Assembly: GCA_020724805.1 (NCBI GenBank)
Contig: DYGI01000001.1
Location: 303,157-367,156, forward strand
DNA from: Candidatus Microgenomatus sp.
GTDB taxonomy: Bacteria > Patescibacteriota > Minisyncoccia > UBA6257 > GWB1-50-10
Direction: 5' to 3'
Length of the DNA stretch: 64,000 nucleotides
The notes under the pieces are model-generated. The model was given only the letters and a program-made list of their open reading frames with translations, did not search any database and was not told where the DNA came from. The position numbers and the translations under genes are program-made. Within the stretch, counting starts at the first letter, position 1, and each line of letters begins with the position of its first letter. This document shows, piece after piece, positions 1 to 64,000 of the stretch.

Positions 1-84
1 AAGGAGAGGTATCACAAAGAAGCGCGCGCGCTTGCGGCGCGTGCGCGGGCCATGAAGCGCGAACGGCGCATCGCGGCCGTATAA
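1..84 (+). CDS. C-terminal fragment of an upstream gene (partial, unknown product)
   Basis: Frame-1 ORF runs in from the window edge to a TAA at 82-84 and is followed by a terminator hairpin. Confidence 0.25.
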   Translation, partial: KERYHKEARALAARARAMKRERRIAAV

Positions 85-93
85 CGCCGCACA

Positions 94-127
94 AAGGGGC
101 ATCTTCGGGTGCCCCTTGCTTTTTTCT
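94..127 (+). terminator. Rho-independent terminator
   Basis: Hairpin aaggggc-atcttcgggt-gcccctt followed by a T-run. Confidence 0.6.
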
Positions 128-264
128 CTGGGGTATGGTATGCTCCCGTTGTCTCGTAATATGAGCACTCCAAAGTAGTGCGCGGTCGAACGAGAGAAGT
201 AAGTTAAAAGATTGCTTGAAGCGCGCAGAATCTCTTAGGTTCGACCGCGTAGAAGGCAGAAGTA

Positions 265-579
265 ATGGCGAAACGACTTTATGTAGGGAACCTGCCCTAC
301 TCGACGAACGAGTCCGAACTCAAGGACATGTTCTCGGCGGCAGGGACCGTGTCGTCCGCCACCGTCATCACCGACAAGTTCTCGGGCCGTTCAAAGGGCT
401 TCGGGTTTGTCGAGATGTCGTCCGACGCTGAAGCTGATGCCGCCATTGAGAAATTCAATGGGCAGGACATCGGCGGTCGGAAGCTTACGGTCAACGAAGC
501 TCGCCCCCGCGAGGAAGGTGGTTCGCGCGGCGGCTTCGGTGGTGGCCGTGGGTTCGGTGGTGGATACGACCGGGGTTAA
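265..579 (+). CDS. RRM-type RNA-binding protein with glycine-rich tail
   Basis: RNP motifs LYVGNLPY and KGFGFVEM; C-terminal RGG/GGF repeats. Confidence 0.85.
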   Translation: MAKRLYVGNLPYSTNESELKDMFSAAGTVSSATVITDKFSGRSKGFGFVEMSSDAEADAAIEKFNGQDIGGRKLTVNEARPREEGGSRGGFGGGRGFGGGYDRG

Positions 580-595
580 TTTAACCTCTACCCAA

Positions 596-630
596 TCCGC
601 CCCTCTTTACGAGGGGCGGGTTTGTTTTTT
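596..630 (+). terminator. Rho-independent terminator
   Basis: ccgcccc/ggggcgg stem followed by tttgtttttt. Confidence 0.7.
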
Positions 631-658
631 GCACGGGTACGGCGGTACACTGTGAGCA

Positions 659-2350
659 ATGACACGTGACGTAGATCGCCTGAAGGAACGATTGGATGTT
701 GTGGATATAATCCGCGGCTATCTTACGCTTCAACCCGCGGGAAAGAATTTCAAAGCGCTCTGCCCGTTCCATCCCGAAAAAACACCCTCGTTCATCGTGT
801 CGCCGGACCGCAAGTCCTGGCACTGTTTCGGGTGTGGTGCGGGAGGTGACACCATTGCGTTCGTGATGCGTTACGAAAACATGGAGTTTCCGGAAGCGCT
901 CAAGTTCCTCGCGGACAAAGTGGGACTTACGCTCCAATCGTTGAACCCTGCGCACGAACGTGAATTCGGAGTGCTCTATACACTCCATGAAGAAGCGCGT
1001 GCATTCTATGAATATGCGCTTACCGAATCTACCGAGGCGAAAGAATATTTGAAATCACGTGGCCTGAAAGGGGAAACCGCAAAACTTTTCGGTCTCGGAT
1101 TCGCGCCGGGCGGGGAAACACTCACACTGCATCTGATCAAAAAAGGATTTGCGGTGGAGGATATTGTGCGCGCGGGGCTCGCGATGAAAGCCGGCGGACT
1201 TCACCGCGATCGCTTTGAAAACCGCGTGATGTTCCCGCTCATGAATTCAGTGGGGCGCGTGGTAGGGTTCACTGGCCGCATTCTCCCTTCGGGCGACCGA
1301 GAGGGGGTGGGGAAATATGTGAATAGTCCCGAAACCCCGATTTTCTCCAAATCCCGGGTACTCTACGGTCTTCATGCGACGAAACGTGATATTGCGACCG
1401 CGCGCGAGGTGGTGTTTGTGGAGGGCCAAATGGATCTCCTCATGAGCTATCAAGCGGACGTGAAAAATGTGGTCGCGGTTTCAGGAACCGCGCTCACCGC
1501 CCATCATTTGGAACGCTTACGGCGCATCGCGGATTCCGTCGTGCTTTCGTTCGATAACGATGAGGCGGGACTTCACGCCTTGGAGCGCGCGATGGACATG
1601 TTCCACGCGTTCGACTTTCACGTGAAAGCAATGGACCTCGGTGATGTGAAGGACCCCGCGGAGCTTGCGGTAAAAGACCCCGCGAAACTTCGCGAAGCGG
1701 TGAAATCCGCAGCGCCCGCGTTTCGCATGCTTTTCCGTCACTATTTTTCGGGGGACCACACGCGCGATACTGCGGGAATGAAGCGTATACTTCGCGCGCT
1801 CCTTGCAAAAGTGAAGCGACTCCCGAGCGCCGTAGAGCAGATGGCGACTGTGCGCGAACTTGCCGCAATTTCGCATGTTCCGGAAACCGCATTACTCGAA
1901 GAACTCGAGTCGCTCCCAATGGATGCGAAGCCGGAGCCTGTGGTGGCGGATTTGCCGCCGGAACGTGTTGCGGAAGGACGGCTCGAAATGGTGGCAAACC
2001 GTCTCGGGGTGGTCGGCTTTACGGATTCCCCGCTAATTGCTAAACTCAAGGAAATAAAAGAATGGCTTCCGGACCACGTATGCCGGGCCATTGAAGAACC
2101 GGCTTCCCAGTCGGCACAAGCGTTCGAAATGCAAGCATCTTTTATAGCCGCGCGTTTCCCAAAGGATGCGCTCGAACGTGAATTCGGTGAATTGGTTCGC
2201 CAGTTGAAGATTGCGGTCATCAAGCGACGTCAGGAAAGCGCGCGCCGCGATGTGCGGCTTGCGGAGACCCGCGGTGATGAAAAAGTACTTGAGGAGGCGA
2301 TGAAACAATTCCAGTCGCTCGCCTCCGAGCTCCACATACTCTCGGCATAA
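659..2350 (+). CDS. dnaG: DNA primase
   Basis: CHC2 zinc finger (CPFHPEKTPSF, HCFGCGAGGD) and Toprim region; sits in the classic dnaG-rpoD arrangement. Confidence 0.9.
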   Translation: MTRDVDRLKERLDVVDIIRGYLTLQPAGKNFKALCPFHPEKTPSFIVSPDRKSWHCFGCGAGGDTIAFVMRYENMEFPEALKFLADKVGLTLQSLNPAHEREFGVLYTLHEEARAFYEYALTESTEAKEYLKSRGLKGETAKLFGLGFAPGGETLTLHLIKKGFAVEDIVRAGLAMKAGGLHRDRFENRVMFPLMNSVGRVVGFTGRILPSGDREGVGKYVNSPETPIFSKSRVLYGLHATKRDIATAREVVFVEGQMDLLMSYQADVKNVVAVSGTALTAHHLERLRRIADSVVLSFDNDEAGLHALERAMDMFHAFDFHVKAMDLGDVKDPAELAVKDPAKLREAVKSAAPAFRMLFRHYFSGDHTRDTAGMKRILRALLAKVKRLPSAVEQMATVRELAAISHVPETALLEELESLPMDAKPEPVVADLPPERVAEGRLEMVANRLGVVGFTDSPLIAKLKEIKEWLPDHVCRAIEEPASQSAQAFEMQASFIAARFPKDALEREFGELVRQLKIAVIKRRQESARRDVRLAETRGDEKVLEEAMKQFQSLASELHILSA

Positions 2351-2356
2351 AAGCGC

Positions 2357-3583
2357 ATGAAGAAAAAAACATCGAAGAAAAAGAAAATAGCGAAGCGAAC
2401 GAAACCACGTCGCGTGAAGCGGGCGGGAGGAAAAAGGAAAAATGCCACGAAACGCGTACCCGCGAAAAAGAGCGCAAAAAAATCGAAAAGAATACCTCCC
2501 GAGGTGGTGAAGGAATATGAGGTGCACCTGAATGAACTCGTACGGCGTGGTCGTGGGCGCGGGTTTGTCACCGATGCGGAGGTTTTGAACTATTTCCCGA
2601 ACATCGAGCGCTATTTGGGTTTCCTGGAGCAGGTATATGACCGGCTCGATAAAGAAGGTATCAAAGTGCAGGAACCCACGGGGCTTGTGGGAAAGAAGGA
2701 CCGCGATGAAGTGAGTTTGGAAGAACTGCGACGTGCGACCGATGCTGAGGATACCCTTCCCGACGCGGTGCAGATGTACCTCAAAGAAATCGGAAAGACG
2801 CCCCTGCTTACCTCAAAAGAGGAAAAGGAATTAGCCAAGCGTATCGAGGCGGGTGACGAAACCGCGCGCCAAAAACTTATCCAAGCCAACCTCCGGCTCG
2901 TGGTTTCCATCGCGAAACGTTATGTGAATCGCTCGCCCCATCTTTCCATTCTTGACCTCGTGCAGGAGGGGAACATCGGGCTTTCCCGCGCGGTGGATAA
3001 ATTCGATTACCGGAAGGGTTTTAAATTTTCCACGTACGCGACGTGGTGGATACGCCAGGCGGTGACGCGCGCCTTAGCCGACTATTCGCGCACCATCCGT
3101 ATCCCGGTGCACATGGTGGAGACCATCACGAAGTATACGCAAACGAAGCGGCGTTTAATGCAGGAACTGGGCCGCGAACCGTTACCGGAGGAAATTGCGG
3201 CGGAACTTGGCGTTGACGTGGAAAAGGTCCATTACATTCAGAAGATCTCGCAAGAGGTTATCTCTCTCGAGACCCCCATCGGTGACGATGATGACGACTC
3301 GGTGCTTTCGGACTTTATCCCCGACGAGCGCGGGATGACGCCGGATCAACTCGCTTCGCATGCGCTGCTCCGCGACCAAATAAAAGAAATTCTCGCGGAT
3401 CTCACTGAGCGTGAACGGAAAATTCTCTCCATGCGTTTTGGACTTGAAGATAATATTCCACACACATTGGAAGAGGTGGGAAAGATATTCGGCGTCACGC
3501 GCGAACGTATCCGGCAGATTGAAGCGAAAGCGCTTGAAAAGATACGGAGCCATTCCAAGGTTAAAAAGCTGGAAGGATATTAA
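2357..3583 (+). CDS. rpoD: RNA polymerase sigma-70 factor
   Basis: Sigma regions 2-4 (YATWWIRQA, region 4 HTH); lysine-rich N-terminus. Confidence 0.9.
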
Positions 3584-5331
3584 TGACGGGGAGCGACATT
3601 CGAAAAAAATTCCTGGATTATTTCAAAGAGAACGGCCACACGGTGGTGCGTTCTTCATCGCTTGTGCCGGACGACCCTTCGGTGCTTTTGACCACTGCGG
3701 GGATGCAGCAGTTCAAGCGGTACTATACCGGGGAGCTTGATGCGATGAAGGATTTCGGCGCGAAGAGCACCGCATCGGTGCAGAAGAGTTTTCGCACTTC
3801 CGACATTGACGAAGTGGGAGATGAGTCGCACCTCACATTCTTTGAAATGCTCGGGAATTTCTCGTTTGGCGGCTATTTCAAGGAAGAGGCAATCAAGTAC
3901 GGATATGAGTTCATCACGAAGGTGATGGGTCTCCCGATAGATTATGTTTCGGTGTTTGATCCCGAGCAGGTACGCGAGGGAGATTGGCGCAAGGGGGTGC
4001 CGCGCGACGACGAATCGCGCGCCATTTGGGAGAAGATTGGTGTGAAGGATATTCGCGCGGAGGGCGTGGATGTCTTTTGGGGTCCTACCGGGAGCGAAGG
4101 CCCGTGTGGCCCTACCACCGAGATTTATGTGAAGAGTGCCGAGGGAAAGAGCTTGGAGGTGTGGAACATCGTGTTCAACGAATTCTATCGTGATCCGGCG
4201 ATGAAACTGACAAAGCTCAAAACGCCGGGAGTAGACACGGGGATGGGACTCGAGCGTCTCGCGATGGTATCGCAGCGGACGCCAACCATCTTCGAGACGG
4301 ATCTGTTTGCGCCGCTCATGAAGCTTTTACCGGGGAATCTTTCCGAGCGTACGCGGCGCATTCTCGCCGACCACGTGCGCGGCATCGCATTCCTTCTTTC
4401 CGATGGGGTACGCCCGTCGAACAAAGAAGCGGGATACGTGCTTCGGCGCTTGATGCGCCGCTTGGTGACCCACCTCCATTTGGCAGGGAACCCCGTGGAC
4501 CCCGCGCATCTTTTTGCCGAGGTGAACGAGCACTACGAAAAATTCTATCCGGAGCTCAATGCCGAGATAATATTGGAGGAATGGAATGCCGAGCGCGCAC
4601 GATTTGAAAAAACGCTTTCGGTGGGACTCCGTGAGCTTTCGAAGATCGATTCGCTGGATGCGAAGGGCGCGTTCATGCTTTTTGAAAGCTGCGGGCTCCC
4701 GTACGAGGTCCTGAAAGAATTGGGCGGTACAAAAGCGTCGAAACTTGCGCGCGAGGAGTTTGATAAAGAGTTCGAAAAGCATCAGGAAATATCTCGCGCC
4801 GGTGCGGTGAAGAAATTCGGTGGTCATGGACTGATTTTGGACACGGGCGAGTTGAAGGCGGGGAGTGAAGAAGAGCTCAAAAAAGTAACGCGGCTCCACA
4901 CCGCAACTCACCTTCTTCAGCGTGCGCTTCGCGAAGTGCTGGGGTCTGAGGTCTCACAGAGAGGGTCCGATATCACACCCGAGCGCACTCGTTTTGACTT
5001 TTCGTTCCCGCGGAAAGTGGAGAAAGAGGAATTGCGACAGGTGGAGGAGTTGGTGAACGAAAAAATAAAAGAGGACCTCCCCGTGCAATTCAAGGAGATG
5101 CCGAAGGAAGAAGCGGAAAAGACCGGCGCGCTCTATTTCTTCAAGGAAAAATACCCCGATCGCGTGAAGGTCTACTTCGTGGGGCGCTCTCTTGAGAACG
5201 CATGGAGCAAAGAATTCTGTGGGGGTCCGCACGTCACCCATACGGGTGAGATCGGACGTGTGAAGATAGCAAAAGAAGAGGCGGTTGGCGCCGGTGTTCG
5301 CCGCATTCGCGCGACACTTGAAGCGGCATAA
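3583..5331 (+). CDS. alaS: Alanyl-tRNA synthetase, short form lacking the C-terminal C-Ala domain
   Basis: N-terminus [14 protein letters not shown]...TAGMQQFK and editing-domain HTATHLLQ motif; only 582 aa against roughly 870 in the typical enzyme. Confidence 0.85.
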   Translation: MTGSDIRKKFLDYFKENGHTVVRSSSLVPDDPSVLLTTAGMQQFKRYYTGELDAMKDFGAKSTASVQKSFRTSDIDEVGDESHLTFFEMLGNFSFGGYFKEEAIKYGYEFITKVMGLPIDYVSVFDPEQVREGDWRKGVPRDDESRAIWEKIGVKDIRAEGVDVFWGPTGSEGPCGPTTEIYVKSAEGKSLEVWNIVFNEFYRDPAMKLTKLKTPGVDTGMGLERLAMVSQRTPTIFETDLFAPLMKLLPGNLSERTRRILADHVRGIAFLLSDGVRPSNKEAGYVLRRLMRRLVTHLHLAGNPVDPAHLFAEVNEHYEKFYPELNAEIILEEWNAERARFEKTLSVGLRELSKIDSLDAKGAFMLFESCGLPYEVLKELGGTKASKLAREEFDKEFEKHQEISRAGAVKKFGGHGLILDTGELKAGSEEELKKVTRLHTATHLLQRALREVLGSEVSQRGSDITPERTRFDFSFPRKVEKEELRQVEELVNEKIKEDLPVQFKEMPKEEAEKTGALYFFKEKYPDRVKVYFVGRSLENAWSKEFCGGPHVTHTGEIGRVKIAKEEAVGAGVRRIRATLEAA

Positions 5332-5338
5332 AGGTATA

Positions 5339-7234
5339 ATGAGAGCAATGGAAGACGCTCCGGAAAAGAACGTGGCGTACTTTGGCCGCGTTGACTTTCG
5401 AAATCAAAATAGACTTTTTGGCATCAAACGCGCCGATCGACGGCAGCATATGTACGTCATCGGAAAGACCGGGACGGGCAAAAGCGCGATGCTTCACAAC
5501 CTTATCATTCAGGACATCGCGAACGGTGAGGGTGTGTGTGTGGTGGACCCGCACGGCGAGCTCATTGAAAGCATTGTGCAGAAAATACCGAGAGAGCGGG
5601 TAAAAGACGTGGTGTATTTCAACCCGGCCGACAGCGAGCACCCGATGGGGTTCAACGTGCTTGAGCTCCCCGACCCGAAATACAAACACCTCGTAGCGTC
5701 GGGGCTCATGGGCATTTTCACGAAAATATGGGCGGGCACATGGTCCGCCCGTATGGAATACATCCTGAACAACGCGGTGTTGGCGCTTCTCGATACGCCG
5801 GGAAGCACGCTCCTCGGCATCAGCCGCATCCTTGTCGACAAGGAATATCGTCAGCAGATTCTTGCGAACGTGAAAGATCCGGTGGTTCGTTCGTTTTGGC
5901 TGAATGAATATGAGGAGTGGCGCGACCAGTTCAGGAACGAGGCCATCGCGCCTATTCAGAACAAGGTGGGCCAATTTCTCTCGACCGCAATGATACGCAA
6001 TGTCGTTGGGCAGCCGCAGAGCACCATCGACATTTTCAAAATAATGAACGAGGGGAAGATATTCCTCGTGAATGTGTCGAAGGGGCGCATTGGTGAGGAT
6101 AATTCGGCGCTCTTGGGCGCCATGCTCATTACGAAGATCCAGCTCGCGGCAATGGAACGGGTGCGCATTCCTGAGGATGAGCGCGTGGATTTCTATCTCT
6201 ATGTGGATGAATTTCAAAACTTTGCGACCGATTCGTTCGCGAGCATCCTTTCCGAAGCGCGAAAATATCGTTTGAACCTCATTTTGGCGCATCAATATAT
6301 CGGTCAACTCGTGACGGACGTTTCGACCAAAGTTCGCGACGCCGTATTCGGCAACGTGGGAACGATGGTGGTATTTCGCGTGGGGGCGGCGGACGCGGAA
6401 TTTTTGGAACAGGAATTCACGCCGGAACTTACGCAGGAGGACATAGTAAATCTTCCGAATTACACCATCTACATAAAACTTATGGTGGATGGAGTGACCT
6501 CTCGGCCGTTCTCGGCGCGCACGCTTCCTCCTTTTCGAGTTGAGTCGTCGGCACGCATGGAGGTAGAGGTGACAGAAGAGTCGCGTAAGCGTTATGCAAA
6601 ACCCCGCTATATTGTGGAGGATGAAATATCGCGGTGGGCGGGCGGCATTATGGGGGGAGGCACCTCGGTTTCCGGGAATGAGGGCCACGTAGCTTCGGCG
6701 CCAAGCGGAGAAGGAAAATTCGAGACCACGTGTTCTTCGTGCGGAAAGAACACCACCGTTCCCTTTAAACCGCTTCCGGGGAGGCCCGTGTATTGCCAGG
6801 ATTGTCTTAAAAAAATTAAGGCGGGCGAATTGGCGCCGGTACGGGTACCGCGCGCGCCTTCGGTGCGTGAAGAAGCGGGTCACATGAGCGATCTCGCGAA
6901 GCTTGGCATAGAATTTGGCGGGCGTAGCGGCATTCCGGTGCCACGCCCCTCTGCGGCGCCACGCGAAGAAAAACCGCGCGCACCCGCAAAGAAGGAACCG
7001 CGCGTGTCCGAAAAACCGGCTGGAGGAATGTTGAATCGGCGTGCTACCATACTCCGCGATGAGCGCGCGACGTCGACAATGGATACGGAAGAACAGAAGG
7101 AGCATGAACTTCGGTTGAGTGAGCTACAACCTTCGCTTCCCAAGGAAACAAAGAAGCCGTCGTGGGACGACGGCGAGCCGGACATCAAGGGTTTGCAAGA
7201 CGCCCTCCGCGACGCACTCGGCAAATTAAAGTAG
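5339..7234 (+). CDS. P-loop NTPase of the TraD/TrwB/VirD4 (coupling-protein-like) family with a C-terminal CxxC...CxxC zinc ribbon
   Basis: Walker A GKTGTGKS followed by DPHGE, Walker B VDEFQNF, C-terminal CSSCG...CQDC. The start is taken at ATG 5339 (preceded by aaagg) rather than the 5285 ATG that overlaps alaS. Confidence 0.5.
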   Translation: MRAMEDAPEKNVAYFGRVDFRNQNRLFGIKRADRRQHMYVIGKTGTGKSAMLHNLIIQDIANGEGVCVVDPHGELIESIVQKIPRERVKDVVYFNPADSEHPMGFNVLELPDPKYKHLVASGLMGIFTKIWAGTWSARMEYILNNAVLALLDTPGSTLLGISRILVDKEYRQQILANVKDPVVRSFWLNEYEEWRDQFRNEAIAPIQNKVGQFLSTAMIRNVVGQPQSTIDIFKIMNEGKIFLVNVSKGRIGEDNSALLGAMLITKIQLAAMERVRIPEDERVDFYLYVDEFQNFATDSFASILSEARKYRLNLILAHQYIGQLVTDVSTKVRDAVFGNVGTMVVFRVGAADAEFLEQEFTPELTQEDIVNLPNYTIYIKLMVDGVTSRPFSARTLPPFRVESSARMEVEVTEESRKRYAKPRYIVEDEISRWAGGIMGGGTSVSGNEGHVASAPSGEGKFETTCSSCGKNTTVPFKPLPGRPVYCQDCLKKIKAGELAPVRVPRAPSVREEAGHMSDLAKLGIEFGGRSGIPVPRPSAAPREEKPRAPAKKEPRVSEKPAGGMLNRRATILRDERATSTMDTEEQKEHELRLSELQPSLPKETKKPSWDDGEPDIKGLQDALRDALGKLK

Positions 7235-7278
7235 TAACAAAAAAATCGTCCTGAGTTTATCGAAGGGCGGTTTTTTCT

Positions 7279-7854
7279 TTATGCCTTTTCTACGCGCTCC
7301 ACATAATCCCCGGACTCCGTGTTGATGCGAACAACATCTCCTTCACCGATAAAAAGGGGAACGTTCACGGTAGCTCCCGTTTCAAGTGTTACCGTTTTGG
7401 TTCCACCAGTCGCGGTATCTCCTTTCACGGCCGGGGGCGCCTCAGTGACCTTGAGGTCCACTTTCGGGGGAAGTTCGATATTGATGACTTTCTCGCCGAA
7501 TTTATACGCTTTCACTTCGGTGTTGGCTTTTATCAAGTGTCCGGCATCACCCATAATATCGTCGGTAAGTTTGAAACGCGCGGAGGGTTTTCCCTTCTCA
7601 TGGAACCAATATTCTCCGTTCCGGTGATAAATGAAATTTACCGGCACCACATCGATTTCCACTTCTTCGAAACTCTCGTTCTGGTGTGCGGTGACAGGCA
7701 GTACCTTGCCCGAAATGAGGTTTTTTATCTTGAGCTGTGCCACCGGCTTGCGCTGTTGCATCCGGATGAACGCGTATTCCAGAACCTTGTAAGGGTCCGG
7801 GTCTCCCGCGCGCGTGAAAATGGTACCCACCTTGAGTTCGTTATAGGAAAGCAT
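7279..7854 (-). CDS. efp: Elongation factor P
   Basis: Typical EF-P sequence (KVLEYAFIRMQQRKPVAQLKIKNL); 191 aa. Confidence 0.9.
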   Translation of the reverse strand: MLSYNELKVGTIFTRAGDPDPYKVLEYAFIRMQQRKPVAQLKIKNLISGKVLPVTAHQNESFEEVEIDVVPVNFIYHRNGEYWFHEKGKPSARFKLTDDIMGDAGHLIKANTEVKAYKFGEKVINIELPPKVDLKVTEAPPAVKGDTATGGTKTVTLETGATVNVPLFIGEGDVVRINTESGDYVERVEKA

Positions 7855-7903
7855 TGCTCGTAGATTCTATTGAAGGAAATGCGTTTTTGCAAGTATTATT
7901 GCG

Positions 7904-8974
7904 ATGATGGTGCGCGCAAATAAAAAGGTATTTGTGGGGATGTCCGGCGGCGTCGATTCTTCCGTCGCGGCGTTGCGGTTGAAGAAAAAAGGATACGACG
8001 TCACGGGCGTTTTCATGCGTTGCTACAACATCGACGGATGCGCGGAGCGCGACGCCGAGGATGCGCGCCGCGTGGCGGAGCACATCGGAATTCCTTTCTA
8101 TGTATTTGATTTCGAGGAGGAATACAAAAAGCGCGTGGTGGCATATATGGTGGAAGGATATCGCGCGGGGCTCACGCCGAACCCGGACGTGATGTGCAAT
8201 CGCGAGATAAAGTTCGGTTTGTTTTTTAAGAAAGCGATGGCGCTTGGTGCGGACTATGTGGCTACCGGTCATTATGCGCGCGTGAAAAAGGTAGGAAGCG
8301 AATACACGCTTTTCGCGGGGAATGACCCGAACAAGGACCAGTCGTACTTTTTATGGACGCTTACACAAAAAGAGCTTGCGCGTACTCTTTTCCCGGTCGG
8401 TGATCTTTTGAAATCAGAGGTGCGTGCGATTGCGAAAAAGGCAGGGCTCCCGACCGCGGAGAAAAAGGATTCGCAGGGAATCTGTTTTTTGGGCGATGTG
8501 TCGCTCATGGATTTCCTCGCGAAATATCTCCCGCACGAACGCGGCGCGGTGTTCAATATTGAGGGAGAAAAGATAGGGGAGCATGAAGGCGCACATTTCT
8601 ACACCATTGGTCAGCGACACATTGGCGTGGCTGTTTCCACCAAAGGCGGCGCGACGAAGCGCCACTATGTGGTGAAAAAGGACGTGGCGACGAATATGGT
8701 GATAGTTGCGGAAGGCGCAGAACACCCTGCGCTCTATCGGGGAAAACTTGTGCTTACAGACATGAATTTCATTCGTCCGGTTGCGCTTTCAAAGCCGCTC
8801 ATGGTCTTTGCGCGTGTTCGCTATCGGCAGCCGCTTTCACCAGCGACGCTTTCGCGCGATGAAAAGCACTACACGCTTACATTCACCGAGCGACAGAAAT
8901 TTGTCGCCCCTGGCCAATCCGCGGTGTTTTACACGGAAAGAGGTGAAATGTTGGGTGGCGGAGTGATTGTATAA
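7904..8974 (+). CDS. mnmA: tRNA-specific 2-thiouridylase
   Basis: PP-loop SGGVDSS and conserved CNREIKF region. Confidence 0.9.
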   Translation: MMVRANKKVFVGMSGGVDSSVAALRLKKKGYDVTGVFMRCYNIDGCAERDAEDARRVAEHIGIPFYVFDFEEEYKKRVVAYMVEGYRAGLTPNPDVMCNREIKFGLFFKKAMALGADYVATGHYARVKKVGSEYTLFAGNDPNKDQSYFLWTLTQKELARTLFPVGDLLKSEVRAIAKKAGLPTAEKKDSQGICFLGDVSLMDFLAKYLPHERGAVFNIEGEKIGEHEGAHFYTIGQRHIGVAVSTKGGATKRHYVVKKDVATNMVIVAEGAEHPALYRGKLVLTDMNFIRPVALSKPLMVFARVRYRQPLSPATLSRDEKHYTLTFTERQKFVAPGQSAVFYTERGEMLGGGVIV

Positions 8975-10439
8975 TTGGGAAATGCGGGCACACGACGTGT
9001 TTTTCCTTGGAGCTCTTTTCTTTCTTCTTGGGGTGCTTGCGGCGAGCATGGGGTTATCGATGTGGCCGTGGGTACTGGGCGGAATCGCGATGGCGCTTCT
9101 CGCGCGATGGCGGCATGGGCGGGGGTGGAAATTTACTCGCTGGAACCAAAACGGGTGGCTCATGGTAGCCGCTCTTTTGTTTTTTATGCCGGTGGGAGCA
9201 TTTTATTATACGGTTGACGATGCGCGTTTTACTCGTGTACCGCTCCCCGAGGGAGAGAAAACGTTCAATGCAGAAGTGGTTTCACTTCCCATCACGCGCG
9301 AAGGCGTTCAAGAACTCATTTTCCAAATTGAAAACCCCAAACTTCGTGTACTTGCGAAGCTCCCACCTTATCCGGCGTTTTCTTATGGAGCGCGCGTGAT
9401 GTTTTCTGGATCGATTGAGAAACCGCTTTCAGATTCATACCGAGAATATCTTGCGAAGGAGCGGGTGCGTGGCATAGTCGCATATCCGAATATCGTGGCA
9501 CATGAAGTGGGGACATTTTCGCTCCGTGGTGTGCTCTATGCGCTTCGCGAGGAAATCGTGGGCGCATTTCGCAATACGCTTCCCGCGAAAGAAGCGGCGC
9601 TCATGGCGGGCATTGCGGTTGGAGCGCGAGAAGATTTTTCGGAAGAATTTCGCAACGCGATGGCGGAGAGCGGTACCACCCATCTCGTCGCACTTTCGGG
9701 CTACAACATAATGGTGGTTGTTACGGTTGCCATGACGCTTTTTCTTACTTTCTTTTCGCGCCGCCTCGCGTTTTTTGCGACTTTAGGGGTAGTGTGCGCG
9801 TTCGTTCTTATGACCGGCGCGGAAGCTTCCGTGGTAAGAGCGGCGGTGATGGGAGGAGTGGCGCTCCTCGCGCGCTTTATGGGACAGCGCATGGACGTGC
9901 GGAACGCGATACTTTTCGCGGCGCTTATCATGGTGTTTGTGAACCCTAAAGTGCTTGTATTTGACTTAGGTTTCCAACTTTCCTTCCTTGCGCTTATCGG
10001 CATCGTATACCTAAAACCAGCATTTGATCGGATTCTTGGGTGGGAAAATAAAAGCGAAATTTTCTCGTGGCGCGAGAATCTCACCACGACCGCCGCGGCC
10101 CAATGTGCGGTTGCCCCACTCCTGATTCACACATTTGGGAGTGTGAGCATTTCTTCGCTTGCGGCCAATGTGCTGATTTTGGAGGTTGTTCCGCTTACCA
10201 TGGGACTTGGATTTATACTCGCGGCGCTTTCGTTCGTTTCAATATTTCTCGCACAGATAGTCGCGTTTTTTGCATTTATCTTCCTTAAATTTCAAACGTT
10301 CATGATAGAACTATTCGCGGCGCTTGCGTTTCCTATTGGCGCCGCGCTCTCTGCGCTCGCCGTGACGTGTTATTACGGCGTACTTGTGTTGGTGATATAT
10401 CTCGCCAAACAAAGAACAAATACACCACGGTATGCGTAA
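8967..10439 (+). CDS. comEC: ComEC/Rec2 competence protein, membrane channel part (DUF4131 plus competence domain)
   Basis: Polytopic membrane protein with ComEC-like topology and motifs; overlaps the next ORF by 8 nt. Confidence 0.7.
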   Translation: MYNWEMRAHDVFFLGALFFLLGVLAASMGLSMWPWVLGGIAMALLARWRHGRGWKFTRWNQNGWLMVAALLFFMPVGAFYYTVDDARFTRVPLPEGEKTFNAEVVSLPITREGVQELIFQIENPKLRVLAKLPPYPAFSYGARVMFSGSIEKPLSDSYREYLAKERVRGIVAYPNIVAHEVGTFSLRGVLYALREEIVGAFRNTLPAKEAALMAGIAVGAREDFSEEFRNAMAESGTTHLVALSGYNIMVVVTVAMTLFLTFFSRRLAFFATLGVVCAFVLMTGAEASVVRAAVMGGVALLARFMGQRMDVRNAILFAALIMVFVNPKVLVFDLGFQLSFLALIGIVYLKPAFDRILGWENKSEIFSWRENLTTTAAAQCAVAPLLIHTFGSVSISSLAANVLILEVVPLTMGLGFILAALSFVSIFLAQIVAFFAFIFLKFQTFMIELFAALAFPIGAALSALAVTCYYGVLVLVIYLAKQRTNTPRYA

Positions 10440-11289
10440 ACGTTTTATATTTCTTTTATTCGCGCTTCTCGCGGTTCTCAATGTATGGCTTTTCCGCGCG
10501 CTTGGCGCGGGTTCCTCATCCGATATCTCCGTGTCGTTTCTTGATGTAGGTCAGGGAGATGCGGCGCTCATTGCGCTTGAGAATGACGTACAAATTCTTA
10601 TCGACGGTGGTCCCCCAAACGGGAAACTTGTCGGAGAGCTTGGGGAAATGATGCCTGCGCACGATCGCACGATAGAGCTTGTTATTCTCACACATCCCGA
10701 ACTGGACCACTATGGCGGCTTTATTCCGCTCCTCGAGCGCTACGAAGTAAAAGTATTCGCCGATGCGGGAGTGAAGAAGGAAATCGAGGCGTACGAAATG
10801 CTTGAGCGGCTCATTGCGGAAAAAAATATTCGCCGCGTGGTTTTAAGAGAAGGAGATCGCATACGGTACGGTTCGCATATTTTTTCGATACTTTCTCCCG
10901 ACAATGCGCGTGCCGAATCGAACGCAAAAAACGATACTAGTATAGTGCTCACATTCGAAACGAATGGAGCGCGATTCCTTTTTACGGGGGATATCAGCGT
11001 TGATGTTGAACGAGCGCTCGTACCAGCGCTTACGGCGCCATACGATGTTTTGAAGGTTTCGCACCACGGTTCAAAGTTTTCATCCGCGGCCGAATTTCTC
11101 GCGGCGGTCCGGCCAACGCTTGCCACCATAGGAGTGGGGGAAAATTCATATGGCCATCCGACCTCCGAGGCGCTCTCGCGGCTCACATCGAGCGGTGCAC
11201 GCGTATATCGCACCGACCGTGATGGCACGGTCACGGTTCGCGTTGCGGACCGTGCGTTGCGGGTTTTTGCCGAACAAAAAGAGAGGTGA
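10432..11289 (+). CDS. MBL-fold metallo-hydrolase (ComEC C-terminal beta-lactamase-like domain encoded as a separate secreted/anchored protein)
   Basis: Own N-terminal signal/TM segment, then LDVGQGDAALI...HPELDHYGG...VSHHGS, typical of the ComEC MBL domain. Confidence 0.75.
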   Translation: MRKRFIFLLFALLAVLNVWLFRALGAGSSSDISVSFLDVGQGDAALIALENDVQILIDGGPPNGKLVGELGEMMPAHDRTIELVILTHPELDHYGGFIPLLERYEVKVFADAGVKKEIEAYEMLERLIAEKNIRRVVLREGDRIRYGSHIFSILSPDNARAESNAKNDTSIVLTFETNGARFLFTGDISVDVERALVPALTAPYDVLKVSHHGSKFSSAAEFLAAVRPTLATIGVGENSYGHPTSEALSRLTSSGARVYRTDRDGTVTVRVADRALRVFAEQKER

Positions 11290-12764
11290 TATCATCACAT
11301 CATATGGAACGGACGCTCATACGGGATATTCCCACGAAAGAAGGGGAGGAAATCATATTGAAGGGGTGGGTCGATACGAGGCGCGACCACGGCAAACTCA
11401 TATTCATCGACCTTCGGGACCGCACTGGCATTGCGCAGGTGGTGTTGAAGGATGCGGTGGAGCATGCGGGTGATATTCGAAACGAGGACGTCATTGAACT
11501 TCGTGGAAGCGTGAAAGCGCGTCCCGAGGGTATGGTGAATGAAAAACTTCCGAATCATTTGGGGCACTACGAGGTGCAGGCGAGCGCATTTTCGTTCCTT
11601 AACCGGCGTGCAGGGGAGGGACTTCCAGTGCCATTGGAGGGAGACGGATATGACGTGAATGAGGAGGTTCGCATGCAATACCGCTATGTGGACCTGCGTC
11701 GCGCGCGGCTTCAAAAAAACCTTCGCAATCGCTCAAAAGCCACGCAATTCATAAGGAATTTCCTTGCCGAGAGAGATTTTACCGAGGTGGAAACGCCGAT
11801 TCTTACGAAATCCACGCCGGAAGGCGCGCGCGACTACCTCGTGCCTTCTCGTCTCTATCACGGGAAGTTTTATGCGCTCCCGCAGGCGCCTCAGCAGTAC
11901 AAACAATTGCTTATGGTCGCGGGGCTTGAGCGATATTTTCAAATCGCTCGATGTTTTCGCGATGAAGACACGCGCGGCGACCGCCAACCCGAGTTCACAC
12001 AGTTGGACCTCGAGATGAGTTTCGTGGCGCGCGAAGACGTCATGGCGCTCAATGAAGAACTGCTTATCGCGCTCGTCGAGACACTTTATCCCGGAAAGCG
12101 CATTCAAGAAAAACCATTTCCGCGTCTCTCGTATACTGACGTGGTGAAAAAATACGGCACGGATCGGCCCGATCTCCGTGCGGATAAGAACGATCCTAAC
12201 CTTCTCGCATTCGCGTGGATAATAGACTTTCCCTTTTTCGAACGGGTTCCACCCGTTCGTCCCGAGCGAAGTCGAGGGATGAGCCCTTCGACAGACTCAC
12301 CACAAACTTCTAAGGAGGTTTGGACCTTCACGCACAATCCGTTTTCCGCACCCAAACCCGAATTCATGGCCGACCTGCTTGCGGGAAAAAATGTCGGCGA
12401 CATTCTCACGTCGCAGTACGATGTGGTTTTGAACGGGTGGGAGATCGGCGGAGGGAGCATTCGGAATCACGAGTCGCGCGCGCTGGAGGCAGTGTTTAAT
12501 ATTCTCGGTTTTACCGCGGAACGTATCAAAGCGAACTTCGGTCACATGCTTGAAGCACTTTCGCTCGGCGCGCCGCCGCATGGCGGTATCGCGTGGGGAT
12601 TGGATCGTGTGGTGATGCTCCTTGAGAATGAACCGAACATCCGTGAAGTCATCGCGTTTCCGAAAACCGGCGATGGACGTGACCCGATGATGGATTCTCC
12701 GTCGGAGGTGGAAAAAGAACAGTTGGAAGAACTTGGATTGGAGATAAAAAAGAAAAAGAGATAA
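11286..12764 (+). CDS. aspS: Aspartyl-tRNA synthetase, compact form
   Basis: Class II aaRS motifs (FRDEDTRGDRQPEFTQLDLEMSF, GGGSIR) and N-terminal OB fold; 492 aa. Confidence 0.85.
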   Translation: MISSHHMERTLIRDIPTKEGEEIILKGWVDTRRDHGKLIFIDLRDRTGIAQVVLKDAVEHAGDIRNEDVIELRGSVKARPEGMVNEKLPNHLGHYEVQASAFSFLNRRAGEGLPVPLEGDGYDVNEEVRMQYRYVDLRRARLQKNLRNRSKATQFIRNFLAERDFTEVETPILTKSTPEGARDYLVPSRLYHGKFYALPQAPQQYKQLLMVAGLERYFQIARCFRDEDTRGDRQPEFTQLDLEMSFVAREDVMALNEELLIALVETLYPGKRIQEKPFPRLSYTDVVKKYGTDRPDLRADKNDPNLLAFAWIIDFPFFERVPPVRPERSRGMSPSTDSPQTSKEVWTFTHNPFSAPKPEFMADLLAGKNVGDILTSQYDVVLNGWEIGGGSIRNHESRALEAVFNILGFTAERIKANFGHMLEALSLGAPPHGGIAWGLDRVVMLLENEPNIREVIAFPKTGDGRDPMMDSPSEVEKEQLEELGLEIKKKKR

Positions 12765-12772
12765 AAATAATC

Positions 12773-13375
12773 ATGGCAAACAAAAAAGAACGAACGCTGG
12801 TCATCATCAAACCCGACGGCGTGCAGCGCGGACTCATTGGAGAAGTTATTCAACGGTATGAACGCACGGGGCTGAAGCTCGTAGGGCTCAAAATGGTGAT
12901 TGTGGATGAGGCGCTGGCTGAAAAACACTATCTTGTTGATCCGGAGTGGAAGAGAAAATCTGGACAGAAAACCATCGATTCGTATCTCAAAAAAGGATTA
13001 ACACCGCCCTCCGACGATCCTGAGAAGGTCGGAGATATCACTTTGGGGAAATTAAGGAAATTTATGACTTCAGGGCCGGTGGTTGCGATGGTGTGGCAAG
13101 GGATGCATGCGGTGGGAGTAGTGAGAAAGATAACGGGAGGCACCGAGCCGCTTACGTCGGATGTCGGCACCATCCGCGGGGATTTTACCGTCGATTCGTA
13201 TGAGGTTTCGGACGAGGACAACCGTGCAACACGCAACATTGTGCATGCGTCGGGGTCCGCGGAGGAGGCGGAGAAGGAAATTTTGCTTTGGTTCAAGCCG
13301 GAGGAGCTCTTGAGCTACCGTCTTGTCGGCGACGCCATCCTCTATGACGTCAACTTAGACGGAATTTTGGAATAG
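12773..13375 (+). CDS. ndk: Nucleoside diphosphate kinase, with an insertion
   Basis: RTLVIIKPDGVQRGLIGEVI and NIVHASGS motifs. Confidence 0.85.
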   Translation: MANKKERTLVIIKPDGVQRGLIGEVIQRYERTGLKLVGLKMVIVDEALAEKHYLVDPEWKRKSGQKTIDSYLKKGLTPPSDDPEKVGDITLGKLRKFMTSGPVVAMVWQGMHAVGVVRKITGGTEPLTSDVGTIRGDFTVDSYEVSDEDNRATRNIVHASGSAEEAEKEILLWFKPEELLSYRLVGDAILYDVNLDGILE

Positions 13376-13392
13376 CTGTCAAATACTTATCC

Positions 13393-13421
13393 ACTTTGGT
13401 CGGTTTCGGCGGGAGTATAAT
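13393..13421 (+). promoter_or_regulatory. Candidate sigma-70-like promoter (perfect TATAAT at 13416-13421) driving a non-coding transcript
   Basis: TATAAT with a weak -35 (actttg, 17-bp spacer); no CDS downstream before a terminator at 13567-13588. Confidence 0.35.
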
Positions 13422-13427
13422 GGTGGT

Positions 13428-13588
13428 AGGAAGTCCTGCTTTTAGATTCCGGATCAAATAAATTTGAAATGGGATTCTTAATCGTCCCGACCTGTGGGGA
13501 GGGACTGCGGAAACCCACGTAGATCAGAAGCCGGGAATCATGAGGTAGAACTTCCTGTTAAAAATCACGTGCGCAGCACGCGATTTTT
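13428..13588 (+). ncRNA. Candidate small RNA (about 160 nt) bounded by the promoter and a terminator hairpin
   Basis: Promoter as above; terminator cgtgc-gca-gcacg followed by a T6 run; no credible ORF; carries short RNase P-like motifs (GGAAGUCC, GGAAACCCACG, CAGAAGCCGGG). Confidence 0.3.
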
Positions 13589-13646
13589 TGTACGTTCGGC
13601 CTGTTGGCCTCAGTACTTCCTCACCTGCGTTTGTCAGTTTGTTTTG

Positions 13647-13717
13647 TCGGGCCGCCGGGAATTGAACCCGGTCTACATGCACCCCATGCATGCGTACTGC
13701 CGGTATACTACGGCCCG
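13647..13717 (-). tRNA. tRNA-Pro (anticodon GGG)
   Basis: Manual cloverleaf fold: acceptor CGGGCCG/CGGCCCG, D-arm GTAT/GTAC, anticodon stem CATGC/GCATG with loop AUGGGGU, T-arm CCGGG-TTCAATT-CCCGG, discriminator A; no encoded CCA. Confidence 0.85.
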
Positions 13718-13758
13718 TGAACGGAGCGAAAATATGCTAAAAGTATATTTTTGCGAAG

Positions 13759-13788
13759 TGAGCGGGACGCATGCGAAGCATACGGCCC
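13759..13788. repeat. 30-nt direct repeat, copy 1 (TGAGCGGGACGCATGCGAAGCATACGGCCC)
   Basis: Identical to 13819..13848; the 30-nt spacer contains the palindrome aatgatt-tacgc-aatcatt. Confidence 0.9.
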
Positions 13789-13818
13789 GAAATGATTTAC
13801 GCAATCATTCTTTCTGAA

Positions 13819-13848
13819 TGAGCGGGACGCATGCGAAGCATACGGCCC
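13819..13848. repeat. 30-nt direct repeat, copy 2
   Basis: Exact copy of 13759..13788. Confidence 0.9.
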
Positions 13849-13955
13849 AACACATTTTCCTGTTTCCATCCTACCTCATCGCTTCTTGTGTTCGCAATGG
13901 GGAGATAGTAGGGTAGAGTGAGCAATTTACATCACCACTACCCACAGGAGGGAAT

Positions 13956-14135
13956 ATGGAAGAACGCGATAACCCGCCCGCAAAAAAGGAGCGGACGCTT
14001 CGTGGGAAGGGAAAGATTTTCGATGTTCTCTTTCGTTGGCCGCTCCTTCCCGAAGAGCCACTGGAAGCAGTTCTAAAATCGTTAAGGAAAAAAAGGAGGA
14101 AGTTGTTGGTGCGCCTCGGATTCTTGGATACATGA
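13956..14135 (+). CDS. Hypothetical small basic protein (59 aa)
   Basis: Strong RBS caggaggg 5 nt before the ATG; ends just before a bidirectional terminator; falls below the cutoff of the ORF track. Confidence 0.3.
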   Translation: MEERDNPPAKKERTLRGKGKIFDVLFRWPLLPEEPLEAVLKSLRKKRRKLLVRLGFLDT

Positions 14136-14151
14136 GGCGAATGGGGAGAAA

Positions 14152-14187
14152 CAAAAAAGGAGCGCCGATGCGCTCCTTTATTTTTTT
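14152..14187. terminator. Bidirectional Rho-independent terminator
   Basis: Perfect hairpin ggagcgc-cgat-gcgctcc flanked by an A-run and a T-run; serves rpmB (minus strand) and the small plus-strand ORF. Confidence 0.75.
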
Positions 14188-14390
14188 ACTGCTTTCTTCC
14201 TCGCCGGCTTCCGCGTGATGGTGCGCAAGCACCGAGTGCAGAGGAGCACTCGTTTGCCGGAAATATAAGAACGCGTCCACTGAAGGTTGGCCTTCTTCTG
14301 CCCGTACGTGGTCGGGTTATAGTGGCCGCGAAGAAGCTTTCGAGTGCCACCTCCTTTATACGATTTTCCGCACCGAGCACATTCGCGCAT
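14178..14390 (-). CDS. rpmB: 50S ribosomal protein L28
   Basis: MRECARCGKSYKGGGTRKLLRGHYNPTTYGQKKANLQW...CTRCL bL28 pattern. It is the C-terminal 70 aa of the long 14178..15053 minus-strand ORF; the remainder overlaps the M50 gene and is spurious. Confidence 0.8.
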   Translation of the reverse strand: MRECARCGKSYKGGGTRKLLRGHYNPTTYGQKKANLQWTRSYISGKRVLLCTRCLRTITRKPARKKAVKK

Positions 14391-14457
14391 AGTAATGGGA
14401 AGAATAGCGAGGTGTGCGCGAGGTGTCAATAATGGTCCGTTAATATATGATGGACGT

Positions 14458-15078
14458 ATGGAAATCGTGTTTTCTGTTATCGTGCTCGTGTTTTCTGTGG
14501 TCATCCACGAAGTTTCGCACGGCGTGGTGGCCGAGAAACTTGGTGACCCGACCGCGCGGCTTGCGGGGCGGCTTACGTTGAATCCATTGAAGCATTTGGA
14601 TCCTTTCGGATCGGTTATTCTTCCGCTTCTCCTTTCTCTTCTCCCCGGCGGTGTTATTTTCGGGTGGGCGAAACCGGTACCATATGACCCGAGGAATCTT
14701 CGACATCCGGCGCGTGATGGCGCGTTGGTCGCTGCCGCCGGGCCAGTATCTAATCTCGCGCTCGCGCTTGTGTTCGGCCTTCTTTTCCAATTTTTTTCTC
14801 CGGGACCGGGAGAAACTGCAGTGGTGAACGAACTATTTCCTGCGCTTTTGGCGCAGATAGTCATCGTGAACGTTTTTCTTGCTGTCTTTAATCTTGTACC
14901 TATCCCGCCCCTCGACGGCTCCAAGGTGCTTTTTTGGCTTCTTCCCGACTCCACCCATGAATTCCGCATATTTCTCGAGCGATACGGGTTCTTTATTCTC
15001 CTTTTTTTCATTTTCTTCGGTATCCAGGTTATCGTGCCGGTGGTGCTTCGCATTGTCTCCTTCTTCTTGGGCGTCTAG
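14458..15078 (+). CDS. Site-2 protease family (peptidase M50) membrane metalloprotease
   Basis: HEVSHG zinc motif in the first TM helix, LNPLKHLDPFG; start placed at MEIVFSV to avoid overlap with rpmB. Confidence 0.8.
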   Translation: MEIVFSVIVLVFSVVIHEVSHGVVAEKLGDPTARLAGRLTLNPLKHLDPFGSVILPLLLSLLPGGVIFGWAKPVPYDPRNLRHPARDGALVAAAGPVSNLALALVFGLLFQFFSPGPGETAVVNELFPALLAQIVIVNVFLAVFNLVPIPPLDGSKVLFWLLPDSTHEFRIFLERYGFFILLFFIFFGIQVIVPVVLRIVSFFLGV

Positions 15079-15185
15079 TTGATGGTTCAAAATATTCGCC
15101 ATCAATACTGAGCGGAAAAAGTGCGAAGTATTGACCGATTTTAGCTTCCCTTATATACTTTCCCACGCGTGGAAGCACGCATTTT

Positions 15186-15608
15186 TTGATGCCCACAGTC
15201 AATCAACTCATCAAAAAAGGACGCTCCAAATCGTCCGGGAAGGATAAAACCCCGGCGCTTGGTTATTATTTCAATTATCTTAAGAATCGCCCGGTGAACT
15301 CGCCCTCGCCTTTCAAGCGGGGAGTATGCGTGAAGGTGTTTACCACCACGCCGAAAAAACCGAACTCCGCGCTCCGGAAGGTCGCGCGCGTTCGCCTTAC
15401 GAATGGCATGGAAGTTACGGCGTACATTCCGGGAGAGGGCCACAATCTTCAGGAACACTCGGTCGTTATGATCCGCGGAGGCCGTGTGAAGGACCTTCCC
15501 GGTGTCCGTTATCACATTGTGCGTGGGGTACTCGATACGCAGGGCGTGACAGCGCGCAAACAGCAGCGCTCGAAATATGGGGCAAAGGTGGCCAAAGCGG
15601 CAAAATAA
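15186..15608 (+). CDS. rpsL: 30S ribosomal protein S12
   Basis: [11 protein letters not shown]...HNLQEHS...[14 protein letters not shown]. Confidence 0.95.
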
Positions 15609-15611
15609 AGT

Positions 15612-16082
15612 ATGAGAAGGAAGAACTTCAAGCGCCCCACTCTTAGCGTCGACCCATCCTATGACCGGACGGACATCGGTCGTTTTGTGAACTATGTGAT
15701 GGAAGACGGAAAGAAATCAGTGGCGGAAGAGATCGTATACAATGCGTTTGCGAAGGTGAAGGAGGAAACAAAAGAAGACCCGGTGAAAGTGTTTGAGCGC
15801 GCGATGGAGAATGCAACTCCACTTGTGGAAGTGGTGTCGCGGCGTGTCGGTGGTGCGAACTATCAGATTCCGCAGGAAGTGCGGCCGGAGCGAAAATTCT
15901 ATCTTGCGACCCATTGGATTATCGCCGCGGCGCGCGCGAAGAAAGGGAAGCCGATGGCGGACCGTCTCGCGGAAGAGCTCATGCTCGCCGCAAAGAATGA
16001 AGGGACCGCGATCAAAAAGAAGCAGGACATGCACCGCATGGCGGAAGCGAACCGCGCATTCGCAAGTTTGCTTCGCCGGTAA
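15612..16082 (+). CDS. rpsG: 30S ribosomal protein S7
   Basis: Conserved S7 sequence; str-operon position. Confidence 0.95.
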   Translation: MRRKNFKRPTLSVDPSYDRTDIGRFVNYVMEDGKKSVAEEIVYNAFAKVKEETKEDPVKVFERAMENATPLVEVVSRRVGGANYQIPQEVRPERKFYLATHWIIAAARAKKGKPMADRLAEELMLAAKNEGTAIKKKQDMHRMAEANRAFASLLRR

Positions 16083-16088
16083 TCTCAT

Positions 16089-18197
16089 ATGGCACGACAG
16101 TATCCAATGGAGCGGGTGCGTGATTTCGGTATCATCGCGCACATTGACGCGGGGAAAACCACCGTTTCGGAGCGGGTACTTTTTTATACCGGCGTTTCCC
16201 ACAAGATCGGCGAGGTGCACGAAGGCGATACGGTGATGGACTGGATGGAGCAGGAGCGCGAACGCGGTATCACTATCACGTCGGCGGCGACGACCTGTTT
16301 CTGGACGCCGACGTACGCGGCAGGCGATAAATCGAAGGAACACCGTTTCAATCTTATTGATACTCCGGGTCACATCGACTTCACCGTGGAGGTGAAGCGC
16401 TCGCTTCGCGTGCTCGACGGTGCGGTCGTCGTGTTCGACGGAGTTGCGGGCGTAGAACCGCAGTCGGAGACCAACTGGCGTTATGCGGACGAGTACCATG
16501 TGCCGCGTCTGTGCTTCATCAATAAATTGGACCGGATGGGAGCGAACTTCGACCATGATATTCAATCCATCAGAGAACGACTCACCACGAATCTTGCGAT
16601 TCTTCAGCTCCCCATCGGCATTGAAGGGACATTCGAGGGAGTGGTGGATCTTTTGACTCGCGCCGCATATCGCTTTGAGGGAGAGCGCGGTGAAAAGATA
16701 GTGAAGGGCGAAATTCCCGAAGACATGAAGGAAAAGGTGGAGAAATACCGCCATGATCTCATCGAGCGCATCGCGGAAACCGACGACAAATTGCTCCACT
16801 CATATCTCGAAGGAAAAGAGCCGACGCTTGAAGAATTGAAGAAGGCGCTCCGTGCGGCGACTTTGAAAGTACGCTTGGTGCCCGTGCTCTGCGGCTCGGC
16901 GCTCAAGAATAAAGGGGTGCAGTTGGTGTTGGATGCGGTGGTGGATTATCTTCCGTCGCCACTGGATGTGCCGCCAGTGAAGGGCATAAACCCCGAAACG
17001 CACGCCGAGGAGGAGCGAAAACCTTCCGACGATGAACCTCTAGCGGCGCTCGCGTTCAAAATCGCGGCGGACCCGTTCGTCGGTTCTTTGACTTATTTCC
17101 GCATTTATTCGGGAGTGATGAAGCGCGGAAGCTACATTTTGAATTCGGTGAAAAATGAACAGGAGCGCGTGGGCCGTATTATGCGGATGCACGCGAACCA
17201 CCGTGAAGAAGTGGAAGAAATTTACGCGGGAGATTTGGGCGCCATCGTAGGACTTAAGAACACCACGACCGGCGATTCACTCGTGGATCCCGCAAAGCCG
17301 ATTATTCTGGAAAAAATCACGTTCCCCGAACCGGTTATTACTATCCGCATTGAGCCGAAGACGAAAGCCGACCAGGAAAAAATGGGTATCGCACTTCACC
17401 GTCTTGCGGAAGAGGACCCGACGTTCCGCGTGTCGGGAGATGCGGACACCGGGGAAACGCTTATTGCCGGTATGGGCGAGCTCCACTTGGAAATCATCGT
17501 GGACCGCATGAAGCGGGAATTCAATGTGGAAGCGAATGTCGGTCGGCCGCAGGTGGCGTACAAAGAAACCATCAAAGGCAAGGCGGATGCGGAAGGGAAA
17601 TATATTCGCCAGTCGGGCGGTAAGGGTCAATACGGTCATGTGAAGATAAAAATTGAGCCGATGGAACGTGGTAAGGGTTATGAGTTTGTGGATGAGATCA
17701 AGGGTGGTGCCATCCCGCAGGAATTCATCGCGCCGGTGGAGAAAGGATTGGAAGAGGCCATCGCGAAGGGTGTGCTCGCTGGGTACCCAATGACTGACTT
17801 GAAGGTGACGCTCTACGATGGTTCGTACCACGACGTGGACTCCTCGGAATTTGCGTTCAAGATTGCGGCATCCATGGCGCTTCAGGAAGCGGCGAAGCAG
17901 GCGAAGACGGTGCTCCTTGAACCCATCATGAAGGTGCAAGTTATCGCGCCTGACCAATTCTTGGGCGACGTGACCGGCGACCTTTCCTCGCGCCGGGCAA
18001 AAATCACGGCGATGGGGGAGCGCGGTATGGCGCGCGTGGTGGATGCGGATGTGCCGCTCGCTGAGATGTTCGGGTACGTAACGAACTTGCGGTCTATGAC
18101 GCAAGGACGCGGGTCATTCACCATGGAATTCAGTCACTACGATGAAGTGCCGGGGAATGTGGCGACTGCGGTGATTGAAGGGAGAACGAAAAAGTAA
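16089..18197 (+). CDS. fusA: Elongation factor G
   Basis: G-domain [21 protein letters not shown]; 702 aa. Confidence 0.95.
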
Positions 18198-18293
18198 CGA
18201 CGCGGGTATTGTCAAAACAGCACGCGGGTGCTATTTTATTTTTCAGCTGCTTCGAAGTTTTTCTCCAACTCAAGAACAGAAAGGAGGTCAGTA

Positions 18294-18728
18294 ATGGAAG
18301 ATGCAATATCGCGCAGGCATTGGTCTGTGCGCCTTCACCGCGCAAAAACGGCAACGCGTGCTTTCCAACTTCTCGCGCAGGCGGATGCTGCAGGAATGCT
18401 CGCGTGGGATTGCGATCTCGAGCGGGAAAATGAAAAGACGCGGAAGGTGACGACCGCCCTTATGACAAGGCGGATGAATATTTTTATCACTATCCGCGCG
18501 CCAAGTGCCCGCGCCATCCTCTTCGTAACGCTCCGTGGTGTGGTGTGCCGCTCACGCAGGGTCCGATGGGAAAGAAGGCATATGGTTGCTCTCTCGCGCG
18601 ATCCCGCGCTTTGGAAGGCGGCGAATGGATTTTTTGAGAAAATCCGCGACCGCGCCATTGAACTAAATCTCAAAATTTTGAGCGGTCTCGCGGAAGAGCA
18701 GCGAACATCCTGCGCCGCCTTGAACTAA
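18294..18728 (+). CDS. Hypothetical protein (144 aa) inserted between fusA and tuf
   Basis: Strong RBS aaaggagg 6 nt upstream of the ATG; terminator hairpin gcgccgcctt...aaggcggcgc plus a T-run at its end. Confidence 0.5.
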   Translation: MEDAISRRHWSVRLHRAKTATRAFQLLAQADAAGMLAWDCDLERENEKTRKVTTALMTRRMNIFITIRAPSARAILFVTLRGVVCRSRRVRWERRHMVALSRDPALWKAANGFFEKIRDRAIELNLKILSGLAEEQRTSCAALN

Positions 18729-18745
18729 GGCGGCGCTTATTTTTT
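18708..18745 (+). terminator. Rho-independent terminator
   Basis: gcgccgcctt-gaacta-aggcggcgc followed by ttatttttt. Confidence 0.6.
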
Positions 18746-18759
18746 GGTATAATACCGAT

Positions 18760-19476
18760 ATGAAGCATTTTCTTGTGTTCGGGATTGCGTGCGTGTTAGT
18801 GTTCCCTGCAGTGGTCGGCGCCCAAGGGGAGGCCTTCGCACTTCCCGATCCCGGCGCCCTCCCCGATAGTCCATTCTACTTTTTGAAATCCTGGCGCGAG
18901 GGTGTCCAACTTTTCTTCACGTTCAACGCGGAAAAGAAAGCGGAGCAATACCTTCACCTAGCCGAGGTACGTCTCGCGGAGTACGAGAAGATGCTGGAGA
19001 AGGCCCTTCGACCGGCTCAGGGTGAGTCCGCGGAGCGAACTCAGGCGAAGTATGAGCAAATAGCGGAACGGACGCTCGAAAAGTACGAGAATCAACTGGA
19101 ACGCGCACTCACAAAAGCGGAGGAGCTGAAAGCAGAAGGAGATGTTGTGGCGGACGAGTTGAAACGGGAAGTCGAAGAGACAGCGACGAAACACCTCAAA
19201 GTACTTGAGCGTAATTTGGAGAAAGTGTCCGAGTCCGCGAAGCAGGGCATTGAGCGTGCACTTGAAGCGTCCAAAAAACAGCTTGAGAAGCTGGACGATA
19301 TTTTCGGCGACGAGTTCGACGACTTATTCGAGGATATCGATGAGGACAATATGGAGGATATGGATATCGACGATGTGGATGCGGATGATGACGATGAAGT
19401 GGAAGAGTTGAATGATCTTTTGGACGACACCGGGTTGGAAGATGAGCTCGACAGTCTTCTTGAGGGTCTGGAATAA
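18760..19476 (+). CDS. Secreted coiled-coil protein with an extremely acidic C-terminal tail
   Basis: Signal peptide MKHFLVFGIACVLVFPAVVGAQG, PDSPFYFLK motif, coiled-coil K/E repeats, D/E-rich C-terminus. Confidence 0.6.
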   Translation: MKHFLVFGIACVLVFPAVVGAQGEAFALPDPGALPDSPFYFLKSWREGVQLFFTFNAEKKAEQYLHLAEVRLAEYEKMLEKALRPAQGESAERTQAKYEQIAERTLEKYENQLERALTKAEELKAEGDVVADELKREVEETATKHLKVLERNLEKVSESAKQGIERALEASKKQLEKLDDIFGDEFDDLFEDIDEDNMEDMDIDDVDADDDDEVEELNDLLDDTGLEDELDSLLEGLE

Positions 19477-19577
19477 GGGGGTTGACACTATTTGTGGGAT
19501 ACGCGAGTATATCTAGGCCAATTGATGGCCTCCTTAAAGTCGAAAAGGAGGTAAATATTTTCTCGTAAGAAAACAGT

Positions 19578-20777
19578 ATGGCAGAGAAAGCAAAGTTTGA
19601 ACGAACGAAGCCCCACGTGAACGTGGGGACCATCGGGCACGTTGACCACGGCAAGACCACTCTTACCGCGGCGATGACGCACGTGCTCTTCATGAAAGGT
19701 CTGACGAAGAAAGAGGAGAAGGTGGATCAGATAGACAACGCGCCGGAAGAAAAAGCGCGTGGTATCACCATCGCTCTTCACCACTCGGAATATGAATCCG
19801 AGAAGCGCCACTACGCGCACATCGACGCGCCTGGTCACGCGGACTACATCAAAAACATGATTACGGGTGCCGCCCAAATGGATGGCGCCGTGCTTGTGGT
19901 ATCCGCCGCCGACGGTCCGATGCCGCAGACGCGTGAGCACATCCTGCTTGCTCGTCAGGTAGGCGTGCCGGCCATCGTGGTCTTCTTGAACAAAGTGGAC
20001 ATGGTGGACGACAAGGAGCTTGTGGACCTCGTGGAATCCGAGGTGCGCGAACTCTTGAAGAAATACCAGTTCCCGGGCGACACGACCCCCATTATTCGCG
20101 GGTCGGCCCTGAAGGCGCTTGAGGCAAAGTCGGCGGACGACGAAGCGGCGAAGCCGATCCTTGAGCTCGTAAAAGCGCTCGACGAGTTCGTGCCGGAACC
20201 GGTGCGCGAGAAGGATAAACCGTTCCTTATGCCTATCGAGGACATTTTCTCCATCGAAGGCCGTGGCACCGTTTGCACGGGCCGTGCGGAACGTGGGGTG
20301 CTTAAAGTGAACGACGAAGTGGAAATCATCGGTATTCGCCCCACCCAAAAAACGGTGGTAACGGGCATCGAAATGTTCCAGAAAACTTTGGACGAGGCGC
20401 AGGCCGGCGACAACGTCGGTATCCTCCTCCGTGGTTTGAAGAAGGAAGACGTGGAGCGCGGACAGGTCATTGCAAAGCCCGGTTCGGTTACGCCCCACAC
20501 TGAATTTGAAGCGGAAGTATACGTGCTCTCCAAAGAAGAGGGAGGCCGTCACACCCCATTCTTCAAGGGTTACAAGCCGCAGTTCTACATTCGTACCACG
20601 GACGTCACCGGTGAGGTCATCCTTCCCGCGGGCGTTGAGATGGTAATGCCGGGCGACACCGTATCTATCTCGGTGAAACTCATCGCGCCCGTCGCGCTCG
20701 AAGAAAAGCAGCGCTTCGCAATCCGTGAAGGCGGTAAGACGGTGGGTGCCGGTGCGGTCACGAAGATCCTTAAGTAA
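19578..20777 (+). CDS. tuf: Elongation factor Tu
   Basis: [22 protein letters not shown]; 399 aa. Confidence 0.97.
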
Positions 20778-20782
20778 TCACA

Positions 20783-21115
20783 ATGGCCAAGAAAGACGTT
20801 GAACTTCACAAGGAGCGTATTCGCCTTCGTGTGAAGTCGTATGACGCGAAGCTCATCGATAATTCGGTTCGCCAGATCATTGAAGCGATCCGGCGGCAGG
20901 GCGGCGAAGTGGTAGGACCCACGCCACTCCCCACGGAGTTCAAAAAGTACACCGTGAACCGCTCGACCTTCGTGCACAAGAAATCGCGCGAAGCGTTCGA
21001 ACTCCGCGTACACAAGCGTCTCTTGGACATCATGAATCCGAATCCGAAAACTGTGGAATCCCTTTCCGATCTGAACCTTCCTGCGGGAGTGGATGTGGAG
21101 ATAAAAATGGGATAA
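20783..21115 (+). CDS. rpsJ: 30S ribosomal protein S10
   Basis: RIRLRVKSYDAKLIDNS...PLPTE. Confidence 0.95.
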   Translation: MAKKDVELHKERIRLRVKSYDAKLIDNSVRQIIEAIRRQGGEVVGPTPLPTEFKKYTVNRSTFVHKKSREAFELRVHKRLLDIMNPNPKTVESLSDLNLPAGVDVEIKMG

Positions 21116-21117
21116 AC

Positions 21118-21148
21118 AAAAGGCCGCCGAAAGGCGGCTTTTTGTTTG
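21118..21148 (+). terminator. Rho-independent terminator after rpsJ
   Basis: aggccgcc-gaaa-ggcggctt followed by tttgtttg. Confidence 0.7.
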
Positions 21149-21230
21149 AAGCAAGGGGTGATTGCCCCCGCACCTACCGAGGAGTGCGCCAGAGGCGCAG
21201 AATTTTTTTACTCCTCGATAGGTGTGGGGG

Positions 21231-21259
21231 TTGACGCTTTGGCCCATTTTGGTTAGGAT
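21231..21259 (+). promoter_or_regulatory. Sigma-70-like promoter for the rplC cluster (TTGACG-17-TAGGAT)
   Basis: -35 TTGACG at 21231-21236, 17-bp spacer, -10 TAGGAT at 21254-21259; followed by RBS aggagg and GTG at 21282. Confidence 0.55.
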
Positions 21260-21281
21260 TATCGGGCTTTAGGAGGCACTC

Positions 21282-21752
21282 GTGAAACACCGAAACACCC
21301 CGCCTAAAGCGGGTGTTTTTCCTATGACGAACATCGCGGCAACAAAGATAAATATGACGACGATTTGGAAAGGTGACGAGGCGGTACCAGTCACGGTTCT
21401 TAAAGTTTCAGACGCGGCGGCATGCGACGCGCTTGCGGAAGGAGCGATAGTGGCGGTGGCCGGCACGAGTCGTGGAAAAGGTTTTCAGGGAGTCGTAAAG
21501 AGGCACGGGTTCCATGGGGGACCGAAGACGCACGGTCAAAAAGATCGCCTTCGCGCTCCCGGTTCTTTGGGTCCTACCGCACCTCAGCGTGTGCTTCCCG
21601 GACGGAAGATGGCGGGTCACATGGGGAATGCGCGGGTTACCGTAAGAAATTTGAAGATAGTGGAAGTAAAAAAAGATGAACAATTGGTTTTCGTGCGCGG
21701 CGCAGTGCCGGGCCCGAAAGGAAGAAAGGTGGAGATGGTGGTAAAAGAGTAA
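21282..21752 (+). CDS. rplC: 50S ribosomal protein L3 (GTG start)
   Basis: GFQGVVKRHGFHGGPKTHGQ. Confidence 0.9.
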   Translation: MKHRNTPPKAGVFPMTNIAATKINMTTIWKGDEAVPVTVLKVSDAAACDALAEGAIVAVAGTSRGKGFQGVVKRHGFHGGPKTHGQKDRLRAPGSLGPTAPQRVLPGRKMAGHMGNARVTVRNLKIVEVKKDEQLVFVRGAVPGPKGRKVEMVVKE

Positions 21753-21758
21753 CGAACC

Positions 21759-22385
21759 ATGGCGCTTACCGCGGACATATTGAATTTGAAACACGAAAAA
21801 GTGGGGACCGTTGAACTCCCGACACGCGTGTTTGGCGCGGCATGGGCGCCACGAGCGGTGCACCAGGTGGTGACCGCATTTCTCGCGAACACCCGGAACA
21901 CGGTGGCGCACGCCAAGGGGCGCAGTGAGGTTTCCGGTGGAGGAAAAAAGCCATGGAAACAAAAGCACACGGGGCGCGCGAGACACGGGTCCACCCGTTC
22001 TCCCATCTGGCGCGGCGGCGGCGTGACCCATGGTCCGCTTACGGCACGTGACTTTTCCAAAAAAGTGAATGAGGGGATGAAACGGGCGGCGCTTCGCTCC
22101 GTGCTCTCAAAGAAGTTGAAAGACGGCGAAATTGCCGTAGTGGATTCGTTCTCACTCCCGGCGGCGAAAACGAAGGAAGCGGCGGCGGTTCTCAAGAAAT
22201 TCGGGACGCGTTCCGCGCTTTTTGTTTCGGCGAAAACGGACCGCGCGCTTGCACGGGCAAGCCGTAACGTGCCGAAGGTCGACACCATCACCGCGGCGGA
22301 TCTCCACACGTATGTGTGTGCGGCTCACCGAACCCTTTTCATTGAAGCGAAGGCATTGGAAGTTTTGAAAAAGCGTCTTGCATAA
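21759..22385 (+). CDS. rplD: 50S ribosomal protein L4
   Basis: Conserved uL4 core; operon position. Confidence 0.9.
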   Translation: MALTADILNLKHEKVGTVELPTRVFGAAWAPRAVHQVVTAFLANTRNTVAHAKGRSEVSGGGKKPWKQKHTGRARHGSTRSPIWRGGGVTHGPLTARDFSKKVNEGMKRAALRSVLSKKLKDGEIAVVDSFSLPAAKTKEAAAVLKKFGTRSALFVSAKTDRALARASRNVPKVDTITAADLHTYVCAAHRTLFIEAKALEVLKKRLA

Positions 22386-22767
22386 CACCATGGGAATCTT
22401 TTCCAAGACAACCAAACCGAAAAAGGAAGCGGCACCGAAGAAAGACGTGGCGCCGGTTTCTATCGCGTCCGAAGCGAAAGCCGCGAATTCTCACGATGTG
22501 GTGCGCGTGCTCATTGCGCCTCATGTGAGCGAGAAAGCGAGTCGCGGAGAACCGTCCGGCACCTACGCGTTTTTGGTGCGTGACGAAGCGAACAAGACGT
22601 TGGTAAAGGAAGAGGTGGAACGGCGTTACAAAGTGAAGGTAGGGCGCGTGAACATCGTGCGCACCCACGGCGCGATGCGATATTTTCGCGGACGCTGGCA
22701 CGAAGGAAAGATTACGAAGAAAGCCCTCGTCACGCTGAAAAACGGCCAAAAAATAGAGCTTAAATAA
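22378..22767 (+). CDS. rplW: 50S ribosomal protein L23, with an N-terminal extension
   Basis: VLIAPHVSEKAS...VKV; operon position. Confidence 0.85.
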   Translation: MHNTMGIFSKTTKPKKEAAPKKDVAPVSIASEAKAANSHDVVRVLIAPHVSEKASRGEPSGTYAFLVRDEANKTLVKEEVERRYKVKVGRVNIVRTHGAMRYFRGRWHEGKITKKALVTLKNGQKIELK

Positions 22768-22769
22768 CC

Positions 22770-23597
22770 ATGATAAAGATCTATAAACCTACGAGCGCCT
22801 CGCGGCGTCATATGCAGGGCACCGACTACCGGACGCTCACCGTTTCGAAGCCTTGGAAGCGGCTCACAAAAAAACTCCACGATTCTGCGGGGCGCAATCA
22901 TCATGGGCGGATTACCATGCGTCATCAGGGGGGCGGCAACCGGAAGCAGTATCGTATGGTTGATTTCAAAATGGAAAAGCTTAATATTCCGGCACGGGTT
23001 GAGGCGTTGGAATATGATCCGTACCGCACCGCGTTCATTGCCCGTGTGGTCTACAAAGATGGTGACCGCCGCTATATTCTTGCGCCGCAGGGGATGAAGG
23101 TGGGAGATGAAATAATCGTTGCGCCGAACGCGCCTCTGAAAACCGGGAACCGCCTTCAGCTCAAAAATATTCCGGTGGGCACCTTTGTGCATAACGCGGA
23201 GGTCTTTCCGGGACGAGGAGGAGCGCTTGCGCGAAGTGCGGGAACCTCGCTTCAAGTGCTCGCGAACGAGGAAGGGTATACCCATTTGAAGATGCTCTCT
23301 GGCGAGGTTCGTAAAGTTTTTGCGGAAGGATATGCGTCCGTGGGGGCAGTATCAAATCCCGAGCACTCGCTTGTGGTCATTGGGAAAGCCGGTCGTTCAC
23401 GTTGGCTCGGTATTCGGCCCACCACACGCGCAAAGGCGATGAACCCCCGTGATCACAAGTACGGAGGCGGCGAAGGAAGCACTCAGCGTGGTACCAAGCG
23501 CCCGAAGGACAAATGGGGTAATATCACGGGTGGTCGGAAGACCCGCAACAAGAAAAAGTGGTCCAATGCGCTTATTGTGAAGCGTCGCACTAAATAA
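22770..23597 (+). CDS. rplB: 50S ribosomal protein L2
   Basis: GRNHHGRIT...HQGGG. Confidence 0.95.
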
Positions 23598-23602
23598 TCA
23601 TC

Positions 23603-23938
23603 ATGACACGTCCATTGCGTAAGGGTCCGTGGATAGACCCGAAACTTATGAAAAAAATCGCGGGGAAGAATCCCGCGAATGCCGCGCCGGTAAAAACCTG
23701 GTCGCGCGATTCCGAAATTGCTCCGGAGATGGTCGGGTTCACTTTCCAGGTGCACAACGGGAAAGATTTTATCAGTGTGTCGGTGTCCGAGGATATGGTA
23801 GGGCATCGGCTTGGCGAATTTGCACCCACGCGGAAATTCACAAAGCACGGCGGAAAGATGCAGCGCGAGCTCGAAGCATCCGTGGCGGCAGCGCCGGCAA
23901 AACCCGCGGGCCCCGCGCCGGCTCCGGCAAAAAAATAA
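23603..23938 (+). CDS. rpsS: 30S ribosomal protein S19, with an Ala/Pro-rich C-terminal extension
   Basis: [10 protein letters not shown]...VHNGKDF. Confidence 0.9.
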
Positions 23939-23947
23939 CACCGCTCT

Positions 23948-24460
23948 ATGACGCAATACGCAAAAGCACAACTTCGCTATCTCCATGTATCGCCCCGCAA
24001 GACTCGCGCGGTGGCCGACGTTATCCGCGGACTCTCGGTCACGGAAGCGGAAGCGCAGCTCATGTTGATGCCGCGCCGCGCCGCAACGCCTCTTTTGAAA
24101 CTTTTGCGCTCCGCAGCGGCAAATGCGAAACAAACGATGAAGAAGGATGCAGATGCGCTTTTTGTGAAGGAGATTCGTGTGGACCAGGGGCCGAAATCCA
24201 CACGGTGGATGCCGCGCGCCCGTGGCGCCATGAGCCCCATCGAGCGGAAAACGAGCCACATTTCGGTCACGCTTGGTGCGTTCGAAGTTTCCAAGCCATC
24301 GCGATTTACCATTCGCAAGCCAGTTAAAAAAGCTTCGGAAGCAAAGAAGAAGGCAAAGCCGAAGCCTGAGACGCATGAACACGAGCATGCGCACGATGAA
24401 AAAGAAACCACGGAAAAGAAAGGGTTCGCCCAGCGCATTTTCCGGCGGAAAGCGGTGTAA
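23948..24460 (+). CDS. rplV: 50S ribosomal protein L22, with a C-terminal extension
   Basis: AKAQLRYLHVSPRKTR... Confidence 0.9.
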   Translation: MTQYAKAQLRYLHVSPRKTRAVADVIRGLSVTEAEAQLMLMPRRAATPLLKLLRSAAANAKQTMKKDADALFVKEIRVDQGPKSTRWMPRARGAMSPIERKTSHISVTLGAFEVSKPSRFTIRKPVKKASEAKKKAKPKPETHEHEHAHDEKETTEKKGFAQRIFRRKAV

Positions 24461-24470
24461 ATAAAGATCT

Positions 24471-25157
24471 ATGGGACAAAAAGTAAAACCAAACGCATAT
24501 CGCATCGGTATCACGCTTCCGTGGCAGAACCGATGGTTCTACAAGAAAGGCCTCAGATATTTCTTCGAGGAGGATTTCCGCATCCGCGAATACCTGCGCT
24601 CCAAGGTGCTTCAGGCTGGTATCGCATCCATTGAGATAGAACGTACCTCGGCGGCGCTCCGCGTTTCCATCCGCGCGGGACGGCCCGGACTCATCATCGG
24701 TCGCGGCGGCAAGGGAATCGAAGATTTGAGGAACGGACTTGTGGCGGAGATAAAGAAGTGGCGCCGTGAAGCAAAGGTGGCGGCACAGGTCGTGGTGAAT
24801 TTGAACATCGAAGAATTGAAGCGCTCGGAAGTATCCGCAGCCGCAACCGCGCAGCAGGTGGCGTTTGATATCGAGAAGCGTCTCCCATATCGCCGTGCAA
24901 TGAAGCGTACTCTCGAACTTCTCATGCAGAACCGCGACGTACTCGGCGCAAAAATCCGCCTCTCGGGTCGGCTGAATGGTGCCGAAATTTCGCGGAACGA
25001 CTGGCTCGCGAAGGGGCGCATGCCGCTCCAAACGCTTCGGGCGAACGTGGATTACGGCGAAGCAACCTCGTTCAACACCTACGGCACGGTGGGCGTGAAG
25101 GTGTGGATCTACAAAGGCGACATCTTTGATAATGAAAAAGGAAAAATGCAAAAATGA
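24471..25157 (+). CDS. rpsC: 30S ribosomal protein S3
   Basis: MGQKVKPNAYRIGI...GRGGKGIE (KH domain). Confidence 0.95.
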   Translation: MGQKVKPNAYRIGITLPWQNRWFYKKGLRYFFEEDFRIREYLRSKVLQAGIASIEIERTSAALRVSIRAGRPGLIIGRGGKGIEDLRNGLVAEIKKWRREAKVAAQVVVNLNIEELKRSEVSAAATAQQVAFDIEKRLPYRRAMKRTLELLMQNRDVLGAKIRLSGRLNGAEISRNDWLAKGRMPLQTLRANVDYGEATSFNTYGTVGVKVWIYKGDIFDNEKGKMQK

Positions 25158-25196
25158 AAATTTTCCATTTTGATTTTTCCATTTTAATTTAACGTT

Positions 25197-25610
25197 ATGT
25201 TGCAACCAAAGAAACAAAAGTTCAGAAAGCAGCAGAAAGGACGTTCGCGCCGCCGCCTGGTGGAAACGCGCGGAGTAACGCTCGGGTATGGGCGCTACGG
25301 CCTCCAAGCAACATCCGCTTCGTGGGTAACGGCGAATCAGATCGAAGCGGCACGCAAAGCCATCAGTCATGAGCTCGCGAAGGAAGGGAAGATGTGGATT
25401 AGAATTTTCCCCGATAAACCAATTACAAAACTGCCGCCCGAGGTCACCTTGGGAGGTGGAAAAGGGGACGTGGACCACTACGTGTTTCCGGTAAAGCCCG
25501 GCCGCATGCTTTTTGAAGTGGATGGCGTCAAAGAGGAAACCGCGCGTGCGGCGTTGAAGCGTGCAGGATATAAACTTCCGGTTGGCACGCGGATTGTCGC
25601 GAAACAATAA
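25197..25610 (+). CDS. rplP: 50S ribosomal protein L16
   Basis: MLQPKKQKFRKQQKGR... Confidence 0.95.
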   Translation: MLQPKKQKFRKQQKGRSRRRLVETRGVTLGYGRYGLQATSASWVTANQIEAARKAISHELAKEGKMWIRIFPDKPITKLPPEVTLGGGKGDVDHYVFPVKPGRMLFEVDGVKEETARAALKRAGYKLPVGTRIVAKQ

Positions 25611-25618
25611 TCATATGA

Positions 25619-25739
25619 ATCCCGTTAGAAACAACTAAATTCTACAATCATGATTTACCGAAACAACAGCACAATATCTAGCACAAAGGTCTCGTGGCTC
25701 AACCACGGTCGTCTTGAGACGACCTGTCTCTAACGGGAT
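25619..25739. repeat. Palindromic structured leader element, copy A (121 bp; termini ATCCCGTTAGAAA...TCTCTAACGGGAT)
   Basis: Inverted termini shared with 34808..34883 and 45004..45079; two internal hairpins (cgtgg/ccacg and ggtcgtc/gacgacc); the right terminus overlaps the rpmC ATG. Confidence 0.8.
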
Positions 25740-25950
25740 GAAAAAGAAAGACCTCGCCAATCGCAAAGGAAAGAATGAAGCGGAGCTCACCAAAGAGATC
25801 CGCGAGCTTGAGAGTCGTAAAGAGGCTCTCCAGTTTGACTTGGCGGCGGGCAAAGTGAAGAATATACGCGAAATTCGGGACGTGAAAAAAAGCGTCGCAC
25901 AACTTCGAACGCTCCTCGGCGAGCGTGGTCGCCTAACGCCTAACACCTAA
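25738..25950 (+). CDS. rpmC: 50S ribosomal protein L29
   Basis: ELTKEIRELESRKEALQFDLAAGKVKN. Confidence 0.85.
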   Translation: MKKKDLANRKGKNEAELTKEIRELESRKEALQFDLAAGKVKNIREIRDVKKSVAQLRTLLGERGRLTPNT

Positions 25951-25961
25951 CGCCTATTCAT

Positions 25962-26189
25962 ATGAGAACTCTTACTGGTATCGTAATTTCCGACAAAATG
26001 CAGAAAACCCGCGTGGTGGAAATCACGAGGGTGAAAAAGCATCCGCGTTATGAGAAGCGATATGAAGTGACCGCGCGCTTCAAGGCGCACGACGAGGAGA
26101 ACCAGTACCACACGGGAGATAAAGTGCTCATCAAGGAAATTCGGCCGATGAGCAAAGATAAGCGTTGGGAAATCGTGAAGAAAATATGA
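25962..26189 (+). CDS. rpsQ: 30S ribosomal protein S17
   Basis: [15 protein letters not shown]... Confidence 0.9.
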
Positions 26190-26551
26190 TACAAGAACGC
26201 GCCATATTGAAAGTAGCCGACAACTCCGGAGCGAAGACGGTCCGGTGTTTCCGCGTTCTCGGCGGGAGCCGCAAACGATATGCGCGCATCGGCGACATTT
26301 TCGTGGCGTCCGTGCAGGCCGCGGAACCGCGTAAACAGGTGAAAAAGAAGGACGTAGTGCGTTGCGTGCTCGTGCGGAGCCGCGCCCCCATTCGCCGCAA
26401 GGACGGCACGGTGGTGCGTTTCGATGACAATGCGGCGGTGCTAATCGACAAAAATGAGCCTCGCGGGACCCGTATTTTCGGCCCCATTCCTCGTGAAATA
26501 AAAGAAAAAGGGTACGACACTATTGCGTCGCTCGCGGAAGAATTGGTGTAG
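26186..26551 (+). CDS. rplN: 50S ribosomal protein L14
   Basis: [17 protein letters not shown]. Confidence 0.9.
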
Positions 26552-26559
26552 ACATGACC

Positions 26560-26871
26560 ATGAAGTTCAAGATCAAAAAAGGGGATACCGTCATCATGCG
26601 TCGCGGAAAGGACCGCGGGAAGTCCGGCAAGGTACTTCATGTGAATTTCACGACGTCGCGCATATCGGTGGAGGGGGTGAACCTGGTGAAAAAGCATGTC
26701 CGGCCGAAGCGCCAGGGAGAGAAAGGTGAATCGGTTTCGGTGCCGCGCTCGGTGCCCATTGCTTCCGTGGCTCTTATGTGCGGAAAATGCGGGCGCGGGG
26801 TGCGGGTCAGTATGAAGGTCGAGGGAAAAACGCGCACGCGAGTATGTCGCCGTTGCGGAAACGCGCTCTAA
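26560..26871 (+). CDS. rplX: 50S ribosomal protein L24 (KOW domain) with a C-terminal C4 zinc-ribbon extension
   Basis: MKFKIKKGDTVIMRRGKDRGKSGKV; C-terminal CGKCG...CRRCG. Confidence 0.85.
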   Translation: MKFKIKKGDTVIMRRGKDRGKSGKVLHVNFTTSRISVEGVNLVKKHVRPKRQGEKGESVSVPRSVPIASVALMCGKCGRGVRVSMKVEGKTRTRVCRRCGNAL

Positions 26872-26876
26872 CGAAT

Positions 26877-27368
26877 ATGACCAAAGCATTTCGCAAGGAC
26901 AATGACTTGGAGAAGATCGTCGTGAACGTCGGCGTGGGTCGCGCACGCAATCTCACCCAGTTCGAGGAAAAAGTGCTCCCGGCAATCCAAGAGGAGCTCT
27001 CGGTGGTTACCGGTCAGAAACCCTCGCCGCGCGCGGCGAAAAAAGCGGTTGCGAGTTTCAAAACGCGCGAGGGAGATGTGGTGGGACTGCAAGTGACGTT
27101 GCGCGGTGCGCGGATGAGGGATTTTCTCGAAAAGCTCGTTCGCATCGTGCTTCCGCGTGTAAAAGACTTCCGCGGGTTGGATATGCGCGCAGTGGATGAA
27201 CGAGGCGCGTTGAATGTGGGACTCCGCGAACAATACGTGTTTCCCGAGATTAACCAGGAAAAATCCAAGGTGTCGTTTGGAATCCAAGTGACGGTGGTAC
27301 CGCGCACCCGTAACCGCGCACGTGCAATTGCGTTTTACGAGTCCGCCGGAGTACCCTTGAAGAAATAA
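26877..27368 (+). CDS. rplE: 50S ribosomal protein L5
   Basis: Conserved uL5 sequence; operon position. Confidence 0.9.
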
Positions 27369-27370
27369 TT

Positions 27371-27556
27371 ATGGCAAAAACATCCGTTATCGCGCGCGCG
27401 AAAAAGACCCCGAAATATTCCACCCGAAAGGTGCGGCGGTGTTTCCGCTGCGGCCGCGGGCGAGGCTATATGCGCGATTTCAATATGTGCCGCATTTGTT
27501 TCCGTGAACTTGCGAGTAAGGGCGAGATTCCGGGAGTAAAGAAGGCATCGTGGTAA
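27371..27556 (+). CDS. rpsZ: 30S ribosomal protein S14, type Z (zinc-binding)
   Basis: 61 aa with CFRCGRGRG...CRIC. Confidence 0.9.
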
Positions 27557-27563
27557 ACACACC

Positions 27564-27935
27564 ATGTATATAAACTTTTTGATACAACTAAAGAATGCGG
27601 TACGTGCCGGCAAGCGTTCGGCAAAAGCGCCCTACACCACAATGGATTTGAAGGTGGCGGAGGTGCTCCAGCGCCATGGATTTCTCACGAATGTGGAGGT
27701 GAAGGGGCGGGCGCCGAAAAAAGTTATCGAGGTTGACTTGAATATAGAGCGTCCCATTCGTGACGTGCGTTTCAAGAGTACGCCGTCCGTGGCGCGTTAT
27801 GCGGGATATCGCGACGTGAAGTCGGTGAAGCAGGGCCACGGTCTCCTGGTTTTGACGACGCCGAACGGCATTAAAGCCGGGCACGAAGCGAAGCGCGAAA
27901 AAGTGGGCGGAAAGATTCTTTTTGAAATCTGGTAA
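27564..27935 (+). CDS. rpsH: 30S ribosomal protein S8
   Basis: Conserved uS8 sequence. Confidence 0.9.
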   Translation: MYINFLIQLKNAVRAGKRSAKAPYTTMDLKVAEVLQRHGFLTNVEVKGRAPKKVIEVDLNIERPIRDVRFKSTPSVARYAGYRDVKSVKQGHGLLVLTTPNGIKAGHEAKREKVGGKILFEIW

Positions 27936-27937
27936 TT

Positions 27938-28501
27938 ATGTCAAAGATAGGCAAACAACCCATTGTTATTCCGAACGGCGTCACGGTCACGGTGACGAAC
28001 GGCGTGGTTGAGGTGAAAGGGAGTAAAGGGACCCTTTCTATCCCAATGCTCTCTGGCACCGAAGTGAAAACGGAAGGGAGCGAGCTTGTAATTTCTCTCG
28101 TGGGAACCGGCAAACAATCCCGCGCGAACTGGGGCACACTTCGTGCGCTCATTGCGAACGCGGTTTTTGGTCAGACGAAAGAGTTTGAGAGGAAGCTTAT
28201 CCTGGAAGGTGTGGGATTCAGGGTTGCCAAAGACGGCGAAGGACTCACGCTGAACCTTGGATTTTCTCACCCGGTGAAATACAGTGCACGCCCCGGCATC
28301 ACTTTCGAGGTTGATGCGAAGGCGAACGCGCTGCTAGTGAAGGGAATGGATAAATCACTGGTAGGTCAGGTAGCAGCCGAGATTCGAGCGCTCAAAAAAC
28401 CGGAGCCTTATAAAGGGAAAGGTTTCCGCTATTCCGATGAGGTCATCCAGCGTAAAGCGGGCAAGAAAGCGGCAGCGGCATCAGGCGGGGCTGCGGCGTA
28501 G
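27938..28501 (+). CDS. rplF: 50S ribosomal protein L6
   Basis: MSKIGKQPI... Confidence 0.9.
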   Translation: MSKIGKQPIVIPNGVTVTVTNGVVEVKGSKGTLSIPMLSGTEVKTEGSELVISLVGTGKQSRANWGTLRALIANAVFGQTKEFERKLILEGVGFRVAKDGEGLTLNLGFSHPVKYSARPGITFEVDAKANALLVKGMDKSLVGQVAAEIRALKKPEPYKGKGFRYSDEVIQRKAGKKAAAASGGAAA

Positions 28502-28522
28502 CGCACATAATATTTTTCTATC

Positions 28523-28879
28523 ATGCGTAAAGTAAAATCATCCATTCAAACCCAGCGTGCGCGCCGCGCGTTCCGCGTGCGAAGTAAGGTGCGCGGCACC
28601 GCAGAGCGCCCCCGACTTTCCATTTTCCGCAGCAATCGCTTCACAGTGGTGCAGCTTATTGACGACGTCACCGGGAAGACCATGGTGCACGCGTCCTCGC
28701 GCGAGCTGAAGGAAAAAGGTGCAAAGGGCACGATAGCGGCCTTGGTGGGGAAAGCGATCGCGGAGCGCGCGAAAAAAGCGGGTATCGCGAAGGCGGTGGC
28801 GGATCGCGGAAGTTATCGGTACCATGGACGCGTGAAGGCGCTTGTCGAAGCGGCTCGTGAAGCGGGACTTTCCATATAA
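28523..28879 (+). CDS. rplR: 50S ribosomal protein L18
   Basis: RLSIFRSNR... Confidence 0.9.
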   Translation: MRKVKSSIQTQRARRAFRVRSKVRGTAERPRLSIFRSNRFTVVQLIDDVTGKTMVHASSRELKEKGAKGTIAALVGKAIAERAKKAGIAKAVADRGSYRYHGRVKALVEAAREAGLSI

Positions 28880-28886
28880 CCACACC

Positions 28887-29372
28887 ATGAGAAGGATAAT
28901 GATGAAAAAGAAAAGCGATTACGCGGACCGGCTCCTTGAAGTGCGGCGGGTGACGCGTGTTATGGCCGGAGGAAAGCGTTTCAGTTTCCGTGCGGCGGTG
29001 GTGGTGGGCGATATGCGCGGGAAAGTGGGATTTGGGCTCGGGAAGGGCTTGGACGTCATGAGCGCCATCGAAAAAGCAAAACGTCAAGGCGAGAAAAGCC
29101 TCATCACGGTTCCTTTGGTTGATCGGAGGACCATTCCCCATGAGATTGATGCGAAATATGGTGCGGCGCAGGTGCGTTTGAAGCCGGCGAAAGAAGGGCA
29201 CGGACTCATCGCCGGTTCGGCGGCTCGTGCAGTTTTGGAACTCGCGGGGATACGCGATGTTTCCGCAAAGACCACAGGACGCACCAAGAACAAAATTGCG
29301 AACGCCCGCGCAGCACTCGCCGCACTTGCGGGACTTCATCCAAGAAAAATGAAAACCGATGCAACTACATGA
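28887..29372 (+). CDS. rpsE: 30S ribosomal protein S5
   Basis: RVTRVMAGGKRFSFRAAVVVGD...GLGKG. Confidence 0.9.
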   Translation: MRRIMMKKKSDYADRLLEVRRVTRVMAGGKRFSFRAAVVVGDMRGKVGFGLGKGLDVMSAIEKAKRQGEKSLITVPLVDRRTIPHEIDAKYGAAQVRLKPAKEGHGLIAGSAARAVLELAGIRDVSAKTTGRTKNKIANARAALAALAGLHPRKMKTDATT

Positions 29373-29775
29373 ACTTTCTCCTCGAATGAGGAGACAAAAA
29401 GAAAAACGAGTGGGCCGCGGCGGTAAGCGCGGAAAGACCGCAGGACGCGGCGAAAAGGGGCAAGGGGCTCGCTCAGGGCACCGCATCCGTCCGGCGGAGC
29501 GTGACCTTATTCAGCGCCTGCCGAAACTTCGCGGCATCAAGCATCCGCGTCTTTCACTGCGCGCGACGGCGATATCGCTCGGCGACCTGGTGCGCGTGAA
29601 GGGGAACGAGGTGACGCGTGCGGCACTCGTGGAATCCGGTTTCATCATGCACGCAAAAGACAAGGTGAAAATCTTGGGTGGCGGGAGCATTTCCCGTGCG
29701 CTCACGGTCAAGGGCATTCCAGTGTCAGAAAGTGCGAAGAAGGCCATAGAGGCCGCAGGCGGGAAGGTAGAATAG
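29359..29775 (+). CDS. rplO: 50S ribosomal protein L15 (directly follows S5; no L30 gene)
   Basis: RRQKEKRVGRGGKRGKTAGRG. Confidence 0.9.
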   Translation: MQLHELSPRMRRQKEKRVGRGGKRGKTAGRGEKGQGARSGHRIRPAERDLIQRLPKLRGIKHPRLSLRATAISLGDLVRVKGNEVTRAALVESGFIMHAKDKVKILGGGSISRALTVKGIPVSESAKKAIEAAGGKVE

Positions 29776-29779
29776 GTAT

Positions 29780-31051
29780 ATGGAGCGCATACTCCAAATC
29801 TTTAAGATACCGGACCTTCGTAAGAAGGTTCTTGCGGTTTTGGGGCTTCTTCTTGCCTTCCGCGCCCTTGCGGCCATTCCTATTCCCGGTATCGACGCGT
29901 TTCGGCTCGAGGAATTCTTTTCCTCGAACCAACTTTTCGGCTTTTTGAACATCTTTTCGGGGGGCGGGCTCGATTCTCTTTCCATCATGATGCTTGGTGT
30001 CGCGCCATACATCACCGCAACCATCATCATGCAGCTTTTGACCATCATCTTTCCCCAGCTCAAAAAGTACTACTACGAAGAAGGGCCCGAGGGTCGCGCG
30101 AAGTTCAACCGTATCTCGCGTTGGCTTACCGTGCCTTTGGCCGCGCTCCAAGCTTACGGATTTTTGAATCTTTTGAAATCGCAGGGAATTCTCGGCGAAC
30201 TTTCCGCGATGGATTTTATTACGAACGTTATTGTGGTGTCTGCGGGAAGTGTGGTCTTGATGTGGATAGGAGAGCTTATCAGCGAATATAAGATTGGGAA
30301 CGGCATCTCGCTCCTTATTTTTGCGGGCATTGTTTCCGCGCTCCCGCAGGCGGTTATCTCTGCGGTGGTGAACTACGATCCTTCCATGATCCCTACCTAC
30401 ATTGCGTACGTCATTCTCGCGGTCATTGTCATTGCGGGTGTGGTTTTTGTGAACGAAGCGGAGCGCAAGATTCCGGTCTCGTATGCGAAGCAGGTGCGCG
30501 GGAACCGCATGTACGGTGGCGCACAAACCTATCTTCCGCTTAAGGTGAACCAGGCGGGCGTCATCCCCATCATTTTCGCAATCTCACTTTTGCTGTTCCC
30601 ACAATTTTTGGCGCAGGCGGCGGCCATATTCTCACCGGATCTTTCCATTCGGTTGAATGACCTCGTGAACCAACTTCTTGGGAACGTGATGGTGTACAGC
30701 GCATTGTACTTTATTCTTGTGGTGCTTTTCACCTATTTCTACACTGCAGTGACCTTCGACCCAGAGGAGATTGCAAAGAATCTCCAAAAAAGTGGGGGAT
30801 TCATTCCGGGCATTCGACCGGGCGAGCAGACCGCGACCGCGATCGGAAAAGTGGTACACCGCACCACGTTCTTCGGCGCGCTTTTCTTGGGCGTTATCGC
30901 AATCTTGCCGAACGTCACGCAGATTTTGACTGGCATTCAGGCATTGACCATCGGCGGTACCGCGCTTCTCATCGTGGTGGCGGTGGCGCTCGAGGTGATG
31001 AAGCAGGTGGAGAGTCAGCTTACGGTGCGCGAGTACGAGGGAATTTTTTAA
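29780..31051 (+). CDS. secY: Preprotein translocase subunit SecY
   Basis: Ten-TM SecY topology and motifs. Confidence 0.95.
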   Translation: MERILQIFKIPDLRKKVLAVLGLLLAFRALAAIPIPGIDAFRLEEFFSSNQLFGFLNIFSGGGLDSLSIMMLGVAPYITATIIMQLLTIIFPQLKKYYYEEGPEGRAKFNRISRWLTVPLAALQAYGFLNLLKSQGILGELSAMDFITNVIVVSAGSVVLMWIGELISEYKIGNGISLLIFAGIVSALPQAVISAVVNYDPSMIPTYIAYVILAVIVIAGVVFVNEAERKIPVSYAKQVRGNRMYGGAQTYLPLKVNQAGVIPIIFAISLLLFPQFLAQAAAIFSPDLSIRLNDLVNQLLGNVMVYSALYFILVVLFTYFYTAVTFDPEEIAKNLQKSGGFIPGIRPGEQTATAIGKVVHRTTFFGALFLGVIAILPNVTQILTGIQALTIGGTALLIVVAVALEVMKQVESQLTVREYEGIF

Positions 31052-31058
31052 GAATAAA

Positions 31059-31085
31059 AGCCGCCGCAAGGCGGTTTTTTGTTTT
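31059..31085 (+). terminator. Rho-independent terminator after secY
   Basis: aagccgcc-gcaa-ggcgg followed by tttttt. Confidence 0.75.
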
Positions 31086-31109
31086 TAGGGCGCGGTGTAT
31101 AGTAAAACC

Positions 31110-31811
31110 ATGCAAAAACAAGCGGTGATACTCTACGGCCCGCCGGGGTCGGGGAAGGGGACGCAGGCCGAGCTTCTTCAGCGTCGGTATGGGTTTGTGC
31201 ACTTTGATACCGGCCATTTCCTCGAGAATCTCGTCCATAGTCCGGGTGCGTCACGCGATCCAGTGCTTCGCCGGGAGCAGAAGAATTTTGATACCGGAAA
31301 GCTCAACACTCCGTCGTGGGTGCTGAAAATGGTAGCGGAGGAAACAAAGAAAATTGCTATTGCGGGGTATTCCATCGTGTTTTCGGGTTCGCCTCGCACG
31401 CTCTATGAAGGGTTTGGGGAAAAAGGGAAGGGCGGACTTTACGCCACGTTCATCAAATACTACGGGAAAAGGAATCTCCATCCGGTTTGGCTCAACATTC
31501 GTCCGCAAACGACCTTGAAGCGCAATAGTACGCGGAAGATTTGCTCGGTATGCGGTCTCCCGAAGCTCGGGAAGGCAAAGGTGAATCACTGCCCGTTCTG
31601 CGAAGGCCCGCTCTATGTCCGCACTTTGGACGACCCCAAAATCATCAAAGAGCGACTCAAAGAATATCGGGGCCGCACGTACCCGGTGCTTCGCGAGTTC
31701 GAGAAGCGCGGCATTGATGTGAAAAAGGTGAACGGCGAACCCGCGCCTTATAAAGTGTTCGCGAGCGTGGTGAAAGTTTTGAAGCTCGCTCCGCTTCGGC
31801 TCAAAAAATAA
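31110..31811 (+). CDS. adk: Adenylate kinase (Zn-lid type)
   Basis: GPPGSGKGTQ P-loop; lid CSVCG...CPFC. Confidence 0.85.
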   Translation: MQKQAVILYGPPGSGKGTQAELLQRRYGFVHFDTGHFLENLVHSPGASRDPVLRREQKNFDTGKLNTPSWVLKMVAEETKKIAIAGYSIVFSGSPRTLYEGFGEKGKGGLYATFIKYYGKRNLHPVWLNIRPQTTLKRNSTRKICSVCGLPKLGKAKVNHCPFCEGPLYVRTLDDPKIIKERLKEYRGRTYPVLREFEKRGIDVKKVNGEPAPYKVFASVVKVLKLAPLRLKK

Positions 31812-32566
31812 TGCGGTTGAAGACGAAAAAAGATGTGGCCGCACTCCGCATCTCGGGGCGTATTCTCGCGGAGACGCTTAAGCTTCTCGCAAAGGAGTGC
31901 AGAGAGGGAGTATCGCTCGAGTATCTAGACGGTCTCGCGCGTGACTACATCAAGCGAAAAGGAGCGAAGCCCGCATTTTTGGGATACAAGCCGGCATGGG
32001 CGGACGAAGCATACCCCGCGGCTATTTGTACGTCGCTCAATGAGCAGATAGTTCACGGTATCCCTTCGGAATATGCGGTGCGAGAGGGCGACGTGGTGAA
32101 GCTTGATCTCGGCGTGGATTATAAGGGTTACTTCACCGATGCGGCGGTTACGGTCGCGGTAGGCAAGGTTTCTGCGCGGACCGCGCGGATGATAGCGGCA
32201 ACGAAGAAAGCGCTTATGGCGGGTATCCGCGTCGCAAAGCCGGGGCGGCGTCTTGGCGATGTGGGGCACGTCATTCAGCGCACGGTGGAAGGCGCGGGAT
32301 TTCGCATTGTAGAGGGGCTTACGGGTCACGGCGTGGGTTTTGCGCCGCACGAGGACCCGGAGGTCCTAAACTACGGCGAGAAAGGGACTGGCATTGAGAT
32401 AAAGCCGGGACTCGTTATCGCAATCGAACCCATGGTGAGCGCGGGCACACCGCAGACGCGCGAAAACCCTGACGGAAGTTTTTCAACCGCCGACGGAAGT
32501 GTTGCGTCGCACTTCGAACACACAGTGTACGTAGGTGAGGACGGCCCCGAGATTCTTACACTGTAG
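31811..32566 (+). CDS. map: Methionine aminopeptidase type I
   Basis: Pita-bread fold metal ligands (D...D...H...E...E); conserved order after adk. Confidence 0.9.
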   Translation: MRLKTKKDVAALRISGRILAETLKLLAKECREGVSLEYLDGLARDYIKRKGAKPAFLGYKPAWADEAYPAAICTSLNEQIVHGIPSEYAVREGDVVKLDLGVDYKGYFTDAAVTVAVGKVSARTARMIAATKKALMAGIRVAKPGRRLGDVGHVIQRTVEGAGFRIVEGLTGHGVGFAPHEDPEVLNYGEKGTGIEIKPGLVIAIEPMVSAGTPQTRENPDGSFSTADGSVASHFEHTVYVGEDGPEILTL

Positions 32567-32626
32567 CGTTCGTCGCGCCTCTCATTAAGCCATCTCCAGG
32601 CTGACAGCCAAGTCTTTAGTCTCCAT

Positions 32627-32662
32627 CGTGGGCGTGCCGAACGCGCCCGCTATTTTTTTATC
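32627..32662 (+). terminator. Rho-independent terminator after map
   Basis: gggcg-tgccgaa-cgccc followed by gctattttttta. Confidence 0.55.
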
Positions 32663-34809
32663 TTATGCGGATTATGATTCGCGCACGCTTTATTACTGCA
32701 CCGTTCGGGGATGGTCTTCGTGCCTTCCATCATTAAAGCGCCGCAAAGCGTACAGATATTTCCGGTGGGGCGGGATTTCATGATGAACTTACATTTCGGA
32801 TAATTGTTGCAGCTGAAGAACGGACCGAAGCGACCGCGGCGCTCTACGAGTTCACCGCCGTCCAAAAGACACTTCACGCCGGTGCCGTTCGCGCCATTCT
32901 CGCTCTGCTTTACGTATTTACACTTCGGATAGTTCGAGCACGCGATGAAGAGGCCAAAACGTCCCTCGCGCTCGATAAGCTTGCCGTCCTTACAGTCAGG
33001 GCACGCTTCCCCGATTTCTTTCGGCGGTTCCATGATGCTCCCGTCGGCTTTGCGCGCGCCGAGGCACTCGGGGAATCGCTTGCAGCTCAAAAATTTACCC
33101 GCGCGCCCGAGCTTTACCACCATCGGTCCTCCGCAAAGCGGACAGGTGTGCGCGGCGTCCGCCTCGCCCAAAGTGGTCGCTTTTTCGATTTTTTCCTTTG
33201 ATTTCACGTCTTTTTTGAAGGGCCCATAAAAATCCTTCAAGGTTTTCACATAGTCGCGTTTTCCGTTCGCGATCTCATCAAGGTCGTTTTCCATCTCCGC
33301 GGTGAAGGAGTCGCTGATGTAGTTCGGGAAATGGGTTTCCAAAAATCCAGAGACTACCTCACCGGTGTCGGTGGGCTTCAGGGATTTGCCGAGTTTTTCC
33401 ACATATCCGCGCTTCTGGAGCGTGGAGATGATGGAGGCATAAGTGGAAGGGCGGCCTATCTCACGCTTTTCAAGCTCCTTAATGAGCCCCGCTTCGGTGT
33501 AGCGTGGCGGAGGCTCTGTCTGTTTTTCCTCTTCGTGCATCTCTTTCAAAGTAAGAGGCTCGCCTTTCGTAACCTCGGGAAGTTCCACATCCTCACCGCG
33601 TGCGCGGGGGTCGGCGGCGAGCCATCCGGGAAATTGCACGATAGTTCCGGTCACGGAGAAGTCGGGAATTTTGGAATCCGCGATATTGGCCGTCACGGTA
33701 TTCCGGAGGAGTTTTGCGTCCGCCATCTGCGATGCGAGCGTACGTTCGCGTATCAAGGCATAGAGCTTCTTTTGTTCATCGTTTGCGCCGGCGCTTTTTT
33801 TCCGCGCATCCGTGGGCCGGATGGCCTCGTGGGCCTCCTGCGCGCTCTTGGAGCGTGTTATATAGGTGTGCGGTGAGACATATTGTTTTCCAAACTCTTT
33901 TTCAATCGTTCCGTATATCACGGGGAGCGCCTCGCGGCTCAAATTCACACTGTCGGTGCGCATGTAGGTAATGAGCCCCTGTTCGTAGAGTTTTTGGGCG
34001 ATGGACATCGTACGGTAGGGGGCGAACCCGAGGCGCGAGCTTGCGGATTGTTGGAGCGTGGAGGTGATGAAGGGCGGGCGCGCCGCGCGCTTTACCTCGG
34101 TTTGTTTCACGGCCGTGATTTTCCAAGAACCGGTCTTCGCGGCGCGGAGAATTTCATCGGCTTCCGCCCGATCACGCGGTTCTTTCGTGCACGTGAGTAC
34201 TATCGCTTTCTTCTTTTTGGTCAAAAATTCGCCGGAAATGACCCAGAACGTTTCTGGGACGAATGCCTGTATCTCACGCTCGCGCTCCACGAGAATGCGG
34301 AGCGAGGGGGATTGCACGCGGCCCGCGGAGAGCCCATAGCGCACTTTTTTCCATATGAGACCCGAAAGGTCGTAGCCGAAAAGCCGATCAAGTACTCTGC
34401 GCGCTTCCTGTGCTTTCACGAGGTGAGGGTCTACCGCGCGGGGATGTTCCATTGCTTCGCGCACGGCGGGTTCGGTGATTTCGTGGAAGACCACGCGTTT
34501 CGCTTTTGTGCCCGGATTCAAGAGTTCCATAATGTGCCAGGCAATAGCCTCGCCTTCGCGGTCGGGGTCGGTGGCAAGATAGACCGTGTCCGCTTTCTTC
34601 GCCAGCCTTGCGAGTTCTTTCACCACGTCGTCCTTGCCTTTCACTACCTCATAGTGGGGGACGAAACCGGCGGCGACATCTATCGCCGCCTTGTTGCTTT
34701 TAGGGAGGTCGCGCACGTGACCGACGCTCGCCTTGATGGTGAACGCCTTGTCTAAATACTTTGATATGGTTTTGGCCTTGGTTGGCGATTCGACAATGAC
34801 GAGATTCAT
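32650..34809 (-). CDS. topA: DNA topoisomerase I with four C-terminal zinc ribbons
   Basis: Toprim MNLVIVESPTKAKT, active-site region, repeated CxxC..CxxC ribbons. The start is taken at MNLVIV; the longer ORF reads through the palindromic element. Confidence 0.9.
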   Translation of the reverse strand: MNLVIVESPTKAKTISKYLDKAFTIKASVGHVRDLPKSNKAAIDVAAGFVPHYEVVKGKDDVVKELARLAKKADTVYLATDPDREGEAIAWHIMELLNPGTKAKRVVFHEITEPAVREAMEHPRAVDPHLVKAQEARRVLDRLFGYDLSGLIWKKVRYGLSAGRVQSPSLRILVEREREIQAFVPETFWVISGEFLTKKKKAIVLTCTKEPRDRAEADEILRAAKTGSWKITAVKQTEVKRAARPPFITSTLQQSASSRLGFAPYRTMSIAQKLYEQGLITYMRTDSVNLSREALPVIYGTIEKEFGKQYVSPHTYITRSKSAQEAHEAIRPTDARKKSAGANDEQKKLYALIRERTLASQMADAKLLRNTVTANIADSKIPDFSVTGTIVQFPGWLAADPRARGEDVELPEVTKGEPLTLKEMHEEEKQTEPPPRYTEAGLIKELEKREIGRPSTYASIISTLQKRGYVEKLGKSLKPTDTGEVVSGFLETHFPNYISDSFTAEMENDLDEIANGKRDYVKTLKDFYGPFKKDVKSKEKIEKATTLGEADAAHTCPLCGGPMVVKLGRAGKFLSCKRFPECLGARKADGSIMEPPKEIGEACPDCKDGKLIEREGRFGLFIACSNYPKCKYVKQSENGANGTGVKCLLDGGELVERRGRFGPFFSCNNYPKCKFIMKSRPTGNICTLCGALMMEGTKTIPERCSNKACANHNPHKIKK

Positions 34810-34883
34810 CCCGTTAGAAATCGCGCTCGCGGCAGAGCCGCGAGTCCCTCTGGGACCGCTGGCGCGGCTATTTCTAACGGGAT
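34808..34883. repeat. Palindromic structured leader element, copy B (76 bp; ATCCCGTTAGAAAT...ATTTCTAACGGGAT)
   Basis: Perfect 14-bp inverted termini; internal hairpins ctcgcgg/ccgcgag and gtccc/gggac; it exactly fills the dprA-stop to topA-start gap and overlaps the topA ATG. Confidence 0.85.
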
Positions 34884-35744
34884 TCATAAAATGGTGAATT
34901 TTCCTTTCGTTTCGCGCACGGCACCATCCAACGTGAGCTCGGTGAGTCGCGCAAGAACGATATTTGGTTCAAGTGTAGTGGCTTCCGCGATGGTGTCAAC
35001 GGAAAGCGGTTCTGTGGACGTCGCGAGCACCATGAGGATGGGGTCGTGGCTCGGAACGCGGGAAGTGGGCGTGTCCGCCATGACACGTGCGAGCACGGGG
35101 AGGTCTTCCATGAGGTCTGCCGCGTTCCTGATGAGGCGGGCTCCTTCGCGAATCAACATATGTGAGCCTTCGTAGTGAGGATGGCCAGCGGGGCCGGGAA
35201 GCACAAAGACCTCGCGTCCCTGGTCTGCCGCGTGGCGCGCGGTGGCCAAAGCGCCGGACGCAATGGGCGCTTCCACGATAACTACCCCGTCCGAAAGGCC
35301 AGAAATGATGCGATTTCTCTCAAGGAACTGATTCGGGTATGCGGGTGTGCCCGGAGGATATTCGGAAACGAGCGCACCGCGCTCTTCAATGCGACGTCCG
35401 AGGGATTCGTGCGAAGGAGGATAGATGGTGTCGATGCCACACCCAAGGACCGCAACGGTTTTTCCGTGCGCGTCCAAAGCTCCCTCGTGCGCTGCGGCGT
35501 CGATGCCGAGCGCGAGGCCAGAGACGATAACAATGCCGTGCCCCGCAAGGGTACGCGCAAGCATGCGCGCCATCTCGCGCCCTTCCCGGGTCGCTTTTCT
35601 GGTTCCTACTATGGCGATGGCAGGGATATGTTCGTGCGGGAGCGCGCCGCGTACAAAAAGTTGCGCCGGAGCGCCGGGAAGAGGCGCAAAACGCGCAGGA
35701 TACGAAGGATCTTTCCGTATGAGCGTGTGAATATGCGGCGCCAT
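34884..35744 (-). CDS. dprA: DNA processing protein A (Smf)
   Basis: Rossmann-like DprA core (GTRKATREG...GIDAAAH...GGTVAVLG); conserved smf-topA pairing. Confidence 0.8.
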   Translation of the reverse strand: MAPHIHTLIRKDPSYPARFAPLPGAPAQLFVRGALPHEHIPAIAIVGTRKATREGREMARMLARTLAGHGIVIVSGLALGIDAAAHEGALDAHGKTVAVLGCGIDTIYPPSHESLGRRIEERGALVSEYPPGTPAYPNQFLERNRIISGLSDGVVIVEAPIASGALATARHAADQGREVFVLPGPAGHPHYEGSHMLIREGARLIRNAADLMEDLPVLARVMADTPTSRVPSHDPILMVLATSTEPLSVDTIAEATTLEPNIVLARLTELTLDGAVRETKGKFTIL

Positions 35745-35763
35745 TCTATATAATGATAGTGTA

Positions 35764-36291
35764 ATGGACCCGTTCCGTAAAAAATTACTCCTTGAACTGG
35801 GGGTAGGAGGCGGTGTTATTGCGGTGCTTGCCGTGATGCTCATAATACTCGGCACCTACGTGGGGAATGTGAGCGAACGTATTGCATCCACGCGGACCGA
35901 TCTGCTCGAACGTTCCGCAACCGTCGGGTCGCTTGCCGCGCTCCAAGAATCATGGAAAAACAAAGCGGAAGGTTATTTGAACGTGCTCCGCAACGTGGTT
36001 CCGGAAAAGGACACGCTCATCAACGTTTCGCGCGATTTTCAATCGCTCGCAAGTCAAACCCGTACCGAATATTCCTTTGGATTCCTGGGAGAGACGGGGG
36101 AGTCGGAAGGGGGTATCGGGGCGCTTACATTCCGCCTTACCCTACGGGGAGACCTCGCAAATCTCTACGAATTCATTGAACGGTTCGCAGGGTTTCCGTT
36201 CCTTTCTACCATCGATAACTTCAATATTGCGCGAAAAGGCACGGAAACGGCGAGCGAACTTCTCGCGCAGGGGCGCATCTTTTTCCGATAA
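35764..36291 (+). CDS. PilO-like type IV pilus assembly protein (N-terminal TM helix)
   Basis: TM helix, coiled coil, C-terminal LTLRGDLANLYEFIERFAGFPFLSTIDNFNI resembling the PilO domain. Confidence 0.45.
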   Translation: MDPFRKKLLLELGVGGGVIAVLAVMLIILGTYVGNVSERIASTRTDLLERSATVGSLAALQESWKNKAEGYLNVLRNVVPEKDTLINVSRDFQSLASQTRTEYSFGFLGETGESEGGIGALTFRLTLRGDLANLYEFIERFAGFPFLSTIDNFNIARKGTETASELLAQGRIFFR

Positions 36292-36292
36292 C

Positions 36293-36523
36293 ATGGATAG
36301 ATTTAAAAATGCCCTGGATGGGGTAAAGAAAATAAAGTTCACGAAACACACCCTTTTCTATTTTTTAGGCGTGGTGATGGTGGCGTGCATCGGCGGGGTC
36401 ATCATCGGACTCGCCACGTTTCTCGCAAATCGGATGAATACCGCGCTCACCGCGGACCCCAATCTCGCGCCACACGTGCGGTTTGACACGGAAGGTTTCG
36501 AAAAACTAGGATTAACGAAGTAA
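36293..36523 (+). CDS. Hypothetical small membrane protein (76 aa)
   Basis: Single TM helix; tightly coupled to the preceding gene. Confidence 0.35.
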   Translation: MDRFKNALDGVKKIKFTKHTLFYFLGVVMVACIGGVIIGLATFLANRMNTALTADPNLAPHVRFDTEGFEKLGLTK

Positions 36524-36605
36524 AAGAAGATACGGGCGTATATCGGTAGATATTGCGCCCTCGTTCGAAGCAAAAAGATGTTATCATCCTTTTGGCTTCT
36601 CTCTC

Positions 36606-36677
36606 GGGCGCATAGTTCAGTGGTAGAACGCCATACTGATAATATGGAGGTCCTAGGTTCGATTCCTAGTGCGCCCA
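36606..36677 (+). tRNA. tRNA-Ile (anticodon GAT)
   Basis: Manual cloverleaf: GGGCGCA acceptor, anticodon loop CUGAUAA, T-loop TTCGATT. Confidence 0.85.
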
Positions 36678-36687
36678 CCGAAGCTTT

Positions 36688-36759
36688 GGGCCGTTAGCTC
36701 AGTGGTAGAGCACTTCATTTGCAATGAAGGGGTCACCGGTTCGAATCCGGTACGGTCCA
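36688..36759 (+). tRNA. tRNA-Ala (anticodon TGC)
   Basis: Manual cloverleaf with the G3:U70 identity pair, anticodon loop UUUGCAA, T-loop TTCGAAT. Confidence 0.85.
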
Positions 36760-36778
36760 CTGTATACAAGAAACAGAA

Positions 36779-38512
36779 ATGAACATACCGCGTCACATCA
36801 TATTTATTGTTTGCGCCTTCTTGCTTCTTGTGCTCGGACTTGTTTTCTTTCGGGTGCCCGTGGCCGAGCCGGCGCTTGAAGTGGCAACGGTGGATTACTT
36901 TGAGGGAGTGAAGGGGCATTATGTTCGGCCCGCGGACGGGGAATCGTACCCCGGGGTGGTGATGATCCATGAGAACCGTGGTCTCCGTCCGGAAATAAAG
37001 CAGGCCGCTGAAAATCTTGCGAAAGAAGGGTATCTTGTGCTCGCGGTGGATCTTTTTGATGGACAAGTACTTGAAACGCAGGAACAAGCGCGTGCGGTGA
37101 CGGCCAGGTTCGATCAGGGAAGAGGCATCGCGAACATGCGGGCCGCGGCGCAATATTTACGCGCACAAGGTGCGGAGAAAATCGCTTCGTGGGGGTGGTG
37201 TTTTGGAGGTCGGCAATCGGTGAACCTTTCAATTTCCGGTGAGCCATTGGACGCAACCGTGGTGTACTACGGAGGAGGGATGGCGACGACCACTGAGGCG
37301 TTGCGCCCCGTCACGTGGCCTGTGTTCGGTGTTTTTGGCGACGCAGATCAAGCGATCCCGGTTGCCACGGTTCGCGCGTTCGAAAGTTCACTTAATACGC
37401 TCGGCATCGAAAACGAGATTCATATATATCCGGGCGTCGGCCACGCGTTTGCAAACCCCTCAAACCCAAACCACGCGCCCGCCGAAACGGCGGATGCATG
37501 GACGAAAACTCTTTCATTTTTGGAGCGGACATTAAAAAACATCGAAGCAAGGTCCGAAGGAGCGAACAGCGTTGAATTGGTAGTGTCTGGGTTGGACACG
37601 CCCTGGGCAATAACGTTTTTGCCGAACGGAGATATGTTGGCCACCGAACGGCCGGGGAGGCTTCGTGTTTTTGGTGCGGCTCCCGCCACGATCGAAGTGC
37701 CGGGCGTGGTGGAGCGCGGCGAGGGCGGGCTCTTGGGTATCGCGCTCCATCCCGATTTTCAAGCTAATCGTTTTCTCTACCTTTACTACACAACGGCGCG
37801 CGGTGGCGAAACGGTAAACCGTGTTGTGAGATACGTATTTGATGGTGCTGGTCTTACCGAAGACCGTGTCATTGCAGATAACTTGCCGGCGAGCGGAAAC
37901 CACAACGGCGGGCGCATCGCGTTTGGCCCCGATAATCTGCTCTATATTGCAACGGGCGATGCGGGTGATGCGGATCGCGCTCAGGATGTGAATTCATACG
38001 CGGGTAAAATTCTTACGGTACGAGACGACGGAAGCGAGCTCCAGGTGTTTTCGTACGGCCATCGGAATCCTCAGGGGCTTGCATGGGACGAACAAGGGAA
38101 TCTTTGGGCCACCGAGCATGGTCGTTCGGGCGTGCTCTCGGGATATGATGAGTTGAATTTTGTCGAACGGGGTGCGAACTATGGATGGCCGGAAATTCAA
38201 GGGGATGAGACGAAGGTGGGGATGCGTGCACCCGCAGCGCACTCCGGCCCCACGACCACGTGGGCGCCCGCGGGTCTCGCGTATCATCGGGAGACGCTTT
38301 ATTTCGCGGGACTTCGCGGAAGCGCGCTCTATGTAACCAGTATCAAAGACGACGGGAAGGTCGGTGAGGTTCGCCGCCTCGTTGAAGGGTATGGACGTCT
38401 CCGCGCCGTTGCAGTGCACGATGGTTATCTTTATTTTTCCACATCCAACCGGGATGGTCGTGGAAGTCCGAGTTCCGATGACGATAGAATTTTTCGCATG
38501 CGCCTGCCCTAG
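36779..38512 (+). CDS. Fusion protein: dienelactone-hydrolase-like domain (N-terminal) plus PQQ-dependent soluble sugar dehydrogenase beta-propeller (C-terminal)
   Basis: N-terminal DLH-like region (VVMIHENRGL...DLFDG); C-terminal SGDH-like (VSGLDTPWAITFLPNGDMLATERPGRLRV...GLLGIALHPDF). Confidence 0.7.
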   Translation: MNIPRHIIFIVCAFLLLVLGLVFFRVPVAEPALEVATVDYFEGVKGHYVRPADGESYPGVVMIHENRGLRPEIKQAAENLAKEGYLVLAVDLFDGQVLETQEQARAVTARFDQGRGIANMRAAAQYLRAQGAEKIASWGWCFGGRQSVNLSISGEPLDATVVYYGGGMATTTEALRPVTWPVFGVFGDADQAIPVATVRAFESSLNTLGIENEIHIYPGVGHAFANPSNPNHAPAETADAWTKTLSFLERTLKNIEARSEGANSVELVVSGLDTPWAITFLPNGDMLATERPGRLRVFGAAPATIEVPGVVERGEGGLLGIALHPDFQANRFLYLYYTTARGGETVNRVVRYVFDGAGLTEDRVIADNLPASGNHNGGRIAFGPDNLLYIATGDAGDADRAQDVNSYAGKILTVRDDGSELQVFSYGHRNPQGLAWDEQGNLWATEHGRSGVLSGYDELNFVERGANYGWPEIQGDETKVGMRAPAAHSGPTTTWAPAGLAYHRETLYFAGLRGSALYVTSIKDDGKVGEVRRLVEGYGRLRAVAVHDGYLYFSTSNRDGRGSPSSDDDRIFRMRLP

Positions 38513-38530
38513 CAGGCGTTTTTTGTTTAT
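38496..38530 (+). terminator. Rho-independent terminator
   Basis: cgcctgc-cctag-caggcg followed by ttttttgttt. Confidence 0.6.
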
Positions 38531-38542
38531 GATGTATAGACA

Positions 38543-39232
38543 ATGAAGACGATAGGGTTGGATGTGGGAGGTTCTATGGTACGCGCGGTGCGTTGGAACG
38601 GCATCCGCGTAGAAAAGCTCGCGGTGGCAAAAACGCCGCGGAGCGCGCCGGAACTCACAAAAACTCTCCGGCGCATGGTGAAAAAGTTAGAAGAGCATAC
38701 ACCCCTCAAAGTGGGTGCGGGTTTCGCGGGCGTCATTGAAGGTGGAAAGATCAAAATGAGCCCGAATAACCGCTTTCTTAAAGGGTATAACGTTACGAAG
38801 GAGTTCGGTCGTGCGGTGAGGGTAGAAAACGATGCCCGCGCGCTTGCGCGTGCGGAGTATGCGCTCGGGGCAGGAAAAGGGGCGTCGCGCGCTCTTTTTT
38901 TCACGTTCGGTACGGGAATAGGGCGCGCCTACGGCGTACGCGGCGCGGTGAAACGGGTGAAACGATTCGAATATCCAGAAAAATGGGAAAAGCATTACCA
39001 GCGCGTGAAAGGCGCCGTGGCGCTCGCGCCGTTTCTCGCGGAACATCTTGAGCCGCTCATCCGTCTCTACAAACCGAGAGTGGTGGTTGCGGGCGGAGCG
39101 GTCGCGGAGAAAAAAGGATTTATGGCGCTCTTTCGGCGCGAGCTGAAGAAAAAAGGGTTCGCGGGTGAAGTGAGGGGCGCGAAGCTCGGCACGCTCGCCG
39201 GAGCAATAGGAGCGGCTATGTTGATGCAATGA
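38543..39232 (+). CDS. ROK-family sugar kinase-like protein (short)
   Basis: IGLDVGGS N-terminal ATPase motif and ENDARALA ROK signature. Confidence 0.55.
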   Translation: MKTIGLDVGGSMVRAVRWNGIRVEKLAVAKTPRSAPELTKTLRRMVKKLEEHTPLKVGAGFAGVIEGGKIKMSPNNRFLKGYNVTKEFGRAVRVENDARALARAEYALGAGKGASRALFFTFGTGIGRAYGVRGAVKRVKRFEYPEKWEKHYQRVKGAVALAPFLAEHLEPLIRLYKPRVVVAGGAVAEKKGFMALFRRELKKKGFAGEVRGAKLGTLAGAIGAAMLMQ

Positions 39233-40380
39233 AGAAAGAACACTTCTTTTTTGGCGCGGCATCGAGCGCCCATCAAGTGGAGGGTGGGCAAATGAATGAT
39301 TGGTCGGAGTGGGAAGCGCGAACCGGTCACGAACGATCGGGGACTGCGGCGGACCACTGGAACCGGTACGAGGAGGATTTCGATATCGCAAAAAAGCTTG
39401 GGCATAACGCACACCGCTTTTCCATCGAATGGTCGCGGGTGGAGCCGGAGGAGGGGAGGTTCGATGAGGCGGCACTCGAGCATTACGTGAAGGTCGTACA
39501 GGCGCTTCGGGCGCGAGGTATGGAACCGTTTGTCACACTTTGGCATTTTACGCTTCCGGTATGGGTCGCGCGCCAGGGAGGATGGGAGTCGGAGAAGACC
39601 GTGCACCACTTTGCGCGCTACGTGGGGCGTGTCGCCGCGCGCCTGAAGGACGACGTGAAGTTTTGGATACCGCTCAATGAGCCAGAGATCTATTCCCATA
39701 TGTCATATCTGGTCGGCAAGTGGCCTCCGGCGGCGAAGAATCCGTTCCGCACTGTATCGGTACTGCTTCGCCTCGCCCGCGCCCATCGCGCGGCCTACGC
39801 GGTTTTGAAGGGTATTGCCCCCACCGCGGAGATAGGAATTGCCAAAAATCACATGTATTTCGAAGCGGCGGGGAAAAACCAGTGGAACGAGATGTTGAAA
39901 GCGTGTGCTGACTGGTGGTGGAACTTCTTCTTTCTCGATCGGGCGAAGGACTCGCTCGACTTCGTCGGCGTCAATTTTTACTTTCACAATCGTATCGACG
40001 GGTGGTTTAATAAAAATCGGAATGAACAAGCGAGCGATATGGGGTGGGAGCTTCTCCCCGAAACGCTTTACCACGCGCTTGCGGAACTCTCCCGGTACCA
40101 GAAACCGCTCTATGTGACGGAGAACGGACTTGCCGATGCGAAGGATGTGTATCGCGCGGAGTATATCACGGAGGCACTGAAGGCAGTGGCCCATGCGCGG
40201 CGCGAAGGGGTGGAGGTACGGGGCTATCTTCACTGGGCGCTCACCGATAACTTTGAATGGGCAGACGGATTTTTCCCGCGCTTCGGGCTCGTCGCGATCG
40301 ATTATGAAACGCAAAAACGGACGATACGGAAAAGCGCGATGGTCTATCGCGATATGATAAAAAAGTGGCCTAACATCTGA
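39229..40380 (+). CDS. Glycoside hydrolase family 1 beta-glucosidase
   Basis: HRFSIEWSR, acid/base LNEP, nucleophile YVTENG. Confidence 0.85.
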   Translation: MKKEHFFFGAASSAHQVEGGQMNDWSEWEARTGHERSGTAADHWNRYEEDFDIAKKLGHNAHRFSIEWSRVEPEEGRFDEAALEHYVKVVQALRARGMEPFVTLWHFTLPVWVARQGGWESEKTVHHFARYVGRVAARLKDDVKFWIPLNEPEIYSHMSYLVGKWPPAAKNPFRTVSVLLRLARAHRAAYAVLKGIAPTAEIGIAKNHMYFEAAGKNQWNEMLKACADWWWNFFFLDRAKDSLDFVGVNFYFHNRIDGWFNKNRNEQASDMGWELLPETLYHALAELSRYQKPLYVTENGLADAKDVYRAEYITEALKAVAHARREGVEVRGYLHWALTDNFEWADGFFPRFGLVAIDYETQKRTIRKSAMVYRDMIKKWPNI

Positions 40381-40383
40381 AAT

Positions 40384-41280
40384 ATGCATTGGAGTATCGT
40401 TGCCATCGCTGCGTATCTTGCGAATGCTGGAGTCGGCATCGTGGATAAGTTTCTTCTGAAGCGTCTCATCCCGCACCCGGCGGTGTATACGTTCTTTGTG
40501 AGTCTCACCGGAGGGGTGGTGATAGTGGCCGCACCGTTTGTCCTTGAAGATGCGCCAGCGCCGGTGCTTGCGACGAGCGCGATAACCGCGCTCGCATTTT
40601 CCGCGGCTCTTTTCTGTTATTACGCCGCGCTTCAAAGGAACGAGGCGTCACGGGTCATCCCTCTTGTGGGGAGTCTCACGCCGGTCGCGGTACTTGTGTT
40701 CGCGGGTCTTTTTCTCGGCGAGACGCTCACGTGGCTGCAACTTGTGGGTTTTATACTTGTGATGCTTGGCACTGCGGTACTCGCGGAGGAGGGAAACGCC
40801 CGCACGCGTCTTGGCATGCATACCATCCTGCTCGGAGTTTTCTCCGCAACGCTCTTTGGCGCCGCACATGTGGCGGCAAAATATCTCTATACCATTCATC
40901 CATTCGGGAGCGGCATCGTATGGCGCGGTATCGCGAGTATCGTGGTGGCATTCCTTATTTTTGTGATACCCATGAACCGGCGGCGCATTGTCGCGGAGCT
41001 CACCGATAAGGAAACGAAGACCGAAGGAATAGTGCTTTTGGGGCAGGCGATGGGTGGTACGGGGTTCCTTCTTTTTAACTACGCGCTCTCTCTCGGCCCC
41101 GCAACATTGGTGAATGCGCTCGCGGGCGTGCAATACGGGATTTTATTTCTCGGTACTCTCGTACTTTCGCGAATGGCGCCGCGGGTGATACGGGAGGCGC
41201 ACTCACGCCGCGAGATAGCGATGAAAAGCGCGGGACTTTTGGTGGTCGCGGGAGGGCTCGCGGTCATATTTCTCGTATGA
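40384..41280 (+). CDS. EamA/DMT-family transporter
   Basis: Ten-TM protein with duplicated EamA-like halves. Confidence 0.7.
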   Translation: MHWSIVAIAAYLANAGVGIVDKFLLKRLIPHPAVYTFFVSLTGGVVIVAAPFVLEDAPAPVLATSAITALAFSAALFCYYAALQRNEASRVIPLVGSLTPVAVLVFAGLFLGETLTWLQLVGFILVMLGTAVLAEEGNARTRLGMHTILLGVFSATLFGAAHVAAKYLYTIHPFGSGIVWRGIASIVVAFLIFVIPMNRRRIVAELTDKETKTEGIVLLGQAMGGTGFLLFNYALSLGPATLVNALAGVQYGILFLGTLVLSRMAPRVIREAHSRREIAMKSAGLLVVAGGLAVIFLV

Positions 41281-42314
41281 GCACGGGGCGTCTGAGAAAA
41301 ATAGTGCTTGGCACGTTCACGACTCTTCTCCTGCTCTATGGGCTCTCGTGGATTCCTACCTATGAGAATCCGAGCGCGGTATGGGGAGTTACGTGGAGTC
41401 AATATTATGCGATGGAAGAACTGGGGCTTGATTGGCGTCCGGCGTATCTTGCGCTCCTCGACGAGCTGCGTCCGCCGAAACTCCGCCTTATCGCGTATTG
41501 GCAATATCACGAGCCGGACGAAGGAACATTTCGTTTTGACGACCTTGATTGGCAGATAGAGGAAGCGGCGAAACGCGATATTCCCGTGACGCTTTCCATC
41601 GGTCACCGCGTTCCTCGGTGGCCGGAGTGTCATTCGCCCGAGTGGGCAAAGAGAAAAACGGAGGAGGAATTCGGCGCCGCATTGAAACGCTATCTTTCGG
41701 CGGTGGTGACACGGTATCGCGAAGTGCCGGTGCTCGAGCGGTGGCAGGTGGAAAACGAGCCCTACATTCGCGTGTTCGGCATTTGTCCACCGCTCAATGT
41801 GGATTTTTTACATGAGGAATTCGAACTTGTACGCGCGCTTGACCCTTCCCGTCCCGTGCTTCTTACCGATTCCGGCGAACTTTCCACGTGGCGCAAGAAT
41901 ATAGGATATCCTGATGTGGTGGGCACCACGCTTTACCGAACCGCGTGGAACCCTTATACCGGGTGGTGGACGAGCGTGTTCCCGCCGTTTTGGTACACCG
42001 CGCGCGCGTGGATGCTTGAAATGACGGGCGCGGATGAGGTCATCGTGGCCGAACTTCAAGCCGAACCGTGGGCTCCCGGGGGCCGTAGCATCGTGGCGGT
42101 GCCGTTCGACGAACAGATCGAACGGTATGACGTGGAGGAGTTCAAGCGGATGGAAATTTTTGCGCGCGCCACGGGACTTCCCGAAATTTATCTTTGGGGC
42201 GCCGAGTGGTGGTATTGGCGAAAGGAGCGCGGTGACGACTTGTTTTGGAACGAAGCAAAAGCGCTTTTCGCAACCTCGGGCGGTGTTGACACGCGTGGTA
42301 TGATGGAACCATGA
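41277..42314 (+). CDS. Secreted clan GH-A (TIM-barrel) glycoside hydrolase-like protein
   Basis: N-terminal signal/TM segment; WQVENEP acid/base-like motif. Confidence 0.45.
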   Translation: MSTGRLRKIVLGTFTTLLLLYGLSWIPTYENPSAVWGVTWSQYYAMEELGLDWRPAYLALLDELRPPKLRLIAYWQYHEPDEGTFRFDDLDWQIEEAAKRDIPVTLSIGHRVPRWPECHSPEWAKRKTEEEFGAALKRYLSAVVTRYREVPVLERWQVENEPYIRVFGICPPLNVDFLHEEFELVRALDPSRPVLLTDSGELSTWRKNIGYPDVVGTTLYRTAWNPYTGWWTSVFPPFWYTARAWMLEMTGADEVIVAELQAEPWAPGGRSIVAVPFDEQIERYDVEEFKRMEIFARATGLPEIYLWGAEWWYWRKERGDDLFWNEAKALFATSGGVDTRGMMEP

Positions 42315-42544
42315 AGAATGTGACCATCTATACCACCCCCTCGTGCGTCTATTGCAAAATGGCGAAGGCATTCTTTGCGGAAAAAAAGATGGCTTACACC
42401 GAGTACGATGTGGTCACCGACCTCAAAGCGCGCGCTACGATGGTGCAGAAATCGGGCCAGCTTGGTGTGCCGGTTATTGAGGTGGGAGACGTTGTTATTG
42501 TGGGGTTTAACAAAGAAGCGCTCGAACACGCGCTTGGGGTATAA
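42311..42544 (+). CDS. Glutaredoxin/NrdH-like thiol-disulfide protein
   Basis: 77 aa with CVYC active site. Confidence 0.75.
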   Translation: MKNVTIYTTPSCVYCKMAKAFFAEKKMAYTEYDVVTDLKARATMVQKSGQLGVPVIEVGDVVIVGFNKEALEHALGV

Positions 42545-42555
42545 TATTTGAATAT

Positions 42556-42993
42556 ATGAATAAAGCATGGTATTTGGTGTTGGGGATAGCGGTGCTTGTC
42601 GGCGCGTTCTTTCTTTTTGCGCAGGAAAGTGCGCCGAATGGAACGCTTTCTACCGAAACACCCGCGCCGGAAGCGGGGAATGAGCGCACTATCCGGGTGA
42701 CCGCAGAAGGTTTTGTACCGTCCGCGCTTACCATTAAAAAAGGAGAGAGCGTGACGTGGATGAATGAGACGGATAGGAATGTATGGCCCGCCTCGGCGAT
42801 GCACCCGACCCATATGGTGTACCCGGGGTCCGATATTAAAAAGTGCGATACGGCGGAGGCTGCGACCATTTTTGACTCATGTGCGGGCATTACTCCCGGA
42901 AGTTCCTGGTCTTTCGTATTTAACGAGGTGGGCACGTGGAAGTATCATGACCATCTTCGCGCGACCGTGTTCGGTTCGATAACCGTTCAATAG
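42556..42993 (+). CDS. Secreted cupredoxin-like domain protein
   Basis: Signal peptide; C-terminal His/Cys/Met pattern (C...YHDH) loosely resembling a cupredoxin. Confidence 0.4.
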   Translation: MNKAWYLVLGIAVLVGAFFLFAQESAPNGTLSTETPAPEAGNERTIRVTAEGFVPSALTIKKGESVTWMNETDRNVWPASAMHPTHMVYPGSDIKKCDTAEAATIFDSCAGITPGSSWSFVFNEVGTWKYHDHLRATVFGSITVQ

Positions 42994-43014
42994 CGAGGTA
43001 GAATGGCGGGGCAT

Positions 43015-44094
43015 ATGCCCCGCATTATTCTTCACCTTGATATGGACGCGTTCTTTGCCGCGGTGGAGGAGCGCGACGAGCCGCGCTTCGCGAGGCGGCC
43101 ACTCGTCGTCGGTGCGGATCCGAAAGGAGGAAAAGGGCGTGGGGTGGTGTCGACCGCGAATTACGCGGCGCGGAAGTATGGCATCCATTCCGCAATGCCC
43201 ATCTCCGAAGCATGGAGGAGAGCCGAAGCGGCAAAGAAACAGGGAGAGCCCGAGGCGGTGTTTCTCGGCGGAAGTTTTAAAAAATATGCGGAGGTGTCGG
43301 AGCGAATCATGGCACTCCTTCGCGCGAGAGCGGTGATTGTGGAGCAGGTGAGCGTGGACGAGGCGTTCGCAGACATAAGCGAAATGGGAAATTTCGGGAG
43401 CGCCGAAAAGTTCGCGCGCGAATTGAAAACCGAGATACAAAAGAAGGAGAGGCTCACCTGTTCGGTGGGTATCGGTCCGAACAAGCTCATTGCGAAGATA
43501 GCGTCGGATAGGCAAAAACCCAACGGGCTCACGGTGGTAGGTCCTGAGCTTGTCGAAGGATTCCTCGCACCACTTCCCATCCGTGTTATTCCTGGTATCG
43601 GGCCGAAAACAGGAGCCGCGCTCGCGCGGAAAGGCATTACCACCATCGCGGAGCTTCAGAAATTGCCACTCGAAGTGCTGGTCGCCGATTTCGGGAAGTG
43701 GGGGAGCGATCTTTATGGAAAAGCGCGCGGCGAGGACGATTCGCCGGTCGAAGAGAGAGGCGAGGCGAAATCGGTGGGCGAGCAGGAGACGTTTGAGGAG
43801 GATACGAAAGATATGAATATTTTGACCGCGCGCCTCAAGTCGCTCGCGTCCGAAGTACACCGCCGTTTCACGAAGGATGGGTTCAAAACCTTTCGTACCG
43901 TGGTGTTCACCGTGCGATTCGCCGATTTCGAGACGAAGAGTAGGGCGCATACGCTCTCCGAGCCCGCACACACGCGGGAGTCGTTAGAGTTCGAGGCGCT
44001 GAAGCTTCTCCTCCCATTCATTGATCGCCGTGAGAACCCGAAAGGAAAGAAAATCCGCCTTATCGGTGTCCGGGTGGAAAAGTTGACCTCCTAG
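43015..44094 (+). CDS. dinB: DNA polymerase IV (Y-family)
   Basis: MPRIILHLDMDAFFAAVEERD...SVDEAF; the start is at ATG 43015, with TAGAAT 10 nt upstream. Confidence 0.9.
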   Translation: MPRIILHLDMDAFFAAVEERDEPRFARRPLVVGADPKGGKGRGVVSTANYAARKYGIHSAMPISEAWRRAEAAKKQGEPEAVFLGGSFKKYAEVSERIMALLRARAVIVEQVSVDEAFADISEMGNFGSAEKFARELKTEIQKKERLTCSVGIGPNKLIAKIASDRQKPNGLTVVGPELVEGFLAPLPIRVIPGIGPKTGAALARKGITTIAELQKLPLEVLVADFGKWGSDLYGKARGEDDSPVEERGEAKSVGEQETFEEDTKDMNILTARLKSLASEVHRRFTKDGFKTFRTVVFTVRFADFETKSRAHTLSEPAHTRESLEFEALKLLLPFIDRRENPKGKKIRLIGVRVEKLTS

Positions 44095-44160
44095 TGGGCG
44101 GTAGGGTACCGTGGAAACACGTTCTTTTTATTCACGCATATCGACGAAAGGAGGTTTGTA

Positions 44161-44654
44161 TGACCTATACGCTCCCGCCGCCTCTTGAGGCGCGCGCGAA
44201 GGAAGTATGGTCGTTCGGGGAATTGGGAGGCGTGGGCGCCGAGGTGCTCCACAACGCTGTGGCCCCGTACGGCCCGAAGGTGAAGCTCGGCATGGTGTCG
44301 GGCCCCATCTCGACCGGTGGGTTGGGGAGTGTGGAGGCCAATATGGTGGCGTTTGAAGGTACCGTGGCGCTTCTTGAACTTATAGGGGTGCCTCTCTTCA
44401 ATCAGCTCCCGTTCGAGCCGCACATGTGGAGGATCGCAAAGCGAGAAGGGGTGGACTTCAACCCTCGCGAGCTTCTCGAAGGTTTCTATCTCCCGCTTCT
44501 TATGAGCGGCCGTATCGGAACCCTCTACTTCATTCATGGGTGGGAGGGTTCGAGCGGTGCGCGGTGGGAGCATGGGAAAACCATCGAGCTCGGCTTGGGG
44601 AGGATTTTTCTCCCCCAAGATTTCCATCGTCTCCAGTTTCGTAAGGAGCCCTGA
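44161..44654 (+). CDS. Hypothetical protein (164 aa), possibly a nucleoside-deoxyribosyltransferase-like fold
   Basis: RBS aaaggagg; GMVSGPISTGG motif; the fold assignment is speculative. Confidence 0.45.
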
Positions 44655-44719
44655 ACCGAAAGGTGAGGGGCTCTTTTTTGTTTGGTGTTACATTTTACCC
44701 TTCTCGTTCGTATTACTTT

Positions 44720-44935
44720 ATGAAGACCATGAAACCATCGATATTAACCTTTGAAGCCAAGTCCGCCGCGGCCCCGCGGAGACGTTCCGCGAAGGCCGTG
44801 GGGTATGCGAGCTACTATACTCCGCGCCGGCGCGACGGCGGCATTATGTTCGCGTGGAGCGTTATTGGGTTTACCTCCACGCTCATCATGGTAGGAATCG
44901 CATTCTTCACGTATGCCTTTACCCACCTCCCGTAG
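44720..44935 (+). CDS. Hypothetical small membrane protein (71 aa)
   Basis: C-terminal TM helix; followed by terminator ggctccg-cacg-cggagcc plus a T-run. Confidence 0.3.
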   Translation: MKTMKPSILTFEAKSAAAPRRRSAKAVGYASYYTPRRRDGGIMFAWSVIGFTSTLIMVGIAFFTYAFTHLP

Positions 44936-45003
44936 CGCTCATTCGTCGCAAACCAGCGGCTCCGCACGCGGAGCCGTTTTAGGTTATGATGGAAAAGCAA
45001 TGG

Positions 45004-45079
45004 ACCCCGTTAGAAATCGCGCTCACGACGAAGTCGCGAGTCCTTCAAGGACCGCTGGCGCGGCTATTTCTAACGGGGT
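45004..45079. repeat. Palindromic structured leader element, copy C (76 bp; ACCCCGTTAGAAAT...ATTTCTAACGGGGT)
   Basis: Same architecture as copies A and B, with compensatory substitutions in both internal hairpins; the right terminus overlaps the GTG start of the ECF sigma gene. Confidence 0.85.
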
Positions 45080-45638
45080 GGAAGTAAGCGCCCTTGTTCG
45101 TGCTTTCAAGAAGGGAGACCGCAATGCGTTCGGCGGTATTTACGATGAGTATGCGGAGCGTATCTACCGCTTCTTTTTTTCGCGTACCGCAAACAAGGAA
45201 CTTTCCGAGGACCTCACGAGCGACACGTTTCGTAAAGCGCTTGAGCACCTCGCGGATTATAAGGAGGGGAAGGGAAGTCTTACCTCGTGGCTCTACACCA
45301 TCGCGCGCAATACGCTCACAGACCATTGGCGCACCGCGAAGGGAGATGCGCCGCTCGACGAAGCGCTTGAACTCGGGGCCTCCATTGATATGGCGGGCCA
45401 CGCGGACGCGAAAGAGCAATTGGCGAAAGTGAAAGCGTATCTCACAAAGCTTTCTGCGGACGAGCGTCAGGTGGTGCTCCTGCGGGTATGGGACGAGCTT
45501 TCCTACGCGGAAATCGCGGAAACCATGGGACGCACTGAGGGGTCGGCGAAGATGCTTTTCTCGCGCACGGTCCAGAAAATGAGGCGCGACCTTCCCTTTG
45601 CGGCCGTTATGCTTTTCCTCATCAATCGTATTCATTAA
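45078..45638 (+). CDS. ECF-type sigma-70 family factor (GTG start)
   Basis: Region 2 (IYDEYAERIYRFF...DLTSDTF) and region 4 HTH (LSYAEIAETMGRTEGSAKMLFSR). Confidence 0.8.
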   Translation: MEVSALVRAFKKGDRNAFGGIYDEYAERIYRFFFSRTANKELSEDLTSDTFRKALEHLADYKEGKGSLTSWLYTIARNTLTDHWRTAKGDAPLDEALELGASIDMAGHADAKEQLAKVKAYLTKLSADERQVVLLRVWDELSYAEIAETMGRTEGSAKMLFSRTVQKMRRDLPFAAVMLFLINRIH

Positions 45639-45644
45639 AGGATT

Positions 45645-47132
45645 ATGGACACGCGCATCAAAGAAATTTTGAAGGACCTTGCGGCGCTTGACCCTGCGTT
45701 CAAGGACGAACGCGCGGTGCGTCCGCTCGTGGAGCACCTCTTGGCGCTGGCTCCGCGCGGCGGGATGGACGATTCATTCAAGTCGCGTTTGCGGCGCGAG
45801 CTCATTGCGACCGCTTCGGCGCTTCCCTCGCGCCCAATGTCCGCGGCGCAGTTTTTCGCGTCGTGGGGGAATGTGGTCTATGCGGGCGCGGGCGCGCTCG
45901 CGGTGCTCCTCGTGCTCTTCGGCGTGTTCTACAGCCCGGGGCTTCTCGCTCCCTCGAGCGGCGTGAGCGTGGTAGCGGTTCGTGAGCGCGCGTTCGGCGA
46001 TCTTGCCACCCAAGGCGCTCTCGGCATGGGAGCCTCCGCAATGAAAGGCGGTGCGGAGAGTGCGCCGACGCCTGAAGGCGATATCGCGGTGCGGAGTGTG
46101 GCGCCTTCCATGGCGTTCGGTATGGGAGGCGGCACGGGCGCGGGAGGTCCCATCGATATGCCCTCGCCGCTCATTTATCCGGCGCCCGAGGTTCCGCGTA
46201 TCGATTTCGTATATCGCGGGGCGTTTCCTGAAATCGGGGACACGGTGGACGTGTTGCGGCGCGTGAAGCCCGAGGTGGCGGCGGGAGGCGCGGTCACCAC
46301 GCTTCGGCGTTTCGCGATGGGGCTTTTGGACCTCGGCGAATTTTCCGGTGCGCGCGTGGAATCGTTCGCGCTTTCTGAAAACGAGCCGTATGGTTACACG
46401 GTGTATGTGAATCCGGCGGAAGGTACGGTATCCATCGGCCAGAACTGGCGGCAGTGGCCGCAGTTCATCGATGGTCCCACGATGGGGGAAGGCATGGCGC
46501 TTCCGCCCGATGCGGAGCTCATCGCGCTTGCCGATGCATTTTTGGATGAATACGACATCGACCGGAACGGATATGGTGACCCGGTGGTTCAGAAGGCGTG
46601 GAGTATGGACCCTCTTGCGCTCGAGAAGTCCATCATGCCGGCATACGTTCAGGAAGTGCCTATCATTTACCCGTATCTTGTGAACGGCGAACCCATCTTT
46701 GACGAAGGCGGGAATCCCACCGGACTTTATGTCGGTGTGAATGTGAAAGAAAAGCGCGTGTCGAACGTGTCGGGCCTCATGACGCGTCGATACGAATCGT
46801 CCGCGTACGCGGCGGAGCGCGACGTTGAGCGGCTCTTGGGATACGCGGAAGGCCGCTATTGGTATGGTGAGGGCGCGCGCACGGTTACGGTGGAGGTGGA
46901 TGCGCCGACCAAGGGGTATGTGACGACGTGGACGTGGAATGGGAGCGAAGGGTCGGAAGTGGTGGTGCCCGCGCTCATTTTCCCGATACCGGAAAATCTC
47001 AATATTCCCAATATGTATTTCCCGAAAAACCTGGTGGTGCCGCTTGCAAAGGAACTTATCGACCGAAATATGGGTGGCCCTATCCGCATCATGTCCGACT
47101 CGATAGAAGTGATGTCTCCGCCGAGCCAATAG
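45645..47132 (+). CDS. Putative anti-sigma factor (cytoplasmic N-terminal domain, one TM helix, large extracytoplasmic domain)
   Basis: Immediately downstream of the ECF sigma gene; topology typical of anti-sigma factors; no recognised catalytic motif. Confidence 0.45.
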   Translation: MDTRIKEILKDLAALDPAFKDERAVRPLVEHLLALAPRGGMDDSFKSRLRRELIATASALPSRPMSAAQFFASWGNVVYAGAGALAVLLVLFGVFYSPGLLAPSSGVSVVAVRERAFGDLATQGALGMGASAMKGGAESAPTPEGDIAVRSVAPSMAFGMGGGTGAGGPIDMPSPLIYPAPEVPRIDFVYRGAFPEIGDTVDVLRRVKPEVAAGGAVTTLRRFAMGLLDLGEFSGARVESFALSENEPYGYTVYVNPAEGTVSIGQNWRQWPQFIDGPTMGEGMALPPDAELIALADAFLDEYDIDRNGYGDPVVQKAWSMDPLALEKSIMPAYVQEVPIIYPYLVNGEPIFDEGGNPTGLYVGVNVKEKRVSNVSGLMTRRYESSAYAAERDVERLLGYAEGRYWYGEGARTVTVEVDAPTKGYVTTWTWNGSEGSEVVVPALIFPIPENLNIPNMYFPKNLVVPLAKELIDRNMGGPIRIMSDSIEVMSPPSQ

Positions 47133-47146
47133 CGAAATGACCGCAG

Positions 47147-47177
47147 AAAACCCGCCTCGCAGGCGGGTTTTTGTTTT
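47147..47177 (+). terminator. Rho-independent terminator
   Basis: cccgcct-cgc-aggcggg followed by tttttgtttt. Confidence 0.8.
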
Positions 47178-47187
47178 ACCCCACACA

Positions 47188-47217
47188 TTGACAAATGCCC
47201 ATATTTAGTGCTATAAT
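47188..47217 (+). promoter_or_regulatory. Sigma-70 consensus promoter TTGACA-18-TATAAT
   Basis: Exact hexamers at 47188-47193 and 47212-47217; drives the gene at 47261. Confidence 0.6.
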
Positions 47218-47260
47218 GAGAGCAGAATAATTCCCAACCCTCACTTCACTGGAGGTTCTC

Positions 47261-47905
47261 GTGTACGAACTTATGGTCTTTGCGACCGCGGCGCTTATGA
47301 CGCTCGCGGCAGTGGACTATGTACGCCGTGCGTGGAAGCGGGAAACAAACCCGGTGCCGGCAACGTGGATTCTCATGATGGTCATGATGAGCCTTTCGTT
47401 CTGGATGTACTGGGTAAGTCCTCAGAAGTCATGGACCGGCAATATCGGCGTCACGGCAGGGATTTTGAACATCATCATCATTCTTGTCGGCGTACTTGCA
47501 GTGAAGATGCGTGACCACGTGCTTCATGTGGCCTTTGATAAGGTTCAGAAGTGGTGCCTGGCGTTCGGCGGTGCGGTGGTGGTGTTCTGGTTTTTAACCA
47601 AAGCCCCGCTCATTGCGTATACGCTCGTCCAGTGCATCGCACTTATCGCATACTTCGCTACGGTGAAGCGCCTATGGAACGCCGAGCGAAGCACTGAGCC
47701 TTATTTCATATGGGCCGCGGTGCTCTGCGCGAATCTCTGTGCACTCTATCCCGCGTGGGTGAGGAGTGATACGTTCGCATGGATTTATCTCTCGCGGGCG
47801 ATTCCTTCCACCATCTTCATGATCTTTCTCATTGCGCGGGTTAAGCGGCGTGTCGCGCGTGTGGAATTTGCTTCCGCGCAGATGTTTGAACGGGCCTCGT
47901 CGTAG
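47261..47905 (+). CDS. Hypothetical polytopic membrane protein (GTG start)
   Basis: RBS ggagg, then GTG; about 6 TM helices. Confidence 0.5.
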   Translation: MYELMVFATAALMTLAAVDYVRRAWKRETNPVPATWILMMVMMSLSFWMYWVSPQKSWTGNIGVTAGILNIIIILVGVLAVKMRDHVLHVAFDKVQKWCLAFGGAVVVFWFLTKAPLIAYTLVQCIALIAYFATVKRLWNAERSTEPYFIWAAVLCANLCALYPAWVRSDTFAWIYLSRAIPSTIFMIFLIARVKRRVARVEFASAQMFERASS

Positions 47906-48048
47906 TGCGGGTTGGTATCATCAGCGTCCGGTTTTCCGAAAGGGGAACCGGCGCTTTCTTTTTGGTTTTCATTGACTTTTCCTTGTGTAAATTGTATTCT
48001 ATACCGCAGACAATTTGTCACACTAAATAACTCATAAGGAGAAGAAAC

Positions 48049-48819
48049 ATGAAAAAGACTACGAAAGAAGCGTTTGCCGACCTGGCAAACCGCTACACGC
48101 GTATGTCGAACGAAGAGAAAGTGAAGGTTCGTGATGCGCTCACCGCATTCACCGGCGTAAGCCGCGACGCGGTGCGTGACTGGTTTGCGAACCGTCATTT
48201 TCCAGTCGGCGTGCCGTTCATCAAGTTGCGCCATGCGCTCATCGGACTTGGATATCGCATCCAGACGTTCGAGGAGATGCCTGAGGCGCTCCGGTATATG
48301 AGCACACTCGTCGCCCACGACGTGGTGAAGGTCAAGGACACGTATTCGAAAATCGGTTATCCGACGACGGATGCGTTCATCCGGCCACTCACCGAAGGTG
48401 TCAAAGCTCCGGTGCCGCTTCCCGAAAGGATGCGGCGTATCGAAGCATTGTGCGGCGGGTACCGGAAGGAACTCGAAGCGGCGTGGAGTTTGGAGACGGA
48501 GCACTGGAAGTTGAACGGGGAGACGCGGTATTCCAAGCCGGCAGTTTCCCACGCTTCCGCGACGGGAGAAGAAACGGTGGGCTTGCTCGAAGTATTGAGC
48601 GGCGCCCACGCGCTTGCGACCGTCGGCATTCCGCTTCTCGAGAAATTGCTTTCGGAAGAGACGGGAGTGGAGGGACGGAGAGAATTCCGTGATGCCTTTG
48701 GGGTGGAGAAGCTTTTTAGGTTCTCCAACCTGCAGTATCGATTTACAAAGCTCTTGAACGCGGTACGCAGCGAGAAAGCGAAAGAGCTTTTCGAACAAGA
48801 ATTTTCCTCTATCACCTAA
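48049..48819 (+). CDS. Hypothetical protein with a possible N-terminal HTH (partner of the GHKL ATPase)
   Basis: RBS aaggaga; N-terminal segment GVSRDAVRDWFANRHF is HTH-like; no other recognisable motif. Confidence 0.5.
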   Translation: MKKTTKEAFADLANRYTRMSNEEKVKVRDALTAFTGVSRDAVRDWFANRHFPVGVPFIKLRHALIGLGYRIQTFEEMPEALRYMSTLVAHDVVKVKDTYSKIGYPTTDAFIRPLTEGVKAPVPLPERMRRIEALCGGYRKELEAAWSLETEHWKLNGETRYSKPAVSHASATGEETVGLLEVLSGAHALATVGIPLLEKLLSEETGVEGRREFRDAFGVEKLFRFSNLQYRFTKLLNAVRSEKAKELFEQEFSSIT

Positions 48820-48846
48820 CCCCCATTTCTCTGAAAGGATTTCTCC

Positions 48847-50520
48847 ATGAACAAATCAAAACTCGCCTTCCATGAAGGGAAGGCGCTCATTCGGCTTGCA
48901 GAGAAGTATCCCACGCTCCTCGCTGTCATTCTCGAAAGCATCCAGAACGCTATCGACACGCTCGCCAGCACCGTCTGGGTAACCGTGAATCTGCATCGCA
49001 GTACGGTAACGGTTCGCGACGACGGCACGGGAGCGACCAAAGACTACTTCGAAAAGGCGCTCCTCTCGGTCTGCCACAGCATCAAGACGGACGATAAGAT
49101 GGGGCGTTGGGGCCTAGGGCTCATCAGCCCGCTTGGGAAGTGCGACATGTTTACATTCACTTCCACCAAGCGTGGCACGGTGGGGCCATACCTTCGCTGG
49201 ACGTTCGATACCGAAAAACTCGAGCGGCAATCCAAGATCGACGGGATCCCGTTTGAGGAAGTGAACGATGTCGTATTCATGCCGTCAGGTTCCACTCCGC
49301 CCTTCAGAAAGCAGACAGTGCCATGGCGGACGGAAGTGGCGATGCGTGGCGTGACGAAGGATCGGCTCATCGGCAAAGTGGAGCTCTCTGAGCTTCGCGA
49401 CACCATCCTCGAGCGGTTCTCTGAAGCGATGCGCAAGCGGGGGACCATGATCGTGCTTACGGTGGTGTCCCGCACGAAGGAACGGGCGCAGGAAGAGATC
49501 GTGGCGCTCCAGTTCGATGGCAAGCGGCTTCCCGTGGTTCGGTATGAAGGAAAGGACTGCGGGGGAACGACCTTCGAGTTGTACCTCGCGCGGAAGAAGT
49601 CTCGCGGACGTACGGGCAAGGTGTCGGTCGGTATTCGTCACAACGACTATCGTGTCGGCATCCGTGATTTCGCCCGTTCCGCGACAGGGCTTCTCGCGCC
49701 CGAAGTGGTCGACGCGCTGACCTCAGGTGTGTTCGAGGGATACATCATCTCGCAGAAATGCGAGTTGAACTCGGACCGGAAGGGATTTGTGCAGAACGAC
49801 TCGCTTCTCGACTTTTGTCTCCACCTCGAACGGTGGGTGCAGGAAGTCGGCCTGAAGCATCTTCAGGATCTCGACGACATGCGGCGTGACGAACGGTTCC
49901 AGGTCTTGGGCCTGAAGTCGCTCTCGATCATCGAGGATATGCTGAAGAGCCCCGGGTTTGAGCACCTCATGAAGGTCATCAAGGGGTTTCGCTATGGTAC
50001 GATCGGCGCGGGTCATTTCCCGAAGGGTCGGGTCGTGGAGACGCAGGAAAGACCCTCGGTGGCCATTCAAGGGAGCGGGACGAAGTCGGGGAAGGGTTCG
50101 AGCGGGACAACCGCGAGCACCCCTCCGAAGACGGATCATCCGGAGCACAGCCCCGGTTCGGTGTTGGGGACGCTTGGGCGCCGCCGAAAGGTAGTGCGGG
50201 GGCACAGCACCGGATTGCAGTTCTCGTACGACGAGATGCCGGGGCAAAGCGTGTTGTGGCAGTTCGACGTCACGTACGGCGTCCTCCACTTCAATACCGG
50301 CCATCCGCTCTGGGAGAAAGCGGAGCGAAAAAGCGACCGCGTGCTCATGCGGTTTCAAGAGCACATTGCGGTGAAAGCGCTCACGCTCGCCACCATTCCG
50401 CCGGAATGGACGGAAGTAGCGGAGAAGTTCGTCTACGAAGAACTTCCCGCAGTGCTCCATCTTCTCCTGAACGAACGGCCGACGGCGCGCAAGAAAAACG
50501 CCGTAGCCGCAGCGGCATAG
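48847..50520 (+). CDS. GHKL (Bergerat-fold, MORC/Hsp90/MutL-like) ATPase-domain protein with an uncharacterised C-terminal region
   Basis: N box ILESIQNAIDT, G1 box RDDGTG, G2 box GRWGLGL in the first 110 aa; 557 aa. Confidence 0.65.
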   Translation: MNKSKLAFHEGKALIRLAEKYPTLLAVILESIQNAIDTLASTVWVTVNLHRSTVTVRDDGTGATKDYFEKALLSVCHSIKTDDKMGRWGLGLISPLGKCDMFTFTSTKRGTVGPYLRWTFDTEKLERQSKIDGIPFEEVNDVVFMPSGSTPPFRKQTVPWRTEVAMRGVTKDRLIGKVELSELRDTILERFSEAMRKRGTMIVLTVVSRTKERAQEEIVALQFDGKRLPVVRYEGKDCGGTTFELYLARKKSRGRTGKVSVGIRHNDYRVGIRDFARSATGLLAPEVVDALTSGVFEGYIISQKCELNSDRKGFVQNDSLLDFCLHLERWVQEVGLKHLQDLDDMRRDERFQVLGLKSLSIIEDMLKSPGFEHLMKVIKGFRYGTIGAGHFPKGRVVETQERPSVAIQGSGTKSGKGSSGTTASTPPKTDHPEHSPGSVLGTLGRRRKVVRGHSTGLQFSYDEMPGQSVLWQFDVTYGVLHFNTGHPLWEKAERKSDRVLMRFQEHIAVKALTLATIPPEWTEVAEKFVYEELPAVLHLLLNERPTARKKNAVAAAA

Positions 50521-50542
50521 CGCCGTTTCATCGATTCAAGAA

Positions 50543-50575
50543 ACCCCGAAGCAGTTCATCGCTTCGGGGTTTTTG
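50543..50575 (+). terminator. Rho-independent terminator
   Basis: ccccgaagc-agttcat-cgcttcgggg followed by tttttg. Confidence 0.75.
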
Positions 50576-50601
50576 TTGTGTGGAAGGTGTACAATAAGGA
50601 C

Positions 50602-50907
50602 ATGAAAGTGTGGTTAGGAGAATTCGTGCAGTTTTTGAAGGAATACAAGGTAATCGCGCTTGCGGTTGCGTTCGTGATGGGCGCAGCGAGCACGGACCTG
50701 GTGAAGTCGCTGGTGAACGACGTATTCATGCCGCTCGTCGCGCCCCTCCTTCCAGAGGGGGCGTGGCAGACGGCGACGCTTGCACTTGGACCCGTGAATA
50801 TCGCGTACGGCTCGTTTCTCGCCGAACTTTTGAACTTCGTCATTCTCGCGCTTGTGGTGTTTCTCGTCGCGCGGAAGATATTAAAAACGGACGCGCCGGC
50901 AAAATAG
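50602..50907 (+). CDS. mscL: Large-conductance mechanosensitive channel
   Basis: EFVQFLKEYKVIALAVAFVMGAA...DVFMPL; about 100 aa. Confidence 0.85.
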   Translation: MKVWLGEFVQFLKEYKVIALAVAFVMGAASTDLVKSLVNDVFMPLVAPLLPEGAWQTATLALGPVNIAYGSFLAELLNFVILALVVFLVARKILKTDAPAK

Positions 50908-50929
50908 AAGTTTTTTGTACAAAAAATAT

Positions 50930-50970
50930 GAAACCCCGATGCGAATGCTCGCGTCGGGGTTTCGTGATGA
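50930..50970. terminator. Bidirectional terminator hairpin
   Basis: ccccgatgcg-aatgct-cgcgtcgggg flanked by A-rich and T-rich runs, between the convergent mscL and M50 genes. Confidence 0.55.
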
Positions 50971-50984
50971 GATGAGGAGAGGTA

Positions 50985-51734
50985 TCAGACCCTCAGCCAA
51001 TCCGTGGTGGTGCTGAGGAGCGTGATGCCGAGCGCCACGAGGAATACGTACGCGCCGGCCCAGGTTCGCTGCTCTTCCACCGTCATAGCTCTCCGGTCGT
51101 AGCTGCCCTTAGGGTCATCCCGTTTCGACTGGAGACGGAGTCCCCAGAAGATGAGATAGATGGTCCCGAAGTAGAACTGGAGGGTGAGGATGGCGGTTGC
51201 GATGCCCACGATGCCGATCGTGATGGCCATGCCGTGCACGAAGTCGCGGTCACGGTCCTCCGATACGCTGTCGAAGAGCACCTTAGTGAACCTGCCGCCG
51301 TCGAAGATGCCGAAGGGGAGCAGATTGAAGAGAATGAGGCTCCCATTCAGATTGGCGACCTGCATGAGCTCCGCGCCAGTTACCGCGCCGGCGCCGTAGA
51401 GGATGCCGTAGGCGACGATGACGAGGATGTTTGCGGCAACGCCTGCCAGGTAGATTCCCGCCTTCGTGTTCCAGGAAAGCGCGTCGAAACGTTCCTTCTG
51501 ACGTGGATCGGGGATAGCGCCGCCGAGGATGACGAGGAATACGAGGTAGGTGCGGATGCCGTTTGCTTCGAGCACCGCGAGGTGTCCGAGCTCATGGACC
51601 ACGATGCTCACGAGAAGCATGGTGGCGACGAACGACGGATCGGATGCGCCGAGCCATTCCGCGAGGTACTCGAATGCGTACCAGTTGAGCACCGCGGTGA
51701 CCGTGGCAACGAGATAGCCGATAAGTCGGCCCAT
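50985..51734 (-). CDS. Site-2 protease family (peptidase M50) membrane metalloprotease, second copy
   Basis: HELGH motif in a TM helix; polytopic. Confidence 0.75.
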   Translation of the reverse strand: MGRLIGYLVATVTAVLNWYAFEYLAEWLGASDPSFVATMLLVSIVVHELGHLAVLEANGIRTYLVFLVILGGAIPDPRQKERFDALSWNTKAGIYLAGVAANILVIVAYGILYGAGAVTGAELMQVANLNGSLILFNLLPFGIFDGGRFTKVLFDSVSEDRDRDFVHGMAITIGIVGIATAILTLQFYFGTIYLIFWGLRLQSKRDDPKGSYDRRAMTVEEQRTWAGAYVFLVALGITLLSTTTDWLRV

Positions 51735-51902
51735 AAAACCTCCCTAAGTGATGGAAAATGGTGAGACACCAACGCTGGTTTCTTTTTAGCATATTTTAGT
51801 AAAAATGTCAACTCATGATGCGGAGTGAAACGAACCGGGAGAGCGCTATATTAAATTAGAGTAGGCAAGGGTGGGGTTTTTGTTTGGTATAATAGTTTCA
51901 CT

Positions 51903-52271
51903 ATGGCGAAATATGTTGATGGGTTTGTGATTCCCGTTCCGAAGGAGAACACGGCACAGTACAAGGCGATGGCGGCGGAGGGAAGCCGCGTGTGGAAGCG
52001 GTTCGGCGCCTTGGACTACAAGGAGTGTATTTTGAATGATGCCCGGCCGGACAAAAAGCTGAAGTTTACTTTCCCCAAAATGGCGAAGGTGAAGGCGGGG
52101 GAGACGGTATGGTTTTCGTTCATCGTCTACCGCTCGCGCGCGCACCGCGACGCGGTGAACAAGAAAGTGATGGCGTATTTCTCGAAGAAGTATAAGAAGA
52201 GTGATATGAAGATGCCGTTCGATATGAAGCGCTTTGCGTACGGCGGCTTCAAAGTGGTGGTGGAGCGATAA
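51903..52271 (+). CDS. DUF1428-like (YbaA-type) small protein
   Basis: N-terminal MAKYVDGFVIPVPK, characteristic of this family as I recall it. Confidence 0.5.
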   Translation: MAKYVDGFVIPVPKENTAQYKAMAAEGSRVWKRFGALDYKECILNDARPDKKLKFTFPKMAKVKAGETVWFSFIVYRSRAHRDAVNKKVMAYFSKKYKKSDMKMPFDMKRFAYGGFKVVVER

Positions 52272-52282
52272 ACAACAAAGTC

Positions 52283-52310
52283 CCGCCTCAAGGCGGGTTT
52301 TTGAGTGTGT
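52283..52310 (+). terminator. Rho-independent terminator
   Basis: cccgcct-caa-ggcggg followed by tttttg. Confidence 0.75.
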
Positions 52311-52322
52311 TAAGATTAGGAC

Positions 52323-53222
52323 ATGGTAAATAAGGTTTATTTTGGAGACAACCTTGCGCTGTTAAAATCGTTACCCACGAGATCGGTGCGGCTGATTTAT
52401 ATTGATCCGCCGTTCAACACCGGAAAAGTACAGAAACGGAAACAGCTCAAGACGATCCGCGCGGCCGACGGAGATCGTGTAGGTTTTAAAGGGCAACGTT
52501 ATCAAACGACCGTAGTGGGGGAAAAGGGATACGCTGATGTTTTCGATGACTATCTCGGCTTTCTTGAGCCACGACTCCGAGAAACTCGTCGTGTGCTCAC
52601 CGATGATGGGAGTTTGTATTTTCACATCGATTATCGGGAAGTGCATTATTGTAAGATTCTACTTGATCAGATATTTGGCCGCGAATCGTTTTTGAACGAG
52701 ATCATATGGGCGTATGACTACGGCGCACGCACAAAAAAGAAATGGCCCGCAAAACATGACAATATCTTGTGGTATGCGAAGGATCCGGAACGTTACATCT
52801 TCAACTACGAGGAAATTGAACGAATACCTTACATGGCGCCCGGGCTCGTGGGTCCCGAGAAAGCTAAACGGGGGAAAACGCCTACCGATACGTGGTGGAA
52901 CACCATCGTGAGTCCGAACGGAAAGGAAAAAACCGGATACCCTACACAGAAACCGCTCAGTATTATACGACGCATTGTTCTAGCGTCGTCGAATCCCGGC
53001 GATATGGTGATGGACTTTTTTGCTGGAAGCGGAACTCTTGGCGAGGCCGCGCTTGAACTCGGAAGAAATTTTATTTTAGCAGACAGCAATCCCGAAGCGA
53101 TCGAAGTAATGAAGAAACGATTACTCAAGTATCCTAATGTGGCATTTGAAACGTTAGAGAAAGATGCAGATGCCCAACCTTTGAAGCTTGTTTCGGAACA
53201 AAAAGTTCACACTTTACTGTGA
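52323..53222 (+). CDS. Site-specific DNA methyltransferase (N6-adenine/N4-cytosine class)
   Basis: Catalytic DPPF (IYIDPPFNTG) and an AdoMet-binding motif; lower GC than the flanking DNA. Confidence 0.85.
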   Translation: MVNKVYFGDNLALLKSLPTRSVRLIYIDPPFNTGKVQKRKQLKTIRAADGDRVGFKGQRYQTTVVGEKGYADVFDDYLGFLEPRLRETRRVLTDDGSLYFHIDYREVHYCKILLDQIFGRESFLNEIIWAYDYGARTKKKWPAKHDNILWYAKDPERYIFNYEEIERIPYMAPGLVGPEKAKRGKTPTDTWWNTIVSPNGKEKTGYPTQKPLSIIRRIVLASSNPGDMVMDFFAGSGTLGEAALELGRNFILADSNPEAIEVMKKRLLKYPNVAFETLEKDADAQPLKLVSEQKVHTLL

Positions 53223-53755
53223 AGCGTAAGGTTACCAATCACGATGTTGGAATGCTTGCGAGCATCGCGCAGAGCCTCCGCGCTGACTATGTGAGCAATG
53301 ATGCGGCATGGGAAGGCAGCCCATTTGCATGGATTAGAACGCGTCCATCACGTCAGAAAGGCAAGATTGGGGAACAGCTCGTTGCCGGATGGTGCGCAGC
53401 AAAAAGTTTGAACGTGGAACGAAGCCCTGATAGTGACGCAGATCGTGTTATTGAGGGGAAAAGAGTTGAGATAAAACTTTCAACGCTTTGGGAAAGTGGA
53501 ATTTATAAATTTCAACAGCTCCGTGATCAGAATTATGAATACCTTATTTGTCTCGGTATCTCTCCTTTTGATGCGCGCGCCTGGGTTTTCAAGAAGAGCG
53601 AAATACCATTTGATCGCTTAGACCATCAACATGGAGGATCACGCGGAAGAGATACTTGGTGGATAGAAGCAGATCCAAATCGCCCTCCAAGGTGGATGAT
53701 GCGTGATCAGCGCGGGAAATTATCCGATGTGTATCGAATTTTGAAAAGCAGATAG
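53219..53755 (+). CDS. Putative type II restriction endonuclease (PD-(D/E)xK fold), translationally coupled to the MTase
   Basis: 4-nt overlap with the MTase gene; motif SDADRVIEGKRVEIK (D...E-x-K). Confidence 0.5.
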   Translation: MKRKVTNHDVGMLASIAQSLRADYVSNDAAWEGSPFAWIRTRPSRQKGKIGEQLVAGWCAAKSLNVERSPDSDADRVIEGKRVEIKLSTLWESGIYKFQQLRDQNYEYLICLGISPFDARAWVFKKSEIPFDRLDHQHGGSRGRDTWWIEADPNRPPRWMMRDQRGKLSDVYRILKSR

Positions 53756-53870
53756 CATGGCTCGTTGAAGGTTTTCCGGAATCACGGTATAATAAGAAAA
53801 AAGTAGGGGACCAGCGTCCCGACCTGAAAGCCGTTTGACTTCCATGCCGGGCCAACCCGGATTTTTAATT

Positions 53871-54215
53871 ATGGATCAGGAACTGCAGAAGAAAATTCTA
53901 GAGGTTATAAAAAAGAACGGCGGCCAAGCTTCCGTTGGATATTTGGGTGTAGCAGTTGGTTCGAAAGTTTTGTCTGGCGAAAAGACCGGAATAGATAAGT
54001 GGAAACATAATCTACATCTCTTAATCGACTCTAATAAAATCAAAGAAATCGGAGAAGGTTTACGACCCACTTCATCGGTGAGAATTACCGAGGAGGGAGA
54101 AAGTTTTCTTAAGGGTGAGAGTAATGATGGGGATATTCTAAAGCTGTCTCCGGAGTTTTATGGTGTCGGAATAAACCTCAAATCTCTTTGGAGAAAGATT
54201 AAGTCATGGTTCTAG
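53871..54215 (+). CDS. Hypothetical protein, possibly winged-helix
   Basis: LQKKILEVIKKNGGQASVGYLGVAVGS resembles a wHTH. Confidence 0.4.
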   Translation: MDQELQKKILEVIKKNGGQASVGYLGVAVGSKVLSGEKTGIDKWKHNLHLLIDSNKIKEIGEGLRPTSSVRITEEGESFLKGESNDGDILKLSPEFYGVGINLKSLWRKIKSWF

Positions 54216-54279
54216 CTTCCCATCTAAAGTAGTTCTCAGAACTATGAACACCTACGCCGAAGCGATGTTAATTTAAGTT

Positions 54280-54591
54280 ATGGATTACAAAAGCAAAACA
54301 GATGAGGAAATAGTGGAAATTGCAAAAGAGGGAATTATACGATCACCGCAGGGCGCGCAAGCCGAAATGATGCGTCGGCTTAAAGATTCTATCGTGAAAT
54401 TAGATATCAGCACCTCTCGTTATAACCGCATGTTAGTGAGACTAACCTATTTTCTTTTAGTTATAGCAATTTTTCAGTTGTGGTATTACGCATTCGATGG
54501 GCGTCTCAATTCATTGACAGCGCTCGCCGGCTTACTAGCGATCCTTCCAATTCTTATTGTTTATAGACGAGAAATTGCTCGCTTGAAATAA
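54280..54591 (+). CDS. Hypothetical small membrane protein (two C-terminal TM helices)
   Basis: Preceded by a conserved 35-nt upstream element shared with the gene at 54632. Confidence 0.45.
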   Translation: MDYKSKTDEEIVEIAKEGIIRSPQGAQAEMMRRLKDSIVKLDISTSRYNRMLVRLTYFLLVIAIFQLWYYAFDGRLNSLTALAGLLAILPILIVYRREIARLK

Positions 54592-54631
54592 AAAATGACC
54601 ACCTACACCGGATCGATGTTTAAATAAATCT

Positions 54632-54991
54632 ATGGCCTGGCACCATTATTTTAAAAAGTTTTACAGAAAGAAGATTGGTCAGACGCCTCACTCCCGACGC
54701 CTATGGGCCGCTCTTAAAGAGCGTGGAATAGATTCCGAAACCGAGTATTTCGATGGTCACAAGCATGTTGATATCGCCATTCGTAGTGCTCGTATCTATA
54801 TTGAGGTAGATGGTATCCAGCATTTTACTAACCCAGAGCAAATCATGAGAGATTTCAAGCGGAGCCATTATTCTGATGGTGACGACTTTAGCACTTTCTA
54901 CGTAACCAACCAGATCATTGAAACGCACTTGAACGAAGTTGCAGACGCTATCGCTAAAGTTGTGGAAATGAAACTTAACCCCTCCCCATGA
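54632..54991 (+). CDS. DUF559-family (Vsr/MutH-like endonuclease fold) protein
   Basis: HVDIAIRSARIYIEVDGIQHFTNPEQIMRD...GDDFSTFYVTNQI matches the DUF559 pattern (VDF...IELDGxQH...PEQ...D). Confidence 0.6.
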   Translation: MAWHHYFKKFYRKKIGQTPHSRRLWAALKERGIDSETEYFDGHKHVDIAIRSARIYIEVDGIQHFTNPEQIMRDFKRSHYSDGDDFSTFYVTNQIIETHLNEVADAIAKVVEMKLNPSP

Positions 54992-55033
54992 CCCTCCAAA
55001 ATCTTTCATTACTCGTAATGGCCATCGCGGTGG
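54983..55033. repeat. 51-nt perfect direct repeat, copy 1 (covers the start of the gene at 54988)
   Basis: TCCCCATGACCCTCCAAAATCTTTCATTACTCGTAATGGCCATCGCGGTGG, identical to 56821..56871. Confidence 0.95.
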
Positions 55034-55740
55034 CGATATTGATTTTCGCGGCCGTGGGGCTCTACCCCGGGAGCTTTATGGTGCTACGGATAGTGACTTT
55101 CCTCGCGGCCGCGGCGTTTGCAAACCTTGCGTACCGGAGCAAGCAAATCCCGTGGCTATGCGTATTTGTGGCAATAGCGGTGGTGTTTAACCCGTTTATT
55201 CCTTTTGCCCTGAACGACGCGACCCTATGGCGCGTGATAGACGCGGCGGTGGTGCTCATTTTCGGATTTTTCTTCTGGCGCTACTACGACCGGTACGGCA
55301 AGGGGCATCGGTTCGAGGAATATGTGGCCGCGCTTTTTCCCGCGCACCACTGGGTGGTGGTGGACCGGACGCGGGATTTTTCAAAAACACTCGGGCGGTT
55401 TGTGGAGTCGGACACCAATCCCGACTTTATGTTTCGCGACGTGAAGACCGGAAAATCGTTTGCGGTGGAGTGCAAGTTCAGATCGTATCTCTACAAAGGC
55501 GGCATTTCGTGGGATAGGCAGAGAGGGGAACGGTACCATGCGTATGGCGTGAAGCACAGCGTGCCGGTGTTCATCGCAATCGGGCTTGGTGGGAGCCCCA
55601 AGAAGCCCGAGCGGCTGTTTATGTGCCCTTTGGAAAAACTGAACAACTTTGCGAACCCCGTGGTGCCGATGGAGGAGTTTGTCCGCTACGAGCGCGACCC
55701 GAAAAGGCAGTTCGTTTCGATTGAGGAGATTATAGGATAG
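54988..55740 (+). CDS. Membrane-anchored PD-(D/E)xK nuclease-fold protein (3-4 TM helices plus a C-terminal nuclease-like domain)
   Basis: C-terminal NPDFMFRDVKTGKSFAVECKFRS (PD...ExK); paralogous to the gene at 56342. Confidence 0.55.
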   Translation: MTLQNLSLLVMAIAVAILIFAAVGLYPGSFMVLRIVTFLAAAAFANLAYRSKQIPWLCVFVAIAVVFNPFIPFALNDATLWRVIDAAVVLIFGFFFWRYYDRYGKGHRFEEYVAALFPAHHWVVVDRTRDFSKTLGRFVESDTNPDFMFRDVKTGKSFAVECKFRSYLYKGGISWDRQRGERYHAYGVKHSVPVFIAIGLGGSPKKPERLFMCPLEKLNNFANPVVPMEEFVRYERDPKRQFVSIEEIIG

Positions 55741-55779
55741 CTTCCCACTGACCTACCCCAATTGGGGTAGAATGGAGAT

Positions 55780-56313
55780 ATGAAAATAGCGGTAGGGACC
55801 GTTTCGGAACAAAAAATAGGATATCTACGTGAAATTCTCGCAGAGGTCGGCGTTTCCGCTGAAACTTTTCCAGTTGGTGTATCAAGCGAAATAGCGGAAC
55901 AGCCGTTCACCTCGGATGAGGTAAAGCGGGGTTCGTTGAATCGAGCCCGCCACGCACTGGAAAAAGTTCCCGATGCCGACATATCAATTGGCATCGAGGT
56001 GGGATATGAAAAGGATAAAAACGGGAGTTTTTGGATGTTTTGTTGGGGGACAGCGATCGATAAGGCGGGATTCATAATTTCACACAAATCAAATGAGTTT
56101 CTCCTCCCCGCGTTTTTTCAAAGCGTCCTTCAAGATGGACGATACGTTTCTGATTCTGTGGCTGAATATAAGAGGCAGCAGTCAGACACCGCGGGGCATG
56201 TAATCGCGGACATCGTAACTTACCGCAAGCCCTTCATTGTGGACGCGGTACGAAACGTATTGCTTCGCTACGTAAAGCGTGAGGAATTTGAAAGAAAGCA
56301 TCCTTTCCTATGA
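55780..56313 (+). CDS. YjjX-family non-canonical purine NTP phosphatase (inosine/xanthosine triphosphatase, Maf/Ham1 superfamily)
   Basis: SEIAEQPFTSDEVKRGSLNRARHAL...ISIGIEVG aligns with E. coli YjjX ([26 protein letters not shown]...FWVAIEAG). Confidence 0.75.
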   Translation: MKIAVGTVSEQKIGYLREILAEVGVSAETFPVGVSSEIAEQPFTSDEVKRGSLNRARHALEKVPDADISIGIEVGYEKDKNGSFWMFCWGTAIDKAGFIISHKSNEFLLPAFFQSVLQDGRYVSDSVAEYKRQQSDTAGHVIADIVTYRKPFIVDAVRNVLLRYVKREEFERKHPFL

Positions 56314-56341
56314 GCTCAGCAAATTAGGGTAGAATAGAGGT

Positions 56342-56818
56342 ATGAAAAACCCCATCGACTTCTCGCGAGGGCTTATAAAAGGAAAAATTGCGGAGGTTAT
56401 TTTCGAGCAAATGTTCCGCGAGTCGGGCGAGTTTACTATTCTCCATTTTGGATACGAATATACATCGCAAGAATTGGCCCAATATCGGAAAACCCTTAAA
56501 AAAGAGGTTGTGGAAGATATAAGTAACGCACCTGACTTCGCACTTATTTCACAATCGAAGAAAGAATTGTATTTAGTTGAAGTGAAGTATCGCTCGCAGT
56601 ACAACAGGGATGATTTGAAAGAAATTGCCAGAACTCAACTTAAGCGATGGGACCCATCATGGCTTTTTGTGGCATCTCCAAAAGGATTTTTCTTTTCGCC
56701 TTGTAGCTCAATTGTAAAAAGTGGGGGAGAAATGGAACCTTTGCGCGACACGTGGGTAAATAAAGAATCGCAAAAGGAGTATCTGAAACTACTGAACGAG
56801 TTCATAAAACAGAAATAA
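56342..56818 (+). CDS. Soluble PD-(D/E)xK nuclease-fold protein
   Basis: APDFALISQSKKELYLVEVKYRS (PD...EVK); paralogous to the C-terminal domain of the gene at 54988. Confidence 0.55.
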   Translation: MKNPIDFSRGLIKGKIAEVIFEQMFRESGEFTILHFGYEYTSQELAQYRKTLKKEVVEDISNAPDFALISQSKKELYLVEVKYRSQYNRDDLKEIARTQLKRWDPSWLFVASPKGFFFSPCSSIVKSGGEMEPLRDTWVNKESQKEYLKLLNEFIKQK

Positions 56819-56820
56819 AC

Positions 56821-56871
56821 TCCCCATGACCCTCCAAAATCTTTCATTACTCGTAATGGCCATCGCGGTGG
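56821..56871. repeat. 51-nt perfect direct repeat, copy 2 (encodes a truncated 26-aa duplicate of the N-terminus of the gene at 54988)
   Basis: Exact copy of 54983..55033; the ORF ATGACCCTCC... terminates after 26 codons at 56906. Confidence 0.95.
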
Positions 56872-56892
56872 AAAAGAAACGGCCATCAGTTT

Positions 56893-57147
56893 CTATTGAA
56901 TTCTGATGGCCGCGAGAATGAAGATAATGAGAACGATGAGGGCGACGCCGAAGGGGATAGGATTCTGTGCGATGAAGTGACCAAGCGAGCGGCCCATCCA
57001 TCGTACAAATGTGGCGAGTTGTCGCCCCGTCCACCCTCGGAAGCGATTCGCCTGCGCGGGGCTCACCATATAGATAATCGCGTAGCACGTGAGCCACATC
57101 CCCGTGAGCAGCGCTACCCACTGCATGGAATATTCGAAAAGAGTCAT
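56893..57147 (-). CDS. Hypothetical small membrane protein (84 aa, two TM helices)
   Basis: Divergent from the gene at 57318; a palindromic operator-like site lies between them. Confidence 0.4.
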   Translation of the reverse strand: MTLFEYSMQWVALLTGMWLTCYAIIYMVSPAQANRFRGWTGRQLATFVRWMGRSLGHFIAQNPIPFGVALIVLIIFILAAIRIQ

Positions 57148-57214
57148 AAGGTCCTCTTTTTGGTTTTGAAAGATCGGCGACGCACAACCTATCGTGAATT
57201 GTGTGGATGCATTA

Positions 57215-57231
57215 TAGCATATTATATGCTA
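57215..57231. promoter_or_regulatory. Perfect 17-bp palindrome TAGCATATTATATGCTA in a divergent intergenic region
   Basis: Arms tagcatat/atatgcta; located between the minus-strand gene at 56893..57147 and the plus-strand gene at 57318. Confidence 0.45.
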
Positions 57232-57317
57232 ATATGTCAATATGTGTATATTTAGCGTGGTATCAGTTCTCAGTCAATGCACTTCCAATGTTTGTGGGAT
57301 AAAATGGAGGTGTGAGC

Positions 57318-58073
57318 ATGGAAATGTCCAACACGATGGAGCTTAGACCAGAGAAGGAATCGCTCGGTCCGGAATTCCTCGCCGAGCAGGCCCGGCTTCC
57401 GCGCGAGGAATGGGACGAGCGTTTTCGTATACTCGTCGCGAAGAAGAGCGAGGAAAATCAAAAGGTGATTGCGGAGGGGGTGGAAGAAGGTCCGGAGTCG
57501 CCGGAGGAGCGCGTGTTCCGCCGCTATTGCGACGGGCTTGGGCTCGACGAAGAATCGCTCCACGGAAAGCGCATCGTGGACTTTGGGTGCGGCGAGGAAG
57601 GGGAATTCGTAAAATATTGCATTGAGCACGGAATCACCACGGAAGTCTACGGTGTGGACGCGCAGGTGGACGAGTCTTTGGTGGAAGAGAAATTCAAAAA
57701 ACACCTCGTGAAAGGATATTTTGAAGATGAAGCGCCGGTACGCGATGCGGATTACGTGATTTCCGTGGGGGCGGTATCAAATGAGATATGGGGAGGCGAA
57801 ACGCAGGGGGATATTGAGAAAATACTCGCGCGTGCCGTGGACGCACTGAAAGACGGCGGAGAGATAAGAATGTACCCGATACAGGAAGCCGCCCGCGCGA
57901 CCCCGCTGGAAGGGCTTGCGGCATCACGGGAAAGATGGAAAGAGATACTGGACGCATTTGCCGCGGACCACGGCGTGGAATATCGGCTGGAACCGCGCGA
58001 TATCAAAGTGGCAGGAAACGACAACGACATCATCCTTGAATCGGTGCTTGTGATGAAAAGGAAACATAAATAG
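57318..58073 (+). CDS. Class I SAM-dependent methyltransferase-like protein
   Basis: Motif I IVDFGCGEEG; post-I acidic VYGVD; DYVIS. ATG 57318 is preferred because RBS ggagg sits 7 nt upstream. Confidence 0.55.
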   Translation: MEMSNTMELRPEKESLGPEFLAEQARLPREEWDERFRILVAKKSEENQKVIAEGVEEGPESPEERVFRRYCDGLGLDEESLHGKRIVDFGCGEEGEFVKYCIEHGITTEVYGVDAQVDESLVEEKFKKHLVKGYFEDEAPVRDADYVISVGAVSNEIWGGETQGDIEKILARAVDALKDGGEIRMYPIQEAARATPLEGLAASRERWKEILDAFAADHGVEYRLEPRDIKVAGNDNDIILESVLVMKRKHK

Positions 58074-58123
58074 CTCCTCCCACTGACCCCCGACAGCAGT
58101 AAACAGCTAGACGGGCAGGCTGA

Positions 58124-58165
58124 AACAAAAAGCCGCTCACGCTGTACGAACAACGTGAGCGGTAT
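58124..58165 (-). terminator. Rho-independent terminator (minus strand)
   Basis: ccgctcacg-ctgtacgaacaa-cgtgagcgg preceded on the plus strand by aaacaaaaa. Confidence 0.6.
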
Positions 58166-58182
58166 ACTTATGTGCCGGCGGT

Positions 58183-58404
58183 TCAGGCGGGAGTTGGGGT
58201 GAAATTGGGCGGACCGGAGCAGTTGTCTCCCAGCGCCCTCATGGACTTCTCTTCCCGTCGCCGGCGAATGATGGATTCAATGTCGCTCCCTTTTGCGCAC
58301 ACGAACCCCGCACCTCCCTCCAACGCGAGGAAACTGCAGGTTTCGGATCCTTTTCCCCGCTTGCAGAGCGTTTGCATGCGTGCTTCATCGACCTTGGTGG
58401 CCAT
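58183..58404 (-). CDS. Hypothetical small Cys-containing protein (73 aa)
   Basis: RBS aagggagg 5 nt upstream of the ATG; dedicated terminator downstream. Confidence 0.45.
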   Translation of the reverse strand: MATKVDEARMQTLCKRGKGSETCSFLALEGGAGFVCAKGSDIESIIRRRREEKSMRALGDNCSGPPNFTPTPA

Positions 58405-58470
58405 AGTACCTCCCTTTGCTGGTGAGCGAATACTGACGCCACCTTACCACCGCTCCGCCCCGGGAGTCAA

Positions 58471-58500
58471 TTGACAAATACCACCAATCGGTGGTATTTT
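58471..58500 (+). promoter_or_regulatory. Sigma-70-like promoter TTGACA-18-TATTTT with a 20-bp perfect palindrome (ATACCACCAATCGGTGGTAT) in the spacer
   Basis: TTGACA at 58471-58476, palindrome at 58478-58497, -10 at 58495-58500; a second palindrome gtcaattgac overlaps the -35. Confidence 0.5.
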
Positions 58501-58546
58501 GTTTTCAGCCCTAATTAACTTATTTTCCATTAAAACGGAGGTTTGT

Positions 58547-58912
58547 ATGAACCGCAAAGAATCCATCGGTGAGCGTATTCGCTCCCTTTGGTTTGATGTC
58601 CAACTGCTCATGCTCATCGGCTACATGTTGATCGGCGGGTTCCAGACAATTCGATGGGCCGGTCAGATCGGTGTGAAAGAGCCGCAAACCGCCGCAATCA
58701 CCATCGGGCCGGAAACGGGCCTGGGGCAAGCAATGCCCTTCAGCGACCTTTCACCGGGTACGTACCGCGTGATCGCGCAAGCCGACGACTACACGACCAT
58801 CCTCGCGGCGGTTGTGCCGACGGGGGACATCCCGCTCCTCGTTCGGGACGTGCCCAAGCACCTTCTCAAGAAAGGCACTTTCCGGTATGGGACGTTCCTT
58901 GATTCCGTTTGA
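58547..58912 (+). CDS. Hypothetical protein with an N-terminal TM helix (121 aa)
   Basis: RBS aaacggagg; terminator at 58924..58966. Confidence 0.5.
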   Translation: MNRKESIGERIRSLWFDVQLLMLIGYMLIGGFQTIRWAGQIGVKEPQTAAITIGPETGLGQAMPFSDLSPGTYRVIAQADDYTTILAAVVPTGDIPLLVRDVPKHLLKKGTFRYGTFLDSV

Positions 58913-58923
58913 CGCTTTGCATC

Positions 58924-58966
58924 CGGCGGGTGACGCATTTTCATGCGCCACCCGTTTTTTGTTGGT
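58924..58966 (+). terminator. Rho-independent terminator
   Basis: ggcgggtgacgcat-tttc-atgcgccacccg followed by tttttt. Confidence 0.7.
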
Positions 58967-58984
58967 TTGAAGTAGAATTGATTT

Positions 58985-59431
58985 ATGCAAGGTAATCGAA
59001 CGAAAACGCTCCTCGCGCGGGTGAAAGAGCTGCGGCTGCCCACGGAGCAGTACGTTATTTTCGGGAGCGGACCCATGGTGGTGCGGGGATTACGCGAGTG
59101 CAAGGATATCGACATACTCGTTTCCGAAAGTGTTTTTCGAGAATACAGGGATAAGCCCGGATGGACGACGAAAAAATTCGGTGACGGCTCGGATTATCTG
59201 GAAAACGACGGCATCGAACTTTGGGCCGAATGGGGGCCGGGGGAGTGGAACGAAGCAGCGCTTATTCGCGAAGTGGAAATAATAGACGGGTTGCCGTTCG
59301 TTCCGTTGGAAATGATGCTCAAGTGGAAGAAAATCTGTGGCCGCCCGAAAGACCTCGCGGACGTAAAGACGGTGGAGGAATACCTGAAACGAAATAACCT
59401 CTTCGAGCTCGTCGAGACTGAGTCTTTCTGA
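58985..59431 (+). CDS. Minimal nucleotidyltransferase (Pol-beta-like NTase fold) protein
   Basis: IFGSGPMVVRGLRECKDIDILV matches the hG[GS]x9-13 Dh[DE]h NTase signature. Confidence 0.55.
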   Translation: MQGNRTKTLLARVKELRLPTEQYVIFGSGPMVVRGLRECKDIDILVSESVFREYRDKPGWTTKKFGDGSDYLENDGIELWAEWGPGEWNEAALIREVEIIDGLPFVPLEMMLKWKKICGRPKDLADVKTVEEYLKRNNLFELVETESF

Positions 59432-59506
59432 GACGAATGTCCTGAAGGCTCCTCAGAGCCTGAACGGCCCTCCCACTGATCCGACCGTATAAACAAACGC
59501 CGCTTG

Positions 59507-59686
59507 CTATGAAGCGGCGCCTTCGATGATGCGGGGCTCCTCCATGCCGGGAGCGCAATAATAGAGATGGTCCATCGCGATGCGGGTTTCGGGAATCCAG
59601 AGGCGATGGCAACGCGGACAACGCGTTGGAATTTTCATAAGGTCCCTACCTACGCATTCCGGGCATTGCTCGGGCGTGTCAGACAT
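59507..59686 (-). CDS. Small zinc-ribbon protein (59 aa)
   Basis: RBS aaggaga 5 nt upstream of the ATG; CPEC...CPRC; terminator hairpin plus a T-run downstream. Confidence 0.45.
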   Translation of the reverse strand: MSDTPEQCPECVGRDLMKIPTRCPRCHRLWIPETRIAMDHLYYCAPGMEEPRIIEGAAS

Positions 59687-59839
59687 GGCTATCTCCTTAA
59701 TGGTGGCCTATCAAAAACATGCTATTTTCCCTATTAAAAGTCAATTATCTGAGCCTATAATTTGCCTTCCCTTGGCCTTTCTGTTATTACTGCATTTAGA
59801 GCGTTTTTGACATCATCCAATAACGAAAGGAGTAAGGAT

Positions 59840-60625
59840 ATGAAAACCACACATGCGGTAGAAAGAAACGCGGAAACCCGTATTTCCGCAGATGTTCTCC
59901 CGCTCAGCCATCTTGAATCGGTGGCGCTGGGATTTCTTGCATTGGCAGCAGGAGCCAGCTTCTTCAAGGAGTGGCTCACCGAGCGCCTATCCGAACGCAC
60001 GCTCGCTTTGCCGGACATCATCGAGATTCCCGCATTCGAGCCCGCGCACATCGAATGGATCCCTCCGATCAGCCCTGCAGTAGCCGAGAGGAAGCTCATT
60101 TGGCTGCTGAACGAGATGGAGTATGCTCCGGAGCGTCAGCGGCAGAGGGTCATCAATATCCTGAACCTGTCACATCAGACTCCCATACCGAAGGCCGCTG
60201 CGTGGGGTATCGTCTTTAACGAGACGCTGGGGGTATTCGTCGCGGGTCACCCATTCAGATTCAACACGCTTGTGGACTACTCACAGACTGTAATTGTGGG
60301 TCCCGAGTGGACTCGGTTGAAATCGCACGAGCTCACCAAGTGTGTAAGCAGGGTGAGCCTGATGGCGACGGCGAAGTGTATCGAACACGCCAGCTTCAAG
60401 CTGGAGCGGCTCGAGCCCGAAGTCAGCTCCTGGCTTCTTGAGGGATCAGGTGTGCGGCTGTATGGCGCCGAAAGCGGGCAAAGCTTCAACGATGTTCTGG
60501 CCCGTGTCCGCGAATCCGGTCTGCCGTACGCTTTTCTCTCCGAAAAGGTGGATATGCTGGCACTGCAGCCCTGCATTACCGGCAGTTACGAAACTCTTCT
60601 CGCCGAACTGACCCCAGTCGAGTGA
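59840..60625 (+). CDS. Hypothetical protein (261 aa)
   Basis: RBS aaaggag 7 nt upstream of the ATG; no recognisable motif. Confidence 0.5.
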   Translation: MKTTHAVERNAETRISADVLPLSHLESVALGFLALAAGASFFKEWLTERLSERTLALPDIIEIPAFEPAHIEWIPPISPAVAERKLIWLLNEMEYAPERQRQRVINILNLSHQTPIPKAAAWGIVFNETLGVFVAGHPFRFNTLVDYSQTVIVGPEWTRLKSHELTKCVSRVSLMATAKCIEHASFKLERLEPEVSSWLLEGSGVRLYGAESGQSFNDVLARVRESGLPYAFLSEKVDMLALQPCITGSYETLLAELTPVE

Positions 60626-60701
60626 GTCGAGAAGTGGGAATTTCCGGGTGGTGTACTTTGGTACCCCACCCGTTTTTGTTTAGTTGAGGTAAAATAGAAT
60701 C

Positions 60702-61322
60702 ATGAATAACAATACGATTGTGGTGGGGGCGGTAGGGCTTGTGGTGGGTGCATTGCTCGGGATGTATGCAGTGCCGGCGGTGGTGCCGGAGACCTACGCG
60801 CCGCGGGGCGGGTGGGGGATGATGGGCGGTGGAATGATGGGTGCAAACTTGGACCAGCACTTCATCGCGCAGATGATACCGCACCATGACGACGCGATTG
60901 CGATGGCGGAGCTTGCGCTCGAGCGCGCGACAAAGCCCGAGATACGCACGCTTGCGGAGAACATTATCGCGGCGCAGACGCGCGAGAATGGGGAGATGCG
61001 CATGTGGTACCGCGCGTGGTTCGGCGGCGAGGTGCCGGACGTATTCCTCGCGATGGGGCACGGGATGGATCCGAGGATAACAATCGACGGGATGATGATG
61101 TATATGACCGACGTCGCACGCCTCGAGACCGCGAATCCCTTTGAGCAGGCATTTATTGAGGAGATGATTCCGCACCACGAGATGGCCGTGATGATGGCGC
61201 AGATGTTGAAAGCCGGTTCGGCGCGCCCCGAGATGCAGAAACTTGCGGATGATATCATTGCCGCACAGACCGACGAGATCAATCAGATGCGCGCGTGGTA
61301 CCGCACTTGGTACGGAAACTAG
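60702..61322 (+). CDS. DUF305-domain protein (four-helix-bundle metal-binding family), secreted/anchored
   Basis: Two repeats of the MIPHH(D/E)xA(I/V)xMA motif; N-terminal TM helix. Confidence 0.7.
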   Translation: MNNNTIVVGAVGLVVGALLGMYAVPAVVPETYAPRGGWGMMGGGMMGANLDQHFIAQMIPHHDDAIAMAELALERATKPEIRTLAENIIAAQTRENGEMRMWYRAWFGGEVPDVFLAMGHGMDPRITIDGMMMYMTDVARLETANPFEQAFIEEMIPHHEMAVMMAQMLKAGSARPEMQKLADDIIAAQTDEINQMRAWYRTWYGN

Positions 61323-61334
61323 AATTATAGAGAT

Positions 61335-61763
61335 ATGAGAGACCGTAATGAGGCGCAAGCGGTCATTGTGCGCGGGAAAGGGGATGCGCGCGCGTTTTTA
61401 ATTATCCGACGTCGCGGTGAGAACGGCATCGTCCAAATGCGCTTAGTGAAAGGAGGTATTGATGCGGGCGAAAAACCGGAAGAAGCGGTATTGCGGGAAG
61501 TTCAAGAAGAGGTCGGACTCACGAAGACAAAGGTAACCGTCGAGCTTGGTTATTACGATTACACCGTTGATGATATACGGCATTGTGTGACCTCGTTTCT
61601 TGTGGAAGCCAGCGGTGGCGAAGAAGCGGGCACTCCCTCACTCGACGAAGGCGACGCGACCATCGAAGAGGCGATATGGGTGAGCGCAGAACGCGCGCTC
61701 GAGCTTGTCACGTTTGATAACGAGAAACGGATGATGCAAAAAGCAATTGAGGCGTTGAAGTAA
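61335..61763 (+). CDS. NUDIX hydrolase
   Basis: Nudix box GGIDAGEKPEEAVLREVQEEVGL. Confidence 0.8.
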   Translation: MRDRNEAQAVIVRGKGDARAFLIIRRRGENGIVQMRLVKGGIDAGEKPEEAVLREVQEEVGLTKTKVTVELGYYDYTVDDIRHCVTSFLVEASGGEEAGTPSLDEGDATIEEAIWVSAERALELVTFDNEKRMMQKAIEALK

Positions 61764-61994
61764 CCGCTTGTGAAAATAAAAAGAGCCCGTTCGGTTGTTA
61801 CCTACTGAGGCTCTCATTGCTGACCTGGGGCCGATTAGTCGTTCTGGCCGTGGTCGCCGCCCTGTCCGTCGCAGTCGGAATCTCCGCACGGGCAGTCTTC
61901 TGGGCCGTAGCGCCGCATATCAATCCCTCCTTTCGCTCGTGAAGCTAATGTTACGGTAGAACGGAGAAAGAGGCCGGTCAAGGTCGCCTATTCT

Positions 61995-62432
61995 CTAACG
62001 TGGAGCAAGTTTCTTTAAGCGGCGCATGAGATTGTCGATTTGCCGCTTAGTGAGCACCGAACGATCGCGCCCGTCCTTATCCAGGTCGCCGATGCGGTGT
62101 TTTGGAATGATGTGGTAGTGGAGATGGGGAACGCTTTTTGCGCGGTTACCGCCGTCCCGCACAAGGACGGAAAAATCTTTCACGTTGAGTTTTGTAAGGA
62201 GCGAAGCGCCGAGTTTCAGGAGTTCGCCGATATCCTTTTCTTCCGATTTGGTGAGTTTTAAAAATGAAACGACGTGCCGCGTGGGGATTACAAGGAGATG
62301 ATACGGCGCGTACGGCGCGAGCGCGTAGGTAAGATATGCGGAACGTCTCGCTTTCAATATTTGATTCCCGCGCCCGCAGAACGGACATCGGGTACGGGCC
62401 TTTATCCAGTTTTTGTATAACATTGGTTTCAT
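61995..62432 (-). CDS. HIT-family (histidine triad) protein
   Basis: HLHYHIIP histidine-triad motif; start taken at MKPMLYKNW to avoid the divergent gene at 62471. Confidence 0.7.
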   Translation of the reverse strand: MKPMLYKNWIKARTRCPFCGRGNQILKARRSAYLTYALAPYAPYHLLVIPTRHVVSFLKLTKSEEKDIGELLKLGASLLTKLNVKDFSVLVRDGGNRAKSVPHLHYHIIPKHRIGDLDKDGRDRSVLTKRQIDNLMRRLKKLAPR

Positions 62433-62470
62433 TGTACAAAAAACGTTCGTGATTAGGGTAGAATGAAAAT

Positions 62471-62914
62471 ATGAAGACATTGCCGAAGGAATTCGGGGAG
62501 AAAAAGGAGGGAGTCGTATACGCACGGCGGCCCGGGGCGTACGCGGTATTTGTTGAAAACGGCAAAGTGGCGGTGGTGGACGTTGCCGGCAAGTATTTTC
62601 TCCCCGGAGGAGGAGTGGACGAAGGGGAATTGCCCGAAGCCGCGCTGCGCCGCGAGCTTCAGGAAGAATTGGGGTGGAAGATAGGGGAGGTGGAGGAATT
62701 AGGGAATGCGCTGGACCACTGCTTTTCCGAGAAGGCGAACGCGTATATCACCAAAGAAGAAACCTTTTTTACCGCGACGCGTACCGGCGAAGCGGGGCAT
62801 GTCGAAGAGGAGGACCATAAAATCCTTTGGCTTCCGCCCAACGAGGCGCAGCCACGCATGTTCCACCCCGGCCAAGCGTGGGCAATATCACGCGCATTCG
62901 GAGAGGTAGAATAA
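62471..62914 (+). CDS. NUDIX hydrolase
   Basis: Nudix box LPGGGVDEGELPEAALRRELQEELGW. Confidence 0.8.
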   Translation: MKTLPKEFGEKKEGVVYARRPGAYAVFVENGKVAVVDVAGKYFLPGGGVDEGELPEAALRRELQEELGWKIGEVEELGNALDHCFSEKANAYITKEETFFTATRTGEAGHVEEEDHKILWLPPNEAQPRMFHPGQAWAISRAFGEVE

Positions 62915-62918
62915 TGTT

Positions 62919-63395
62919 ATGCAGAGAAAAGGAATCAGATTTGTGGTGGCGGTAGGTGGTCCGCTTCTTGCGGGTGCGATTGGTTCCATATTTACGTCCA
63001 TATCGGTCGGCACGTGGTTTCCGACGCTTGTAAAGCCAGCGCTCAACCCTCCCGCGTGGGTTTTCGGACCTGTGTGGACATTGCTTTACGCGCTCATGGG
63101 CATTGCGGCATATCTCGTGTGGGCGAACCAAGGCGCGATGAGGGAAGAGAAAAAGCGCGCGCTTCAAATTTTTGTGCTCCAACTGGCGCTGAACGTACTT
63201 TGGTCCGTGCTTTTCTTTGGACTCCTAAGCCCGCTCGCGGCGCTCGTGAATATCGTGCTTTTGTGGTGCGCGATACTCTGGACCATATTTGCGTTCAAGG
63301 GGATCTCGCGTCCCGCGGCATGGCTTCTTGCGCCGTACCTTGCGTGGGTGACGTTTGCCACGTATCTCAATGCCGCAATTTGGTTTCTGAACTAA
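62919..63395 (+). CDS. tspO: TspO/MBR-family tryptophan-rich sensory protein
   Basis: WF..L.KPALNPPAWVFGPVWTLLY..MG.AAYLVW. Confidence 0.85.
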   Translation: MQRKGIRFVVAVGGPLLAGAIGSIFTSISVGTWFPTLVKPALNPPAWVFGPVWTLLYALMGIAAYLVWANQGAMREEKKRALQIFVLQLALNVLWSVLFFGLLSPLAALVNIVLLWCAILWTIFAFKGISRPAAWLLAPYLAWVTFATYLNAAIWFLN

Positions 63396-63574
63396 CCTCG
63401 CAAGTTTTTTGGTAGTTGACGAGTAAGATAAAGAAAGGTATAAAGAGAACGTTATGCATTGCGTATATACCAAGGCGAATATGTGGAACTCGATCTCCTG
63501 GAATCCGGAGACGTGTCTTCTGTTCAGCCGCGGTGGTTTTAGGAATTCACAGTAACGAATACCCTTATCGCTAA

Positions 63575-63610
63575 AAAAACCTCGGCTGGACGGAAGCCGA
63601 GGTTTTTCGT
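63575..63610. terminator. Bidirectional terminator hairpin
   Basis: aaaaaaa-cctcggct-ggacgg-aagccgagg-ttttt. Confidence 0.6.
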
Positions 63611-63656
63611 TCCAGTATCGGTTCTTTCACAATCACATATCAAAGGAGAGCGACAT

Positions 63657-64000
63657 GAACACGCTCGCGTTTTTGAAAGGAAAACGGGTCGCCCTCCGAC
63701 CCGTGCTTAAGGCGGACCTCCCGCATTTTATGCGGTGGCTCAACGACCCCGCGATGACCCAGTACCTCGCGGTGTATCTGCCGGTGATGGAAGGGGACGA
63801 AGAGGAATGGCTCGAGGGCCTTCGGAAAAAGAAACAGACCGACCTCGTGTTTGCCATTACTCTCGCGAACGGCACGCTTATCGGCGTGATGGGACTCCAC
63901 CGCATTGACTGGAAGGACCGCACGGCGCTGACCGGCGCCTTTTTCGGCGAAGCGCGGCACTGGGGGAAAGGGTACGGCACGGAGGCGAAGATGCTTCTCT
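63657..64000 (+). CDS. GNAT-family N-acetyltransferase (RimJ/RimL-like), truncated by the window end
   Basis: RBS aaaggagagc; LRPVLKADLPHFMRWLNDP...; the ORF runs off the window. Confidence 0.65.

What the first reader, a model, noticed from the sequence alone, without database searches (positions are those of the whole stretch)
54213..59482. Recurring stop-codon-adjacent motif TAG-CT(Y)CCCACTGAYC at the 3' ends of island genes
TCCCACTGACC occurs 3 and 5 nt after the TAG stops of the genes ending at 55740 and 58073 (TAGCTTCCCACTGACC and TAGCTCCTCCCACTGACC). TCCCACTGATCC occurs 40 nt after the stop of the gene ending at 59431. The gene ending at 54215 is followed by TAGCTTCCCAtcta, sharing the first 10 nt. 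A specific 11-mer is expected far less than once in 64 kb, and the similarity begins exactly at the stop codon rather than in the coding sequence. Together with the conserved 5' modules this looks like cassette boundaries, for example recombination sites analogous to integron attC or phage-like module junctions. No integrase is present in the window.
Basis: seen in the sequence. Interest (0 to 1): 0.55.

Follow-up and report, generated by a model that had tools for sequence, protein, structure and literature searches.

The report
Repeated junction scar between island genes
A 13-base sequence that recurs just after three genes in a variable gene island of a tiny uncultured bacterium (Candidatus Jorgensenbacteria) is real, but it is most likely a leftover of an old gene-to-gene junction copied around by recombination, not an integron-like recombination site.

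Summary
C[CT]TCCCACTGA[CT]C occurs at 55741, 58076 and 59469, always on the + strand, always non-coding, and nowhere else in 64 kb. A matched test does give significance, with 0 of 300 simulations for the 13-mer.

The window is a Candidatus Jorgensenbacteria (CPR) contig. The motif lies in a hypervariable island that holds a type II restriction-modification system, small nucleases and orphan genes. Five related loci carry completely different genes there.

Junctions in all of these loci carry short duplicated pieces that start at the stop codon of the preceding gene. Four families are demonstrably the 5' ends of neighbouring or lost genes. One is a perfect 52-bp copy of the DUF6804 gene start at 56820-56871.

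The motif is a close variant of one such junction, TAACCCCTCCCCATGACCC. That junction precedes DUF6804 in the window and follows a different gene in the closest relative. Homology with that relative breaks exactly at these elements.

I found no hairpin, no dyad symmetry, no attC signature and no recombinase. ComEC and DprA are present.

Best reading: these are module-junction relics or short homology patches left by recombination. A true cassette-exchange site is not excluded.

The parts
55741..55753 (+). Motif copy 1, CTTCCCACTGACC. It starts directly after the TAG of the DUF6804 gene (54988-55740). A palindrome TACCCCAATTGGGGTA and the promoter-like GGGTAGAAT of the NTPase gene follow it.
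58076..58105 (+). Motif copy 2, CCTCCCACTGACC, plus an extension (CCCGACAGCAGTAAACA) shared with copy 3. It starts 2 nt after the TAG of the SAM-methyltransferase gene (57318-58073). It is the first sequence of the block 58074-60689, which is absent from relative L063.
59469..59495 (+). Motif copy 3, CCTCCCACTGATC, plus the extension CGACCGTATAAACA. It lies 38 nt after the TGA of the 148-aa gene (58985-59431), between convergent genes.
54976..54994 (+). Junction element TAACCCCTCCCCATGACCC. It forms the last codons and TGA of the DUF559 gene and the ATG of the DUF6804 gene. It is 19/19 identical to L063 486-504, where it follows the stop of the TnsA-like gene. It differs from the motif centre by 2 mismatches (CCTCCCCATGACC).
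54982..55033 (+). Left copy of a perfect 52-bp direct repeat: 6 nt upstream plus the first 46 nt of the intact DUF6804 gene.
56820..56871 (+). Right copy of the 52-bp repeat. It is a 5' stub of the DUF6804 gene placed 1 nt after the TAA of the TnsA-like gene. It begins with CTCCCCATGACCC. Homology with L063 ends at 56832.
56303..56315 (+). Weak look-alike CTTTCCTATGAGC. It contains the TGA stop of the NTPase gene. It aligns without gaps with copy 1 through the following promoter (76% over 46 nt).
   Evidence: family D3
54213..54222 (+). Weak look-alike TAGCTTCCCA after the 114-aa gene. It shares only 10 nt with copy 1, four of which (TAGC) are a genome-wide stop context.
54244..54276 (+). Ten-codon 5' stub (MNTYAEAMLI*) of a gene family that is intact in L064 7156-7620 and absent from the window. 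It ends 3 nt before the ATG of gene 54280-54591.
54595..54627 (+). Second stub of the same family (MTTYTGSMFK*). It ends 4 nt before the ATG of the DUF559 gene.
52323..60689 (.). Variable island. It holds a type II R-M pair (52323-53755), small low-GC orphan genes, DUF559, DUF6804, NTPase_I-T, a TnsA-like gene, a methyltransferase and further orphan genes. GC fluctuates between 41 and 54%.

Best explanation
The motif is a relic of a gene-to-gene junction (stop codon, a C-rich 9-nt spacer, then a start codon: TAA-CCCCTCCCC-ATG-ACC). Recombination has copied it to several module boundaries inside a hypervariable accessory and defence island of a Candidatus Jorgensenbacteria genome.

Shown:
- Modules of one to three genes are exchanged in this island between relatives.
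- Each exchange tends to leave behind a short duplicate of the sequence that lay next to the module. That duplicate is typically the spacer plus the first codons of the following gene.
- As a result, stubs and junction elements start exactly at the stop codon of whatever gene now precedes them.

Inferred:
- The three TCCCACTGAYC copies descend from one decayed copy of this junction (ATG changed to CTG) that was then duplicated within the island.
- The process is homologous or homology-facilitated illegitimate recombination of DNA taken up by natural transformation, or Campbell-type insertion and excision of small circles through such short repeats.
- Selection keeps only recombinants whose joints fall between genes.
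- The motif has no biochemical function of its own. At most it serves as a micro-homology patch for the next exchange.
For: 1. The motif is real but confined to the island. There are 3 copies in 3.7 kb and 0 in the other ~64 kb.

2. It is a near copy of a junction found in other contexts.
- CCTCCCACTGACCCCCG (site 2) matches CCTCCCCATGACCCCCG in L063 at 15/17.
- Counted by eye from the stop codon, the match is 18/22.
- TAACCCCTCCCCATGACCC is 19/19 identical between window 54976-54994, where it precedes DUF6804, and L063 486-504, where it follows the TnsA-like gene.

3. Four independent families of 5' gene stubs sit directly after stop codons in this lineage (contexts).
- The DUF6804 start: 52 bp, 100% identical, at 56820.
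- The MTTYAE family: window 54244 and 54595.
- The 130-aa MPYHGAIIEES gene: L009 10762, 11701 and 17301.
- The RibD_C start: L064 8169, 10772 and 11503.

4. L010 has its own 43-nt repeat that starts at the stops of two different genes.

5. Neighbours of the same gene differ completely among relatives. They include type I R-M, AbiEii, GmrSD, HEPN and Fic. Homology with L063 breaks at the junction elements.

6. There is no structure, no symmetry, no attC signature and no recombinase.

7. ComEC (8967-11289) and DprA (34884-35855) are encoded in the window.
Against: - Descent of TCCCACTGACC from CCCCATGACC rests on 13-22 nt of similarity. The variant at 54981 alone is near chance level, with about 1.4 hits at two or fewer mismatches expected per window.
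- Thirteen bases are too short for RecA-dependent exchange, so the copies must be remnants of longer repeats or products of micro-homology joining. Neither was observed directly.
- All strong copies share one orientation and a conserved CCTCCC core. Relatives also carry that core (CTCCCRCGGCG: five copies in L009 and two in L011, at least two of these seven lying inside coding sequence, against none in 51 unrelated loci). That would also fit a functional site.
- Only five related loci were available, and the remaining ~500 kb of the genome could not be scanned.
Confidence: 0.5

Rival explanations
1. The motif is a genuine recombination site of a cassette-exchange system. A recombinase or nuclease encoded elsewhere in the genome, or one of the island's own small nucleases (DUF559, the DUF6804 C-terminal domain, the TnsA-like protein), cuts or joins at the C-rich element. 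That element starts with a stop codon, so each gene plus its downstream element behaves like a cassette.
For: - All copies have the same orientation and lie at or just after stop codons.
- Homology with L063 ends exactly at the right edge of CTCCCCATGACCC (56832) and at the left edge of site 2.
- The same element is joined to different left flanks (TnsA-like, methyltransferase, DUF6804, DUF559) and different right flanks.
- Related CCTCCC-core elements are repeated in relatives and absent from unrelated loci.
Against: - No recombinase domain was found in the 64 kb or in the gene lists of five related loci.
- The motif has no dyad symmetry, hairpin or attC signature.
- The sequence right of CCTCCC differs between genomes (TGACC versus CGGCGCC).
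- Other junctions in the same islands carry unrelated stubs of ordinary genes. A site-specific system does not predict that.
- The TnsA-like protein is a widespread single-copy CPR family rather than an island-specific enzyme.
Confidence: 0.15
2. The motif is a cis-acting RNA or DNA signal at the 3' ends of transcripts. It could be a C-rich, G-poor Rho-loading or RNA-stability element, or an anti-Shine-Dalgarno-like CCUCCC that modulates translation of neighbouring genes.
For: - The motif is C-rich and predicted to be unstructured.
- It lies downstream of stop codons and, at sites 2 and 3, upstream of hairpins in convergent intergenic regions.
- CCTCCC is the sequence of the 16S anti-SD (general knowledge).
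Against: - None of the other ~60 gene ends in the window has it.
- Distance to the stop varies from 0-2 to 38 nt.
- Rho sites are not sequence-specific at the 13-nt level.
- Rfam finds nothing.
- The element at 54976 overlaps a start codon instead of following a terminal gene.
Confidence: 0.12
3. The recurrence is coincidence helped by composition. The contributing factors would be a genome-wide TAG-C stop context and C-rich intergenic sequence.
For: - Repeated k-mers are common in the window.
- The 11-mer version reaches significance in only about 90% of simulations (31 of 300 simulations match it).
- TAGC is a general stop context.
Against: - The 13-mer family was matched in 0 of 300 simulations.
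- Sites 2 and 3 share about 30 nt (z = 5.2).
- A near-identical element sits at an equivalent junction in L063.
Confidence: 0.06

Closest known systems
Integron gene cassettes and attC sites (including CALIN arrays that lack an integrase)
   Same: It is a co-oriented array of short elements. Each begins at or just after the stop codon of the preceding ORF. The elements separate genes whose content varies between relatives, and there is no integrase nearby, as in CALINs.
   Different: - There is no RYYYAAC...GTTRRRY signature and no imperfect palindrome or bulged hairpin.
- The element is 13-30 nt long rather than 57-141 nt.
- Many modules carry their own promoters and some contain genes on the opposite strand.
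- Other junctions carry gene stubs instead of a common site.
Mosaic module boundaries of phage genomes (short conserved boundary sequences between exchangeable gene modules; general knowledge)
   Same: Short conserved sequences lie precisely at gene borders and flank interchangeable, unrelated genes. Joints lie at gene boundaries because other recombinants are lost.
   Different: The island is chromosomal, lies in a CPR bacterium, and has no phage genes. Viral-contig scans for three island proteins found nothing.
Scars of homology-facilitated illegitimate recombination, or Campbell-type insertion through short homology, after natural transformation (general knowledge)
   Same: Inserted DNA is flanked by direct duplications of recipient sequence, such as the 52-bp repeat and the 5' stubs. 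The uptake and processing genes ComEC and DprA are present.
   Different: The process was not observed. Stubs recur at 5' ends of genes far more regularly than random illegitimate joints would predict without strong selection.
Direct repeats from tandem integration at tRNA genes (attL/attR remnants)
   Same: Short co-oriented direct repeats bound successive island segments.
   Different: - There is no tRNA or tmRNA in or next to the island.
- The motif does not match the 3' end of any of the three tRNAs in the window.
- There is no integrase.
REP/BIME-type intergenic repeats, uptake sequences and intrinsic terminators
   Same: They are short intergenic repeats downstream of genes.
   Different: The motif is not palindromic, is not followed by a T-run, and is confined to one island instead of being spread over the genome.

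Membership tests
Integron / attC cassette array | An IntI-type tyrosine recombinase with an adjacent attI and Pc (not required for CALIN). | tested here: not met
   No Phage_integrase or other recombinase domain was found among window ORFs scanned with Pfam, or in the precomputed Pfam lists.
Integron / attC cassette array | attC: R'' (RYYYAAC) and R' (GTTRRRY) boxes 50-140 nt apart, with complementary L''/L' arms. | tested here: not met
   There are 0 such pairs on either strand of 52000-61000. Shuffles give 1.75 pairs on average.
Integron / attC cassette array | The single-stranded site folds into an imperfect hairpin. | tested here: not met
   The motif is unpaired in the minimum-energy and centroid DNA folds of all sites on both strands. 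z-scores range from -0.6 to -2.0.
Integron / attC cassette array | Co-oriented sites lie immediately 3' of each ORF, and gene content is variable between sites. | tested here: met
   All copies are on the + strand at or after stop codons. Gene content differs in L009, L010, L011, L063 and L064.
Xer/dif-like or other tyrosine/serine recombinase core site | Two inverted binding arms around a short central region (dyad symmetry). | tested here: not met
   No inverted repeat of 6 nt or more lies within 40 nt around sites 2, 3 and A. The palindrome next to site 1 does not include the motif.
tRNA-gene att remnants | The repeat is identical to the 3' (or 5') end of a tRNA or tmRNA gene that flanks the island. 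| tested here: not met
   The window holds only three tRNAs (13.6 kb and 36.6 kb) and none lies in the island. The only resemblance is a 1-mismatch 9-mer to the D-loop on the opposite strand. tRNAs elsewhere in the genome could not be tested.
REP / terminator / uptake-sequence type repeats | Many copies are spread over the genome, usually palindromic or followed by a T-run. | tested here: not met
   There are 0 copies outside the island in about 64 kb. The motif is not palindromic and has no T-run. The remaining ~500 kb was not scanned.
Recombination scars / 5' gene stubs at module junctions | The repeat is a copy of the sequence adjoining another gene (spacer plus first codons), and it coincides with homology breakpoints between relatives. 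| tested here: inconclusive
   This is met for four other repeat families and for CTCCCCATGACCC at 56820. For TCCCACTGAYC itself it rests only on 15/17 to 18/22 similarity to that junction. No intact source gene was found.
Known RNA families (Rfam) | A match to a curated covariance model. | tested here: not met
   No hit in the island at E up to 5 apart from two chance-level matches. No hits at gathering threshold in L009-L011.

The most novel reading that the evidence does not exclude
Jorgensenbacteria, and perhaps other CPR bacteria, may run an integrase-free cassette-exchange mechanism. Short C-rich junction elements that carry a stop codon at their left edge and a start codon at their right edge would act as portable recombination and translational-coupling sites. 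Genes taken up by natural transformation would then be slotted in and expressed between resident genes. The 5' stubs and the TCCCACTGAYC copies would be its footprints.
Probability: 0.12. Interest if true: 0.7.

Novelty: new member of a known kind. Interest (0 to 1): 0.3.

Why it matters
If the reading is right, the motif is not a new genetic element. It is a useful marker. It shows that a small, host-dependent CPR genome keeps one locus in rapid flux, swapping restriction-modification, toxin and nuclease genes. It also shows that exchanges leave recognisable stubs that begin at stop codons. Those footprints could be used to map module boundaries and reconstruct the order of insertions in CPR defence islands, where no integrases or transposases are evident. 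If the less likely site-specific reading were true, it would be a first cassette system for this large uncultured radiation.

Tried and rejected
- tRNA, tmRNA and Rfam searches of the window, the island (permissive) and relatives found nothing at the motif.
- The tRNA-like idea was rejected. The reverse complement GGTCAGTGGGAGG resembles a D-arm, but there is no tRNA fold and ARAGORN is negative.
- A coding explanation was rejected. The motif is in different frames relative to the upstream stops, and the minus-strand frames hit stops.
- A role as a -35 element for the downstream GGGTAGAAT promoter was rejected. The spacing is 14 nt, and sites 2 and 3 have no downstream promoter.
- Hairpin and attC tests were negative.
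- Pairing or similarity with the nearby candidate small RNA was not found (z below 1.1).
- The genome-contig scan with the DUF305 protein returned only relatives at about 50% identity from other phyla. It was useless for synteny, although those 51 loci served as a negative control.
- The metagenome scan with the 148-aa protein gave 3 distant short contigs.
- Viral scans for the NTPase, the TnsA-like protein and the 148-aa protein were negative.
- Closer homologues of the TnsA-like protein (L068, L070) come from AT-rich organisms that lack the motif.
- A whole-collection scan for the motif itself was not attempted. A 13-14-mer would give thousands of chance matches.
- One look-up failed because the ORF start differs from the recorded gene call.
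- The 1,846-bp contig L073 spans the unit between the 52-bp repeats. Its ends overlap by only 8 nt, which fits an assembly break at a repeat. It is not evidence for a circle.


Full report
**Source and setting**

The window is identical to part of JGI metagenome contig 3300029893 Ga0246236_1000004 (570,864 bp) and to NCBI GCA_020725245.1. Its nearest named relatives are Candidatus Jorgensenbacteria, a lineage of the Candidate Phyla Radiation (CPR).

Most of the window is core genome. It holds DnaG, sigma-70, the ribosomal protein cluster, SecY and TopA. From about 52.3 to 60.7 kb the GC content drops and fluctuates between 41 and 54%. The genes there are:
- a type II restriction-modification pair at 52323-53755;
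- several small orphan genes;
- a DUF559 nuclease-like gene;
- a DUF6804 protein;
- an NTPase_I-T protein;
- a small TnsA-like protein;
- a SAM-methyltransferase ("MTase" below; 57318-58073) and more orphan genes.

**The observation**

TCCCACTGA occurs exactly three times, at 55743, 58078 and 59471. All copies are on the + strand and all are non-coding. There is no other copy on either strand of the 64 kb, nor in the 4 kb beyond the window contained in locus L004. Extended by two bases to the left, the copies read CTTCCCACTGACC, CCTCCCACTGACC and CCTCCCACTGATC.

**Is it more than chance?**

In this window 62 exact 11-mers occur three or more times, and 116 9-mers have three copies within 4 kb.

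I therefore asked how often non-coding positions of a simulated window contain any family of three copies, each within one mismatch of a centre, within 4 kb. The answer was 31 of 300 simulations for 11-mers and 0 of 300 for 13-mers. In the real window only this motif and the terminator tail GGGGTTTTTGT qualify. Sites 2 and 3 also share about 30 nt: CCTCCCACTGA(CC)YCCGACMGYA(G)TAAACA (z = 5.2).

The recurrence is real. The fourth site at 54213 is weak. TAG is followed by C in 11 of 16 long ORFs, so 'TAGC' carries little information.

**Weaker relatives of the motif in the window**

Allowing two mismatches to CCTCCCACTGACC adds one hit, CCTCCCCATGACC at 54981. Allowing three adds ACTCCCCATGACC at 56819. 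Both are on the + strand and at gene junctions. The eight other hits at three mismatches are scattered, seven of them on the other strand.

These two hits are the starts of a perfect 52-bp direct repeat, 54982-55033 = 56820-56871. The left copy is the 6 nt upstream plus the first 46 nt of the intact DUF6804 gene. The right copy is a stub of that gene placed one base after the TAA of the TnsA-like gene.

**Relatives**

Homologues of the DUF6804 protein (79-86% identity) and of the methyltransferase (71-88%) led to five related loci: L009, L010, L011, L063 and L064. Around the shared genes the neighbours are entirely different. They include type I R-M, AbiEii, GmrSD, HEPN, Fic/MazE, PIF1 helicase, BsaWI-type R-M and RibD_C. 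Only a few backbone genes recur: DUF305, NUDIX, HIT and TspO. This is a hot spot of gene turnover.

L063 is the closest relative (87-94% nucleotide identity) and lets the junctions be read directly:
- Homology runs through the TnsA-like gene and ends at window 56832, the last base of CTCCCCATGACCC.
- Homology resumes inside the methyltransferase and ends at its stop codon.
- In L063 a RibD_C gene follows. In the window, 58074-60689 follows instead. This block begins with motif copy 2 and contains copy 3.

Gene swaps therefore do occur at these elements.

**What the junction sequences are**

A BLAST of every gene start (-20 to +200) against all six loci shows four independent families of short 5' gene fragments lying outside genes, directly after the stop of the preceding gene:
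- the DUF6804 start (window 56820, 52 nt; L063 486-504, 19 nt);
- an MTTYAE... family that is intact only in L064 7156-7620, with 10-codon stubs at window 54244-54276 and 54595-54627 and another in L009;
- the 130-aa gene of L009 (MPYHGAIIEES...), with fragments at L009 10762, 11701 and 17301;
- the RibD_C start, which is intact after the methyltransferase in L063 and present as three fragments in L064 after three different genes.

L010 has a further 43-nt repeat that starts at the stop codons of its DUF6804 and NUDIX genes. A terminator hairpin (window 58130-58163) is 94% identical to one attached to an unrelated gene in L010.

**Relation of the motif to these junctions**

TAACCCCTCCCCATGACCC is 19/19 identical between window 54976-54994 and L063 486-504. 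In the window it forms the end of DUF559 and the start of DUF6804. In L063 it follows the TnsA-like stop and is followed by unrelated sequence. A similar string follows the DUF6804 stop in L011 (16/20).

Motif copy 2 matches the L063 element at 15 of 17 positions, CCTCCC(AC/CA)TGACCCCCG (z = 4.8, 0 of 100 shuffles). Counted by eye from the stop codon, the match is 18 of 22. The motif differs from the junction essentially by CCATG becoming CACTG, which removes the start codon.

L009 and L011 carry another relative, CTCCCRCGGCG, with five and two copies, at least two of these seven lying inside coding sequence. It is absent from 51 unrelated loci. In two of the L009 copies it continues into the stub of the 130-aa gene.

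I conclude that TCCCACTGAYC belongs to this class of junction relics. This is a moderate-confidence conclusion because it rests on short alignments.

**Tests of the integron-like reading**

- No recombinase domain is found in the window, by Pfam scans or by the precomputed annotations covering most ORFs. None appears in the gene lists of the five related loci.
- The island has no RYYYAAC...GTTRRRY pair (0 observed, 1.75 expected).
- The motif has no dyad symmetry and is unpaired in every predicted fold on both strands.
- Rfam finds nothing.
- Many modules have their own promoters, and some contain minus-strand genes.

What does agree with a cassette array is the co-orientation, the position at stop codons and the coincidence with breakpoints.

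**Mechanism proposed**

Shown:
- the island turns over by module exchange;
- junctions carry duplicates of adjoining sequence;
- ComEC (8967-11289) and DprA (34884-35855) are encoded. Competence has been proposed as a route of gene gain in Patescibacteria (PMC12455944).

Inferred:
- Incoming or excised DNA is inserted by recombination through short shared sequences. This could be Campbell-type insertion through a patch such as the 52-bp repeat, or homology on one side and micro-homology on the other.
- That insertion duplicates the patch.
- Selection retains only joints at gene borders.
- Later deletions trim the duplicates to stubs of 13-50 nt.
- The three motif copies would be descendants of one such trimmed, start-less stub.

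**Limits**

- The rest of the genome could not be scanned.
- Only five related loci exist in the searchable collections.
- Exact breakpoints within the 13-19-nt elements cannot distinguish site-specific from micro-homology joining.
- A site-specific or nuclease-driven system (15%) and a cis-regulatory role for the C-rich element (12%) remain possible.

**Verdict**

This is a real but probably passive sequence feature: a junction scar in a hypervariable island of a CPR genome. The attC analogy and the strength of the statistics were wrong.

Noticed in passing
window 53765-53866; L009 8618-8699; L064 5011-5069: Candidate small RNA. It has a sigma-70-like promoter (TTGAAG-17-TATAAT, 53765-53793). 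The core CGTCCCGACCTGAAAGCCGTTTGAYTTCCA is 87-88% conserved in three genomes next to different genes. It is followed by a terminator hairpin whose sequence differs but stays paired (3 pairs with compensatory changes). There is no Rfam match and no similarity or complementarity to the motif.
   Followed up: partly
window 54982-55033 and 56820-56871: A perfect 52-bp direct repeat brackets an 1,838-bp unit (DUF6804, NTPase_I-T and TnsA-like genes). Public assemblies of the same population break inside it (L006 and L008 start at 56842; L073 spans 55004-56849). This could mark a recent insertion or an excisable unit.
   Followed up: yes
window, all TAG stop codons: TAG is followed by C in 11 of 16 ORFs of 100 aa or more. 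TAA is mostly followed by A (15 of 31), and TGA shows no preference. This is a marked stop-codon context bias of unknown cause.
   Followed up: partly
window 55765, 56327, 62456 (also 29766, 42997, 62905); L009, L063: (G)GGTAGAAT lies 4-8 nt before a short GAG/GGAG and the ATG. It recurs on the coding strand upstream of many genes in this lineage. It appears to be a compact promoter with near-leaderless spacing.
   Followed up: partly
window 58130-58163 vs L010 5491-5524: The same terminator hairpin (94% over 34 nt) follows unrelated genes in two genomes: the 73-aa gene here and a 120-aa gene in L010. Intergenic signals are shared while the genes differ.
   Followed up: partly
window 8967-11289 and 34884-35855: ComEC (Competence plus metallo-beta-lactamase domains, called as two overlapping ORFs) and DprA are present. 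A VirD4/TrwB-like ATPase lies at 5285-7234. Together these form a DNA-uptake toolkit in a very small genome.
   Followed up: no
window 56028 and 60851: Contigs of sample 3300029892 end and start at exactly 56028, inside the NTPase gene where GC drops. Two assemblies end at 60851. This possibly reflects strain-level structural variants at these points.
   Followed up: no
window 56342-56818: The 158-aa protein has a weak TnsA-like N-terminal match. It belongs to a large family (332 clusters at about 55-65% identity) found on long CPR contigs. It is probably a conserved CPR protein rather than a transposon gene.
   Followed up: partly
L009 450-490, 2716-2813, 3029-3083, 4016-4058, 4644-4767; L064 1222-1290; window 59402-59437: Relatives carry a separate family of 30-55-nt intergenic repeats (…CCTGAGTATCCCCGAAG…GAGTTTGAGCGAAGCCCGTTGGGGGAGT…) around Peptidase_C39-like genes. 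A 36-nt piece (89% identical) matches the 3' end of the window's 148-aa gene.
   Followed up: no
L009 11751-11791, 12841-12881, 13180-13220, 19993-20033; L010 5969-5990; L011 5790-5810, 6110-6130; L064 8570-8595: A palindromic operator-like sequence, AATTCG(C/T)ACGAAT(T), recurs next to ArsR/HTH_5 genes and at other junctions in relatives. It was not looked for in the window.
   Followed up: no

Follow-up and report, generated by a model that had tools for sequence, protein, structure and literature searches.

We are moderately confident that the interval delimited by two perfect direct repeats in the stretch of DNA analyzed here (64,000 nt, hereafter the window) is one segment of a mosaic, hypervariable region and carries a recombination scar, and that it is not a dedicated system. 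An earlier note had presented the three genes between the repeats as a cassette and as a candidate system in their own right. The three ORFs are as described there. However, the interval is not a new three-gene system because the genes are unrelated neighbors in a fast-changing stretch and the second repeat copy is apparently a dead fragment of gene 1. The host region would be that of a Candidatus Jorgensenbacteria-like member of the Patescibacteria, hypervariable and holding a restriction-modification pair together with traces of mobile elements, in which genes 1, 2, and 3 would have been acquired independently and would also be expressed independently. The features discussed below are listed in Table 1.

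Table 1. Coordinates of the features in and around the repeat-bounded interval (window numbering)
Feature	Position	Strand	Description
Type II restriction-modification pair	52323..53755	+	N4/N6 methyltransferase and restriction enzyme
DUF559 gene	54632..54991	+	Vsr-like endonuclease fold; last gene of the low-GC block
Repeat copy 1	54982..55033	+	52 nt: native 5' flank of gene 1, CTCCCC (6 nt), plus first 46 coding nt
Gene 1	54988..55740	+	250 aa; N-terminal DUF6804 and C-terminal Hjc/RecU-like PD-(D/E)xK domain
Palindrome CTACCCCAATTGGGGTAG	55753..55770	+	Perfect, 18 nt, just 3' of the gene 1 stop
-10-like box GGTAGAAT	55766..55773	+	6 nt before the gene 2 ATG
Gene 2	55780..56313	+	177 aa; NTP pyrophosphatase of the DUF84/NTPase_I-T family
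-10-like box GGTAGAAT	56328..56335	+	6 nt before the gene 3 ATG
Gene 3	56342..56818	+	158 aa; stand-alone PD-(D/E)xK-fold protein
Repeat copy 2	56820..56871	+	52 nt; truncated 5' fragment of gene 1
Stub ORF	56826..56906	+	26 codons, opened by copy 2: MTLQNLSLLVMAIAVEKKRPSVSIEF, then stop; most likely not a gene
Hairpin	56880..56912		-20.9 kcal/mol, z -3.6; separates convergent gene 3 and an 84-aa minus-strand gene

The direct repeat is real and perfect, as had been claimed, while its length proved to be 52 nt instead of 51 nt. The two copies are spaced by 1838 nt, no further copy with up to three mismatches is present in the window, and no repeat of this kind ever arose in 100 shuffles of the window. 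The DUF559 ORF reaches into copy 1 with its last 10 nt. Copy 2 begins 1 nt after the stop codon of gene 3 and is bordered on its far side by a strong hairpin, likely to act as a bidirectional terminator. The truncated duplicate of the gene 1 N terminus previously seen in copy 2 is confirmed as the 26-codon stub.

Since common k-mer sizes are close to 52 nt and the same or closely related samples lie behind all the available assemblies, the repeat might in principle be a collapsed or chimeric join made at a k-mer-sized repeat, an artefact that the earlier note had itself considered. We regard this as extremely improbable. The A-R-gene1 and gene3-R-C arrangement (R being the repeat) is read in all four assemblies that we compared, which come from different pipelines (a 570-kb JGI contig, an NCBI third-party assembly, and two contigs of a second JGI sample) and contain linear junctions only. 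A single SNP and a 14-nt indel set the NCBI assembly apart. The contigs of the second JGI sample cross each repeat copy into its unique flanking sequence, and their break lies at 56028, inside gene 2. In assemblies with k > 52, no contig breaks at the repeat, whereas a Logan contig (k = 31) of 1846 nt corresponds exactly to the unit and is cut at either repeat copy, with overlaps of 30 nt, which is the behavior expected of a genuine two-copy 52-nt repeat. JGI metagenome contigs, scanned for exact 23-mer matches, yielded no gene 1 start, a result that was uninformative, the source samples (JGI 3300029892/3300029893, SRR5011275) being evidently absent from that collection. Finally, the junction between gene 3 and the gene 1 5' end is seen independently in a related strain, in a separate data set.

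Gene 1 encodes a protein of composite architecture. Its N-terminal region matches DUF6804 (PF20619) with 47 bits, against a Pfam cut-off of 27, as do all 16 of 16 members of the gene 1 family, and four membrane helices are predicted in it; the Hjc/RecU-like domain probably faces the cytoplasm. This C-terminal domain carries the motifs NPDF...AVECK, with residues E110, D146, E161, and K163 invariant across 16 relatives. The four-helix anchor, which is absent from the matched nuclease structures, sets gene 1 apart from Hjc, RecU, and other small proteins with a restriction-endonuclease fold. A literature search for DUF6804 found no paper. The start codon of gene 1 overlaps the stop codon of the upstream DUF559 gene (ATGA), to which gene 1 appears to be translationally coupled. 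The palindrome just beyond the 3' end of gene 1 forms a 7-bp hairpin (-14.4 kcal/mol for a stretch of 48 nt, z -2.2). It extends into the -10-like box of gene 2 and is a candidate terminator or operator.

The product of gene 3 belongs to a compact, highly conserved family found in Patescibacteria only. It displays the motifs APDF...VEVK, and its residues E18, E22, D65, E80, and K82 are invariant in 23 relatives. The restriction-endonuclease-like alpha/beta core fold and the E...(P)D...(D/E)xK residues are found both in gene 3 and in the C-terminal domain of gene 1, in line with the original PD-(D/E)xK assignment. Neither nuclease reaches the cut-off of any of the curated PD-(D/E)xK families searched in Pfam and NCBIfam (NERD, Mrr_cat, Hjc, TnsA_N, VRR_NUC, YraN, and PDDEXK_n), the best score being that of gene 3 against TnsA-like_N (19.6 bits, cut-off 26.5), and searches of PDB sequences with both family profiles gave nothing under E = 0.8. 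The two proteins also differ from Hjc and RecU nucleases in being without a known resolvase context or activity. Calling gene 3 a paralog of the gene 1 nuclease domain is too strong: a close relationship of this kind was rejected, since the BLASTP match covers 38 residues at E = 0.01 and that of hhalign 29 columns at a probability of 34%, and the two nucleases have just the generic superfamily motif in common.

Gene 3 had no match in viral contigs, phage records, or plasmid records. A large serine recombinase is encoded within 6 kb of a gene 3 homolog in 20 of 80 loci, 12 of which also have a rolling-circle Rep, an association that may be the sign of an integrative element carried by members of this group. 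In one such locus (L047), 41-nt repeats are candidates for the ends of the serine-recombinase/Rep/gene 3 block. A literature search on mobile elements of Patescibacteria yielded nothing relevant.

As for gene 2, its assignment to the DUF84 family of NTP pyrophosphatases is supported by a score of 65.9 bits against PF01931 (NTPase_I-T; Pfam cut-off 25) and by the retention of all 19 residues that are invariant in the subfamily alignment, features that it shares with the YjjX/DUF84 inosine/xanthosine triphosphatases. In contrast to these enzymes, it remains far under the NCBIfam equivalog cut-offs (49.4 bits vs 117.1 for TIGR00258, and 44 vs 175 for PRK05074, which is YjjX), and the nearest relatives that were found are at most 52% identical.

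Separate signals seem to drive the expression of the three genes, gene 1 through its overlap with the DUF559 gene and genes 2 and 3 each through a -10-like box of its own. The near-identical 23-nt start region previously pointed out for genes 2 and 3 does exist, but it is not specific to the interval, since GGTA(G/T/A)AAT-N6-ATG is found at eight ORF starts in the window, those of genes 2 and 3 and six others, and represents the -10-like box that is usual in this genome; a cassette-specific start region was thus ruled out. The GC content at third codon positions is 71% in gene 1, 47% in gene 2, and 43% in gene 3, compared with 55% for the whole window. The surroundings are as first reported, with a low-GC setting that is real and an adjacent type II restriction-modification pair, and an Rfam scan of the window revealed three tRNAs and nothing else.

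Could these genes nevertheless work together? They might form a nucleotide-surveillance or nuclease-effector module in which, for example, the ITPase-like protein would sense or remove a modified purine nucleotide and control two PD-(D/E)xK nucleases, one of them membrane-bound. The sole known analogy for such a three-gene sensor/effector arrangement is Kongming, composed of the adenosine deaminase KomA, the HAM1-like pyrophosphatase KomB, and the SIR2 protein KomC, in which KomB binds dITP and activates KomC, which sets a precedent for an NTP-pyrophosphatase-like protein as the nucleotide sensor of a defense effector (PMC13454610). The restriction-modification pair next to the interval, the occurrence of close gene 1 relatives among defense genes, and the retention of all catalytic-type residues also speak for a module. 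However, the comparative evidence makes it very improbable. No gene 1 or gene 2 relative lies within 6 kb of a gene 3 homolog in any of 80 other genomes, and neither gene 2 nor a separate gene 3 is near gene 1 relatives in 55 loci. The relatives of gene 2 that we looked up (two distinct neighborhoods, four loci) adjoin CYTH/RuvC or a metalloprotease, which are housekeeping-type contexts. The three-gene cassette of the earlier note thus failed the test of co-occurrence, with neither the trio nor any pair occurring together in more than 135 other loci. Other genes are found downstream of the three closest gene 1 homologs (79-86% identity), upstream of which lie, respectively, a type I restriction-modification system, a GmrSD+HEPN+restriction-modification group, and an SLFN-like helicase with DUF3800.

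The likeness to Kongming is also limited in content, since gene 2 is a DUF84 protein (PF01931), while KomB is HAM1-like, the neighborhood of gene 2 is not conserved, and Pfam scans of the neighbors detected neither deaminase nor SIR2 domains. Each gene having its own expression signal, with gene 1 coupled upstream instead, and a composition that points to three different origins argue against a module as well. PADLOC had no match for genes 1 and 2 and for gene 3 gave just a generic type II restriction enzyme at E = 0.01, which upholds the view that the arrangement is not a described defense system and at the same time gives the module no backing. Missing co-occurrence elsewhere is no proof against an interaction of the three proteins in this strain.

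The junction downstream of gene 3 is better understood in the light of a related strain (L017; SRR34572451), whose gene 3 is 94% identical at the protein level and 86.6% at the DNA level and whose flanking genes are 90-94% identical. Here, the gene 3 stop is followed by gene 1 sequence, the junction reading TAA-CCCCTCCCCATGACCC, which corresponds to the native 5' flank of gene 1 and its first 7 coding nt. L017 and the window thus have 16 nt of this junction in common, at the same place, beyond which they diverge until homology resumes with a methyltransferase-like gene that matches 57312-58073 of the window. Because part of the junction recurs in a strain with ~6% divergence in its flanking genes, the repeat is no evidence of a recent event, contrary to the recent duplication or insertion proposed earlier. 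Since L017 keeps only 16 nt, the site is decaying and not maintained. The contig of this strain is cut off upstream of gene 3, which leaves the ancestral gene order unreadable.

In the scar interpretation that we favor, copy 2 would be a dead remnant of the gene 1 5' end, made up of 6 flanking and 46 coding nt and left by an earlier rearrangement. In the most economical history, the 1838-bp unit would have been duplicated in tandem, with the join at a short TAA microhomology that precedes both copies, and the second unit would then have been deleted except for its first 52 nt; alternatively, gene conversion may have been seeded by an older 13-16-nt match. The sequence in L017 is the exact join predicted by a TAA-mediated tandem duplication. 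The window has TAA-A-CTCCCC before copy 2 where TAA-CCC-CTCCCC is predicted, so a small secondary change has to be assumed. One observation sits less easily with a scar, namely, the absence of any difference in 52 nt, for which we roughly estimate a probability of 0.03-0.2 if the junction is older than a split with 6-13% DNA divergence. This is somewhat surprising, and gene conversion or a more recent extension must therefore be invoked.

Partial-duplication scars of variable islands resemble what is seen here in that an intact gene and a truncated piece of it make up a direct repeat, within a region of mosaic GC content that adjoins restriction-modification genes and varies in gene content between close strains. 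Comparable repeats are common in related loci, the difference being just the 52/52 identity, which is slightly unusual. Of 55 gene 1 homologs, 5 lie between direct repeats of 22 nt or more (3.35 expected at random placement), as do 7 of 91 gene 3 homologs (6.18 expected); an enrichment of flanking repeats around these homologs was thus ruled out, the observed numbers being close to random expectation.

The repeat would have no designed role, yet homologous recombination between its copies could remove the 1.84-kb unit in circular form or increase its copy number. A length of 52 nt is probably sufficient for homologous recombination. A more regular behavior can be imagined, in which the 1838 bp form a mobile or excisable cassette, with attL/attR-like sites or regular RecA-mediated excision, that switches the three genes on and off. 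The unit is indeed bounded exactly by perfect direct repeats, in a circle gene 3 would be followed by a restored, complete gene 1, and the relatives of gene 3 are tied to integrative elements through the serine recombinase and Rep genes mentioned above. As in the att sites of integrative elements, the repeats hold the 5' end of a gene and excision would leave a single copy. However, there is no recombinase, Rep, or transposase near the unit: no recombinase is found among the Pfam annotations of the genes within 10 kb, and tblastn of the window with serine recombinase and Rep queries found none. The unit is therefore not the excisable cassette of the earlier note in the site-specific sense, and it differs from att-bounded elements both in having no integrase or recombinase inside it or within 10 kb and in that the intact gene is inside the unit while the stub, which is decaying in the relative, is outside. 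Moreover, the four assemblies are linear only and unbroken at the repeat when k > 52, part of the junction persists in the diverged strain with only 16 nt left, and GC content at third positions is heterogeneous inside the unit. We consider an excisable cassette quite improbable.

The 5' end of gene 1 may instead be a preferred point of recombination or insertion for variable, often defense, genes, copy 2 being a by-product. Consistent with this, unrelated genes adjoin gene 1 at junctions 0-14 nt from its ATG in the window and the three closest relatives, the same flank is crossed by two different upstream genes into an ATGA overlap, and in two strains gene 3 is followed by a fragment of the gene 1 start, broken off at +7 nt in L017 and at +46 nt in the window. 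In addition, a CTCCCCATGACCC-like string follows 4 of 78 ORF stops, all at 53.8-58.1 kb. However, three different searches found no enrichment of this motif over shuffles, and it is at most a putative recombination site. No recombinase is present nearby, as described above, and the neighbors vary on both sides of gene 1, which may thus simply be an accessory gene like the others. The 5' probe matched a second time in only 3 of 50 gene 1 loci, none of them a systematic duplication of the 5' fragment: two are ordinary junctions of the form stop-AATTT-start, and the third is an imperfect repeat of ~60 nt that is unrelated. A hot spot of this sort therefore seems unlikely to us. Distinctly doubtful, too, is a linked proposal in which the DUF6804-anchored, Hjc-like gene 1 family would be a stand-alone, membrane-tethered nuclease for defense or DNA processing, specific to Patescibacteria, with its 5' flank serving as a recurrent swap point for variable defense genes, and in which gene conversion would maintain the 52-nt repeat, mediating loss and gain of the 1.84-kb block at the population level.

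If it were true, the three-gene reading would mean a new defense architecture, joining a house-cleaning NTPase to nucleases, but the comparative evidence opposes it. What remains is an ordinary picture, in which three accessory genes with no relation to each other and the scar of a partial duplication share a mosaic stretch of the genome of an uncultivated bacterium. Through deletion or amplification of the 1.84-kb unit, all three genes could be lost or multiplied together. The combination of a DUF6804 anchor with an Hjc/RecU-like nuclease domain defines an uncharacterized family restricted to Patescibacteria, which, like the gene 3 family, may be of use to specialists.

The direct repeat and the three genes reported in the earlier note are present in the window, and the repeat is perfect, but it measures 52 nt, one base more than first claimed. 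Its two copies, spaced 1838 nt apart, bracket a gene for a DUF6804 membrane anchor joined to a PD-(D/E)xK domain (gene 1), a DUF84/NTPase_I-T gene (gene 2) and a gene for a soluble PD-(D/E)xK protein (gene 3). No third copy occurs in the window at up to three mismatches, and none arose in shuffles. The arrangement is best explained, and probably so, as a recombination scar in a mosaic variable region beside a type II restriction-modification pair.

Coordinates of the features; bare positions refer to the window, and L-numbers denote loci of relatives carrying gene-1 or gene-3 homologs
Feature	Position (strand)	Remarks
DUF559 gene	54632-54991 (+)	TGA overlaps gene 1 ATG
Repeat copy 1	54982-55033	6 nt of gene 1 5' flank, first 46 nt of gene 1; includes last 10 nt of DUF559 ORF
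Gene 1	54988-55740 (+)	
Gene 2	55780-56313 (+)	
Gene 3	56342-56818 (+)	
Repeat copy 2	56820-56871	starts 1 base past gene 3 stop; opens 26-codon stub
Strong hairpin	56880-56912	3' of copy 2; -20.9 kcal/mol, z -3.6
Membrane-protein gene, 84 aa	56893-57147 (-)	
Sigma-70 consensus promoter	57211-57240 (-)	TTGACA, 18-nt spacer, TG, TATAAT
Methyltransferase-like gene	57312-58073	
Segments upstream of genes 2 and 3	55741-55786 / 56303-56348	76% identity over 46 nt
Palindrome, 18 nt, perfect	55753-55770	upstream of gene 2
ORF starts with -10-like box	5333, 18746, 29766, 60688, 62457, 62905	
C-rich post-stop strings	54213, 55738, 56816, 58071 (and 54976)	
15-nt exact match	53190-53204 / 55801-55815	methyltransferase gene 3' end / gene 2 5' part
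72-nt element	34810-34881 / 45006-45077	89% identity
42-nt near-tandem repeat	13747-13788 / 13807-13848	88% identity; beside tRNA-Pro (13646-13717)
39-nt direct repeat	L080 3647-3685 / 4703-4741	Doudnabacteria; 95% identity, 1056-nt spacing
41-nt direct repeat	L047 2350-2390 / 8590-8630	bounds recombinase-Rep-gene 3 block
Stand-alone DUF6804 protein	L104 621-932	103 aa
Recombinase-Rep-gene 3 arrangement	~1-5 kb upstream of gene-3 homolog (at about 6000)	L024, L040, L046, L047, L048, L053, L066, L074, L081, L091, L093

A misassembly is highly improbable as the source of this arrangement, because JGI, NCBI third-party and Logan assemblies all support it. A 570-kb JGI contig is identical to the window; in NCBI third-party assembly GCA_020725245.1 the differences are a single SNP and a 14-nt indel. 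In a second JGI sample, two contigs cross each repeat copy into unique flanks, the break lying inside gene 2 instead. The repeat-bounded unit, cut at each copy with overlaps of 30 nt, exactly makes up a k=31 Logan contig (1846 nt).

The earlier note had also proposed that the three genes form a system, a reading that co-occurrence in other genomes fails to bear out. Scanning for gene-3 homologs with one genome per species gave 80 loci (covering Paceibacteria, Wolfe-, Gottesman-, Doudna-, Uhr-, Nomura- and Campbellbacteria, among others), none of which has a gene-1 or gene-2 relative within 6 kb by tblastn. Likewise, gene 2 or a separate gene 3 is found at none of the 55 loci of gene-1 relatives, three obtained by exact look-up and 52 from metagenomes. 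Downstream of the three closest gene-1 homologs (79-86% identity) come unrelated genes; upstream, one has a type I restriction-modification system, another GmrSD with HEPN and a restriction-modification pair, and the third an SLFN-like helicase with DUF3800. Two gene-2 relatives neighbour CYTH/RuvC or a metalloprotease, and the surroundings of gene-3 homologs at 94%, 77% and 69% identity differ again. The trio is peculiar to the window strain, and we consider it very unlikely to be functional as such. Kongming is the one precedent that places an NTP-pyrophosphatase-like protein within a defence effector; its KomB is HAM1-like and has an adenosine deaminase and a SIR2 protein as partners (PMC13454610). 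This analogy gives no support, since gene 2 is DUF84, the Kongming partners are absent here and the gene 2 neighbourhood is not conserved.

Against the PADLOC defence models, none of the three proteins scores above noise. The 177-aa gene 2 product, previously read as a YjjX-type ITPase/XTPase, passes the Pfam NTPase_I-T/DUF84 threshold (65.9 bits against a cut-off of 25) and keeps all residues invariant in the subfamily alignment, but falls far under the NCBIfam ITPase/XTPase equivalog cut-offs; its nearest relatives share only 52% identity. The two nucleases, structurally nearest to Hjc/RecU-type enzymes, belong to no curated PD-(D/E)xK family. To call them paralogs, as first supposed, goes too far (BLASTP E = 0.01 over 38 residues; hhalign probability 34%, 29 columns), and their sequences indicate kinship only at superfamily level. 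In L104, 3.4 kb separate a DUF6804 protein lacking the nuclease domain from the 69%-identical gene-3 homolog downstream of it, and this interval holds an NmeDI-like restriction enzyme and a Ymh-family gene; membrane and nuclease modules therefore occur separately too.

The near-identical start region noted for genes 2 and 3 (GGTAGAAT, then six bases, then ATG) does exist but is not cassette-specific. The same box, GGTA(G/T/A)AAT-N6-ATG (N7 at one site), precedes six other ORF starts, which makes this -10-like, near-leaderless start the usual one in the genome. Gene 1 lacks it and appears coupled to the upstream DUF559 gene through an ATGA overlap, so that there seem to be three expression units. 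Genes 1, 2 and 3 have a GC3 of 71%, 47% and 43% (window average 55%), which points to three different origins. The similarity upstream of genes 2 and 3 extends beyond the shared box, and the palindrome upstream of gene 2 has a degenerate version upstream of gene 3; these regions could be a duplicated promoter/operator segment. The perfect sigma-70 promoter lies upstream of the 84-aa membrane-protein gene. The related strain L017 lacks this gene, which is thus an insertion in its own right.

The history of the repeat is illuminated by Logan contig L017 from that strain, in which gene 3 is 94% identical in protein and 86.6% in DNA, and the flanking genes 90-94% in DNA. In L017 the gene 3 stop is followed at once by TAA-CCCCTCCCCATGACCC, past which homology with the window is lost until the methyltransferase-like gene. 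This 16-nt string consists of the native 5' flank of gene 1 (TTAACCCCTCCCCATGA in the window; L008, the 79% relative, has a slightly shorter form) and the initial 7 coding bases of that gene. Two lineages therefore have a gene3-to-gene1-5' junction but differ in its right-hand break point (+7 in L017, +46 in the window). The gene 1 5' flank might be a recombination hot spot, a possibility we hold to be rather unlikely. The L017 join is the exact product expected from TAA-mediated tandem duplication, which favours duplication followed by deletion: the 1838-bp unit would have been duplicated through the TAA preceding both copies, and the second unit then lost except its start. Against this, 52/52 identity is somewhat unexpected in an old junction, and just upstream of copy 2 the window has TAA-A, not TAA-CCC. 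Alternatively, short-patch gene conversion may have been seeded on the common 13-16 nt; we infer both histories.

Several other repeats were seen. C-rich strings after stop codons (TAGCTTCCCA twice, TAGCTCCTCCCACTGACC and TAA(A)CTCCCCATGACC) are confined to this 4-kb stretch; they occur at 4/78 ORF 3' flanks, without enrichment over the window as a whole. The 15-nt match GTTTCGGAACAAAAA has a roughly estimated chance expectation of ~0.02 in 6 kb. The 72-nt element carries terminal inverted repeats (CCCGTTAGAAAT...ATTTCTAACGGG), and its two copies are predicted to fold very stably (-45.9 kcal/mol, z -6.0, and -41.9 kcal/mol, z -4.8), differing in one inner hairpin by compensatory changes. It has no counterpart in Rfam and may represent a small structured RNA or miniature mobile element.

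That the unit is genuinely excisable is unlikely, since within 10 kb of it there is no recombinase, Rep or transposase. Direct repeats of at least 22 nt straddling gene-1 or gene-3 family members elsewhere do not exceed the random-placement frequency, and among those we looked at closely, several turned out to be hairpin terminators or other partial duplicates of genes. The L080 repeat, which brackets a gene-3 homolog alone, superficially resembles that of the window; across loci such repeats occur at the rate expected by chance. A serine recombinase does lie within 6 kb of the gene-3 homolog in 20/80 species, accompanied by Rep in 12, in the recurrent order serine recombinase(-), Rep(-), 0-2 unknown genes, gene 3(+). 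This large recombinase combines Resolvase, Recombinase and Zn_ribbon_recom, and the Rep is of rolling-circle type (PF23343); the window has no genes of this kind. This arrangement suggests an integrative element of Patescibacteria carrying or targeting gene 3. For the repeat itself, the only expected "function" is that homologous recombination between its copies may delete or amplify the 1.84-kb unit. What retains value is the DUF6804-nuclease family, which is uncharacterised, and the association of gene 3 with a serine recombinase and rolling-circle Rep.
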